This document shows positions 1-64,000 of a stretch of DNA of 64,000 nucleotides, piece by piece (the stretch's first letter is position 1; each line of letters begins with the position of its first letter). The DNA lies in the NCBI RefSeq assembly GCF_000143415.4, contig NW_003314372.1:325915-389914 (forward strand), in the 5' to 3' direction. Position numbers and translations under genes: made by a program. Source of the stretch: Selaginella moellendorffii. Taxonomy: Eukaryota > Plantae > Lycopodiophyta. The notes beneath the pieces are model-generated. The model did no database searches. It saw only the letters and a program-made list of their open reading frames with translations, and was not told the origin of the DNA.

Positions 1-1881
1 TTTGTTGGGATGGTGGAATTCGCTAAATGGTTGCCCAAGATTGATTAGTGGGATTCTTGGGGTGGGCTCCTATACTATAATACTAGTTTATCAGATTAAT
101 AACTTACTTAGAATACTTTTGTGTTCTAATCTAAGATATATTTTCACTGATAATTAACACTCTAAGATATCATTGTCTATGACTTTGATGTTGTCAATAT
201 ATTATTAATCTTTGAGTTTGGGCTAGTATAGGCAGGCTGGCTTCGGCACTTCGTGTGCATGCTGAAATCTTTAGTCATGGGGTAGCTATTGTCGACTGGT
301 CACATAACCCACCTCTCTCTCGATGTTCCTTATTTTGTTCAAAGGGCGTGACCGTGTAAACAACTCTCACTACTTGTTTACAGTAGTTTATCTAAACTTT
401 ACTGACAGGTTTGGTTTCTTTACTCAGGAGGGTTAGGGCCTTTGGCTTTTCTCTTTATATTCCTGTGGGCAGGGGCATATCACACTTTTGTAGCTGGGTG
501 ACACCCAGAGCAGCAAGGGTGGCTGACTCTGTTGGTCATTTCCTTGTCGGTGACAGCTAGAAGGTGTTTGAGTTGGTAGCACATCCGCGTTAGACAAAGA
601 GGTTGCCCCCTAACTCATTTAAGTTGGTGCATTTCTCACATAGTGTGAATTCCATGAACTTTTCCTGGAGTTGTTTCCTTGGCGGTATTCTAGACTCAAG
701 TATGCATTGACGAGGACGTCGATCTTCCCTAGGGGGGGAGAGTGTCACGAATGTGACTTCTGGTATCGAAAGTTATCTGTCGGCTAGTCCTCACAGACAC
801 TCTTTCCTTACTGCCACGATGGCAGGAGGTCGGTATTGCTGGACCCTTTATTACCTCCTCTTGTTCAAGTGTTAGTAAACTGGACTTTGCATTTGTACTT
901 GGCCGGATGAGCATAAGGAAGGAATTCCTAAGTGTCTATTTAGCTGAGCATACTCGGCCCGGCTTGTTAGTTCTCTTTTGCTCTGTCTTGCACTGGCTTG
1001 ACAAGAACCCTTGCATATTGAGATTGGTCTCTCAATATCGCTGGATGATAGCTTACCATGTCTGCCACACACCCTCGCTATCATGCCCTTTGTGTTGGTC
1101 TCATTTCGGTCCCAAATGTTATTTATGGAAAGTGTCTAGATTTGCTCATTTGGCATATCTACGAAATGTAAAGATCGGTCTGAACACAATGGTGTTCGTC
1201 TTGTATCCAAATTCACAATCTAGCGCCATTCCATATTTAGTAAGTTTCGAGTTTGTCCTAGAGACTAACTCTTGATACTAAGGGAGGCTTGGGGTGAAAG
1301 CCCAAAGCATGTGTTCCTCAAGAGGGAGGGGGGGGGGGGATATGGGGGGTTCCAAATGTATAGTAGGGATAGTGGGTAGGTTGGGCATGGCCGACCAACT
1401 TAAGGCATAATCTAGCTCCCACTTGCGTGCCTGTCCTTGTTCTGCGTTCGGATTGGGTCTAAGCCCAAGTTCCATTCCATGCTAGTTCGTGGAGTACCCA
1501 TATCCTCACGTTATGCCACTAGTATGCCGAAATAGTGCGAGACTCCGTTTGGCTTTGTTTTGCGTGCTGGTCCTGGCATTGGGATAATGGTTGCTCTAAG
1601 ACTGTTCCAAGTCGCTCCAGGCTCCTCTCCCTTCGCTCCTTGGGCTGTATGCTCGAGAGTTGCTCCATGGTCCAGTTCTATCACTCCTTGGCTCTATGCT
1701 TGGGGGTTTGGCACCGTTCCTTCGTTCAGTGGCCCAAGGCCCTGAACCTCGGGTTCTACACCATGTTCCTTTGGACACATGGCATCTATCATGTGGCATA
1801 TGAAGGGTTTAGGTTCCACTATGTGGTGTTATCCTATGGTAAATCACCATAGGATAAAGGGTCAAAACAACGTGCACTACA
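1..1881 (+). mobile_element. 3' end of a family E LTR retroelement: non-coding 3' interior (1-730), PPT (731-742), 3' LTR (743-1881)
   Basis: Purine tract AGGGGGGGAGAG is directly followed by TGTCACG...CACTACA. This 1139-bp segment aligns end to end with the TSD-flanked solo LTR at 33657-34802. It abuts integrase sequence at 1882. Confidence 0.9.
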
Positions 1882-2928
1882 CATTTCTAGGGATGGGTCA
1901 CAGCATAGCTCCTCTTGCACCATAGATACTTTTGGCCTCAAATTCACCAGGATAGTTTGGCCTATGCAAAGGCATGTGAGCAGTGCCAACGGTTCAACCC
2001 CCAGAGCCATGTTCCATGTCTTCCTTTTCAGCTCATCACTTCTCCAGGTCCCTTTTTCTAGTGGGGACATGACTTCGTCGGCTCAATAAACCCACTGAGC
2101 TCAAAAGGACAGCAATTCATCATTGTGGCAACAGACTATTTCACAAAATGGGTTGAGGCCACCCCTCTACAACAGGCAGATCAACAGTCTACAGCAAAGT
2201 TTGTCTACAAGTACATCATTTGCCGATTCGGAGTTCTTGCTGTTTTGGTTTCCGATCGCGGTAGCGGCTTCTTTGGACAGGTGATGCAAGATCTTCTCCA
2301 ACGGCTGCAGGTCAAGCACGTGAAGAGCAGCAGCTATTATCCTGAGTGCAATGGCCAGATGGAGTCCAGCAACAAGATATTGAAGACAGTCATCTCAAAG
2401 CTTGTAGAGGATCACCCAAGGCATTGGCACGAACACTTGGTTACGGCATTGTGGGCCTTTCAGACGTCATTCAAGACATCCATCTTTGCAACTCTATTCT
2501 CCCTTGCCTATGGGACAGAGGCCGTGCTTCCAGTGGAGATCCAAGTGCCATCACTCTCACTTTCACTTCGATACGTAGCAGCGATGCAGCTTAGCGATGA
2601 GGACAAGCTTCATGCACGTGACTTGGAGGTTCTTGCTTTGGAAGAACAGCGACAATCCACATCGGAACTTCTCCTTTGAGGCATGTAGAAGATCAAGTCA
2701 GTCATTGATCACCAGCGGTCTGCTGAACCATTCGAGGACGGCGATCTCATTCTACTCAAGGAGTTTACGCCACCTTCGAAGTTCTCCCCTCGCTGGACTA
2801 GCCCCTACTTTGTCCAGCAACACATTAGAGGTGGAGCATATGTGCTAGTTGATGCTGATGGACGTGAGCTCCCACACGAGCTCCCACACGCTCACAACCA
2901 CTCTTATCTCAAACGCTTCATCTGGTGA
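1882..2928 (+). pseudogene. Degenerate Ty3/Gypsy non-chromovirus (Athila/Tat-like) integrase
   Basis: HF.G..TA...YFWP...CEQCQRF zinc-binding region. The ORF at 2125-2679 reads ATDYFTKWVEA...CRFG...SDRG...YYPECNGQMESSNK (DDE core). Frameshifts and stops are present. The 5' part is cut by element E. Confidence 0.9.
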
Positions 2929-3600
2929 AGTGTTCCTCTTCTCTTCTTTTTGTTTTTCTTTTTCTTTCACTTTTACTTTCATGGCTATTTTTCTTACTTT
3001 CATAGGGTGTTTCTCCATTGGACCATGGCCCATACCTTGGATTTCGCACTCAGGCTGCATTGCCATTTGTATGGAGGTTTTTCTCTTGGCTCGGTCTATG
3101 TTCCAGGTTCTTTTCCCTTCCCTTACCATTACTACACTCCACACATTCCCCTCACTCATTCCATATCATCTACACTTACAGTTCCATCACCAATCACTTC
3201 CAGTAGCATTGCCTGCACTTATCTCTAGATGCCTGTCTTGCATCTTTGATTCTTTCACCATCATTCACATCTCCGCTTGAGGTCACATTTACACCATAGC
3301 ACGGACACACATATATGCACTAGCAGCAAAAGACACCACCTCATTTGGAAGTGCCGTTTCTGAGATATCCTTATAACCATTTGCCAACAACGCGCTAACT
3401 TTTCTGGAGCGACTTTCTTCAAACCAGGTGAACCTGTTCACTCAAGGCACCTAGGTGGATCTTTAGACGAGGCCACAGATGCTGAAGCCACTTTCTTCTG
3501 CTCCAGCACTCAGTGGACACATGCCACCTCTCTTTACTGGCAACTTAGTGACTACGACATCCTTTTCAACTGCTGACCTCTTCAGTCCGACACATCAGAC

Positions 3601-3850
3601 TGGCCACCTTCTCAGAGTGCCACCCCATCTCAGTGCTCCACCATATCACTCCACCATATCAATGCTGGAGTAGGTGTAGGAGTAGGAGCGAGAGCAGGTG
3701 GTTACTGGTTACAGGTTATAGGTCCCCAGTTACCGGCTACCAGTTACTGTCTACACCGAGAGGTTAGCACTTACTCTATGGGCCAACGGTTATCAATGGC
3801 CACCTTTTCAGAGTGCCACCACTATCTCGGTGCTCCACCATATCACTCCA
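3601..3850 (+). repeat. Two ~50-bp direct repeats separated by short GGTTAC-like repeats, in the region 3' of the integrase relic
   Basis: TGGCCACCTT(C/T)TCAGAGTGCCACC...GTGCTCCACCATATCACTCCA at 3601 and 3797. Confidence 0.75.
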
Positions 3851-4301
3851 TCTTTCATCATTTCCACACTTACCATCCTTGGGCAACACATCCCCTCTTC
3901 TATCCCTCTTTCTTTCTCGATTTCGGCCAATCCTTGGAGCATATTGGAAGTCATCAAGAGGCTGCATTTGCATATTACACTTTCTTGAGCCAAAATGCAG
4001 GTACAGGTTAAGTTCTTTGGGTACTCACTCTTTTTCCCTTATTTTTCTCCTTTTTTTTCACACTTTTTTTGCACTTTTTCTTCAACTTCAAGGTCCAGTT
4101 TGACTATAGGGTTTCCCATTAGGTTTTCCTCCCTGTCTCCAAACTTCACACCTATCTCTTTTCTTTCTTTTCCACTTTGTTTTCCAGAGTTTGTACTATT
4201 TCACGCAGACACTAGCACTTGGCATCAGTAGCAGAGGTACACTCTACACTCTTCGGAGGGTTCTCATGCATCTGGAGCTAGTGCGATCCACCATGGTCAC
4301 A

Positions 4302-4485
4302 TGTTAGGGCATGGCCATTGAGAGAGTGAGAGAGAGAGGGAATATTCTAGTCCTTAGAATATTCCCCATCTTCCTTGTATAAAACCCTTGCCTCACAAGG
4401 GTAAAGGGGGGTATTTGCGAAGAGCATTGAAACATTTCTCGTGTTTGAGTGAGCGTTGGGGGAAGCACCCCTCCTTCCCCCAACA
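4302..4485. mobile_element. Family F short LTR-like element, 184 bp
   Basis: Termini TGTTAGGG...CCCCAACA. Aligns over its full length with 22007-22199. No TSD at this copy. Confidence 0.75.
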
Positions 4486-4496
4486 CTATGTCAAAG

Positions 4497-7209
4497 AAAT
4501 AGCCACCTCTGCAAATTTATTCTGGAAACGTTGGTAGTAACTAGCCATACCAAGAAAGCTGCGTAACTCAGCCATTGATTTTGGGGTAGGCTAATTCTCC
4601 ACCGCAGCCACCTTCCTTGGATCTATTTTGACACCCTTAGATATCACAATATGGCCTAGATATTCCACCTCTAACTTTCCAAACTCACATTTGCTCTTCT
4701 TTGCATAAAGTTTGCTGTCACGGAGTAACAAAAGAACCTTGTGCATATGCATCTTATGCTCCTCCATATTTTTGTTGAAAACAAGAATATCGTCTAAGAA
4801 AATCTTCACAAACTTATAAAGATAATGCCTAAATACCTCCGTTATCAACCGAGCAAATGTGGCTAGTACATTCATCAAACGAAATGGCATAACTATAAAC
4901 TCAAAATGTTTGAAGCTTGTGTTGAATGCCGTCTTGGAGATAGATGCATCATCCATTACAATCTGATGATATCTACTCCTCAGATCAATCTTGGTAAACA
5001 CTCGTACTTCACTAAGCTTATCTAAGATATCATTCACATGTGGCGTTAGCATCTTATCCTTCAATATCTTCTTGTTCAAAGCACGGTAGTAAATACATAT
5101 CCGTATTGAACCATCCTTCTTCTTCATAAGCAAGATTGAAGCACCAAATAGAAATTTACTTGGTTGAATAAATCCAAACTCAAATAACTCCTTGACTTGT
5201 CATTGAGCTTCTTGCTCCTCTGCATAACATAATTGAAATGGACGTCGATAAATTGGCTGCATCCCCGACTCCAATGTAATGCCATGCTCCACACCTCGTA
5301 ATGGAGGCAACCTATGAGGAAGTACAGATGGTTAAGTACATTGCATATTATTGCTTCTCCCCCACAAGTGCTTTGGTCCCTCAAGTCACGAACAAATAGT
5401 AAGTAACTTGAAAGTGTTTTTCCATTATGACAAGCCTGCTTTAAAGATGTAGTGGAGAGTATAACAACTAGAGGTTGAACTCCCTCTCCAAACCACATAT
5501 CTTTAACACCACCGTACTCTAGCTAGACATGCTTAATACTCCACTTTATCTCCAAATTCACCTTCACCAACCATGGCACACGATGGATATCTGTGAGATA
5601 AAAAATCTCCATAAGTGTGGTTTTGCCAACTAACACTTCTAGCCCCTTTACACAAGCATCAAAATGCTAAACAAAGGTAGCTGCACTTTCCATTGTGTAT
5701 GGAAGAACTCCTCGTGTGACCAGACCATGCTCCACAACAAACTTTGCCGAAACAAAGTTGTCATGGCTCCCACTATCCAGTAAAATCTGCACTAGACCAC
5801 TATGGAACACACCTTCAAGCATTAAGGCTGATTCACGAGTATCCTTGAGCTCTATCTTATTCCACACACAGTTGAGTTGATGAGCAATGATCAAAAGCTT
5901 CTTCCTCCAACCAGAATGGTCGTCTCTATCATCCTTATGCTACAAAGTTTGCAAATTTTTAGTATCTAACTTACCATCAGTAAATGATTGGCCATTTTTC
6001 TTGCCCTACTACTTGTTCTTCAACTGTGGACAATCAGCCTTGTAGTGTCCAAGCTCACCGCAATGATGACAACCCTGTCTATAATTCTTCACAAAGAAAT
6101 TCTACTTTTTGAACCCCTTTGCATCCGAAGTAGTGACCACCGACTTCAACTTGTGATACTTGTTCCCATCCTTGTGTCCATGGCGATCATCACGACGATT
6201 CTTAACAAAAGGACTCCACAAATGCTTGCAAGACTTGTGCTTATCATTGTCAAGTCGACAAGCCGCATCAAAGAGCTCCTCCAAACTCTTTGTAGGCTGC
6301 GAATGATGCAAGTGTTGCCACATGCTCTCACTATATAGGCCATTAATGAAGTAGGACTTGTTTTGATCTGGATCCTTCGTTAGAACACGACTAATCAAGC
6401 GAGTAAACTTCTCAATATAGTCCCCAAGCGTCATTTTCCCTTGCTGGAAATGTCGAAGTTCTATACGAACATTCTCCACGTCATAATGAGGGGAAAAATG
6501 TAAACGAAAAATAGCCTCAAACTCATCCATGGTAGACACTGGTGGTTTCTTATCCGCAACACAGGACTCCTCAAGCCAATTCCACCATCGAAGACCCGCA
6601 TCACGCAAAACCATCGGAATAGCCACTAAAGCCTCTACATTTGGAGTTCCCCTAGCAGCCAAGAACTTCTTCACATTGGCTAGCCAAGCGAGACACTCGT
6701 CCACACCACCATCACTGGAAAAGGTTGGAATCTTGAGTCGATCTACCAAAGGAGGCTTACTCGGAGTGCTACCCTGTCCAGCCTCGAGGGCCTCAACACG
6801 CCCATGCATGGTATCCATCATGCCATGCATCTCGTCTTGCATCTCTTGCTGATTTCGGTTAAGGCCTCACAGCTTATGAACCACATCTTGAATGGTCCAA
6901 ATCTTTGTAGCTTCGTTGGCACCATCTTCAGCACCACCATCGACAATAGGATTCCAGTGTTCAGCTTGGTTGGCCATCACAACTAATTTCTTTGATACTA
7001 GGATCCGGTGTGAAAAGACAGAGATCTAGTCTTCCTAGACTACGCTACACCTCATCTTGAGGTTCCTCACCACCTAACCACCCCCGAGCTACCTCAAAAG
7101 CTCCATTGTGAGCCTTAGGGTAGGTTAAGTCCCTTACCCTAACATGCCTTAATATACCCTTGAGCCTCCCTTTGACTGATGTTGACCATGTGGTCAAAGC
7201 TGCCACCAT
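4497..7209 (-). mobile_element. Family A copy A1, 3'-truncated (damaged 5' LTR, PBS, gag, protease, RT)
   Basis: LTR-homologous sequence ~7001-7209, gag ORF 6102-6842, protease ILLDSG at 5667-5894, RT ORF 4591-5133 with FLDD. Colinear with 41052-45943. Confidence 0.92.
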
Positions 7210-7675
7210 TGAGCCAATACCATCTTCATCCAGCACTTTGATGATCTCCTGGGTTTGCATCTCCATGTGCATGTTCCACAATGCTAGGTGAACTAGAAAC
7301 ATTCCTCCTTGAGCTAGGGCTAGTCATCCACCACCAAGGATGGAACAAAACCTTTCATTCATCATCCAGAGTTTACTTCCTCATGGACGAGGTTGCTCTA
7401 TAGTGATGCTTGAGATCCTAGGTCTGAGTAGAGGCACTTCATGTTGATGACAATATGCTGATCCAACTTAGCCAGTCCATACCCATCCTCCCTGTTGGAG
7501 CCTTCACCTGGAAAATGGTGATTACCACCCTCTGCACCATCTCCATTTCCTGCTCAGCCACCTTCACCTAGAGGGAGCCACCCAGTTTCAGCAGCTTCAC
7601 AGCCAGGGCTTCCTTGCTGACTGGCTTACCTAGAGTGTCTGCCACTCCTCCGTCCCGAGGATCCTCCTTTTCATA

Positions 7676-7764
7676 GGGAAACATTGACCACTCCTTGCTC
7701 CTTAGGTGAAACACCTACCACTCCTTGTTTCCCAAGTGAAACGTCCACCACTCCTTGCTCCACC
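7676..7764. repeat. 30-bp tandem repeat, about 3 units
   Basis: ACCACTCCTTG....GTGAAAC recurs with period 30. Confidence 0.8.
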
Positions 7765-8389
7765 AGAATTTGTTATGTGTGCCCAACGCTCTCACCTTAT
7801 GCTGCACCACCTTTTTCCCATGCCATTTCTCCTACTAGATCTTTTTGCTGCTCTTCTCTTCCACTATTCTTCTCTGAGTTGAAGGTTTCATGCTTGAGCC
7901 TTGATCACCAGAGTTGAAGGCTCTTTTCATTGTGCTTTGTTTCAATGGAGGGAGTCCCTTGTTTGATCCTCTCACAATTACTCCTGAGGGACAATCTTGC
8001 TATCCTTTCTAGGTCACTCAGGATAACACGAACCATGGGAATATTTTGAAAATAGTCTATAGCTTGTGGAATTTAGGGATGATACAAAGGCTTGCCTAGG
8101 GTTTTCTCTTTGTTCATTTCAATGGTATCAAAGTAACACATTTTTTCAGGATGGAGTGGGATGTTGATCTTGATGAGGAATATAGTGTTAGTGATGATAG
8201 CCATAATGAGGAGGAGAGAGACTCTTGATAATGTCATTGAGAGGCAAGGACACTAGATCATTAGACAATTGAGGTTCAAATCAACACTAAGGAGGTGAAT
8301 GATTTTGTCAATCTTATCAAAGATTTCCTATATCATATGTAAAGTATGAATCAATTTTGTGTTTATGATTACCATTGGTACATCAAGCA

Positions 8390-8842
8390 TGCCGGGATTA
8401 TAGTATTGTGGAATCATTAGGTGTTTATGACAATCAAGAAGTTGATTATTGGTTGGAGTTGTGGGAAAGTTGCTAATCTCATAACCCTTGTGTGGATAAG
8501 CTGAAGATTGACTTTTTTGTGATGAAGCTTTCTAGTGATGCTTCTTTGGAGTGGACGAACTACATCAAAACTAATACAAATCCATCTTATTAAAATGATT
8601 TGACAAAGGTTTTTTATGCTTCATTTATTAAGAAGTTTAATGAAATTGATCTTGCAAACCAACTACTAGAGATCAAGCAAGGGACTTTGTCTTTGGATGC
8701 CAATTTTGTGATATTTGCCTTAGTCTCATGAGCATCTATAATAGGCTATCAAAGGTGTAATGTTTTCTTAAAGGTTTGAGTTTAATGAATATGTAGTAGT
8801 AATTCAAAAAAAAATTCTAATGATGCTGATTGATGCTATCAC
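8390..8842 (+). pseudogene. Old degenerate retrotransposon gag fragment
   Basis: Manual translation gives VDYWLELWE...KLSSDASLEW...ASFIKKFNEIDLANQLLEIKQGTLSL, matching the Retrotrans_gag pattern. Multiple stops and frameshifts. Confidence 0.6.
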
Positions 8843-11800
8843 TGTTATGATCTGGTGCAAAAAGACAAAGATCTAGTCGCCCTAGACTATGCTACGCCAC
8901 CTCTTGAGGTTCCTCACCACCCAACCACCCCCAGGCTACCTCAAAAGTTCCACTGCACCGCCGCTCCACTGTGAGCCCTAGGGTAGGTTAAATCCCTTAC
9001 CCTAACATGCCTTAATATACCCTTGAGCCTCCCTTTGACTGATGTTGACCACATAGTCAAAGCTGGCGCCTAACAATTCTTCCCCCCCAACAAAGTCCTT
9101 ATCCAAAGGACGAGTTGTATCGGTGATCACCCTTTTTGGGGAACCTTGCTCAAGCTTCTGGTCCATCTTCCACAGCCGTATACACCAAGGAGGCATTGGG
9201 CCCATCACTCCGAGATAGTACACCTTTCAACTGGCTGACATAAAATACCAGATGAATTTTCACCCTAGCTGGCAGCCACACCCGATAAACCATTTTACCA
9301 ATGTGCTCCAACACTTCATATGGACTAGCATATCGATAGGAAAGTTTATCACTCTTCCCTTTCCGTAAAGGCACCAAGGTGTTCCGCCACTCACTTGACA
9401 GAAAGATCACTTGCACAAAGACAAGATCACCCACCTTATATTCCCAAAATTGGTGATGCTCATTGGCAAACTTCTCCACTCTATCCTGAGTTGCTTGCAA
9501 ATTCTGTTTGCACACCACTAGAATCTCATCAAGTTCTATGGCTAGATCAGTCGCCTTAGAATCAAGCTTATCTTGAACGTCCTTACTCAAATGCAATCCC
9601 AACTCCACCGCTATTTGAGGATGCCTTCCAAACATGGCAAAATAAAGACTTAGCTTGGTTCCACTGTGTTGGCTATTGTTGTAAGCAAATTGCACCAATG
9701 GAAGATATAAATCCCACTGTCCTTGCCTTTGACCAATGCTACAACGTAGCATATCCTCCACCACCTGATTCACACGCTCGGTTTGCCCATCTGTCTAAGG
9801 ATGATCTCCACTCAAGAGTTTCAAAGTCACTTGCATAGCCTTTGCAAAGCTTTTCCAAAATCCACTGATGAACTTTCAATCTTGATCATTAATGATGTCC
9901 TCCAGCAAACCAAAATCAGGAAAACCCTTCTCCAAGTAAACCACAGCCAAATCTGAGGTAGTGAAAGTCTTCTGAAGAGCCAACAACCGCACATACTTCG
10001 TCAACCGATCCACTATGACCCATACTTGCTCCTTTTGCCTCTGTGTTCATAGCAAACAAGTGATGAAGTCCATAGAGATACTACACCAATGGCTCTGAGG
10101 AATAGGTTAAGGTTGCAAAAGTCCCCCCGGCTTCTCCCGTGGCACCTTAACCCGCTGACAAAGCTCGCATGATTTACAATACTTGAGGATATCAGCCTTC
10201 ATATTCCTCCAATAAAAGTTGCGCTTAATCAACTCATACGTCTTCCTCCCCCCCAAAATGACCGGCCTCAAGACGATCATGATAGTGGAATAAAACTTGA
10301 GTAATTAACGCATCCACCCATGACAAATAGACACGGCCATTGTAATAGAATAGGATAAGGAAAGGGCCCTACAATTAAGTGATCACCCCTTTAGCCAGTT
10401 GGCTTAGGGTGTAAGGGATAGGATCCTAATATTGGTATCAGAGGAGTTGGTTGCGATGGCCGACCAAGCTAAACGCTGAAATCCTATTGTCAATGGTGGT
10501 GCCAACGATGGTGCCGACGAAGCTGCAGAGATTTGGACCATTCAAGATGTGGTTCATGAGCTGTGAGGCCTTAACCAAAATCAGCAAGAGATGCAAGATG
10601 AGATGCATGGCATGATGGATACCATGCATAGGCGTGTTGAGGCCCTCGAGGCTGGACGGGGTAGCGCTCCGAGTAAGCCTCCTTTGGTAGATCGACTCAA
10701 GATTCCAACCTTTTCTAGTGATGGTGGTGTGGATGAGTGTCTCGCTTGGCTAGCCAATGTGAAGAAGTTCTTGGCTGCTAGGGGAACTCCAGATGTAGAG
10801 GCTTTAGTGGCTATTCTGATGGTTTTGCGTGATGTGGGTCTTCGATAGTGGAATTGGCTTGAGGAGTCCTGTGTTGCGGATAAGAAACCACTAGTGTCTA
10901 CCATGGATGAGTTTGAGGCTGCTTTTTGTTTACAATTTTCCCCTCATTACGATGTAGAAAATGCTCGTACAGAACTTTGACACTTCCAGCAAGGGAAAAT
11001 GATGCTTGGGGACTATATTGAGAAGCTTACTCGCTTGATTAGTCATGTTCCAACGAAGGATCTAGATCAAAACAAGTCCTACTTCATTGATGGCCTACAT
11101 AGTGAGAGCATGTAGCAACACTTGCGTCATTCTCAGCCTACAAAGAGTTTGGAGGAGCTCTTTGATGTGGCTTGTTGACTTGACAATGATAAGCACAAGT
11201 CTCGCAAGCATTCGCGGAGTCCTTCTGTCGAGAATCGTCGTAATGATTGCCGTGGACACAAGGATGGGAACAAGCATCACAAGTTGAAGTCGGTGGTCAC
11301 TACTTTGGATGCAAAGGGGTTCAAGAAGCAGAATTTCTTTGTGAAGAATTATAGACAGGGTTGTCATCATTGCGGCGAACTTGGACACTACAAGGCTGAT
11401 TGTCCGCAGTTGAAGAACAAACAGCAGAACAAGAAGAATGGCCAATCTTCTTCTCATGGTAAGTCAGATACTAAAAAGTTGCAAACTATACAGTGTGAGC
11501 ATGACGAGAACAACCATTCCAGTCAGAGAAAAAGACTTTCGATCGTTGCTCATCAACTCAACTGTGTGTGGAACAAGATGGAGCTCGAGGATACACATGA
11601 ATCAGCTTTAATGCTGGAGGATGTGTTCTGTGGTGATCCAGTGCGGATTTTATTGGATAGTGGGAGCGATGATAACTTTGTTTGTTGTGGATCATGGCCT
11701 GGTCACATGCAGAGTTCTTCCATACATAGTGGAAGGTGCAGCTACCTCTGCTCAGCATTTCGATGCTTGTGTCGAGGGGCTGGAAGTGTTAGTTGGCAAA

Positions 11801-13959
11801 ACCACACTTGTGAAGACTTTTTATCTTGCAGATATCTATCATGTGGATCTCATTCTTGGGATGCCATGGTTGGTGAAGGTGCTTCCAGAGATAAAGTGGA
11901 GTATTAAGCATATCTCGCTAGAGTATGGTGGCGTTCAAGATGTGTGGTTTGGCAAGGGCATTCAACCACCAGTTGTTATGCTCTTTGCTACATCTTTGAA
12001 GCGAGCTTGTCATAATGGAAAAACGCTTTTGAGTTACTTGCTGTTTGTTCATAAGTTGGGGGACCAAGGCATGTGTGGGGGAGAAGCAGCAGTACAGGAT
12101 GTACTTGACAAGTTTTCTGATGTTTTTCCATCTGAACTTCCTCATGGGTTGCCTCTATTACGAGGCATGGAGCATGGGATTATATTGGAGCCGGGGATGC
12201 AGCCAATTTACCGATGTCCATTTCACTTAAGTTATGCGGAGGAGCAAGAAGTTCAACGACAAGTCAAGGACTTACTTGAGTTTGGATTCATTCAGCCAAG
12301 TAAGTCTCCATTTGGTGCTCCGGTCTTGCTTGTGAAGAAGAAGGACGGTTCAATGCGAATGTGTATTGACTACCACGCTTTGAACAAAAAGATAGTGAAG
12401 GATAAGATGCCAATGCCACGTGTGGATGATATTCTAGACAAGCTTGGTGAAGCACGAGTGTTTACCAATATTGATCTGAGGAGTGGATATCATCAAATTG
12501 CAATGGATGATGCATCTATCTCCAAGACGGCATTCAACACAAGCTTTGGACATTTTGAATTTACAGTTATGCCATTTGGTTTGACGAATGCACCAGCCAC
12601 ATTTACTCAGTTGATGACGGAGGTATTTGGGCGTTATCTTCATGAGTTTATGGAGATTTTCTTGGATAAATAAATATAATGATGTATAGGTAAAAATATT
12701 TTTTGAGTCTTGATGCAGCAAAAACTTGAATATGAAGCATTAGCTGACTTGTTCACTACCCTGTTGACCAGTGCTTTTATTAAAAAAATCTACGCCTTAG
12801 TGATTGTTAGGTTGACTATGTGGTCAACATTGGTCAAAAGGAGGCTCAAGGGTATATTAAGGCATGTTAGGGTAAGTGACTTAACCTACCCTAGGGCTCA
12901 CAGTGGAGCAATGGCGCAGTGGAGCTTTTGAGGTAGCTCGGGGGTGGTTGGGGTGAGGAACCTCAAGAGGTGGCGTAGCATAGTCTAGGGCGACTAGATC
13001 TCTGTCTTTTTGTGCCGGATCATAACATTAGTATTGGAGCCCAGTTTGAATCTCGTGGCTGACAAGTGGGGCAGGAATATTCTAAGGGAATATTCAACAT
13101 GGTGGATCTAGATGGAGAACTAAGGTTTGGTAGACCCTAAGAGAAGGACTATGGTGACTGGATCTAACAATGACAACGTAGAGAATCCCATCCATCAATG
13201 AGAATGGGGCTTCCATCTGGCCTTGCAAAGAGGCCACCTTAGCATCATGAGCCTGAGCATGCTCAACCAACTGCCCAAACTCGCTGACCACCTTACTCAA
13301 ATGATGACAAAATCGTGTTTATAACGTTGTCACATGGCGAACACGAGATAAAGCATCTACCACTACAGTTGCTTTTCTTGGACGATGTTCAATAGGAAAC
13401 TCCCCAAACTTCATGAGTTTGACCATCCAACGAGCTTGCCTAGTGTTCAACTCCTGTGTGAAAAGATACACAAGTGGTTTGTGATCTGTCAACACCACGA
13501 ACACTGCACCATAAAGATAGTGCCGCCATGTCCGTAAAGCATGAACAATAGAGAGTAACTCTTGCTCATATGTGGAATAGCGTTGCTCCGCAAAATTCAA
13601 AGTTCGACTCTCATATGCAATAGGCTATCCCTCTTGTATGAGAACTCGTCCCAGTGCATAACCACTCGCATCGCATGTCACCTTATAAGGTTTTGATGGA
13701 TCAGCAATGCGAAACACTGGAGTTTCACTCAACAATCGTTTCAGCGCCACAAAACTCTCCTCTTGTGGCTTCTTCCACTCAAATGGCACATTCTTGCCTA
13801 ACAACCCCGTCACCTCTGCAAAATTATGCTGGTAATGTTAGTGGTAACTAGCTATACCAAGAAAACTGCGCAACTCAGCCACTGTAGTCAGTGTATGCCA
13901 ATTTTCCACCACAGCCACCTTCCTTGGATTTGTCTTGACATCCTTAGATGTCACAATAT
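8843..13959 (-). mobile_element. Family A copy A2, 3' half (3' LTR 8843-9075, PPT, integrase to 10349, RNaseH/RT end 13178-13959), split by the 10350-13177 insert
   Basis: TG..CA LTR, PPT complement ATTCTTCCCCCCC at 9076, integrase ORF 9150-9773, RNaseH ORFs 13319-13813. The pol sequence resumes at 13178 where it stopped at 10349. Confidence 0.92.
10350..13177 (+). mobile_element. Chimeric insert: partial D LTR - PBS - A gag/PR/RT (to ~12667) - unrelated spacer - A LTR (12805-13027) - D interior - D LTR end remnant
   Basis: 10350-10431 matches the TRIM LTR (29331-29434). 10432-12667 matches the A interior (ORF 11621-12673). 13028-13158 matches the TRIM interior (29435-29566). Flanked by ATAGA/GTAGA. 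Confidence 0.85.
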
Positions 13960-16900
13960 TGTGAGACACAAAATCCTTAGGCCCCAAAGTGGAGCTGGAA
14001 AGGGTGCCACGTGGTAGTGGCTGAAGCGAAAGCCAAACAAGCGTGACCCGTTTGGACTAAAAGCTCCAACTTGGAAGGTCGAGAGCGGGAGTGGAACTCC
14101 CAACAAAGTGCTTGAGGAACAAGCACAAAGCGAGCAATAAGCGAGGCTCCAAAAAGGGACCCAAAAGGACCAACATATGACACGTGGAAGTGTCCGAGAT
14201 GGGGTCCGAGATGGACCAAGACGGAGTCCGAGATGGAGTCCGAGGTGGAGTCCAAGATGGAGTCCGAGATGGAGTCCAAAGTGGAGTCCAAGATGGAGTC
14301 CGAGATGGACCGAGATGGAGTCCGAGATGGAGTCCGAGATAGACCGAGATGGAGTCCGAGATAGACCGAGATGGAGTCTGAGATGGGGTCCAAAGTGGAG
14401 TCCGAGATGGAGTCCAAAGTGGAGTCTGAGATGGAGTCTGAGATGGAGTCCGAGATGGACCGAGACGGAGTCCGAGATGGAGTTCGAGATGGAGTCCGAG
14501 GTGGAGTCCGAGATGGAGTCTGAGATGGAGTCCGAAGTGGAGTCCAAGATGGAGTCCAAGATGGACCGAGATGGAGTCTGAGATGGACCCGAGATGGAAT
14601 CCGAGATGGAGTCCGAGAAGGACCCGAGATGGAGTCCGAGGTTGAGACTGAGACTGGGACCGAGACCAAGACCAAGACCGAGACCGAGACCGGGACCGAG
14701 ACCGAGACCGAGGCGAAGGCCGAGACCGAGCCCGAGTCTGAGTCTGAGTCCGAGTTCGAGTCCGAGTTCGAGTCTGAGAGGGTGAAAGCCCAAAGCGTTC
14801 GTCTCCCAGACCCTGGGGGGTTTGGTGAGCTCCAAAAGTATAGTAAGGGGGAGGACTGCAGTGGAGCCAGTTTGGCCAGGAAAGGGCAGTTTGGCCCAGG
14901 AAGGCCAGACCCAGTGTTGGGTGATGAACTGACCACTGGGAAGTCCAAGACTAGAGTGAATACGGACCGACAAGCAGGGTAGCTTGGTGAAGTGTTCAAG
15001 AGCCGGCTCTAGTTCCCCCGGGAGATCGACTAGCCGATGCTCCCAATCCAAGTGTGGGTTGCACTACCTACTTGGATACCAGGCGTGGCTCAACGGAACC
15101 TCGCTCTAAGCCCATGGCTAGAGCACCTAAAGGCGAAAGGTGGGGAGAGTACCTAGGTGGCTCGCATAAGGCCACAGTGTTCCGAAATGTTGTCCCAAAG
15201 GCCCAAACTGTGGAAAGGAAGAGGAGCAGTCCTCTGGGGTAGTGACCAAGGACACAGTCGTGTGGTGAGGAAGTCCCAGAGGACCATGGGACTTAGTGGT
15301 CGGGCCTGTGGGCCTCGATCCAGTGGTAGTGTTGGTGAACACGGCCATGGACAGTAAAGGGACTTGGTGGGGACCAGAAAAGGGACATTGGGGGAAGGCT
15401 ATTCCCCATGTCTGTCGGCATCCTAAGGATGCTAAGGAGTGGATCTGGGATGATCACTCATGAATGGATGGCCCAGTCTTTGAGGGACGGGACTGTGATG
15501 GAGGTGGTGTCAGACCATCGGTGTGACCAAGGTGAATGGGCATGGCATTAGCATAACGGGCTGATATGTTGGTGGTACTTTGGAGTGTCGGTCATGGGAT
15601 CGGTCACGTGGAGCACTTGGACCAAGTGCAAAGGTTGGGTGGCGGGGATGCCATTCTCGGGGCTAGCAAGCCCAAGTTTGAAATAGGACTTAACTTATGG
15701 AGGTTGTGAGTGAGACTCCTCCAATTGGTCGGAGGTGTGGTTAAGTGACTAAAGTAGAATGGAAAAATTAATCGCTTACAACTTGGTATCGGAGCTGTTC
15801 CTTAGTTCAACTTTTATTGGTGCTCAAGTATATCACCATTGATGTTGGCATTGGAAGGTCCTAGGAGTGGGCCTATCCTTGAGGAGTAGCATGTTGAGAG
15901 GACATATCTCTCCACTCAAGTTCATGCATGAACTTGGGCACGATATGGTGGATAGAAAAGGGCCAATAATAGAACAACTTTGGGATCTTGGGAACAGTAT
16001 AAGGTTTCCTTAGAGAGTTGAGGATGTGATCCAGATGAGCGTTTAATGCAGCAAATGGGCTAACGTAGTTGTGGTAAACAACTATAATTGGGATCACGGG
16101 AAAGATGTAGACTCCAAAATAATAAAGGAGTCACAAGATTACCCTCATATAGTTGAGGCCAGTGCTCATAACTTTGAGACCGGAATTAATGACCATGGGA
16201 GGTCAAATATAGGAGAGGACACAAGTCCTCAAAATGGTAGCTGAGGTTACCCTTGATAAATGCTGGAACAACCCAAGGAGTTGGGGATGTACTTAGAGGA
16301 TGAGTTGGTATTCTCATCACATGGACAAGTGGTCCTAAGAGGCAAAAGGTTGCCCCAAGAGAACAAATCAAGTGTTGGAGTAACACTTGCAAAGATGGTC
16401 CTTGTGAGTAGGACCTGAATACAAGAAGTTGTATTCCAGTGAGTTGGCACCTCAAAGGTAGGACCTCATGGGTCGTCGGATGACAAAGTCCAAAAAGCTG
16501 GATGATTCCAATAGAGTCAAGGAATAATCCTAAAGGATTGATGGAAGCATTTGGACTGAGGTGTGTGGTACCCCACGAAGGATGGGGGGGATCATAGGAT
16601 CCAAGGATGAGAACAGAGAGTATCTCATCGATGGCAAAATGTGCCATGTTAAAGTCGTGAGAAGGGTGTTCCCAAAAGAAAACAACTTTGAAACAAAGTT
16701 GTGTGTGACCTCTATGGTGCAGTGCTAATGGATGGTTGGCATGAGAAAGAGTGGTATTAGTCTTGGCAAAAACTTAAACACAAAGAAGAAGTGTCATAGA
16801 GGTAGGCTCGTGGAGCCGATGGTGTGGAGACACCAAATGTGCCAAGGTGTGATACCTTGAGGCTATGTTGGTGGGTTCATGAGAACCCCTTGCCAAAGGA

Positions 16901-17095
16901 ATCCCAATGGAAATGGGAATGGCATAGCCTAAGTTGCAGAGCATGCAGTTGGAGTGTGGTGACCCAGATAATGATGGAGGTGTGGAAGCACCAGCAATGA
17001 GTTGTAGGACTTGACAACTATGAGGCAACTAAGCAAGAGGTGCAAAATAATTGGTTAAACGGGTAGAAGGTAGCTACCCAAGCCTTCTTAATGGC
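13960..17095 (+). mobile_element. Family B copy: 5' LTR (13960-15780), PBS, first 1.3 kb of the non-coding interior
   Basis: TGTGAGAC...GCTTACA followed by ACTTGGTATCGGAGC (iMet-tRNA PBS). The interior is the reverse complement of ~60315-61624. Inserted into A2 pol. Confidence 0.9.
14192..14776 (+). repeat. CG-rich 12-mer/hexamer array in the B LTR
   Basis: (GGAGTCCGAGAT)n variants followed by GAGACC/GAGTCC hexamers. Confidence 0.95.
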
Positions 17096-17101
17096 ATTAT
17101 C

Positions 17102-18102
17102 GAGGTTGTGAGTGAGACTCCTCCAAGTGGTCGGAGGTGCAGTTAAGTGACTAAAGTAGAATGGAAAAATTAGTCACTTACAAGTCGGGCCTATGGGCCT
17201 TGATCTAGTGGCAGTATTGGCGAACACGGCCATGGACAGAAAAAGGACTTGGTGGGGACTGTAAATGGGATATTGGGGAAGGCTGTTCCCTATATCTGCA
17301 GGCATCTTAAGGATGCTAAAGAGTGGACCTAGGATGGTCACTCATAGATGGATGGGCCAATTTTTGAGAGATGGGACTGCGATGCAGGTGGTGTTAGACC
17401 ACCGGTGTGACCAAGGTGAATGGGCATAGCCTTAGCGTAACGGGTAGGTATGTTAGTGGTACCTTGGGGTGTCAGTAATGGGATCGGACACATGGAGCAC
17501 TTAAACCAAGTGTAATGGTTGAGTGGCATCGATGCCATTCATGGGGCTAGCAAGTTCCTAAGTCCAGAATAGGACTTACGGAGGTTGTGAGTGAGACTCC
17601 TTCAAGTGGTTGGAGGTGCGGTTAAATGACTAAAGTAGAATGGAAAAATTAGTCACTTACAAGTCAGGCTTGTGGGCCTTAATCCAGTGGTAGTGTTAGC
17701 GAACACGGCCATGGACAGAAAAGGGACTTGGTGGGGATTGTAAATGGGATATTGGGGAAGGTTGTTCCCTATGTCTGTGGGCATCTTAAAGATGCTAAGG
17801 AGTGGACCTAGGATGGTCACTCATAGATGGATGGCCCAGTCTTTTGAGAGACGGGACTACGATACAGGTGGTGTTAGACCACTGGTGTGACCAAGGTGAA
17901 TGGGCATGGCCATAGCATAACGGGTTGGTATGTTGGTGGTACCTTGGGGTGTCGGTCATGGGATCGGACATGTGGAGCACTTGGACCAAGTGTAATGGTT
18001 GAGTGGCATCGATACCATTCTTGGGGCTAGCAAGTTCCTAAGTCCAGAATGGGACTTATGGAGGTTGTGAGTGAGACTCCTCCAAGTGGTCGGAGGTGTG
18101 GT
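17102..18102 (+). repeat. ~480-bp tandem repeat (about 2.1 units) derived from the 3' end of the B LTR
   Basis: GAGGTTGTGAGTGAGACTCC at 17102, 17581 and 18061. The unit corresponds to ~15298-15780. Confidence 0.92.
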
Positions 18103-18570
18103 CATTTTGTTGGTAGTAGTGCATTTTGGTTCATTGCAATCACACAAGTATTTCCCAATGTCTCCACACATTGAGGTATGGATCATTGTAAACAACCAAA
18201 GCAATACATAGATTGGAAGAAAATAAAAAATAAAAAACCAAATTAGTAGAAGGAAGGAGGATTTATCTGCAAACCAATGAAATGATTTTATAAAATTCTT
18301 TATGAGAGATAAGAAGTAGAAAAAAAATTCAAACTTTTCAGCTCTATCAATCAAGCTAGTACTCTGTACTAAAAATATAGAAATATAAGCTGTTGAAGAA
18401 TTATATTGAAATATAATATAATATTTCTTAAGAATAGAAAGTCTTAAGCTTGACAGATATATATTATGTTAATATGAAATTTCATTTGATGGAGTTATAA
18501 GATACATAATTGAAGTTCATGTCACATAAATAGGCATGGCATGGATATGGGATCTTGGGGCTTTAACAAA

Positions 18571-18596
18571 TAGGGCTTAGGGTTTAGGGTTTAGTG
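18571..18596 (+). repeat. Short plant telomere-like tract (telo-box)
   Basis: TAGGGCTTAGGGTTTAGGGTTTAG. Confidence 0.5.
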
Positions 18597-21500
18597 TTAT
18601 TTAGGTCAAAAGATATCCCTAAAGCATAATATCCACTGGATATAAAATCTCTGAAAATGACCAACTAAAATGGTATAATATTTGAATTTTTTTCTGACTT
18701 AATTGTCAATATTAAAATTCCACAAAATCTGTAAATTCAAATTTGTGAGTGATTTCAGTCAGGAAATGGATGGGTCAAAATCATTTCCATCCATAGCCTT
18801 TTCTGAAATCTCAGTTGGCAATATTTTAGATGAAACATTGCATTGATCTAGAAAAAAGCATTAGATATCAATCATTTTGTTTTCTCTAATAGAAAGCTAT
18901 CTGAAAATCCCCTAGTCACAAAGTCTAATACATTTAAGCAAAGCATGTCATACAGAAGGTTCTTGTTTGTTCTAAGAAAGAAAGGCATATAAAGGCCTGT
19001 GAGACTTGGATATGAATACATACAAAGGGAGATTTCCACCATCTTAGATTAAATTTTGAAAAAACACTTTTCTTAAGCTCCTCCAAAACCTACATCCAGG
19101 CTTTTGTGCAGTCTTGTGCATTGACAACATGATCAAAGCTCAGCTCTCCAGCTCACCCCTGCTTGTATAGGTGTGCCTGGCCAAAACCTCTAAAACAACT
19201 CAAGCACAAACTGAGATTATTGTTGGATATGATGAGCATTCGAGGATGGCAAGAGCAAAAATCCTATTGGCAACACTGAAGGGCTACAAGTTCTCACTTT
19301 GCCAGTGGAGAGAAGTGCAGTGCAACAGTGAAGTGGACTAGCTGTTTTGTTTCTTTTTGGACAGGCAGGAAACCCACCTTGGTGAGGAAGAGCGATGTCA
19401 CCCCATTGACAACATGACACTCTCTCTCATAGATAAAATGTGAAGCTCACTCTTATAGATGATCATTAGGAGCTCCTTGTGCACCAGTAAAATCTTGAGT
19501 GAGAAGTGCTATGATTTAAGTCTTTACTTTTTATACCAGCAGAAACATTCTTTTCTGTCATTGTCTCAGAAAACCATCATGAAGGATGGTTGAGAATCAT
19601 CTCACCAAGTATGGTAGCTCCATTGCAGCAAAGTGATCTTATTTGGCAATTCATAATCCAAACTCATGTCTTTAGGAAATCAGAAAACTTAATGTGAGGC
19701 AGCTATAGAAAAAGAAAACAAAGAAAGTTTCTATCTCCAAAAGTCTATGGAGTGGAGAGGTCATGATCAAGATGCTCATGAAATAGTGCATGACTTAAAA
19801 ATTAGAATTGGCAAAAGCTTACCATCAAGACAGCAAGATTCAACCACTCACCCATAGTTGCTCCCGATCCTCCTCCCTAGTGCCAGCTATGGAGCTTTAG
19901 AGCTGGTGCCCATTGTTATGATCCGGCACAAAAAGACAGAGATCTAGTCTCCCTAAACTATGCTACGCCACCTATTGAGGTTCCTCACCACCCAACCACC
20001 CCCAAGCTACCTCAAAAGCTCCACTGCATTGCCACTCCACTATGAGCCCTAGGGTAGGTTAAGTCTCTTACCCTAACATGCCTTAATATACCCTTGAGCC
20101 TCCCTTTGACCAATATTGACCATGTGGTCAAAAATGACACCTAACAATTCTTCCTCCCATTAAATTCCTTGTTCTAAGGATGAGTTGTACCAATGATCAC
20201 CCTTTCTAGGGAAACCCTGCTTAAGCTCTTGGTCCATCTTCCACAACCGTATACATCAAGGAGGCATTAGGCTCATCACTCCAAGATAATACACCTTTCA
20301 ACTGGTTGACATAAAATACTAGATGAATTTTCACCCCAGCTGGTAGCTACACCTAATAAACTGCTTTACCAATGCCCTCCAGCACTTCATATGGACCAGC
20401 ATATTGATGGGAAAGTTTGTCACTTTTCACTATTTGTAAAGGCACCAAGGTGTTCTACTGCTCACTTGATGGAAAGATAACTTATACGAAGACAAAATCA
20501 CCCACCTTATATTCTTGGAATTTGCGATGCTCATTAAACTTCTCTACTCTATCCTGAGCTGCTTGCAAATTCCGTTTGCACACCACCAGAATCTCATCAA
20601 GTTCTGTAGCCAAATCAGTTGCCTTGGAATCAAGTTAATCTTGAACGTCCTTACTCAAATGCAATCCCAACTCCACCACTGTTTGGGGATGCATTCCAAA
20701 TATGGCAAAGTAAGTACTTAGCTTGGTTTCACTATGTTGGCTATTATTGTAAGAAAATCGCACCAGCTGAAGATATAGATCCCATTGTCCATGCCTTTGA
20801 CCAATGCTACAACGTAGCATATCCTCCACCACTTGGTTCACATGCTCAGTTTGCCCATCTGTGTAAGGATGATCTCCACTCGAGAGTTTCAAAGTCACTT
20901 GCATAGCCTTCGTAAAGCTTTTCCAAAATCCACTTGTGAACTTTGAATCTTGATCACTAATGATGTCCTCTGGCAAACCAAAATCAGGAAAAACCTTCTC
21001 CAAGTAGGTTGCAGCCAAGTCTGGGGTAGTGACAGTTTTCCGAAGAGCTAAGAACTACATATATTTCGTCAACCAATTCACTATGACCCATACTTGCCCC
21101 TTTTGCCTCTGTGTGCGTGGCAAACAAGTGATGAAGTCCATAAAGATACTACACCAATGACTCTGAGAAATAGGTAAAGGTTACGAAAGTCCTCTCAACT
21201 TCTCCCGTGGCACCTTAACCTACTGATAGAGCTCACATGATTTATAATACTCGAGTCTTCATATTCCTCCAATAAAAATTGTGCTTAATCAACTCATACA
21301 TCTTCTTCCCCCCAAAATGACCAGCCTTTAAACGACCATGATAGTGGAATAAAACTTGAGTAATTAATGCATCCACCTATGGCAAATATACATGGCCATT
21401 GTAGTAGGGAATCCCATCCACCAATGAGAAATGAACTTCCATTTAGTTGGGCAAAGAGGCCACCTGAGCATCTTGAGCCTAAACATGCTCAACCAACTGC

Positions 21501-22006
21501 CTAAACTCATTGACCATCTTACTCAAATGATGACAAGACCGTGTTTGGAATGCCGTCAAAGGATAAACACGAGATAAAGCATCTACCATTACATTTGATT
21601 TTTCCAGATGATGCTCAATAGAAAACTCTCCAAACTCCATGAGTTTAACTATCCAACGAGTTTCCTTAGTGTTCAACTCCTTTTGTGTGCAAAGATACAC
21701 AAGTGGTTTGTGATCCGTTAACACCACAAACACTACATGATAAAGATAGTGCTGCCACGTCTGCAAAGCGTGAACAATAGAAAGTAACTCTTGTTCATAT
21801 ATGGAATAGCAAAGTTCAACTCTTATATACAATAGGCTGTCCCTCTTACATGAGAACTCTTCCCAATGCATAAGCATTCACATCACATATCACCTCGTAA
21901 GGTTTTGATGGATTAGCAAACCTTCAGCCTTGTAGTATCCACGCTCACCACAATGATGACAACTTTGTCTAAAATTCTTCACAAAGAACTTTTGCATTTT
22001 TTACCC

Positions 22007-22199
22007 TGTTAGGGCGTGGCCACTGAGAGAGTGAGAGAGAGAGGGAATATTTTGGTCCTCAAAATATTCCCCATATTCCTTGTATAAAACCCTTGCCTCA
22101 CAAGGGCAAAGGGGGGGGGGAGGCATTTTTCCAAAGAGCATCGAAGCATTTCTCATGTTAGAGCGAGCGTTGGGGGAGGTGCCCCTCCTTCCCCCAACA
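22007..22199. mobile_element. Family F solo-LTR-like insertion in A3 gag
   Basis: TGTTAGGG...CCCCAACA, with ACCC duplicated on both sides relative to the empty site in A1 (~6110). Confidence 0.8.
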
Positions 22200-22391
22200 A
22201 CCCCTTTGCATCTGATGTAGTCACCATAAACTTCAATTTGTGGTGCTTGTTCCCATCCTTGTGTCCATGGCAATTATCACGACGATTCTCAACAGAAGGA
22301 CTCCGCGAATGCTTGTGAGACTTGTGCTTGTCATTGTCAAGTCGACGAGCTGTATCAAAAAGCTCCTCTAAACTCTTTATGGGCTGAGAAT

Positions 22392-22751
22392 TGTCAAGAA
22401 TCCCCCAATTCTTGCCCATTCCTGACTCTTGCTGGATTCCTGACTTGCAGACTATATTCCTGACTCTTGAGACACTTCCCTATTCCTCACTCTTTGATTT
22501 TCCATATGATTCCTGAGTCTTGAGCCACATTCCCGATGATGATGTGGTGCCTCCTCGACCTTAGCTATATTTAGGCTGTCCTCGATCCAAGGGTGGTGGA
22601 GCTTCATCAACGTATAGTATATATAGGTTAGCCTTGTTCCATTTCTCCACAATATGAATCAACGGCAATCTAAGGCCTCTTCTTCATTTCCACTAGCTTT
22701 TCTCTTTGTCTTCTGCATTTTCCAGTATTGATCTTGTTGGGGGTCTTGACA
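22392..22751. mobile_element. Family G solo LTR, 360 bp
   Basis: TGTCAAGAATCCCCCAA...TTGGGGGTCTTGACA inverted termini, perfect 5-bp TSD AGAAT, TATA-like run near 22613-22626. Confidence 0.88.
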
Positions 22752-25700
22752 AGAATGACGTAAATGTTGCCACATGCTCTCACTATGAAGGCCATCAATG
22801 AAGTAGGACCTGTTCTGATCTAGATCCTTTGTTGGAACATGGATAATCAAGCAAGTAAGCTTCTCAATATAGTCCCCAAACATCATTTCTCTTGCTGAAA
22901 ATGTTAAAGTTTTGTGCGAGCATTTTTTATGTAGTAATGAGGGGAAAAACGTAAATGGAAAGCAACCTCAAACTCATCCATGGTAAACACTGATGGTTTC
23001 TTATTTGCAACACGAGACTCCTCAAGCCAATTCCACCACTAAAGACCTGCATCATGCAAAACCATTGGAATATCCACTAAAGCCTCTACATCTAGAGTTC
23101 CCCTAGCAGCCAAGAACTTCTTCATATTAGGCTAGCTAAGCAAAACACTTGTTCACACCATCATCATTGGAAAAGGTTGGAATTTTGAGTCAATCTACCA
23201 AGGAAGGCTTACTTGGAGTGCTACCACGTCCAACCTTGAGTGCCTCAACACGCTCACACATGGTATTCATCATGTGATGCATCTTGTCTTGCATCTCTTG
23301 CTGATTTTGATTAAGAGCTTATAGCTCATGAACAACATTTTGAATGATCCAAACCTCCACAGCTCCATCAACACCATCATTAGCACCACCATCAATAATA
23401 GAATTCCAGCGTTTAACTTGGTCGGCCATCACAACCAACTCCTTTGATACCAATGTTATGATTTGGCACAAAAAGACAAAGATCTAGTCTCCCTAGACAA
23501 TGCTACACCACCTTGAGCCTCCCTTTGACCAAAGTTGACCACTTGGTCAAAGCTACCACCTAACACCTACAGGCCCTGGCCATGGTCATGCAAGACATGG
23601 CTGTAGAATGGGCTGGCTTGTAGCTAGAAGATTTTAAACCTAGTAAAGTAAAAAAAACTAAAAAATAGCATTGAACCCTGAAGGAGAAGGAGGGAGCTTT
23701 TGTGCCAAGATTGCACACATTTCTTGCTGGGAAGAAATGTCAAAGAAAAGTTCAAAAAGAAACTGTTGTATAAGTTCCTTGGCATCCCATATATTTGCTA
23801 GTTGGATCACTGGAAGGCTCTTGTCCAGTTAAAGCTTTATGACCAATATGAAACAAGAGAGTCAATCTTAGAAAAACTATTTTGAGACTTTCATAAAACC
23901 TATGTGCTTTGAAGGCCGATGATAATCCAGCCCTTGATAACATTGTCCAAGAGAAATTCTGTGAGCAAGAAAAGGTTTGTTGAAAACTCTAGCAAAGAAA
24001 GCTACAATTCAGAAGAGAGCAACATCTTACCTATTGATTTGTTTACAAAGTCGAGCTCCACCACATTGGGAATAAACTTCCCACTCAACAGCACAAGAAA
24101 ATAATCTCTATGTTATTGTCCCAGCTGAGAAGATGAAGGACTCAGCAAGAGTGTCATTGAGGATCTGTAAGTGAATTCAAATATGAACATCTTGCAAGAA
24201 ATGAAAGGAAAAAAACCTCAAAATTGTGCAAAGAGATTGATATGAGTGATGATCTCATAAGAATGTAGTGAAATCCCTTGTACAACATTCTCAAGAATAG
24301 AGGAAAGTGAAAATTAATAGGTAAAATATATCTAGATGGTGGATTCCAGCGAAACAATTGCCTGAATCCCCTATTATGAAGGCTAGAAGAAATCAGCATG
24401 GAGGAGGAAGGCAATGGGTACTCTTTGAGTGCTTGTGTCCCAAAAAACAAAAAAAAATAAAACATGTGATATCCAATGTAAATTTTTTTTCCACGTGTCA
24501 CTATCCATACCATCCTTTTTTTAGTTTTGAATCTAGATTAGAATATATTGGAGTAACTCCAATGGAGTAAGTCTGGAAACTATATCTCTCCCACCTTGAA
24601 AGATATGGAATAGCCAACAGCCCCACTCAACCTTTTTGATAAAGAACCTTAGGTAGTTCTTGACTTCTGTATCCACCAACCTAGTCATGCCTTCCCATTT
24701 AGGAAATGTAGGCTGGGCTGAACTCAAGCTGTTTACTCAAGTAAATGAACAAGCTCATCCAGAATTTTTCTGTGAACTTTGAATCTCAGTGCTACACTCT
24801 GGGCTACTGAATCCTCTCACAATGCCCATCCCCAGGGGAATTTTCCCTGCCCTCTTTTGTCTTGCCATCATCTTATGGTTTTCTAGAACCACCACCACGA
24901 CCATCCAGATTCATTCATTTCCATCCTGAGTACAATCTTGTAGTTTTCCTTCAAGAAGGTAGGATATTTGATCCTTGGACTGAGAAGGGCTCTCCTATAC
25001 TTTGGGTTCAGGTTTCACTTAGGTGCATTGATGTAAGTCTCTTAATCATAAACTCCTCAAAATACTGAAAATTGAGCAATCTCCTTGCTTCCATACCTTG
25101 AGTTCATGATAGGCCACATTTATGTGGTTGTCCAATCTAGGTCTGCACTTGCTAGGTATGCTTTCACAAGGAGGGTCATATTTTCAGTTGTCCAACTGTC
25201 CCACAAACTTCATATCTTGGACCCATTAAATCACCTAGTGTTTGGCTATCCTCCCCACAACTTTAGCCCTGATAGGTAGACATATCCAAAATTATTGCTG
25301 CTAATCCCTCTTAGGTAAGGTCATTAAGACCACAAGGGGGACCAACTCTGATTAACATTATCATTTACTGATCTGTTCTAGGAGTCCCTACATTCTGTGT
25401 TTCTACCCATTCCTATACAAAGGAGGAGTTGGTCTGTCAGTCCATTCCCTCTTGCCTTCCACATTGAAATGACGTTCCAATTTGGCAACACATTTCATAA
25501 GCTCTTCAATCACTTTGAGCCTTTGTAGAATTTGAGTGATTTGGCAATATCACTCCTTGATCATTCACCATAATCTCCTACAAAGTTGTAGAACCTAAAT
25601 TACCAATGGTAAAATAATCAAGATAGTATATCTATATCCACTATCTATCCACTATGATAATTTCCCCTTCCTAGTCCTAATGTAGGGTGTCTGGTTGCAC

Positions 25701-26353
25701 TCACACTAGCACACCACTTCCACAGGCAACCTACCTACCTAAGTGCTTGCACAAGCACATACTTGCCATCCAACAAACTTGGACCTTAAAATGTTTATAT
25801 CTTTTACCTCCACTCAGATTACATAAAGAGGACAGCCTTACTCAAATGGGCTTAGAGCCAATTCTTGACACAACTAGAAGTCAAAACAAAGATTCCTAAT
25901 GTTTGGAATGAAAAAATTTCCCAGCTGGACTTTCCAAGTAGTTTCTTAGGTGCCTTTGGCTTCAATACTACGTGTAAAGCCTAAAGTAAGCAGGAGATTA
26001 GACTCCCAACAAGGGTGGTAGTGGCAAAATGCATCATTCTCGAGTATACAGTACCATATATCAATCTGCCCGATGCTTGTGAGCACACTCAAGAAGGTAT
26101 AAACTATGGTGAGAACTTACATTTGGAAGGACAACTTGGTAATAGGTCAGATTGTGAAAAAACTGGTATGGCAATATATGGCAAGACCATGAGTGCTAGG
26201 TGGGTTAGGCATCATTGATCCAAGTGACCTAGGTAAGGCCTTGAGGTACAAGATAATTCTTACAAGGCTACAACTAGGGCAATAGCCATAGAAGCTGCTA
26301 TTTAGGCATAGCCTCCTAGTGATTTGTCTAAGCAAAGAATGGTATAACTTTGG

Positions 26354-29300
26354 TGTAAGTGACTAAATTTTTTATTCTACTTTAGTTACTTAACTCACTT
26401 ACAACTTCCATGGGTTCTAATCCCAACTTGGGGTACTTGCTAAGACTTTAGATGTGGTATCAAACCCATATTGACTTTGTAGTTGGTTTCAAATGCTCCA
26501 TATGTCTAAGTCCACTTAAGACACCTAAACATACTTTGGATATACCAACCTCTTACACTAAAGCTATATCCATTCTCACCATCTTGTTGGTAGTCCAAGA
26601 CCACCTATACTATAAATCTGTTTCTCTAAAATAAGACCATCTTTTCTATAAGTGGTCACTCTATGACCACTATCTAGTATTCTTATGATGCCTGAAGATC
26701 TAAAGAAACACTATCCTCCAATATCTTTCCTTTGATCCCCACTAAGTCCCTCTCTATCCAGAGCAGTGCTCGCCAACATTGCCAAAGGTTAGGGTTTGAA
26801 AGCCCATTCATTAAGTCCTACTAACCTCTAAGATTTCCTCACTACATAACCATACTCTAGGTTACTAAGTAAAAGGACCACTTTTCTTTCCCACTTTTGA
26901 GACGATATTTTGAAGCACTACAGCTTGTAAGGGACTAAATTTTCTATTTTACTTTAGTCACTTAACTATATCTTTGACCATATGGAGGAGCCTCACTCAC
27001 AACTTTGATAGGTCCTAATCCCGACTTGGGGAACTTATCAAGACCCAAAGGTGGCCTTAAAGCTATATTACTGTTGCACTTTGTCCAAGTGTTCCACGTG
27101 TCTAAGTCTTATTTATAGACACCCAAATGTACTACTAATGCACCAGCCTTTTGCACTAAAGCTATGTCCATTCTCATTATCTTGTTGGTAATTCAAGACC
27201 ACCTATACCACAATCTTGCCTCTCCAAGACTAAATTATCCATTCATAAGTGGTCATTTTAAGACCACTCTTTAGCATCTTTAGGATGCCTTAAAATATGC
27301 AAGAACACTACTCTAATATTTCTTCTTTCATCCCCACCAAATCTTTTTTCATTCGCAATAATGCTTAACACTACCACTAGGTCAAGGTCTGAAAGCCCAT
27401 TCACCAAGTCCCATTGACCTTTGAGACTTTCTCAACTTCCTCACCATGTAGCTATCCCCTAGTTACTAAGTGAGAGGACCACTCTTCTTCCTTACCATAG
27501 TTAGACTTTAGGACAATATTTCAAAACACTGCAGCATAACATAAGCTTTGCCCTTTTGCAACAAAGGGTGCCCTAACCATATGGTTAGAGTGAGGTTTCA
27601 ATGAGTCAAGTAGATTCTAAATAAGCTAGTGCCACCCATATTTAGANNNNNNNNNNNNNNNNNNNNNNNNNNNNNNNNNNNNNNNNNNNNNNNNNNNNNN
27701 NNNNNNNNNNNNNNNNNNNNNNNNNNNNNNNNNNNNNNNNNNNNNNCTATATTCATTTTAGCCTTGGACTTTCTAGTGTTTATATCATCACCTACTACAT
27801 GGGTATAACCTTTCTTGGTCAGAGTCCTCCCTTTACTATCTTGTAAGGACTTATCTTTAGGGTATAGGAGATGATTACTTTGGACTTTCACCCCTTAGAC
27901 TTAGACTTGGTCTTGGCCTTAGTTGTTAGCAACCAAAGAGAATGATTTAAAAAATGACTTATTGGGGTTTAAATATAAAGGAAAAGAGCCCATGAATAAA
28001 AGTGCATCTTAGTTTTTAATTGGTTAGGGGTTTGGGATGTTTAAGGTTAAACATTCTTGGGTTTAAGTACGACTATGCTAGGTGACCTTTTAGGAAGTTC
28101 AAATTCAAGAGTTTACACTTAATCTTAGAGTCGATCTCAAATTTGGTTTTGGACTCAATTTCAAACTTAGTCTTGACACTTTCATATGTTATGACACTTG
28201 TTATGTATTGGTTATTCTTTTATCCCTTCCAAAGAGTCACTTCATGCTCATTCCTCAAGCGCCTATTTAGGAGTTCCACTCTCGCTCTCGACTTTTCAAT
28301 TAGTCTAAATATGTTATTTTTGTTGGACTTTTGTTTTGGCCACTACTATATGACCCACCTTTAGCTCTATTTTAAGACTTAAGGGTTTGTGTTTTACACC
28401 CATAGATAAAGTTTGATGTCTTTTATCAAATGATAACCTATTTTCTAAAGTAACCCTATTATAAATTACCATTTTATCTTTTGCACCAAGCCAATATTTA
28501 TTAATGGTTTAAAACTAAAGACTCATTATAACTTACACACCATTAAAGGAGTATGGGCCTTCCAACTTATAGACTCCATATGTCACTTATAAGGGCTCAT
28601 TCTTTGCTATATTAGATATCACTAAACCCTCTAGAAATCCTTATTTTGTATCCACTCTTGAGTTATCTTGAACCCTATCAACATAAAGATTGTCCTATAA
28701 AACTTTAACATTTGACTTTTGTAAGCAACTAAATTTTCCATTCTACTTTAGTCACTTAACAACATCTTTGACTATTTGGAGGAGTCTCATTCACAACCTC
28801 TTATAGTCTTATTCTTAACTTGGGGACATCTTAGCCTTTTGAATGGCTTCTATGCCACTCAACTTTTACACTTAGTCCAAGTGCTCCACATGTCTTATCC
28901 CATGACAGGCACCCCAAAGGTATCATTGATATGCCAACCCGTTACACTAAGGCCATATCCATTTACTCTTATCTCACTAGTAGTCCAAAACCACTTATGC
29001 TATAGTCCAATCTCTCAAAGATTGGGCCATCCATCTATGAGTGGTCATCTAAGAAACACATGTTAACATCTTTAGGATGTTCGGGGGACACCTTTCCCCA
29101 ATATCCCTTTCTTCAGTCCCTACAATGTCTTTCTCCATCCATAGCCATGCTTGTTAATACCACCACTGGGTCAGGGCCCAAATGTCCAAGCACTAAATCC
29201 CATTGCCATTTGGGACTTCCTCACCATGTGATTATATCCTTAGTCACTACACAAGCAGATTGCTCCTCCTCCTTTACATAGGGACTTTGGAATGACATTT

Positions 29301-31140
29301 TGAAAAACTATAGCCCTATGCAAGCTTTGTTGTTAGGCACTATGTCAGGATAATAGGATATAGAAAGGGCCCTACAATCAAGTAATCACCCCTTTTACTA
29401 GTTGGCATAGGGTGTAAGGGATAGGATCTTAACATTGGTATCAAAACCCAATTTGATTCTCATGGCTAACAAGTGGGGCAAGAATATTCTATAAGAATAT
29501 TTAACATGGTGGATCTAGAGGGAGAACCATGGTTTGGTGGACCCTAAAAGAAGGACAATGGTGACCAAAGGGTGGTCTAAGTATGATTGCAGACGATCAT
29601 TCCCTAGCGAGGGGAGGATTGTTAGGCACTAGATTAGGATAATAGGATAAGAAAGGGCCTTACAATCAAGTGATCACCCTTTTAGCTAGTTGGCATAGGG
29701 TGTAAGAGATAGGATCCTAACACTCATGCCCTTAGATATCTTAACTATGTGGCTAGAGTGAGGTTTTGATGAGCTATGCCAAGTATCCAAGTAGGTAATG
29801 CCACCCACATTTGGATAGAGAGTATCAACCATTCAATCTCTTGGGGGAACTAGAGTTGGCTCTTAAACACTTCATTGAATTACTTTACTTGTCCATCCAT
29901 ATTCACCTTAGCCTTGGACTTTTCAGTGGTTATTTAATGACTCACCACGTGGGTATAACCTTCCTTAGTCACACTAGCCTTTCTTGGCAAAATAAATTCC
30001 ACTAGAGTCCTCCCTCTATTATCCTTTTGGAACTAACCAAACCCCCCACGGTCTAGAAGATGATCACTTTAGGCTTTCACCCTCAAACTTAGACTCGGAC
30101 TTAGACTCAGACTCAAACTTGGACTTTGTCCCGGTCTTGGTCCCGGTCCTAGTCTCAATCTTGGTCTCAGTCTTAGCCTTAGTCCCCATCTTCAGACTCC
30201 TTCTCAGACTTGGTCCCAACACTTTTATATATTATGACACTTATCATATGTCAGTCCTTCTTAAGTCCTTTTCTAAAGACTCATTCACTAATTGCTTCAT
30301 ACTCATTCCTCAAGCACTTTGTTTAGAGTTCCACTATTACTCTCAACTTTCGGAGTTATATCTTTTTGGTCCAAATCTGTTACATTTGTTGGACTTCCAT
30401 TTTAACCACTACCATATGACACACTTCTGACTCCACNNNNNNNNNNNNNNNNNNNNNNNNNNNNNNNNNNNNNNNNNNNNNNNNNNNNNNNNNNNNNNNN
30501 NNNNNNNNNNNNNNNNNNNNNNNNNNNNNNNNNNNNTTCCCATCCTAGGGAGTTCCTTACTAAGGCCACTATCATCCTCTCCCTTATTTTGTGCCAATCT
30601 TAGCACTCTACCCACCATATAGTAAGAAGTTTTCTCCTTTAGACTTATTCATAGCTCATATCTATTTTCTAAAACTAGTTTCATCTACCTCAATAATTGG
30701 GTTTTACCTTAGGATCTCCTAATCTTGTACTTCTACTCATTTATTAGGTTACTTAGGTCTTATTACCCTTTAAATCCATAATTTATACTAGGGCTAATTA
30801 TGGCCCTATCACTAACTACATTGCTACTCCATTTCTTGGAGTTTTTAGCTTTCACTAAATTGAAACACTTGGGAATTCCATCCTTTAGAAACTTATTACA
30901 TTTTCTATATATTTGTTAGTAGTTTTTTGCCTAACTTATTGTTTGAATTCCTTTCAATAGTTTCTTGAGCCCATTCTTGGCCATTAATATTTTGCTCCTA
31001 TCCTTTAATCATTTACACTAGGATCACTACCTTTATACTTGGGGTATTTTTTTGTTCCACAACAAAAGCTTTGCTTTGATATTTTAGGTTCATACTATTG
31101 AAGGTCTTGTTGCACTATATCGACAAGCTCTTTGGCCTCT
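26354..31140 (-). mobile_element. Cluster of old, CpG-decayed family B sequences: partial LTR 26354-26925, LTR 26926-28398, 3' interior, nested LTR from 28720, interior resuming after the gap
   Basis: TGTAAG(T/G)GACTAAATTTT-type LTR ends at 26354, 26926 and 28720. Colinear with 55659-58400. Two N gaps. Confidence 0.82.
29331..29722 (+). mobile_element. TRIM (family D), 392 bp
   Basis: Direct terminal repeats 29331-29434 and 29620-29722 (TGTTAGG...TAACA), PBS TTGGTATCA, PPT GAGGGGAGGA, 185-bp non-coding interior. Confidence 0.93.
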
Positions 31141-33656
31141 TGGCATTCTTCTTTTGAAATTTTTTGTATTTGGTCTTGAGTTTCTTGTTCTTCAATTTTG
31201 TTGTCAAGATCTTCTTTTTGATAATTCATATTTGTTTGTGTGAGAACTCAGATTTCTTATTCATCTTCACATTGTTCTTCTTCAACTAGTTTATATCAAC
31301 ATTCCTTGCTGTTGGTGGAGGTTTTTGGTTTTGTTGATTGTTCTGAATTAGTTGATTTCTTTATTTTGTTGTTGTTGATATTGAGGTTGAAAATCTTGAG
31401 TCTTAGGTTGTTGATGATAGTTGTTTTGAGGATATACTCAAGGTGGTTATTCATATTATTATAGCTTTGTTAACTTTGAATTATTGGAGATGTCTTTTAG
31501 TGTCTTCAATATTGCTACCGGTGAAGATTGGATAGGTTATCATGTTGCCATACGGTGTTGTTGGGTTGATGAGAGTCTTTTCTTTACCTTTTGTTTTAAT
31601 TTTTTTCTAGTGGTGGTATATATGATTGAAAGTTGCCAGGGTTGTAACTTTCATAATCTAGACTAGTTAGTAGTGGTAAATCTTGTTCTAAATCTTCTAA
31701 ATCTCATTTTGTTGAATCTTCAATTTTTGTTGTATTCTTGTGTTCTCTTACTTTTATTATTTGATTTATTTTATTGTAGTTATTGATGCTAATCTCTAGG
31801 ATTTCTTCTTCAATTTAAGTGTTCTTTTATTTCTCTAAAGCTTGCATGAATTCTCTTCTATCTTCTCTTTTTTATTGTCGTCAATTTCTTTTTTGTATCT
31901 TGATTGGGTTGGGTTTGTGTATGTATATTCAGTATTTTGCTGGAGTCTTGTATTTGTTTTCTTGAATTTGTTATCTTGAGTTTAATTTCTTGAGTATGTC
32001 TTATAATCTTTGGTATGTTGTATTGTTCTTGAGGAAAGGTTGTACAGTTTTAAAATCATGTTGTGTAGACTAATACGATTTTGTGTATCGAATATTTATA
32101 CTATTATGTTGTACTCAGCTTAATAAATTTGATCTGTCTTTAACAAATTCCAACTTTGCAATTGAATAAGAGTGCATAATATGACTACTCTTTTTATGAG
32201 TTCTTGTTGTGTTAAATTTTTAAAAAATGTTTGTGATCTACTTCTAATTGTGTTGTGTCTAATCTTTTACGTCCTGACTATGAGCGTCCATGCTTTCTAG
32301 TCGATGGTGATATTTGAAAAATTTGAGCTGAGTAGTGGTTGTATTCAAAGTGTTGTTGTCCTCAATATTGATGTCAAAATAGGTTTTGAAATCTTTGATT
32401 CTTATATTCTTCTATCTTTGATTGCTATCCATGCATCAAGATATGGGTTCCAGCAAATTATCTTAGCTAGAAGCTTAAGTGTTTATAAGTGTATCCATTG
32501 TTCTTTTGCCCAAATTCTATCTCATATTTCTTCACTAGTTAACTCCTGTATGGCTGCACTTTTGGGTGTGATATATCCTTGAAAGAATTTTTGTCTAATG
32601 ATTTTTTTGACATTTTAAACCAAAAAAGTTGGTGGTCTCTCATAGATGTAAGGAACCAACTCCCCGAGGTGTCGTAGGCTAAAGGATACCCGAAAGCATG
32701 ACAAAAATGACAAAAAGTTTATCGGATGGGACCGAGTCGGAGATCGAGTCCAAGACCGACTTTGAGACTGAGTTTGAGATAGAGTCCAGGATCGAGTCCG
32801 AGGCTAAATTGGAGACCAAGTTCGAGATGCAAATCGGGTCCGAGACTGAGTCCGAGGTCGAGTTCGAAGTCAAGTCTGAGATCGGGTCCGAGATTGAGTC
32901 CGAGACTGAGTCTGAGTACTAAAACGGGTCAAGGGGTGAAAGCCCAAAGCGTGCACCTCCCAGTGGGGGGGGGGGGGGGGGGGCCTAAAAGGGGTTCCCA
33001 AAATATATTAGGGTTATGGGGGGGTTGGAACCCTTCTTGAAGGAACCCTCCCGGGGGGCTTCCAAATTGACTTGGGGTTTAAACTGGGGCTGAGGGGCCT
33101 TGGGGGGGAAGGAACATGGACCCAAGGGGGGCTGGGGGGGCCCCCCAAGGACGTGCTCAAGAGCAACTCCCACTCCCGAAAGGGAAACCGACTGCAGTGC
33201 TCTCGGGTCATATGGAGTGGTGCCCCACTTGAGTACCTTGTGGCTCATTGGTCCTTGCCTTTCCTAGAGGCTTGGGCCTTCCCTTCGGGATAGAGGTGCG
33301 GGGGTAGAGGTACCTATACCGGGCCGTTAGGCCATGGTGTTTCGCCCCGGCGTCCCGAAGCAAGTGTTGCACCCAAGGCTTGGGATTTAGAGGGTCTTAT
33401 GATCAAGTCTTGTTGTACCAAGGGATGTGAGGAACTTAGAGGCTTGGTGTGCTTGGCTGCTTGTGCTTGCGGGGAGTGTAACCAAACCTTAAGTCCAGTC
33501 TAACCCGGGGAGGGGGATTAGGAGAGATTTGGGAGACTGTGAATGGATGGCTAACGCTCCGTTGCTCGTGCAATGAGTAACTGAAACCAAGTAGGACCAA
33601 GTAGGAGCTGGTGCAATAGGCAGGAACCTTGGTGAGGGAACTTAGCAAAAGCCAAG

Positions 33657-34802
33657 TGTCGCGAATGTGACTTCGGGTATCGAAAGTTACCTGTCGGCTA
33701 GTCTTTTCGGATATTCTTTCCTTACTACCATGATGGCAGGAGGTCGGTATTGCTGGACCCGTTATCAGTTTCCCACTTGAGCTAGTTGAGAAACTGGTCA
33801 ATGACCGTGTACTTAGATCGGATAAACATAAGGTAGGAACCCTATGTGTTTCTTGCTGAGCATACTCGGCCTGGTTTGAGAAACTCCTGTCATTGGCTTG
33901 CACTTGCTAGTATCAAGAACCCTCGCGATATTGAGCTTGGTCCCTCAATATCGCTAAATGATAGCTTATTGTGTTTGCTAAACACCCTCGCTATCATGCC
34001 CTTTGTGTTAGTCTCATTTTGGTCCCAAATGCTATTTATGGAAAGTGTCCAGATTTGCTCATTTGGCATATCTACGGAATGTAGAGATCGGCCTGAACAC
34101 AATGGTGTTCGTCCCGTGTCCAAATTCGCAATCTAAGGACATTCCATATTTAGTAAGTTTCGAGCTTGTCCCAGAGGCTAACTCCTGGTACTAAGGGAGG
34201 CTTTGGGTGAAAGCCCAAAGTGTGTGTTCCTCAAGGGGGGGGGGGCTATGGGGGGTTCCAAATGTATAGTAGGGATAGTGGGTAGGTCGGGCATGGCCGA
34301 CCAACCTGAGGCATAGTCTAGCTTCCGCTTGCATGCCTGTCCTTGTTTTGCGTCCGGCTTGGGTCTAAGCCCAAGTTCCATTCCATGCTAGTTGGTGGAG
34401 TACCCATATCCTCGCGTTAGGCCACCGGTATGTTGAAATAGCGCCAGACTCCGTTTGGCTCTGTTTTGCGTGCTGGTTCTGGCATTGGGATGCTAGTTGC
34501 TACAGGACTGTTCCAAGTCGCTCCAGGCCCCTGTCCCTTTGCTCCTTGGGCTTTATGCTCAGGAGTTGCTCTGTGGTCCGGTTCCATCACTCCTTGGCTC
34601 CACGCTTGGGAGTTTGGCACCGTTCCTTCATTCAGTGGCCCAAGGCCCTGAACCTCGGGTTCTTATGGACACGTAGCATGGACACGTGGCATGTGACACG
34701 TGGCATCTGTCACGTGGCACAAAGAGGGTTTAGGTTCCACTTCGTGGTGTTATCCTATGGTAAATCACCATAGGATAAAGGGTCAAAACCACGTGCGCTA
34801 CA
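33657..34802 (+). mobile_element. Family E solo LTR inserted in the C1 LTR
   Basis: TG...CA termini, perfect TSD CCAAG (33652-33656 and 34803-34807), matches 743-1881. Confidence 0.95.
34668..34719 (+). promoter_or_regulatory. Cluster of G-box/ABRE-like motifs in the E LTR
   Basis: CACGTAGC followed by three CACGTGGC at 13-15 bp spacing. Confidence 0.5.
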
Positions 34803-34915
34803 CCAAGGCAGTATTGATCAGATAGACGAGGTAAGCTGGCAAATTGGAAAGGAAAAATTTGTGGCATGCAATTTAGTATCAGAGCCTTTTTCTCAGTTCT
34901 ACCGAAGGATAGAGG

Positions 34916-35742
34916 TGTAAGCCACAAGGTGGCTACCTTCCTTAGTTCCTCTTCTGGAACATACACTCTCATTTGTTCCCTAGGAAGGGCGAGGACCAAT
35001 GAGCCACAAGGTACTCAAGTGGGGCACCACTCCACATGAGTTGGGAGCACCGCAATTGGTTTCCCTTTCGGGAGTGGGAGTTGTTCTTGAGCATTTCCTT
35101 GGGTGGCCCCTCCGGCACCACCCAAGCCCATGCTCACTCCCACCCAAGGCCCCTCAGCCCCAGTCTAACCCTCAAGTCAGTTTGGAAGCACCACTGGAGA
35201 GTTCCTTCAAGATTGGTTCCTGGACCTCACTATCCCTACTATAATTTTGGAACCCCCTGCAGCCCCCCCCCGGGAGATGCACGCTTTGGGCTTTCACCCC
35301 TTGACCCGTATTAGTATTCGGACTCAGTCTCGGACTTGATCTTGGACTCGATCTCGGACCTGACTTCGGATTCGGTCTTGGACTTGATCTCGGACTCGAT
35401 CTCGGACCTGACTTCGGATTCGGTCTCGGACTCGATCTCGGGTTCGATCTCGGACCCGATCTCGGACTTGACTTCGGACTCGACCTCGGACCCGATTTGG
35501 GTCTCGGACTCTGTCTCGAACTCGGTCTCAAACTCTATCTCGAACTCGGTCTCGAACTTGGTCTCGAACTTGGTCTCCAATTCGGCCTCGGGCTCGATCC
35601 CGGACTCTATCTCGAACTCGGTCTCAGAGTCGGTCTTGGACTCGATCTTCGATTCGGTCCCATCCGATGAACTCTTTGTCATTTCGGTCATGCTTTCGTG
35701 GATCCTTTAGCCTACGACATCTTGAGGAGTCGGTTCCTTACA
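34916..35742 (-). mobile_element. Solo LTR of a C variant (C-prime) inserted antisense in the C1 leader
   Basis: TGTAAGCCACAA...GGTTCCTTACA with perfect TSD AGAGG. U3 and array match C, but the U5 side is shorter and different. Confidence 0.93.
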
Positions 35743-37847
35743 AGAGGCGGATCGTAGGGAGATGGCAAAGGCAGGGCAAAAACAAACCAAGGCGGAGACA
35801 GAACCTCCTCCAGAGCTGGAGCCTCCGGTCAAACAAGAGGTTATAGATGAGGAATCCTTGCATGAGGAGGACTGCAATGAAGAAACTTCCAAACAAAAGT
35901 CCGGTGGTGAGGTTCGGTTGTCCAAGGCTCGATTGGACGTTCTAGAAGGACAATTGGCATAGACCAATGCCCTGCTGGAGACTCTCGTACAGAAGCTAAA
36001 GCGTGACGAGAAGCGGATTAAAAAGCGAAAGATTGCAGATACTGGTAGTGCAGAAGGTGTGGACCCTTCGGTAGGGACTAAGGCAGAACCAAACAAGGTC
36101 GAACAGACTAAAGTGGAATTAGTCCTTTAGGCAGTTCCCAAGTACAAACCAAAGCCCCCACCAGTCTTCAAGGGAGTGAACGACTATAAGGTGGTGGAGG
36201 ATTGGTTTTATGATATGGAAGACTACTTCCGAGCGTTGTGGTTACCGAGCTTGGAGAAGGTCCCATGTGCAAAACCATACTTGGCAGATAATGCCAAGTC
36301 TTGGTGGAGAACGACGAAGGCCAACGAAGGACCGGTGGCCACTTGGGAATAATGAAGGCGAGGATCCGCACGACATACATTCCTCCGAATGCTACTCTGC
36401 ACCTGAGGGATGAGTTGAGTAGGCTAAAGCAGACCGGAACCATTCAAGAGTCTGTGAATGGATTTATAGCAAAGAGGATACTGGTCACAGATATGGGTGA
36501 TATGGATGTGTTCCATGCCTTCATATCAGGCTTGAAAACCTGGGCTCACGGTGAGGTGATGCGTTGTAACCTGACCAATTACAAAGAAGCGTTGGATGCG
36601 GCTAGGTGTATTTCAACGATAACCTGCAAAAGGAGAACACGACGGGGTCGGGGTCCACATTTAGCAAAGGGGCCAAACCAAGGGGAACATATAACAAAGG
36701 GAAATTCAAGAAAAGTTTCTCTAAGAATGAGTCCTCGGGGTTTCGGAAAGGTAGATTCGGTGGCCAGCCAACGAGTACATGGGGGAGTCAAGCCAAAAGA
36801 GACAAACCCATGGATAAAAAGGGCAAGTTGGTTAGTAGCTTAGGAAACAACATATGCTACAACTGCGGTGAAGTGGGACACTTCTCGAGGGAATGTCCTT
36901 ACCCGAAGAAGGCTAAAGCCAATATGGCCATTAAGTCGGGTGAAATCCAAATTGAGGTACGTGATCCAGTCCCTAACTCAAAGTTACTCAATACACGAGC
37001 AACTTTGGTAGAGAGTCGTTTGCGACATCTACTAGCCCTCCGAGAGAAACTCGGAGGTAGCTTTGTTAAGATCCTTATTGACACGGGTGCTTTGGATAAT
37101 TTTGTGGCTACAGACATAGTCCAGCAAGTTGGACTAATGGTGCAGTGGCTGGGTGAACCAAGGATTATAGAGTTTGTTCAAGGTAGCCAAAGCACCAATG
37201 AGGTACTTCGACAAGGGAGAGTCGAAGTAGGGACATGGAAAGTAGACATGGATTTCACCGTGTTGGACATGGCGAGATTTGATGTAATCTTTGGGATCGA
37301 TTGGTTCAATCAGTTCATAGTAGCCCTGTATGGACAAAGTAGAAACCTTATGGTACTAATGAATGCCCAAGGAAGAAGATCTAGGGTGGAGGCCCAGGAT
37401 CTAAAGGTAGGGCAATGCAAGGCCAAAGATTCCTACCTAAACCTGGTGTCCATGAGAGGACAACTCACTAAAGGAAGGAAGGCAGCATTTTTGTGCTTAC
37501 TCTCGGTGAAAAGTGACAAAAAGATGGGAATGGAAGAAGTACCTTTAGTGATCTAGCAAGTGTTGGACCAATTCTAGGATACTATGCTAGAGGAGCTACC
37601 GGCGGGGTTGCCTCCTACATGACCAATAGAACATAAGATTGAGCTGGTCAAGGGTGTTGAGGCAATGGTTTGTCCTCTCTATCGTTTGAACAAAAAAGGA
37701 ACTTGAGGAGCTCAAGCACCAACTAAAGGAATTGGTGGACAAAGGGTATGTTAGGTTGAGCAAGTTGCCATATAGGGCACCAGTGTTATTTGTGAAAAAG
37801 AAAGATGGATCTATACACATGTGCATAGACTACCGGTTGCTCAAAAA

Positions 37848-38570
37848 CTATACAAAAAAAAACAAGTACCCTTTCACATATTCCTGGATGGTTCCAGTCT
37901 GCTTCAGCCTACTCAGTTCATCCCTCAGATGCAGAGTGGCATTCGGAGGAACGTATGTTGCGCGGATCCTCGCCTTCATCATGTCCCAAGTGACCACCGG
38001 TCCTTCGTTGGCCTCCGTTGTTCTCCACCAAGACTTGGCGTTATCTGCCAAGTATGGTTTTGCACATGGGACCTTCTCCGAGCTTGGTAATCGCAACGCT
38101 CGGAAGTAGTCCTCCATATCGTAAAACCAATCCTCCACCACCTTATAGTCGTTCACTCCCTTGAAGACCGGTGGGGGCTTCGGTTTGTACTTGGGAACTG
38201 CCTGGGGGACTGACTCCACTTCGGTCTGTTCGACCTTGTCTGGTCTTGCCTCAGTCCCTGCCGAAGGGTCCGCACCTTCTGCGCTGCCAGCATCCGCAGT
38301 CTTTCGCTTTTTCTTTCGCTTCTCGTCACGCTTTAGCTTGCGTACGAGAGTCTCTAGCAGGGCATTGGTCTGTGCCAATTGCCCTTCTAGAACGTCCAAT
38401 CGAGCCTTGGACGACCAAACCTCACCACCGGACTTCTGTTTGGAAGTTGCCTCACTGGAATCCTCCTCATGCAACGATTCCTCATCCATAGCCTCCTGTT
38501 CGACCGGGGGCTCCAGCTCTGGAGGAGGTTCCGTCTCCGCCTGGGTTCGCTTACGTCCTACCCTTGCCAT
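37848..38570 (-). CDS. gag: Truncated Gag of C2 (open for ~233 aa, then reads into antisense C1)
   Basis: PKPPPVFKG...[12 protein letters not shown]...[10 protein letters not shown]...[13 protein letters not shown] gag pattern. Confidence 0.8.
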
Positions 38571-39845
38571 CTCCCAGCAATCCGCCTCTATCCTTCGCTA
38601 GAACTGAGGAAGAGGCTCCGATACCAAATTGTAAGCCACAAATTTTTCTTTCCAATTTGCCAGCTTACCTCGTCTATCCGTCCAACACTGCCTTGGCTTT
38701 TGCTAAGTTCCCTCGCCAAGGTTCTCGCCTATGGTACCCGCTCCTACTTGGTTTCAGCTACTCACTGCACGAGCAACGGAGTGTTAGCCATCCTTCCACG
38801 GATTCCCAAATCACTCCCAATCCCCCTCCCCGGGTTAGACTGGACTTAAGGTTTGGCTACACTCCCCGCAGGCACAAGTAGCCAAGCACACCAAGCCTCC
38901 AGATTCCTAACACCCCTTGGTACCACAAGACTTGATCATGGGACCCTCTAAATCCCAAGTCTTGGGTGCAGCACTTGCTTCGGGACGTCGGGGCGAAACA
39001 CCGTGGCCTAACGACCCGGTATGGGTACCTCTACCCCCCCTCTTCCATCCCGAAGGGAAGGCCCAAGCCCTCGGAAGGGCGAGGACCAATGAGCCACAAG
39101 GTACTCAAGTGGGGCACCACTCCACCTGAGCCGGGAGCACCGCAGNNNNNNNNNNNNNNNNNNNNNNNNNNNNNNNNNNNNNNNNNNNNNNNNNNNNNNN
39201 NNNNNNNNNNNNNNNNNNNNNNNNNNNNNNNNNNNNNNNNNNNNNCTTGAGCACTTCCTTGGATGGCCCCTCCGGCACCAGCCAAGTCCATGCTCACTCC
39301 CACCCAAGGCCCCTCGGTCCCAGTCTCAACCTCAAGTTGGTTTGGAAGCCCAACTGGAGAGTCCCTTCAAAACTGGTTCCTGGACCTCACTATCCCTACT
39401 ATACTTTTGGAACCCCCTGCAGCCCCCCCCCCTGGGAGACGCACGCTTTGGGCTTTCACCCCTTGACCCGTATTAGTATTTGGACTTAGTCTCTGGCTCG
39501 ATCTCAGACCCGATTTCGGATCCGACTTCGGATTCGGGTTCGGACTCGATCACGGACTCGATCTCGAACCCGATCTTGGACCTGACCTCGGACTCGACCT
39601 CGGACTCGGTCTCGGACCCGATTTCGGATCTCGGACTCCGTCTCGAACTCGGTCTCGAACTCGGACTCGAACTCGGTCCCCGAGTCGGTCTCGGACTCGA
39701 TTCCGGACTCTATCTCGAACTCGGTCCTAGAGTCGGTCTTGGACTCGATCCTCGACTTGGTCCCATCCGATGAACTCTTTGTCATTTCGGTCAAGCTTTT
39801 GGGGATCCTTTAGCCTACGACATCTCGGGGAGTCGGTTCCTTACA
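37870..39845 (-). mobile_element. Family C copy C2: 5' LTR (38630-39845), PBS, 5' part of gag; fused tail-to-tail to C1
   Basis: LTR termini, ATTTGGTATCGGAGCC PBS on the minus strand, open gag frame from 38570. Confidence 0.93.
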
Positions 39846-41051
39846 CTATTGTATTGTTATCCTAGGTGGAAGTCTTTGGTTTTATCAAAGACTAAGTTGA
39901 AGGTTTTTTCTTGAATCTTGAGAAATAGATTCTTAAGTGCCTTTAAGAGTTTTTTTATATCCTACATTCAAAAATAAGAAATGTCATGGTTGCAATTTTT
40001 TCAATTTTTACATCTTCTATTTTTAATTATATTGTGTTATTATCCTTAGTGGTCTTGTATTTCTTGAGTTTGTTATCGTGAAGCTTTAATAATTTCTCAA
40101 ACTTCTCTTGGGATTATTTCGATGATGATTATGCTTTGGTTTTATAGTCTAGTCACGGGAATTTCGGTGATACGTCGAATTAGCATTGTTGCATTAACAT
40201 TGATATATTGAATTTTTTTGTGAACTAGAGAGTTGATATCTTCTTCATTGATCTGAGTGATTATGATTGGAAATTTAGTGCTTCAAAATGAATTTTGAGG
40301 TTGAGCATTTCAAATTTGTGTATAAGCTTGAATTTGAATTTGTTCTCGTGCTTGTAGATATGATGGTTATTCTAGAATTTATATTCTTGTTTACTGTGCT
40401 TGAGCTCTCAAGTATGGTGGAACTCTCATATGTGATGGAAAATAAAGTTAGGGTTATTTTCTTGTAGCAAGTCTTCTAGCCTCAAGATTTCTTATTGGTG
40501 TAGATTGATAGTATATTAGATAGGTTTTTAATGTGCAATGTTGTGCTTCGATGTGTATAGTTGTGAACTTGAGTGAGTGTTATTGTTGGAAGTGTATCGT
40601 TGATTAGTCTTTGTAGTAATCAAAGTAGAATCATTACATTTTCTTGAGTATCAAGATTTCTTTGTCCAGCAATAAGTTGATAGATATGAGAATCGACAAT
40701 CCTGATCTCAATTGCAGCTAACACTAGAGAAAGCTTGTTATTGAAAACTATTGTGATTGGTATAAAAACTTTTATTTATATGTTTTTAAGAAATTAATGA
40801 AAATGTGGAAGAAAATATGGTCTCAATAAATCCAAGTCAAGCTTTAAACTCTTGCAAAATAGTTATAACAAATATGTTTTTTTGCACATGTTCGTATTCT
40901 TGTTAGTTTTTCTTTTTGTTACTTTCTTTGTTAGCCTCTTCTTTATTTTTAATCTTTATAGTAATCTTCTTTGCCATGCAATAATCACATTGTTGCTTTT
41001 GAGAGCACTTGGTGTAGGGTTTGGGGTAGCTTTGAAAGCCGTAGAGGATAT

Positions 41052-44000
41052 TGTTAGGTGCCAGCTTTGACTACGTGGTCAACATCGGTCAAAGGGAGGC
41101 TCAAGGGTATTAAGGCATGTTAGGGTAAGGGAATTAACCTACCCTAGGGCTCATAGTGGAGTGGCGGCGCAGTGGAGCTTTTGAGGTAGCTCAGGGGTGG
41201 TTGGGTGGTGAGGAACCTCAAGAGGTGGTGTAGCATAGTCTAGGGCGACTACATCTCTGTCTTTTTGTGCCGGATCATAACATTGGTATTAGAGAAGTTG
41301 GTTGCGATGGCCGACCAAGCTGAACACTGGAATCCTATTGTCGATAGTGGTGCTGACGATGGTGTCGATGAAGCTACAGAGATTTGGACCATTCAAGATG
41401 TGGTTCATGAGCTGCGAGCCCTTAATAAAAATCAGCAAGAGATGCAAGATAAGATGCATGGCATGATGGATACCATGCATGGGCATGTTGAGGCACTCGA
41501 GGCTGGATGGGGTAGCACTCCAAGTAAGCCTTCTTTGGTAGATCGACTCAAGATTCCAACTTTTTCCGGTGATGGTGGTGTGGACGAGTGTCTTGCTTGG
41601 CTAGCCAATGTGAAGAAGTTCTTGGCTCCTAGAGGAACTCCAGATGCAAAGGCTTTAGTGGCTATTCTGATGGTTTTACGTGATGCAGGTCTTCGATGGT
41701 GGAATTGGCTTGAGGAGTCCCGTGTTGCGGATTAGAAACCACCAGTGTCTACCATGGATGAATTTGAGGCTGCTTTCCATTTACGTTTTGCCCCTCATTA
41801 CAATGTGGAGAATGCTCGTACAGAACTTCGACATTTCCAGCAAGGGAAAATGACGCTTGGGGACTATATTGAGAAGCTTACTCGCTTGATTAGTCGTGTT
41901 CCAACGAAGGATTTAGATCAGAACAAGTCCTACTTCATTGATGGCCTATATAGTGAGAGCATGCGGCAACACTTGCATCATTCTCAACCTACAAAGAGTT
42001 TGGAGGAGCTCATTGATGCGGCTCGTCGACTTGACAATGATAAGCACAAGTCTCACAAGCGTTCCCAGAGTCCTTCTATCGAGAATTGTCATGATGATCG
42101 CCGTGGACACAAGGATGGAAATAAGCATCACAAGTTGAAGTCGGTGGTGACTACTTCAGATGCAAAGGGGTCCAAGAAGCAGAAGTTCTTTGTGAAGAAT
42201 TATAGACAGGGTTGTCATCATTGTGGGGAACTTAGACACTACAAGGCTGATTGTCCGCAATTGAAGAACAAGTAGCAGGACAAGAAGAATGGCCAATCTT
42301 CTTCTCACGGTAAGTCAGATACTAAAAAGTTGCAAACTTTGCAGTGTGAGGATGAGGAGAATGACCATTCCGGTTGGAGGAAGCGACTTTCGATCATTGC
42401 TCATCAGCTCAACTGTGTGTGGAACAAGATGGAGCTCAAGGATACACGTGAATCAGCTTTAATGCTGGAGGGTGTGTTTCGTGGCGATCCAGTGCAGATT
42501 TTACTGGATAGTGGGAGTGATGACAACTTTGTTTTGGCAAAGTTTGTTGCAGAGCATGGCCTGGTCACACACAGCATTCTTCCATACACAGTGGAAGGTG
42601 CAGCTACCTCTACTCAGCATTTCGATGCTTGTGTCGAGGGGCTGAAAGTGTTGGTTGGCAAAACTACACTTGTGCAGACTTTTTATCTCGCAGATATCCA
42701 TCGTGTGGATCTCTTCTCGGGATGTCATGGTTGGTGAAAGTGGATCAAGAGATAAAGTGGAGTATTAAGCATATCTCGTTGGAGTATGGTGGCGTTAAAG
42801 ATGTGTGGTTTGGCAAGGGCGTTCAACCACCAATTGTTATGCTCTCTGCTACATCTTTGAAGCGGGCTTGTTGTAATGGAAAAGCACTTTCGAGTTACTT
42901 GCTGTTTGTTCGTGACTTGGGGGACCAAGGCACGTGTGGGGGAGAAGCAGCAGTACAGGATGTACTTGACGAGTTTTCTGATGTTTTTCCATTTGAACTT
43001 CCTCATAGATTGCCTCCGTTACAAGGTGTGGAGCATAGGATTATAGAGCCGGGGATACAACCAATTTATTGGCGTCCATTTCGGTTAAGTTATGCGGAGG
43101 AGCAAGAAGTTCAACGACAATCAAGGAGTTACTTGAGTTTGGATTTATTCAGCCAAGTAAGTCTCCATTTGGTGCTCCGGTCTTGCTTGTGAAGAAGAAG
43201 GACGGTTCAATGCGAATGTGTATTGACTACCACGCTTTGAATAAGAAGACAGTGAAAGATAAGATGCGATGCCATGTGTGGATGATATCCTGGACAAGCT
43301 TGGTGAAGCACGAGTGTTTACCAAGATTGATTTGAGTGGATATCATCAGATTGCAATGGATGATGCATCTATTTCCAAGATGGCATTCAACAAAAGCTTC
43401 AGACATTTTGAGTTTACAGTTATGCCGTTTGGTTTGACGAATGCACCGGCCACATTTACTCAGTTGATGACGAAGGTATTTGGGCATTATTTTCATGAGT
43501 TTATGGAGATTTTCTTGGACGATATTCTTGTTTTTAGCAAGAATATAGAGGAGCATAGGGTGCATTTGCGCAAGGTTCTTTTGTTACTTCGAGACAGTAA
43601 AGTTTATGCAAAGAAGGCAAATGTGAATTTGCAAAGTCAGAGGTGGAATATCTAGGCCATATTGTGACATCTATGGGTGTCAAGACGGATCCAAGGAAGG
43701 TGGCTGTGGTGGAAAACTAGCCTACACCAACTATAGTGGCCGAGTTGTGTAGTTTTCTTGGTATTGCTAGTTACTACTGACGTTTCCAGCATAAGTTTGC
43801 AGAGGTGGCTATTCCTTTGATGCGGTTGTTATGCAAAAATGTGCCATTCGAGTGGAAGAAGCCACAAGAGGAGAGTTTTGTGGCGCTGAAACAATTGTTG
43901 AGCGAGACTCCAGTGCTTCTCATTGCTGATCCATTGAAACCTTACGAGGTGACATGCGATGGGAGTGGTTATGCACTGGGAGGAGTTCTCATGCAAGAGG

Positions 44001-45943
44001 GACAGCCTATTGCATATGAGAGTCGAACTTTGAATTCCGCGGAGCAACGCTATTCCACATATGAGCAAGAGTTACTCTCTATTGTTCATGCTTTGCGGAC
44101 GTGGCGGCACTATCTTTATGGTGAAGTGTTCGTGGTGTTGATAGATAACAAACCACTTGTGTATCTTTTCACACAGGAGTTGAACACTAGGCAAGCTCAC
44201 TGGATGGTCAAACTCATGAAATTTGGGGAGTTTCCTATTGAGCATTGTCCGGGAAAATCAAATGTGGTGGCAGATGCGTTATCTCGTATTCGTCATGTGA
44301 CGACATTACAAACACGATTTTGTCATTATTTGAGTAAAGTGGTCAGCGAGTTTGGGCAGTTGGTTGAGCATGCTCAAGCTCAGGATGCTAAGGTGGCCTC
44401 TTTGCGAGACTAGATGGAAGCCCCTTTCTCATTGGTGGATGGGATTCTCTACTACAATGGCCGTGTATATTTGCTACGGGTGGATGCGTTAATTACTCAA
44501 GTTTTATTCCACTATCATGATCGTCTAGAGGCCGGTCATTTTGGGGGGCAGAAGACGTACGAGTTGATTAAGCGCAACTTTTATTGGAGGAATATGAAGG
44601 CTGATATCCTCAAGTATTGTAAATCATGTGAGCTTTTTCAGCGGGTTAAGGTGCCACGGGAGAAGCCGGGGGGACTTTTGCAACCTTTATCTATTCCTCA
44701 AAGCCATTAGTGTAGTATCTCTATGGACTTCATCACTTGTTTGCCATGAACACAGAGGCAGAAGGAGCAAGTATGGGTCATAGTGGATCGGTTGACGAAG
44801 TATGTGCGGTTGTTGGCTCTTCAGAAGACTGTCACTGCCTCAGACTTGGCTGTGTTTACTTGGAGAAGGTTTTTCCTGATTTTGGTTTGCCGGAGGAGAT
44901 CATTAGTGATCAAGATTCAAAGTTCACCAGTGGATTTTGGAAAAGCTTTGCAAAGGCTATGCAAGTGACTTTGAAACTCTCGAGTGGAGATCATCCTTAG
45001 ACAGATGGGCAAACCGAGCGTGTGAATCAGGTGGTGGAGGATATGCTACGTTGTAGCATTGGTCAAAGGCAAGGACAGTGGGATTTATATCTTCCATTGG
45101 TGCAATTTGCTTACAACAATAGCCAACACAGTGGAACCAAGCTAAGTCTTTATTTTGCCATGTTTGGAAGGCATCCTCAAATAGCGGTGGAGTTGGGATT
45201 GCATTTGAGTAAGGACGTTCAAGATAAGCTTGATTTTGAGGCAACTGATCTGGCCGTAGAACTTGATGAGATCTGGTGGTGTGCAAATGGAATTTGCAAG
45301 CAGCTCAGGATAGAGTAGAGAAGTTTGCCAATGAGCATCGCCAATTCCGGGAATATAAGGTGGGTGATCTCGTCTTTGTGCACGTGCTCTTTCCGTCAAG
45401 TGAGCGGTGAAACACCTTGGTGCCTTTACGGATAGGGAAGAGTGATAAACTTTCCTATCGATATGCTGGTCCATATGAAGTGCTGAAGCGCATTGGTAAA
45501 ACGGATTATAGGGTGCGGCTGCCAGCTGGGGTGAAAGTTCATTCGGTATTTTATGTCAGCTAGTTGAAAGGTGTACTATCTCGGAGTGACGGGCCCAATG
45601 CCTCCTTGATGTATACGGCTGTGGAAGATGGACCAGGAGCTTGAGCAGAGTTCCCCAGAAAGGGTGATCACTGGTACAACTCGTCCTTGGGACAAAGACT
45701 TTGTTGGGGGGGAAGAATTGTTAGGCGCCAGCTTTGACTATGTGGTCAACATCGGTCAAAGGGAGGCTCAAGGGTATATTAAGGCATGTTAGGGTAAGGG
45801 AATTAACCTACCCTAGGGCTCACAGTGGAGCGGCGGCACAATGGAGCTTTTGAGGTACTTCGGGGGTGGTTAGGAACCTCAAGAGGTGGCGTAGCATAGT
45901 CTAGGGCGACTAGATTTTTGTCTTTTTGCGCCAGATCATAACA
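41052..45943 (+). mobile_element. Full-length family A Ty3/Gypsy element (A4), degenerate
   Basis: LTRs 41052-41282 and 45719-45943, perfect TSD GATAT, PBS TTGGTATTAGAG, PPT GGGGGGGAAGAA, domain order gag-PR-RT-RH-INT. The LTRs differ by about 15 substitutions and 2 indels. Confidence 0.97.
41307..45644 (+). pseudogene. gag-pol: gag-pol of A4, broken by stops and frameshifts
   Basis: CHHCGELRHYKADC, ILLDSG, FLDD, VTCDGS/EQELL, HH-CC, ISDQDSKF and GPY motifs in successive ORF fragments. Confidence 0.95.
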
Positions 45944-46430
45944 GATATAGTCTTCATATCTTGTATATCTTTGAAGTTTGAAAGAACAATTTTGTTGCTT
46001 CATCAATCTTTTACAGTCTTTAAAGTCTTTTTTCAGTGTGAGGAAAATTTTTCTTGAGTGTGTTGAGTCTTGAGTGTCAAGAATTTTTCTTGAGTATCAA
46101 GAAATTTCCCAACTGTCGAAACCTTGAGTGTTCTTGAAGGACAGTTGTAACCACTTTGATTTTTATAGAGATATGTGTATTGATCTTCTGCCATTTCCTA
46201 TTGAATTGGGTAGTCTTTGTATTTTGAGAAATCATATGGAGAGCTTTGCCATCTTCTTCCTATTGTCTTGTCTTTGGAGTAGTCTTGGTGTTTTTTTTTA
46301 TCATTTTCTTGTTGGGATTTTACTTCTTTTTGTGATGTATCCTATCCCACCATGGTCGCTAGTGAAAACTAGGTAGAATTGTTTCTACTAGACGATTATA
46401 TATGAATGTAAGAGAGAATTTGTTGAAGAT

Positions 46431-47600
46431 GTTTATGAAAAAGAAAGATGGATATATATGCATGTATATAGACTACTGGTTGCTGAACAAGTATACAAAG
46501 AAGAACAAGTATCCTTTACCAAGGATTGAGGACATATTTGATAGGTTGGGAAAGGCAAAATATTTCTTGAGGATTCACCTAAGGTTTAGATACTACTAAA
46601 TCAAGTTAGCAAAGAAAGATGTCGAGAAGACAACTTGTTAGACAAGGTATGGAAGTTTTGAATTTTTAGTGATGCCCTTTGGGCTATGCAATATATCAGC
46701 AATGTTTTCAATGCTGATGGACCATTTTTTTGTACCCTATCTAGATCATTTTGTCATTGTATATATTGATGACATCCTGATTTACAACAAGATGCTAGAA
46801 GAGCATGCCAAACACTTGACGAAGGTGTTTGAAAAACTAAAGGAACACAAGTTGTATGCTAAAAAGAGCAAATGTGACTTTTCTTAATAAAAGGTAAAGT
46901 TTCTCAAGCATATGGTGGGCAAAGATAGGCTCAAGATAGATCCTAAGAAGGTTCAAGTGATTTTTGGAGCTATGTAACTACTACCAAAAGTTTATCAAAC
47001 ACTATTTAAAAGTAACCCTACCTTTAATGGACCAAATGGAAAAAGGGAAAATGGTATATACAGCGGAATGCAAAGTGGCATTTATCCACCTCAAAGGGAA
47101 TTTGAGGAAAACTCTCATGTTAGCATTACCAGACTTTGCTAAAGACTTTGAGGTAGAAATAGAAACTTCAAACTTTGTATTGGGTGTAGTTTTGAAGCAA
47201 AAAAACTATCCAATGGTGTTCTTCTTGAAGAAATTAGACAAAGCTTAGTGAAAGTGGCCTACTCACAAGAAGAAATTATTTGTGTTGGTCAAGGTGCTCA
47301 AGAAGTGGCAATACTACATTGGAAGACACTTCAAAGTTTACACGAATAATGTGGCAATGAAACACTTTTTATCACAACCTGACCTGCGAGGAAAATAGGG
47401 TCAGTGGGCCAATGCTTTGGCCGTGTTTGATTGCAAGATTCTGTATAAACCTAGAAAGAGCAACATTATGGCAGATGCTCTAAGTCAAAAAGTAAGCTTG
47501 AAGTTGGCAATATCTAATATGACAATAACCTTTTGGGATGATGTGCAAATAGTGTATGAGAATGATAGTCTAACATAAGAAGTGTTGCTAAGGAACCAAG
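46431..47600 (+). pseudogene. Old RT-RNaseH fragment related to family C
   Basis: KKKDG...KKNKYPLPRIEDIFDRLGKAKYF, VYIDD, LALPDFAKDFEVE. Its start overlaps the end of the C1 RT sequence. Confidence 0.88.
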
Positions 47601-47869
47601 AGGCATGGGAAGTGCTGTTGCAATCTTCATTAGTTGAGCTTGGCACATTTTGTCATGTAGTCAGTTGCTATGAAGATATGTTTGTTTCACTTAAAGCTTA
47701 TTATGAGTGGTCCAATAAAGTCAAGCTCCCATCATTGAAATGGTTCCAATGATATTATTGAATGAAGCTCTTGAGTTTGTTTCTTCAGTGCGTACTTGGT
47801 TTGTTGACAAATGTCACATTCTTGACAAAGTTTTACTGAGTCATGCCAAAGTGTTGGCTACCAAAGTCT

Positions 47870-48540
47870 TGCTTGCAAAATTTTTTGAGTTGTGAATTCT
47901 TCTGCAAAGTGACCTCCTGCTTGTCCATAGTGGCTTCTTTTAGTAGATCTTGAGTTTCTTTAGGTTATACACATCTTCGTTATATATTGTCTTGCCCTTT
48001 CTTGTACAGTCTTCCTCCCACAACTAAATATGTTATTGTCCTCAAAACAAATTGCTTATAGTGATTAGAGGTGGAGAATCGACTTGGCATTCTTGCTGTT
48101 GTGAGGTAGTAGTAAATATCATCCATGTTGATGATGTGTGGATGTGAAGTATATTGGAGTCAGAATTGTCATCCATGTTGTATTTCGGTTGTTTGCAGGT
48201 TGTAATGTGGCTGAGATGGTCAACTTGTTCATGTTGTTTGCCATGCTTATGAATAATCTCGAAGTGGTATTCTTGAAGTAATAAGAACCATCGAGCAATT
48301 CTACTGGTGATGGTTTTGTTAAGGAGGTGTAAAAGTGCTTTATAGTTGACCATGATCTTGACTTTGGTGCCGAGTAGGTAGTGTCAAAATTTTTGTAGTG
48401 CATAGACCATTCCTAAGGCTTCTTTTTTGGTGGTGGTGTAGTTCATCTCAACTAAGTTGAGTCTTCACCTAGCATAGTAGATTGGTCAATCTTTGAGGTT
48501 TTGTTATTGTTGAGAAAGTATTGCTCTAATGGCATAATAG
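47870..48540 (-). pseudogene. Old non-chromovirus RNaseH / integrase N-terminal fragment
   Basis: NYTTTKKEALGMVYA, RIARWFLLLQEYHFEIIHK, GRLYKKGQDN..RRCV. Confidence 0.85.
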
Positions 48541-49451
48541 GAGGCTTGGGATTTAGAGGGTCCCATAATCAAGCCTTATTGTACCAAGGGATGTTAGGAA
48601 TCTAAAGGCTTGGTGTGCTTTGCTACTTGTGCCTGTGGGGATTGTAACCGAACCTTAAGTCTAGTCTAACTCAAGGAGAGGGATTGGGAGAAATTGGGAA
48701 TTTGTGAATGGATGGCTAACACTTTGTTGCTCGTGCAGTGAGTAGCTGAAACTAAGTAGGACCAAGTAAGAGCTGGTACAATAGGTGGGAACCTTGGCGA
48801 GATAACTTAGCTAAAGCCATGGCAGTGTTGGTTGGATAAATGAGGTAAGCTAGCAAATTGGAAAGGAAAAATTTGTGGCTTACAATTTGGTATTAGAGCT
48901 TTTTCCTTTGTTCTAGCAAAGGATAAAGGCAGATTGCTGGGAGATGGCAAAGGTAGGGCATAAACAAACCAAGGCAGAGATGGAACCTCCTCTAGAGTTG
49001 GAGCCTCCGATCAAACAAGAGGTTATGGATGAAGAATCTTTGCATGAAGAGGACTCCAGTGACTCCGGACTAATGGTGCAGTGGCTGGGTGAACCAAGGA
49101 CTATAAAGTTTGTTCAAGGTAGCCAAAGCACTAATGAGGTACTTCAACAAGCAAGAGTCAAAGTTGGGACATGGAAAGTAGACATAGATTTGACCATGTT
49201 GGACATAGCGGGATTTGATGTAATCTTCAGGATGGATTGGTTCAATTAGTTCTTAGTAGCCCTACATAGATAATGTAGGAACCTTGTGGTACTAGCGAAT
49301 ACGTAGGGAGAACAATCTAGGATGGAGACCCAAAATCTAAAGGTAGGGCAATGTAAGGCTAAAGACTCCTACTTGAACTTAATATCCATAAGAGGACAAT
49401 TTACTAAAGGCACCAAAGCAGCATTTTTGTACTTACTCTCGGTGAGGAGTG
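48541..49451 (+). mobile_element. Family C fragment C3 (3' part of LTR, PBS, gag start deleted through to protease)
   Basis: Matches 33375-34870 without the E insert. ORF 48944-49249 fuses the gag N-terminus to the protease C-terminal half. Confidence 0.88.
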
Positions 49452-50772
49452 TGTGAGACACAAAATCCCTAGGCCCCAAAGTGGAGCCGGAAAGGGTGCC
49501 ACGTGGTAGTGGCTGAAGCGAGAGCCAAACAAGCGTAACACGTTTGGACCAAAAGCTCCAACTTGAAAAGTCAAGAGCGGGAGTGGAACTCCCAAAGAAG
49601 TGCTCAAGGAACGAGCACGAAGCGAGCAAAAAGTGAGGCTCCAAAAAGGGACCCAAAAGGACCAACACATGACACGTGGAAGTGTCCGAGATGGACTCGA
49701 GTTGGAGTCCGAAGTGGAGTCCAAGATGGACTCGAGTTGGAGTCCGAAGTGGAGTCCGAGATGGACCCGAGTTGGAGTCCGAAGTGGAGTCCGAGATGGA
49801 CCCGAGTTGGAGTCCGAAGTGGAGTCCGAGATGGACCCGAGTTGGAGTCCGAAGTGGAGTCCGAGATGGACCCGAGATGGAGTCCGAGGTGGACCCGAGA
49901 TGGACCCAAAATGGAATCCGAGATGGAGTCCGAGATGGACCCAAAATGGAATCCGAGATGGAGTCCGAGATGGAGTTCTAAGTGGAGTCCGAAGTCGAGA
50001 CCGAGATCGGGACCGAGAACGAGACCGAGACCGAGACCGAGATCGGGACCGAGAACGAGACCGAGGCCGAGGCCGAGACCGAGCCCGAGCCCGAGTCCGA
50101 GTCCGAGTCCGAGTCCGAGTCTGAGTCCGAGTCCGAGTCCGAGTCCGAGTCCGAGTTCGAGTCTGAGAGGGTGAAAGTCCAAAGCGTTCGTCTCCCAGAC
50201 CCTGGGGGGTTTAGTGAGCTCCAAAAGTATAGTAGAGGGGGAGGACTGCAATGGAGCCAGTTTGGCCAGGAAAGGCCAGTTTGGCCCAGGAAGGCCAGAC
50301 CCAGTGTTGGGTGATGAACTGACCACTGGGAAGTCCAAGACTAGAGTGAATACGGACCGACAAGCGGGGTAGCTTGGTGAAGTGTTCAAGAGCCGGCTCT
50401 AGTTCCCCCGGGAGATCGACTGGGCGATGCTCCCAGTCCAAGTGTGGGTGGCACTACCTACTTGGATACCAGGTGTGGCTAATTGGAACCTCGCTCTAAG
50501 CCCATGGCTAGAGCACCTAAAGGCGAAAGGTGGGGAGAGTACCCAGGTGGCTCGCGTAAGGCCACGGTGTTCCGAAATGTTGTCCCAAAGGCCTAGACTA
50601 TGGAAAGGAAGAGGAGCAATCCTCTGGGGTAGTGACCAAGGACACAGTCGGGTGGTGAGGAAGTCCCAGAGGACCATGGGACTTAGGGGTCGAGCCTGTG
50701 GGCCTTGATCCAGTGGCAGTGTTGGCAAACACGGCCAGGGGCAGAAAGGGACTTGGTAGGAACTGACATAGT
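49452..50772 (+). mobile_element. Family B LTR, truncated at the duplication junction
   Basis: TGTGAGACAC start, array ~49685-50165, colinear with 13960-15380. Confidence 0.92.
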
Positions 50773-53700
50773 CGGGGATACAACCAATTTATTGGCGTCC
50801 ATTTCGGTTAAGTTATGCGGAGGAGCAAGAAGTTCAACGACAATCAAGGAGTTACTTGAGTTTGGATTTATTCAGCCAAGTAAGTCTCCATTTGGTGCTC
50901 CGGTCTTGCTTGTGAAGAAGAAGGACGGTTCAATGCGAATGTGTATTGACTACCACGCTTTGAATAAGAAGACAGTGAAAGATAAGATGCGATGCCATGT
51001 GTGGATGATATCCTGGACAAGCTTGGTGAAGCACGAGTGTTTACCAAGATTGATTTGAGTGGATATCATCAGATTGCAATGGATGATGCATCTATTTCCA
51101 AGATGGCATTCAACAAAAGCTTCAGACATTTTGAGTTTACAGTTATGCCGTTTGGTTTGACGAATGCACCGGCCACATTTACTCAGTTGATGACGAAGGT
51201 ATTTGGGCATTATTTTCATGAGTTTATGGAGATTTTCTTGGACGATATTCTTGTTTTTAGCAAGAATATAGAGGAGCATAGGGTGCATTTGCGCAAGGTT
51301 CTTTTGTTACTTCGAGACAGTAAAGTTTATGCAAAGAAGGCAAATGTGAATTTGCAAAGTCAGAGGTGGAATATCTAGGCCATATTGTGACATCTATGGG
51401 TGTCAAGACGGATCCAAGGAAGGTGGCTGTGGTGGAAAACTAGCCTACACCAACTATAGTGGCCGAGTTGTGTAGTTTTCTTGGTATTGCTAGTTACTAC
51501 TGACGTTTCCAGCATAAGTTTGCAGAGGTGGCTATTCCTTTGATGCGGTTGTTATGCAAAAATGTGCCATTCGAGTGGAAGAAGCCACAAGAGGAGAGTT
51601 TTGTGGCGCTGAAACAATTGTTGAGCGAGACTCCAGTGCTTCTCATTGCTGATCCATTGAAACCTTACGAGGTGACATGCGATGGGAGTGGTTATGCACT
51701 GGGAGGAGTTCTCATGCAAGAGGGACAGCCTATTGCATATGAGAGTCGAACTTTGAATTCCGCGGAGCAACGCTATTCCACATATGAGCAAGAGTTACTC
51801 TCTATTGTTCATGCTTTGCGGACGTGGCGGCACTATCNNNNNNNNNNNNNNNNNNNNNNNNNNNNNNNNNNNNNNNNNNNNNNNNNNNNNNNNNNNNNNN
51901 NNNNNNNNNNNNNNNNNNNNNNNNNNNNNNNNNNNNNNNNNNNNNNNNNNNNNNNNNNNNNNNNNNNNNNNNNNNNNNNNNNNNNNNNGGTGGCAGATGC
52001 GTTATCTCGTATTCGTCATGTGACGACATTACAAACACGATTTTGTCATTATTTGAGTAAAGTGGTCAGCGAGTTTGGGCAGTTGGTTGAGCATGCTCAA
52101 GCTCAGGATGCTAAGGTGGCCTCTTTGCGAGACTAGATGGAAGCCCCTTTCTCATTGGTGGATGGGATTCTCTACTACAATGGCCGTGTATATTTGCTAC
52201 GGGTGGATGCGTTAATTACTCAAGTTTTATTCCACTATCATGATCGTCTAGAGGCCGGTCATTTTGGGGGGCAGAAGACGTACGAGTTGATTAAGCGCAA
52301 CTTTTATTGGAGGAATATGAAGGCTGATATCCTCAAGTATTGTAAATCATGTGAGCTTTTTCAGCGGGTTAAGGTGCCACGGGAGAAGCCGGGGGGACTT
52401 TTGCAACCTTTATCTATTCCTCAAAGCCATTAGTGTAGTATCTCTATGGACTTCATCACTTGTTTGCCACGAACACAGAGGCAGAAGGAGCAAGTATGGG
52501 TCATAGTGGATCGGTTGACGAAGTATGTGCGGTTGTTGGCTCTTCAGAAGACTGTCACTGCCTCAGACTTGGCTGTGGTTTACTTGGAGAAGGTTTTTCC
52601 TGATTTTGGTTTGCCGGAGGATATCATTAGTGATCAAGATTCAAAGTTCACCAGTGGATTTTGGAAAAGCTTTGCAAAGGCTATGCAAGTGACTTTGAAA
52701 CTCTCGAGTGGAGATCATCCTTAGACGGATGGGCAAACCGAGCGTGTGAATCAGGTGGTGGAGGATATGCTACGTTGTAGCATTGGTCAAAGGCAAGGAC
52801 AGTGGGATTTATATCTTCCATTGGTGCAATTTGCTTACAACAATAGCCAACACAGTGGAACCAAGCTAAGTCTTTATTTTGCCATGTTTGGAAGGCATCC
52901 TCAAATAGTGGTGGAGTTGGGATTGCATTTGAGTAAGGACGTTCAAGATAAGCTTGATTTTGAGGCAACTGATCTGGCCGTAGAACTTGATGAGATCTGG
53001 TGGTGTGCAAATGGAATTTGCAAGCAGCTCAGGATAGAGTAGAGAAGTTTGCCAATGAGCATCGCCAATTCCGGGAATATAAGGTGGGTGATCTCGTCTT
53101 TGTGCACGTGCTCTTTCCGTCAAGTGAGCGGTGAAACACCTTGGTGCCTTTACGGACAAGGAAGAGTGATAAACTTTCCTATCGATATGCTGGTCCATAT
53201 GAAGTGCTGAAGCGCATTGGTAAAATGGATTATAGGGTGTGGCTGCCAGCTGGGGTGAAAGTTCATTCGGTATTTTATGTCAGCTAGTTGAAAGGTGTAC
53301 TATCTCGGAGTGACGGGCCCAATGCCTCCTTGATGTATACGGCTGTGGAAGATGGACCAGGAGCTTGAGCAGAGTTCCCCAGAAAGGGTGATCACTGGTA
53401 CAACTCGTCCTTGGGACAAAGACTTTGTTGGGGGGGAAGAATTGTTAGGCGCCAGCTTTGACTATGTGGTCAACATCGGTCAAAGGGAGGCTCAAGGGTA
53501 TATTAAGGCATGTTAGGGTAAGGGAATTAACCTACCCTAGGGCTCACAGTGGAGCGGCGGCGCAATGGAGCTTTTGAGGTACTTCGGGGGTGGTTAGGAA
53601 CCTCAAGAGGTGGCGTAGCATAGTCTAGGGCGACTAGATCTTTGTCTTTTTGCGCCAGATCATAACAGATATAGTCTTCATATCTTGTATATCTTTGAAG

Positions 53701-55658
53701 TTTGAAAGAACAATTTTGTTGCTTCATCAATCTTTTACAGTCTTTAAAGTCTTTTTTCAGTGTGAGGAAAATTTTTCTTGAGTGTGTTGAGTCTTGAGTG
53801 TCAAGAATTTTTCTTGAGTATCAAGAAATTTCCCAACTGTCGAAACCTTGAGTGTTCTTGAAGGACAGTTGTAACCACTTTGATTTTTATAGAGATATGT
53901 GTATTGATCTTCTGCCATTTCCTATTGAATTGGGTAGTCTTTGTATTTTGAGAAATCATATGGACAGCTTTGCCATCTTCTTCCTATTGTCTTGTCTTTG
54001 GAGTAGTCTTGGTGTTTTTTTTTAATCATTTTCTTGTTGGGATTTTACTTCTTTTTGTGATGTATCCTATCCCACCATGGTCGCTAGTGAAAACTAGGTA
54101 GAATTGTTTCTACTAGACGATTATATATGAATGTAAGAGAGAATTTGTTGAAGATGTTTATGAAAAAGAAAGATGGATCTATATGCATGTATATAGACTA
54201 CTGGTTGCTGAACAAGTATACAAAGAAGAACAAGTATCCTTTACCAAGGATTGAGGACATATTTGATAGGTTGGGAAAGGCAAAATATTTCTTGAGGATT
54301 CATCTAAGGTTTAGATACTACTAAATCAAGTTAGCAAAGAAAGATGTCGAGAAGACAACTTGTTAGACAAGGTATGGAAGTTTTGAATTTTTAGTGATGC
54401 CCTTTGGGCTATGCAATATATCAGCAATGTTTTCAATGCTGATGGACCATTTTTTTGTACCCTATCTAGATTATTTTGTCATTGTATATATTGATGACAT
54501 CCTGATTTACAACAAGATGCTAGAAGAGCATGCCAAACACTTGACGAAGGTGTTTGAAAAACTAAAGGAACACAAGTTGTATGCTAAAAAGAGCAAATGT
54601 GACTTTTCTTAATAAAAGGTAAAGTTTCTCAAGCATATGGTGAGCAAAGATAGGCTCAAGATAGATCCTAAGAAGGTTCAAGTGATTTTTGGAGCTATGT
54701 AACTACTACCAAAAGTTTATCAAACACTATTTGAAAGTAACCCTACCTTTAATGGACCAAATGGAAAAAGGGAAAATGGTATATACAGCGGAATGCAAAG
54801 TGGCATTTATCCACCTCAAAGGGAATTTGAGGAAAACTCTCATGTTAGCATTACCAGACTTTGCTAAAGACTTTGAGGTAGAAATAGAAACTTCAAACTT
54901 TGTATTGGGTGTAGTTTTGAAGCAAAAAAACTATCCAATGGTGTTCTTCTTGAAGAAATTAGACAAAGCTTAGTGAAAGTGGCCTACTCACAAGAAGAAA
55001 TTATTTGTGTTGGTCAAGGTGCTCAAGAAGTGGCAATACTACATTGGAAGACACTTCAAAGTTTACACGAATAATGTGGCAATGAAACACTTTTTATCAC
55101 AACCTGACCTGCGAGGAAAATAGGGTCAGTGGGCCAATACTTTGGCCGTGTTTGATTGCAAGATTCTGTATAAACCTAGAAAGAGCAACATTATGGCAGA
55201 TGCTCTAAGTCAAAAAGTAAGCTTGAAGTTGGCAATATCCAATATGACAATAACCTTTTGGGATGATGTGCAAATAGTGTATGAGAATGATAGTCTAACA
55301 TAAGAAGTGTTGCTAAGGAACCAAGAGGCATGGGAAGTGCTGTTGCAATCTTCATTAGTTGAGCTTGGCACATTTTGTCATGTAGTCAGTTGCTATGAAG
55401 ATATGTTTGTTTCACTTAAAGCTTATTATGAGTGGTCCAATAAAGTCAAGCTCCCATCATTGAAATGGTTCCAATGATATTATTGAATGAAGCTCTTGAG
55501 TTTGTTTCTTCAGTGCGTACTTGGTTTGTTGACAAATGTCACATTCTTGACAAAGTTTTACTGAGTCATGCCAAAGTGTTGGCTACCAAAGTCTTGCTTG
55601 CAAAATTTTTTGAGTTGTGAATTCTTCTGCAAAGTGACCTCCTGCTTGTCCATAGTGG
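50773..55658 (+). repeat. Near-identical duplicate of 43050-47933 (A pol, 3' LTR 53443-53667, flank, C-like RT fragment)
   Basis: Offset 7723-7725, same disabling mutations, only scattered SNPs and 1-bp indels. Confidence 0.95.
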
Positions 55659-58600
55659 TGTAAGGGACTAAATTTTCCATTTTACTTTAGTCACTTAACC
55701 ACATGTCTGACCACTTGGAGGAGTCTCATTGACAACCTCCATAAGTCCAACTCAGGACTTGGGGCTTGCTAGCCCCGAGAATGGCATCCATGCCACTCAA
55801 CCTTAGCACTTGGTCCAAGTGCTCCACGTGTCCGATCCCATGATCGACACCCCAAGGTATCACCGACGTACCGGCCCGTTACGCTAAGGCCATGCCCATT
55901 TACCTTGGTCACACTGGTGGTCCAACACCACTTGCATCTCCGTCTTGGCCCTCCAAGACTAGGCAAACCATCCCTGAGTGGTCATCTCAGATCCACTCCT
56001 TAGCATCCTTAGGATGCCCACCGACAAGGGGAATAGCCTTCCCCAATATCCCTCTGTCAGTCCCCACTAAGTCCCTTTCTGCCCCTGGCCGTGTTTGCCA
56101 ACACTGCCACTGGATCGAGACCCACAGGCCTGACCACTAAGTCCTACGGTCCTCTGGGACTTCCTCACCACACGACTGTGTCCTTGGTCACTACCCCAGA
56201 GGACTGCTCCTCTTCCTTTCCACAGTCTGGGCCTTTGGGACAACATTTCGGAACACCGTGGCCTTACGCGAGCCACCTGGGTACTCTCCCCACCTATCGC
56301 CTTTAGGTGCTCTAGCCATGGGCTTAGAGCGAGGTTCCGTTGAGCCACGCCTGGTATCCAAGTAGGTAGTGCCACCCACACTTGGACTGGGAGCATCGGC
56401 CAGTCGATCTCCCGGGGGAACTAGAGCCGGCTCTTGAACACTTCACCAAGCTACCCCGCTTGTCGGTCTGTGTTCACTCTAGTCTTGGACTTCCCAGTGG
56501 GCAGCTCATCACCCAACACTGGGTCTGGCCTTCCTAGGCCAAACTGGCCTTTCCTGGCCAAACTGGCTCCACTGCAGTCCTCCCCCCACTATACTTTTGG
56601 GGCTCACCAAACCCCCCAGGGTCTGGGAGACGAACGCTTTGGGCTTTCACCCTCTCAGGCTCCGGACTCGGACTCGGACTCGGACTCGGACTCGGACTCG
56701 GACTCGGATTCGGGCTCGGACTCGGGCTCGGGCTCGGGCTCGGTCTCGGCCTCGGCCTCGGTCTCGGTCTCGGTCCCGATCTCGGTCTCGGTCTCGGTCT
56801 CGGTCCCGGTCTCGGTCCCGGTCTCAGTCTCGACTTCGGACTCCATCTCGGACTCCATCTCGGACTCCATCTCGGGTCCATCTCGGGTCCATCTCGGACT
56901 CCATCTCGGACTCCATCTCGGGTCCATCTCGGACTCCATCTCGGACTGCATTTCGGGTCCATCTCGGACTCCATTTCGGGTCCATCTCAGGTCCACCTCG
57001 GACTCCACCTCGGACTCCATCTCGGACTCCATCTCGGGTCCATCTCGGACTCCACTTCGGACTCCNNNNNNNNNNNNNNNNNNNNNNNNNNNNNNNNNNN
57101 NNNNNNNNNNNNNNNNNNNNNNNNNNNNNNNNNNNNNNNNNNNNNNNNNNNNNNNNNNNNNNNNNCGGGTCCATCTCAGGTCCACCTCAGACTCCATCTC
57201 GGACTCCATCTCGGACTCCATCTCGGGTCCATCTCGGACTCCACTTCGGACTCCAACTCGGACTCCATCTCGGGTCCATCTCGGACTCCATCTCGGACTC
57301 CATTTCGGACTCCAACTAGAGTCCATCTCGGACACTCCCACGTGTCATGTGTTGGTCCTTTTGGGTCCCTTTTTGGAGCCTCACCTTTTGCTCGCTTCGT
57401 GCTCGTTCCTCGAGCACTTCGTTGGGAGTTCCACTCCCGCTCTTGACTTTTCAAGTCAGAGCTTTTGGTCCAAACGTGTTACGCTCGTTTGGCTCTCGCT
57501 TCGGCCACTACCATGTGGCGCCCTTCCGGCTCCACTTTGGGGCCTAGGGATTTTGTGTCTCACAACTCCACCACCCATAGACGAAGTTCGATGTCCTCAT
57601 CGAACGGTAAACCCTTTCATAAAGTAACACCCACACGTGTTACCATTTCCATCCTTGGCACCTAGCCAATCTTTATCTATGGTTTGACATCAAAGGCTCA
57701 CCATGCCTTGTCCATCCTTTAAGGAGCGTAGTCTCTCCAACTTAGAGACTGATTGGACCACATGTAATGGTTCTCTCCTTTTATTGGTTTAGTTTTCGCT
57801 AAACCTCTTAGAGACCCTTCTCTAAGTCAATCCCACTACTCCTTCTCGAGTAGTCTCAATTTCCATCGATATAACCTTTGCACTTTGGAACTTTGAATTT
57901 TGACTTTTTGGAGTCAATTTCCTAGGTGTCTCCAACACCTTGCATTGCACAGTTTGTGCGACTCCACTTCCCTATCCTAGGAAGTTCATTACTTGAGGGC
58001 ACCATCATCCTCTCTTCTATTTCGTGCCACCTTGGGCACTAAGTTCCATTTATCACACTTTGTGCTAGGGTTGTCCATCGCCCTATCATTTGGCTACCTT
58101 ACCGCTCCCTCCCTTGGAGCTTCCACTTTCGCCAAATCGGAGCAATTCGGAATCCCTCCTTGGAAACACACTTCCTTTCCCGCAACTTGTTAGCGTCCAA
58201 CACATTAGTGTTCCTCGCCTAACTTTGTCACTTGGATTCCTTCCAAGGGATTCCACGGCCCTATCTTGGCCACTCATCTTTTGCTCCTATCCGTTGATTG
58301 TTGCACCAAGCAACATCAAATCTCTACCTCCCTCCTTGAGGTATTGTTTCGGTTCCATAGCAAAGACTCTTCTTTACCAAGTCCGGAGGATGTTCACCCC
58401 TAGTACGTCTCTTTAGCATCTTCTGCTATGGGCTCTATCCACGGCCCAACTTCGTGACCCTCCCATGGGTCTTTTATAAAGATTACTTTCCTCGGACTCA
58501 CTATGCCATCGCACGGACATAGTTTATTTCCCTTAGGTGCTCTTCCCACTTGGTTATCACGACCAAGCCACACCACCTTAAACAGTTCAATTTCAACATT

Positions 58601-61600
58601 TTGAACCAGGAACTTCATTCCTTAGCCAACCAAGGACCTTGTCCTTATCTGGCCATAAGATCACCTAGTGATCTCACCTTGGCACCTTAACAGAGTTGCC
58701 AAGAGGTACTTGGTTTTCTAGACCTCCAAGTTGTTGACTATAACCCCGGGGGCATCCCCCACACTTGGCGGTGCACCCAAGCTAGCCCTTACGGCCAAGG
58801 GTTCATAGCAACTGAGATTAGGTGTCCCCATCTCACTCACCACGACCTTGGTGCCACTTGCACCAAAGTGTTCAAGTTAGATATGCTGAGCTTTCACACT
58901 AAGCAATCTAACCGTGCATCACGACTCCGAGGCATCCCTCGCTTGGCGGTGTGCCCAAACCAGTCTCCCCACTGAGAGTCCATGACCACCGAAATATGAG
59001 TGTCCTTATATTCCAAACCATCACCACGCCCTAGTGATTTGGGACTCGAACCCAAGCACTAGAGGGTCGGGACTCGAACCCAACCTCCGTATATGCATCT
59101 ACGGACGGCATCACACAAGATGCCTGGCGTGACTCCCCACGCCGGTGCACCAACCTATTTTTAAAGCGCGCTACAGATCACAGCTTAGGAACCTAGTTCC
59201 TCCACACTGCCAAGTCCTCTCACTTGACATGTCTGTGATCATGCATGGACTCCTCCATGCTCGGCCCCCTGGCCCACCCTTTTTGAAGATATAACCTTCA
59301 ACTAGGGTCTTTGTTCCCCTGACGTGCCAATCTCACTTGGCAAGTCCTCCGACCTTTGTAACATGGTTCCTGCATAAGCGTGAAAGTCCTTGACCATCGA
59401 CTTTCGTTCAAAGCCCTCTCTTTGAACACTCGGGAACTACTTCCCTCACCTTGATAACCTTGCCTCATGGCAAGCTTCAAGACCAAGCTCCTGCTGCGCC
59501 ACTCTGATTTCGCGCGTTCCATGAACCATTTACACTTGGCCTTTTTAGGTACTACGCTACCTAGAATCGTCTTTGGGAACCTTGAAGGAACTCTGTCCCT
59601 CAGCTTGCTAAGGCCTCCCCTTTCGCAAGCTTTATAGTTGCCATATAGTCTAACATGGACAATTCCATATTTTAGACTCTCTATGGCATCACGGTTGCTA
59701 GCAACAACATCCTCGAGCACCCTCTTGATTCTCCACTCCCAACTTTCATAACCACTGTTGGATATGCCCTTTGATTTCTATGGTTCGGTTCCATCCCAAC
59801 ATTACTTGCCTTTGGCTTCACACCTTTCCTTCGGTCATTCTCCTCCAGACCAGGAGGATAGCTTTGCACTTTCTATCATGCCTTAGCAAGTATTCTTAGG
59901 GATGAACCTACCCAATAGCCCAGGGAGTGGTTCCTCAATCCGGGTATGCTCAGTTTATAATCCCACACACTGGGGTTACATTGTTGCTTATGGGCCTTTA
60001 CATGCCCATCACTAGCCTTGCCAAAATTCCATTTTTGGCTTTGTCCAACTTGGGTAGACAGTCCTCTCCTATCTCCGCAACCTTGGACATTTGGATAGCA
60101 CCTTCTATCCATCATTCGCTAGGGACTTAGTCCCTTGGGCTTTATCCATTGCCCTCGCGACATCAAACACCACCTTCTGGTGTTCTAGAGTGTTCGGGTG
60201 TCCCAATGATGGCTTTCTTGACAATGAGTATTTCCTTTTATGACATTGACTTACTATATCGCAACATAAGCAACTTATCCCCCGTAAGGGTATATCCGAC
60301 TTCCCTATACTAGAAGTCTTGGGTAGCTACCTTCTACCCGTTTAACCAGTTATTTTGCACCTCTTGCTTAGTTGCCTCATAGTTGTCAAGTCCTACAAAT
60401 CATTGCTTGGTGCTTTCACACCTCCATCACTATCTGGGTCACCACACTCCAACTGCATGCTCTGCAGCTTAGGCTATGCCATTCCCATTTCCATTGGGAT
60501 TCCTTTGGCAAGGGGTTCTCATGAACCCACCAACATAGCCTCAAGGTATCACACCTTGGCACATTTGGTGTCTCCACACCATCGGCTCCACGAGCCTACC
60601 TCTATGACATTTCCCTTCGTGTCTAAGTCTTTGCCAAGACCAACACCGCTCTTTCTCATGCCAACCATCTGTTAGCACTACCCCATAGAGGTCACACACA
60701 ACTTTATGTCAAAGTTGTTTTCTTCTAGGAACACCTTTCCTATAACTTTAGCATGGCACATTTTGCCATCGATGAGATACTCTCTGTTCTCATCCTTGGA
60801 TCCTATGATCCCCCCCCATCCTTTGTGGGGTACAACGCACCTCAGTCCAAATGCTTCATTCAGTCCTTTTTAGGACCATCCCTTGACTCTACTTGAGTCG
60901 TCTAGCAGTTTTGGACTTGGTTAATCCACCGACCCGTAAGGTCCTACTTGTGAGGCACTAGCTCACTGGAATACACATCTTGCATTCCGGTCCTACTCAA
61001 AAGGACTATTTTCACAAGTGTTACTCCGACACTTGATTTTGTTCTCTGGGGGCAACCTTTGCCCCTTAGGACTACTTGTCCATGTGATGAGAATACCAAC
61101 TCATCCACTTAATACACCCCCAACTCCTTGGGTTGTTCCAGCATTTATTAGAGGTAGCCCCGGCTACCATTTCAAGGACTTGAGTCCTCTTCCGTATTTG
61201 ACCTTCCACGGTCATTACCTTTGGTCTCACATTCATGAGCACCAACCTCAACTATATGAGGATAATCTTGTGACTCCTTTATTGTTTTGGAGTCTCTATC
61301 TTTCCCGTGATCCCAACTTTAGTTGTTTACCACAACAACCTAAGCCAATTTGCTGAGACAAATGCTCATCCGGATCACATCCTCAACTCAATGAGGAAAA
61401 CCTTGCACTGTTCCCAAGATCCCAAAGTCGTTCCATTATTGGCCCTTTTCTATCCACCACCTCGTCTACAAGTTCACACATGAACTGTAATGGAGAGCCA
61501 TGTCTTCCCGACTTGCTACTCCTCAAGGATAGGCCCACTCCTCGGACCTTCCGATGCCAACACTAGTGGTGATATACTTGAGCACCCATAAAAGTCGGAC

Positions 61601-63294
61601 TAAGGAACAGCTCTGATACCAAATTGTAAGGGACTAAATTTTCCATTTTACTTTAGTCACTTAACCACATGTCTGACCACTTGGAGGAGTCTCATTGACA
61701 ACCTCCATAAGTCCAACTCAGGACTTGGGGCTTGCTAGCCCCGAGAATGGCATCCATGCCACTCAACCTTAGCACTTGGTCCAAGTGCTCCACGTGTCCG
61801 ATCCCATGATCGACACCCCAAGGTATCACCGACGTACCGGCCCGTTACGCTAAGGCCATGCCCATTTACCTTGGTCACACTGGTGGTCCAACACCACTTG
61901 CATCTCCGTCTTGGCCCTCCAAGACTAGGCAAACCATCCCTGAGTGGTCATCTCAGATCCACTCCTTAGCATCCTTAGGATGCCCACCGACAAGGGGAAT
62001 AGCCTTCCCCAATATCCCTCTGTCAGTCCCCACTAAGTCCCTTTCTGCCCCTGGCCGTGTTTGCCAACACTGCCACTGGATCGAGACCCACAGGCCTGAC
62101 CACTAAGTCCTACGGTCCTCTGGGACTTCCTCACCACACGACTGTGTCCTTGGTCACTACCCCAGAGGACTGCTCCTCTTCCTTTCCACAGTCTGGGCCT
62201 TTGGGACAACATTTCGGAACACCGTGGCCTTACGCGAGCCACCTGGGTACTCTCCCCACCTATCGCCTTTAGGTGCTCTAGCCATGGGCTTAGAGCGAGG
62301 TTCCGTTGAGCCACGCCTGGTATCCAAGTAGGTAGTGCCACCCACACTTGGACTGGGAGCATCGGCCAGTCGATCTCCCGGGGGAACTAGAGCCGGCTCT
62401 TGAACACTTCACCAAGCTACCCCGCTTGTCGGTCTGTGTTCACTCTAGTCTTGGACTTCCCAGTGGGCAGCTCATCACCCAACACTGGGTCTGGCCTTCC
62501 TAGGCCAAACTGGCCTTTCCTGGCCAAACTGGCTCCACTGCAGTCCTCCCCCCACTATACTTTTGGGGCTCACCAAACCCCCCAGGGTCTGGGAGACGAA
62601 CGCTTTGGGCTTTCACCCTCTCAGGCTCCGGACTCGGACTCGGACTCGGACTCGGACTCGGACTCGGACTCGGATTCGGGCTCGGACTCGGGCTCGGGCT
62701 CGGGCTCGGTCTCGGCCTCGGCCTCGGTCTCGGTCTCGGTCCCGATCTCGGTCTCGGTCTCGGTCTCGGTCCCGGTCTCGGTCCCGGTCTCAGTCTCGAC
62801 TTCGGACTCCATCTCGGACTCCATCTCGGACTCCATCTCGGGTCCATCTCGGGTCCATCTCGGACTCCATCTCGGACTCCATCTCGGGTCCATCTCGGAC
62901 TCCATCTCGGACTGCATTTCGGGTCCATCTCGGACTCCATTTCGGGTCCATCTCAGGTCCACCTCGGACTCCACCTCGGACTCCAACTCGGACTCCATCT
63001 CGGGTCCATCTCGGACTCCATCTCGGACTCCATTTCGGACTCCAACTAGAGTCCATCTTGGACACTCCCACGTGTCATGTGTTGGTCCTTTTGGGTCCCT
63101 TTTTGGAGCCTCACCTTTTGCTCGCTTCGTGCTCGTTCCTCGAGCACTTCGTTGGGAGTTCCACTCCCGCTCTTGACTTTTCAAGTCAGAGCTTTTGGTC
63201 CAAACGTGTTACGCTCGTTTGGCTCTCGCTTCGGCCACTACCATGTGGCGCCCTTCCGGCTCCACTTTGGGGCCTAGGGATTTTGTGTCTCACA
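55659..63294 (-). mobile_element. Young complete family B non-autonomous (LARD-like) element: 5' LTR 61625-63294, PBS 61610-61624, interior 57565-61609, 3' LTR 55659-57564
   Basis: Near-identical TG..CA LTRs, ATTTGGTATCAGAGCT PBS, GGGTGGTGGAG purine-rich tract, no gag/pol motif in any interior ORF. Confidence 0.9.
58549..59690 (-). ncRNA. Putative structured RNA domain in the B interior, containing twin T-arm-like hairpins
   Basis: Many abutting 5-8 bp inverted repeats, two GGG-TTCGAGT-CCC hairpins, and a duplicated ~180-nt unit with compensatory stems. Not folded computationally. Confidence 0.55.
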
Positions 63295-64000
63295 ACTCCA
63301 CCACCCATAGACGAAGTTCGATGTCCTCATCGAACGGTAAACCCTTTCATAAAGTAACACCCACACGTGTTACCATTTCCATCCTTGGCACCTAGCCAAT
63401 CTTTATCTATGGTTTGACATCAAAGGCTCACCATGCCTTGTCCATCCTTTAAGGAGCGTAGTCTCTCCAACTTAGAGACTGATTGGACCACATGTAATGG
63501 TTCTCTCCTTTTATTGGTTTAGTTTTCGCTAAACCTCTTAGAGACCCTTCTCTAAGTCAATCCCACTACTCCTTCTCGAGTAGTCTCAATTTCCATCGAT
63601 ATAACCTTTGCACTTTGGAACTTTGAATTTTGACTTCTTGGAGTCAATTTCCTAGGTGTCTCCAACACCTTGCCTTGCACCTTTTGTGCAACTCCACTTC
63701 CCATCCTAGGTAGTTCTCTACTCGAGGGCACCATCATCCTCTCTTCTATTTCGTGCCACCTTGGGCACTAAGTTCCAGTTATCATACTTTGTGCTAGGGT
63801 TGTCCATCGCCCTATCATTTGGCTACCTTACCGCTCCCTCCCTTGGAGCTTCCACTTTCGCCAAATCGGAGCAATTCGGAATCCCTCCTTGGAAACACAC
63901 TTCCTTTCCCGCAACTTGTTAGCATCCAACACATTAGTGTTCCTCGCCTAACTTTGTCACTTGGATTCCTTCCAAGGGATTCCACGGCCCTATCTTGGCC
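63295..64000 (-). mobile_element. 3' interior of a second B unit sharing the LTR at 61625-63294
   Basis: Matches 57565-58270, with a cluster of differences around 63635-63790. Confidence 0.85.

Follow-up and report, generated by a model that had tools for sequence, protein, structure and literature searches.

A decayed 2.8-kb insertion in Selaginella moellendorffii, at positions 10350-13177 of the window (the whole 64,000-nucleotide stretch of DNA analyzed), joins the TRIM family D and the gypsy family A twice and reciprocally. Its parts, read on the plus strand apart from an unstranded spacer, are a D LTR, a PBS with A interior, the spacer, an A LTR, and a PBS with D interior. The reading that we favor, with about even confidence, is that PBS-guided strand transfer between A and D during reverse transcription made the chimera, which then entered the chromosome as broken cDNA. 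The order of the parts, the junctions, the target duplication, the ends and the U3 border are observed, whereas co-packaging, the type of strand transfer and the route of entry are what we infer from them.

Each parent family has a reference copy on the plus strand of the window. Element A is a Ty3/gypsy LTR retrotransposon, as given by its Pfam domain order (Retrotrans_gag, zf-CCHC, RVT_1, RT_RNaseH, Integrase_H2C2, rve), LTRs, PBS and 5-bp target site duplication (TSD). Its reference copy A1 (41052-45943; 4.9 kb) carries gag, zinc knuckle, RT, RNase H and integrase regions within a perfect TSD, GATAT, and its LTR pair has a K2P distance of 0.072. The reference TRIM-D (29331-29722) is 392-394 bp long and lacks an ORF; it consists of 104-nt LTRs that are 90% alike (K2P distance 0.107), a T spacer, a PBS, a 186-nt interior and a PPT, a composition typical of TRIMs, which are shorter than 1 kb and have short LTRs, a PBS and a PPT. 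No Rfam match and no 5S or tRNA unit were found in this element. Its flanking pentamers, TTTGT and CTCAT, agree at two of five positions, all differences being transitions, and a related empty site is highly diverged. Stop codons occur in all A copies of the window, every one of which is broken; A3, for example, has an internal deletion of ~1.7 kb. Truncated and rearranged elements abound throughout the window, which also contains duplicated segments, 99.4-99.9% identical and next to N gaps, that may be assembly artefacts.

The insertion lies in the integrase zinc-finger region of A2, a gypsy copy on the minus strand; viewed in A1, the site falls within the ORF bearing Integrase_H2C2. The 3' part of A2, comprising the 3' LTR and integrase region (8836-10349), is 93.7% identical to A1 44448-45950, and its continuation through the RNase H/integrase region (13178-13959, where A2 is cut off) is 89.7% identical to A1 43659-44452, with a matching pattern of relatedness to A1 and A3 in both flanks. 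Both flanks (9800-10349 and 13178-13700) align collinearly with intact A copies, with an overlap of 5 nt, namely ATAGA at the left (10345-10349, the last 5 nt of the 3' part) and GTAGA at the right (the first 5 nt from 13178). Intact copies A1, A1dup and A3 carry GTAGA once at the homologous point, which bears out the proposal that the block interrupts the pol region of A2 between the two pentamers and identifies these as a 5-bp target duplication, of the length known for family A from the GATAT that flanks A1. The chance of a four-of-five match at these fixed places is ~0.016. There is no assembly gap at 8000-27000 and none within 14 kb of the block, which also has private substitutions relative to every other copy. 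Its parts diverge from their relatives by ~9-14%, so this single locus is old.

At its left end, the block begins with a TRIM-D LTR that lacks the first 22 nt and runs from LTR position 23 to the D-type terminus (10350-10431). It is 88-91% identical to both LTRs of the element at 29331-29722, the sole other TRIM-D in the window, and over the slightly longer stretch 10349-10440 the identity to both is 89-91%. A 27-nt pattern of the D LTR end occurs three times in the window versus zero expected. The switch from D to A, junction J1 (10427-10443), is a 17-nt stretch made of the last 5 nt of the LTR, the T spacer and 11 nt of the PBS; D-diagnostic bases reach 10426, A-diagnostic bases start at 10444, and there are zero indels relative to either parent. 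The A interior that follows (10444-12666) comprises the leader, gag, zinc knuckle, protease and the N-terminal three-quarters of RT. Its identity to A1 41286-43519 is 91.3% with just six indel events, and the longer comparison of 10421-12666 with A1 41272-43519 gives 90.5% over 2.26 kb. Pfam detects zf-CCHC and positions 1-151 of the 205 of RVT_1. The A interior bears stop codons and breaks off inside RT, and the A 3' half and PPT are absent from the block.

Between the broken RT and the next LTR lies a foreign AT-rich spacer (12667-12804; 138 nt, 30% GC), unique in the window, which gives a measured length to the unrelated DNA that had been described as replacing the A 3' half and PPT. A polypurine tract was not found in the spacer, and comparisons with the rest of A in plain, purine/pyrimidine and G=A-collapsed alphabets gave no similarity. 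Its final two bases, AT, abut a complete A LTR (12805-13027) running from TGTTAGG to an A-type end, 90-92% identical to the LTRs of A1, A2 and A3 and 82-92% identical to six other A LTRs, with a 9-nt deletion shortly after its start. This LTR opens precisely at the U3 border, TGTTAGG, and AT precedes U3 in families A and D alike. The AT and the exact U3 border are as expected for the 5' end of unprocessed plus-strand DNA; a random deletion endpoint would fall at the exact A LTR start ~0.2% of the time. Compared with other A copies, the A interior of the block is a mosaic, and the LTR tree is without resolution; a single parent for the A LTR and A interior of the block cannot be shown from these alignments.

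The second switch, from A to D, is junction J2 (13023-13039), which covers the same 17-nt stretch as J1, with A-diagnostic bases up to 13022, D-diagnostic bases from 13040 and no indel. Both junctions are thus seamless and confined to one common 17-nt stretch, with no base gained or lost, and the placement of the breakpoints is not due to chance. Beyond J2, the TRIM-D interior (13040-13158) is 87.4% identical to 29447-29565 without an indel and includes a hairpin (13075-13095) formed by two GAATATTC palindromes. Alignments therefore place both hybrids where the original prediction had them: the D LTR followed by a PBS and A gag-pol, and later the A LTR followed by a PBS and the D interior.

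The last 19 nt of the block (13159-13177) can be read in two ways. The sequence GGATCTAACA, which had been taken as a remnant of the D terminus, is present at 13160-13169, and in this reading the tail is a look-alike of the D LTR end (10/11 matches) plus 8 extra nt. It is equally well read as a continuation of the D interior, collinear with 29573-29591 after a 7-nt deletion; the two alignments score the same and neither beats shuffled sequences (P = 0.12), leaving the terminus reading insecure. Seven of the eight extra nucleotides, ATGACAA, also occur at 10320-10326 in the left flank, 25 nt upstream, a match with a post hoc chance of ~0.02-0.05. Of the five-part order LTR(D)-int(A)-LTR(A)-int(D)-LTR(D) that had been put forward, the first four parts hold, and the closing D LTR rests on a 10-nt look-alike; a third (3' D) LTR is, as far as the alignments go, not demonstrable in the block.

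The ends of the block are D LTR position 23 at the left and ...ACAAC at the right, and the canonical TG...CA is absent at both, in agreement with the earlier description. There the noncanonical ends had been a side caveat, yet the inserted DNA probably had them from the outset, because small indels are rare in these copies (six events per 2.2 kb at 9% divergence; ~0.001 events per site). If the ends are original, then the chimera was free DNA before insertion. Because neither end is an LTR terminus and indels are too rare to invoke later decay, entry was probably not a canonical integrase insertion. Retrotransposon cDNA captured at chromosome breaks, as known for yeast Ty1, has non-LTR ends and filler, and a family-typical 5-bp target duplication is not expected in such captures. 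The block resembles them in its non-LTR ends, its filler and the possibly templated 7-nt patch at one junction, and differs in having the 5-bp duplication.

Because both switches are confined to 17 nt and A and D show no detectable similarity outside the border signals, the switches were homology-guided, at a site that is a natural 3' end of reverse transcription intermediates. The A and D copies probably met while being reverse-transcribed, and in this reading their recombination preceded insertion, most likely while both were being copied within a single virus-like particle. The nascent minus strand and plus-strand strong-stop DNA each terminate with a free 3' end in the stretch formed by the end of U5, the T and the first 11 nt of the PBS; such an end, copied from the template of one family, could pair with the PBS of the partner family and then be extended. 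By one route, a D minus strand would invade an A RNA at the PBS and the usual plus-strand transfer would complete it, giving a single cDNA with a D LTR, A interior, A LTR, D interior and D LTR. By another, two plus-strand strong-stop DNAs would swap partners, giving two reciprocal LTR-swapped cDNAs. The product would not have been a clean two-ended integrase substrate; instead, broken or end-eroded DNA would have entered the integrase-coding region of the older A copy, its A half cut inside RT, with the 138-nt filler linking it to a DNA end that coincides with the first base of the A LTR. The original prediction had invoked intermolecular second-strand transfer, which accords with reciprocal junctions located precisely where A and D share the LTR end and PBS but is one of several fitting routes, the others being minus-strand PBS invasion leading to a three-LTR cDNA, recombination between completed cDNAs or between circles, and a permuted circle that was inserted again.

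Several observations count against the favored reading. The full product of minus-strand invasion is not seen, with the A 3' half and PPT absent and the third LTR not demonstrable; a 5-bp duplication combined with non-LTR ends is predicted by neither integrase nor simple end joining; finished cDNAs recombining at the DNA level within those 17 nt would yield identical junctions; the A LTR and A interior of the block cannot be traced to one parent; and there is one old locus only, ~9-14% from its relatives. Two chromosomal origins were rejected on structural grounds. Nested insertion could not give the order J1 then J2 and would need a hit at the exact LTR/PBS border plus a precise deletion, and chromosomal unequal crossing-over would place J1 and J2 on separate products.

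Among the explanations that do without strand transfer, the least unlikely is that finished A and D cDNAs or LTR circles recombined as DNA in the nucleus, by single-strand annealing or microhomology joining at the shared 17-19 bp, and that the resulting heterodimer, linear or circular, suffered a single break close to the D PPT/LTR start before being captured where the chromosome was broken. This would give the same part order and junction windows, and if the tail is D interior, only ~51 nt of the D map separate the two block ends (29591 and LTR position 23), as expected from a circle cut once and slightly resected; non-LTR ends and a 138-nt filler are likewise typical of end joining. However, 17-19 bp offers very little length for homologous exchange, which would have to happen twice at one spot or once reciprocally, the exact A LTR border and its AT are left unexplained, and end joining is not expected to yield a 5-bp duplication. 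Somewhat less probable still is that the block records no recombination event of its own, both hybrids being ordinary multicopy families or the block being filler copied from a chromosomal donor during break repair. Both block ends are truncated, like those of a copied fragment, in a window rich in damaged elements, and the spacer might be chromosomal DNA beside an A-LTR/D-interior element whose TSD included the AT. Yet within the 64-kb window the remaining A 5' ends all have A LTRs, the one in A1 complete and those in A0 and A3 truncated at the 5' side or partly deleted, and the sole other D has D LTRs. No donor-target homology is present to guide copying, and if the two reciprocal hybrids were unrelated, their head-to-tail position with 138 nt between them would be a remarkable coincidence.

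We consider it improbable that integrase canonically inserted either a complete D-ended three-LTR heterodimer or a TRIM-D that, once resident, took up an A circle at its PBS, with all the irregularities, namely the absence of 22 nt at the left and of the 3' D LTR and the presence of the spacer, being later decay. The family-typical length of the duplication, the 10/11 match of the tail to the D LTR end, and the large internal deletions in neighbors such as A3 are compatible with such a history. It would nevertheless need one deletion from the exact first LTR base and an 8-nt insertion exactly after the last, with the duplication untouched, which is very unlikely at ~0.001 indel events per site, and also another deletion that stopped precisely where the A LTR begins. 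Hardly credible is an assembly artefact in which reads from separate A and D copies were fused via the short shared PBS stretch: the window does contain near-identical duplications beside N gaps, but the shared stretch of 17-19 nt is far below any read length, copies differing by at least ~9% would not collapse, and the gap-free surroundings and private substitutions of the block also speak against it.

The original prediction had gone on to identify A as the helper of this TRIM, which overstates what the two families have in common. As it had described, A and D share TGTTAGG starts, GGATCnTAACA ends and a 1-nt spacer before the PBS; they match at 20 of 25 positions across the PPT/U3 border (PPT plus LTR start) and at 18 of 19 across the U5/LTR end, T and PBS. 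Outside these two regions, no similarity was detectable in comparisons of the leader and LTR interiors. The shared features are border signals only, and others use them too: the TGTTAGG start is common to a third family, E, and an initiator-Met-type PBS is also present in the unrelated family R1. The GAATATTC double palindrome of the D interior occurs in the LTR of E and not in A. Of the features expected of a helper pair, A and D thus have the shared ends, PBS and PPT border, and pairwise comparison gave neither a common leader/packaging region nor LTR similarity of 79-98%, the range among the helper/TRIM pairs of Gao et al. 2016 (PMC4717578). In that survey, larger relatives were found for just 11 of 289 TRIM subfamilies, and four of the 11 encode full retrotransposases (PMC4717578). 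A is a plausible helper of D, and one locus can neither prove co-reverse-transcription nor name the helper.

Parts of this structure have precedents. Three-LTR complexes with TSDs, formed within one family, have been ascribed to template switching (Sabot and Schulman 2007, PMC1950507); like the block, they have a middle LTR between two interiors and a single 5-bp duplication around the whole, and the origin proposed for them, two RNAs copied in one particle, is the one favored here. Because one 5-bp duplication flanks the whole block, the structure entered as a unit. In the known cases, members of the same family are joined through R or LTR homology, whereas the block joins families that look unrelated, a TRIM of 394 bp and a gypsy element of 4.9 kb, with both switches at the PBS, has no demonstrable outer 3' LTR, has incomplete cores, and ends in something other than LTR termini. 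Tandemly arrayed TRIMs have also been described (Gao et al. 2016, PMC4717578; Yin et al. 2014, PMC4079214), and inter-family recombinants have been ascribed to cross-packaging (reviewed in PMC6894440). LTR swapping between autonomous and nonautonomous partners (Du et al. 2010, Plant Cell, as cited in PMC6894440) and prior to integration (bioRxiv 10.1101/452573) resembles the block in pairing an LTR with a foreign interior through an exchange thought to precede integration. As those accounts present it, swapping took place between related elements that bear matching LTR pairs and amplify as families, whereas the block holds both reciprocal products in one insertion without a matching LTR pair. 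Chimeric TRIMs of sugar beet likewise have extra LTRs donated by other families and are ascribed to recombination or template switching (PMC13570524); in the accessible text of that study they are TRIM-with-TRIM chimeras, with no mapping of PBS breakpoints and no TRIM/coding-gypsy chimera reported. In rice OsajLTRA10/OsajRetroS10 (PMC4717578), the LTR end and PBS signal also marks the breakpoint between coding element and TRIM, the two being related by a duplicated 25-nt stretch (LTR end plus PBS), but the LTRs are 97% identical, there is no internal LTR, and the authors read the case as a deletion that created the TRIM, not as a fusion.

For most TRIM families, the mobilizing element is not established. 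Joins lying exactly at the ends of reverse transcription intermediates are physical, if indirect, evidence that a TRIM and a gypsy element were copied together, and one old, broken locus is a lead, not a result. We tentatively extend the favored reading to a wider one, which we rate as possible but doubtful: that TRIM and gypsy helper RNAs are routinely co-packaged in this lycophyte, with PBS-guided transfer leading to LTR-swapped or three-LTR cDNAs that are sometimes captured broken. Counted genome-wide, such fossils could turn the helper question into bookkeeping, and they would show inter-family LTR swapping by nonautonomous elements. If the wider reading is true, PBS-joined fossils would be a readable genome-wide record of which autonomous family mobilizes which TRIM, and the same process would offer TRIMs a route to gain new LTRs and switch helpers.

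Self-comparison of the window, together with base-level alignment, confirmed the predicted map of the parts of the 10350-13177 insertion (the block), a chimera of two retrotransposon families: A, a Ty3/gypsy element, and D, a TRIM. Base-level alignment placed a D LTR at 10350-10431, followed by an A interior at 10444-12666 (leader, gag, zinc knuckle, protease, and reverse transcriptase as far as position 151 of the 205 in the Pfam model), a spacer unique in the window (12667-12804), a complete A LTR (12805-13027), and D interior sequence (13040-13158). The block interrupts A2, a minus-strand A copy (8836-13959), in the part that in the reference copy A1 encodes the integrase zinc-binding domain, and no assembly gap lies nearby. 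Flanking A2 sequence is collinear with A1, with the near-identical duplicate of A1, and with copy A3, apart from a five-base overlap. The intact copies carry GTAGA once at this site; A2 has ATAGA to the left of the block and GTAGA to the right, a genuine target duplication of 5 bp whose two copies differ by one transition (a 4/5 match at one set position has a chance of ~0.016). The two flanks are related to A1 and A3 in the same way and thus derive from one A2 copy, which rules out separate origins.

Broken LTR retrotransposons are densely packed across this window of plant DNA. A1 (41052-45943; 4.9 kb) has LTRs of ~228 nt with a K2P distance of 0.072 between them, is surrounded by a perfect 5-bp target site duplication (TSD), GATAT, and shows the Pfam order Retrotrans_gag, zf-CCHC, RVT_1, RT_RNaseH, Integrase_H2C2, rve. 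All A copies in the window contain stop codons. The other A copies, A0 and A3 (4491-7207 and 19914-23550), are strongly rearranged: A0 is reduced to its 5' LTR and 5' half, whereas A3 has lost ~1.7 kb internally and contains a solo LTR of another family (E) and a 360-bp foreign piece. Interiors in family A are mosaic with respect to each other, which suggests recombination within the family; the A interior of the block is nearer to A0 over its first 1 kb and nearer to A1 thereafter.

The reference copy of TRIM-D (29331-29722; ~392 bp) has LTRs of 104 nt (K2P, 0.107), a one-T spacer, a primer-binding site (PBS) of the initiator-Met type, and a purine tract. Neither a 5S nor a tRNA unit of the Cassandra or Helenus type was found in D, with no match in Rfam and no tRNA gene from ARAGORN, and a metagenome scan with the D LTR end returned 0 hits. 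The pentamers flanking the reference copy, TTTGT (29326-29330) and CTCAT (29723-29727), match at 2 of 5 positions with all three differences being transitions, and a related empty site is too diverged for the TSD to be read.

Several other repeats were observed in the window. Segments 43047-47933 and 50770-55658, as well as 55659-57065 and 61625-63031, are 99.4-99.9% identical at 6-8 kb apart; each adjoins a run of 100-151 N (51838-51988, 57066-57165), and their near-identity reflects either segmental duplication of very recent date or an artefact of assembly or haplotype. Family R1 (15291-18102) comprises three direct copies of a ~480-bp repeat with a 1.4-kb interior between copies 1 and 2; after copy 1 come a C spacer and a PBS-like TTGGTATCGGAGC, and copies 2 and 3 adjoin head to tail in the manner of tandem LTRs or a 2-LTR junction. 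A 12-bp unit, GTCCGAGATGGA, is tandemly repeated in arrays at 14192-14500, 49684-50170, 56660-57330, and 62640-63060, inside a repeated element, X, that adjoins several truncated A copies.

The two family switches within the block fall on the same signal. At the D-to-A switch, D-specific bases are seen up to 10426 and A-specific ones from 10444; at the A-to-D switch, A-specific bases are seen up to 13022 and D-specific ones from 13040. Both junctions therefore lie within the same 17 nt, which comprise the last five LTR bases, the single T between LTR and PBS, and 11 nt from the start of the PBS, with zero bases gained or lost at either. A and D are identical at 18 of 19 positions across the LTR-end/PBS stretch and at 20 of 25 across the border between the polypurine tract (PPT) and U3. 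Since no A-D similarity is detectable outside these two regions, the short shared LTR-end/PBS signal is, judged from sequence, what guided both switches. By eye, the D leader seemed homologous to the A leader/gag start, but this similarity was not significant whether the alignment was free or anchored.

The A LTR inside the block starts exactly at its U3 border, directly preceded by AT, the same two bases that stand ahead of U3 in both A and D. The 138 nt upstream show no relation to A in any alphabet tried. Neither a hypermutated A sequence (G-to-A or C-to-T) nor a mutated pre-PPT region gave a significant match to this spacer. The A part of the block ends 140 nt short of the truncation of A2 itself, and the spacer is of nearly that length (138 nt); the missing 140 nt, from the break at A1 43519 to the A2 truncation at A1 43659, have no similarity to it on either strand. 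At its border, the A LTR resembles a plus-strand DNA whose 5' end was joined to filler. With this exact border and both switches at the PBS, three of the block's four internal junctions lie where reverse-transcription intermediates naturally end.

Block ends are less regular. The left end corresponds to D LTR position 23 and has no TG. At the right end, the original prediction of a D terminus remnant, and with it a third LTR, was not established, because the last 19 nt fit the D LTR end (a 10/11 copy followed by 8 extra bases) and the D interior (continued collinearly past a 7-nt deletion) equally, and neither alignment is better than shuffles (p = 0.12). Small indels are scarce in these copies, with six events per 2.2 kb at 9% divergence. 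It is thus very unlikely that later decay produced a deletion at the exact first LTR base and an insertion right after the last, sparing the duplication; the ends are more probably original, in which case the chimera was already free DNA upon insertion. A family-typical 5-bp duplication coexists with non-LTR block ends, a combination expected neither from integrase nor from simple end joining. A heptamer 25 nt upstream in the flank corresponds to 7 of the block's 8 terminal bases (post hoc chance, ~0.02-0.05), which hints at templated filler at the right end, and an AGGAT motif just before the left end resembles a PPT/U3 border and might, speculatively, mark aberrant plus-strand priming.

Seamless junctions at the LTR/PBS border rule out nested insertion, whether of A into D or of D into A, and the presence of both junctions in cis rules out, on logic, chromosomal unequal crossing-over at the PBS, which would place them on different products. 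The block most likely originated by PBS-guided strand transfer inside a single particle, with A and D as templates. In one version, a D minus strand that had reached its own PBS would pair with the PBS on an A RNA packaged alongside it, copy A U5 and R, jump to the A 3' R, and copy A U3 and interior; ordinary plus-strand transfer of D strong-stop DNA would complete a product with the order D LTR, A interior, A LTR, D interior, D LTR. In the other, A and D plus-strand strong-stop DNAs would exchange minus-strand partners, yielding two reciprocal LTR-swapped cDNAs later joined head to tail. This partner swap, as originally predicted, fits the order of parts, but so does the first version, and the two are inseparable: the exact A LTR border is the free end expected from the swap, and the first version also places a plus-strand start there. 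The LTR tree does not resolve and the A interior is mosaic, giving no tree support for a single parent of the A LTR and interior found in the block. A possible alternative to strand transfer is recombination, within the same 17 nt, between A and D cDNAs or circles that were already complete; if the tail is read as D interior, a distance of ~51 nt separates the block ends on the D map, as in a circle cut once.

Related structures are known. Same-family three-LTR complexes flanked by TSDs (PMC1950507), tandem TRIMs (PMC4717578, PMC4079214), LTR swapping prior to integration (bioRxiv 10.1101/452573), and TRIM chimeras carrying other families' LTRs (PMC13570524) have been described, and inter-family recombinants attributed to cross-packaging have been reviewed (PMC6894440). 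In rice OsajLTRA10, a duplicated LTR-end-plus-PBS stretch marks the limit towards its TRIM (PMC4717578). In the literature, we found no reciprocal chimera between a TRIM and a gypsy element in which each of the two joins lies at the PBS.

Two solo LTRs of family E, at 4302-4485 and 22007-22199 (184-193 bp, 85% alike), open with TGTTAGGGC and close with CCCCCAACA, making E a third family with a TGTTAGG start; one lies within A3 and the other adjoins the truncated end of A0. Each bears two GAATATTC palindromes, found elsewhere in the window only in the TRIM-D interior (five GAATATTC sites observed versus 1.2 expected). In D, two of these self-complementary octamers form a 9-bp hairpin, kept in both D copies (13075-13095 and 29482-29502), which could be a dimerisation or packaging signal. 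The hairpin motif is common to the E LTR and D, not A, and favours the E-LTR family over A. The proposal that A is the helper of D draws on the LTR termini, spacer, PBS, PPT border, and TSD length that both have; against it, the TGTTAGG start also occurs in E, the hairpin motif is E-like, and the unrelated family R1 has the same PBS type. A, or a close relative, may thus be regarded as a reasonable candidate for the helper of this TRIM, and no more.
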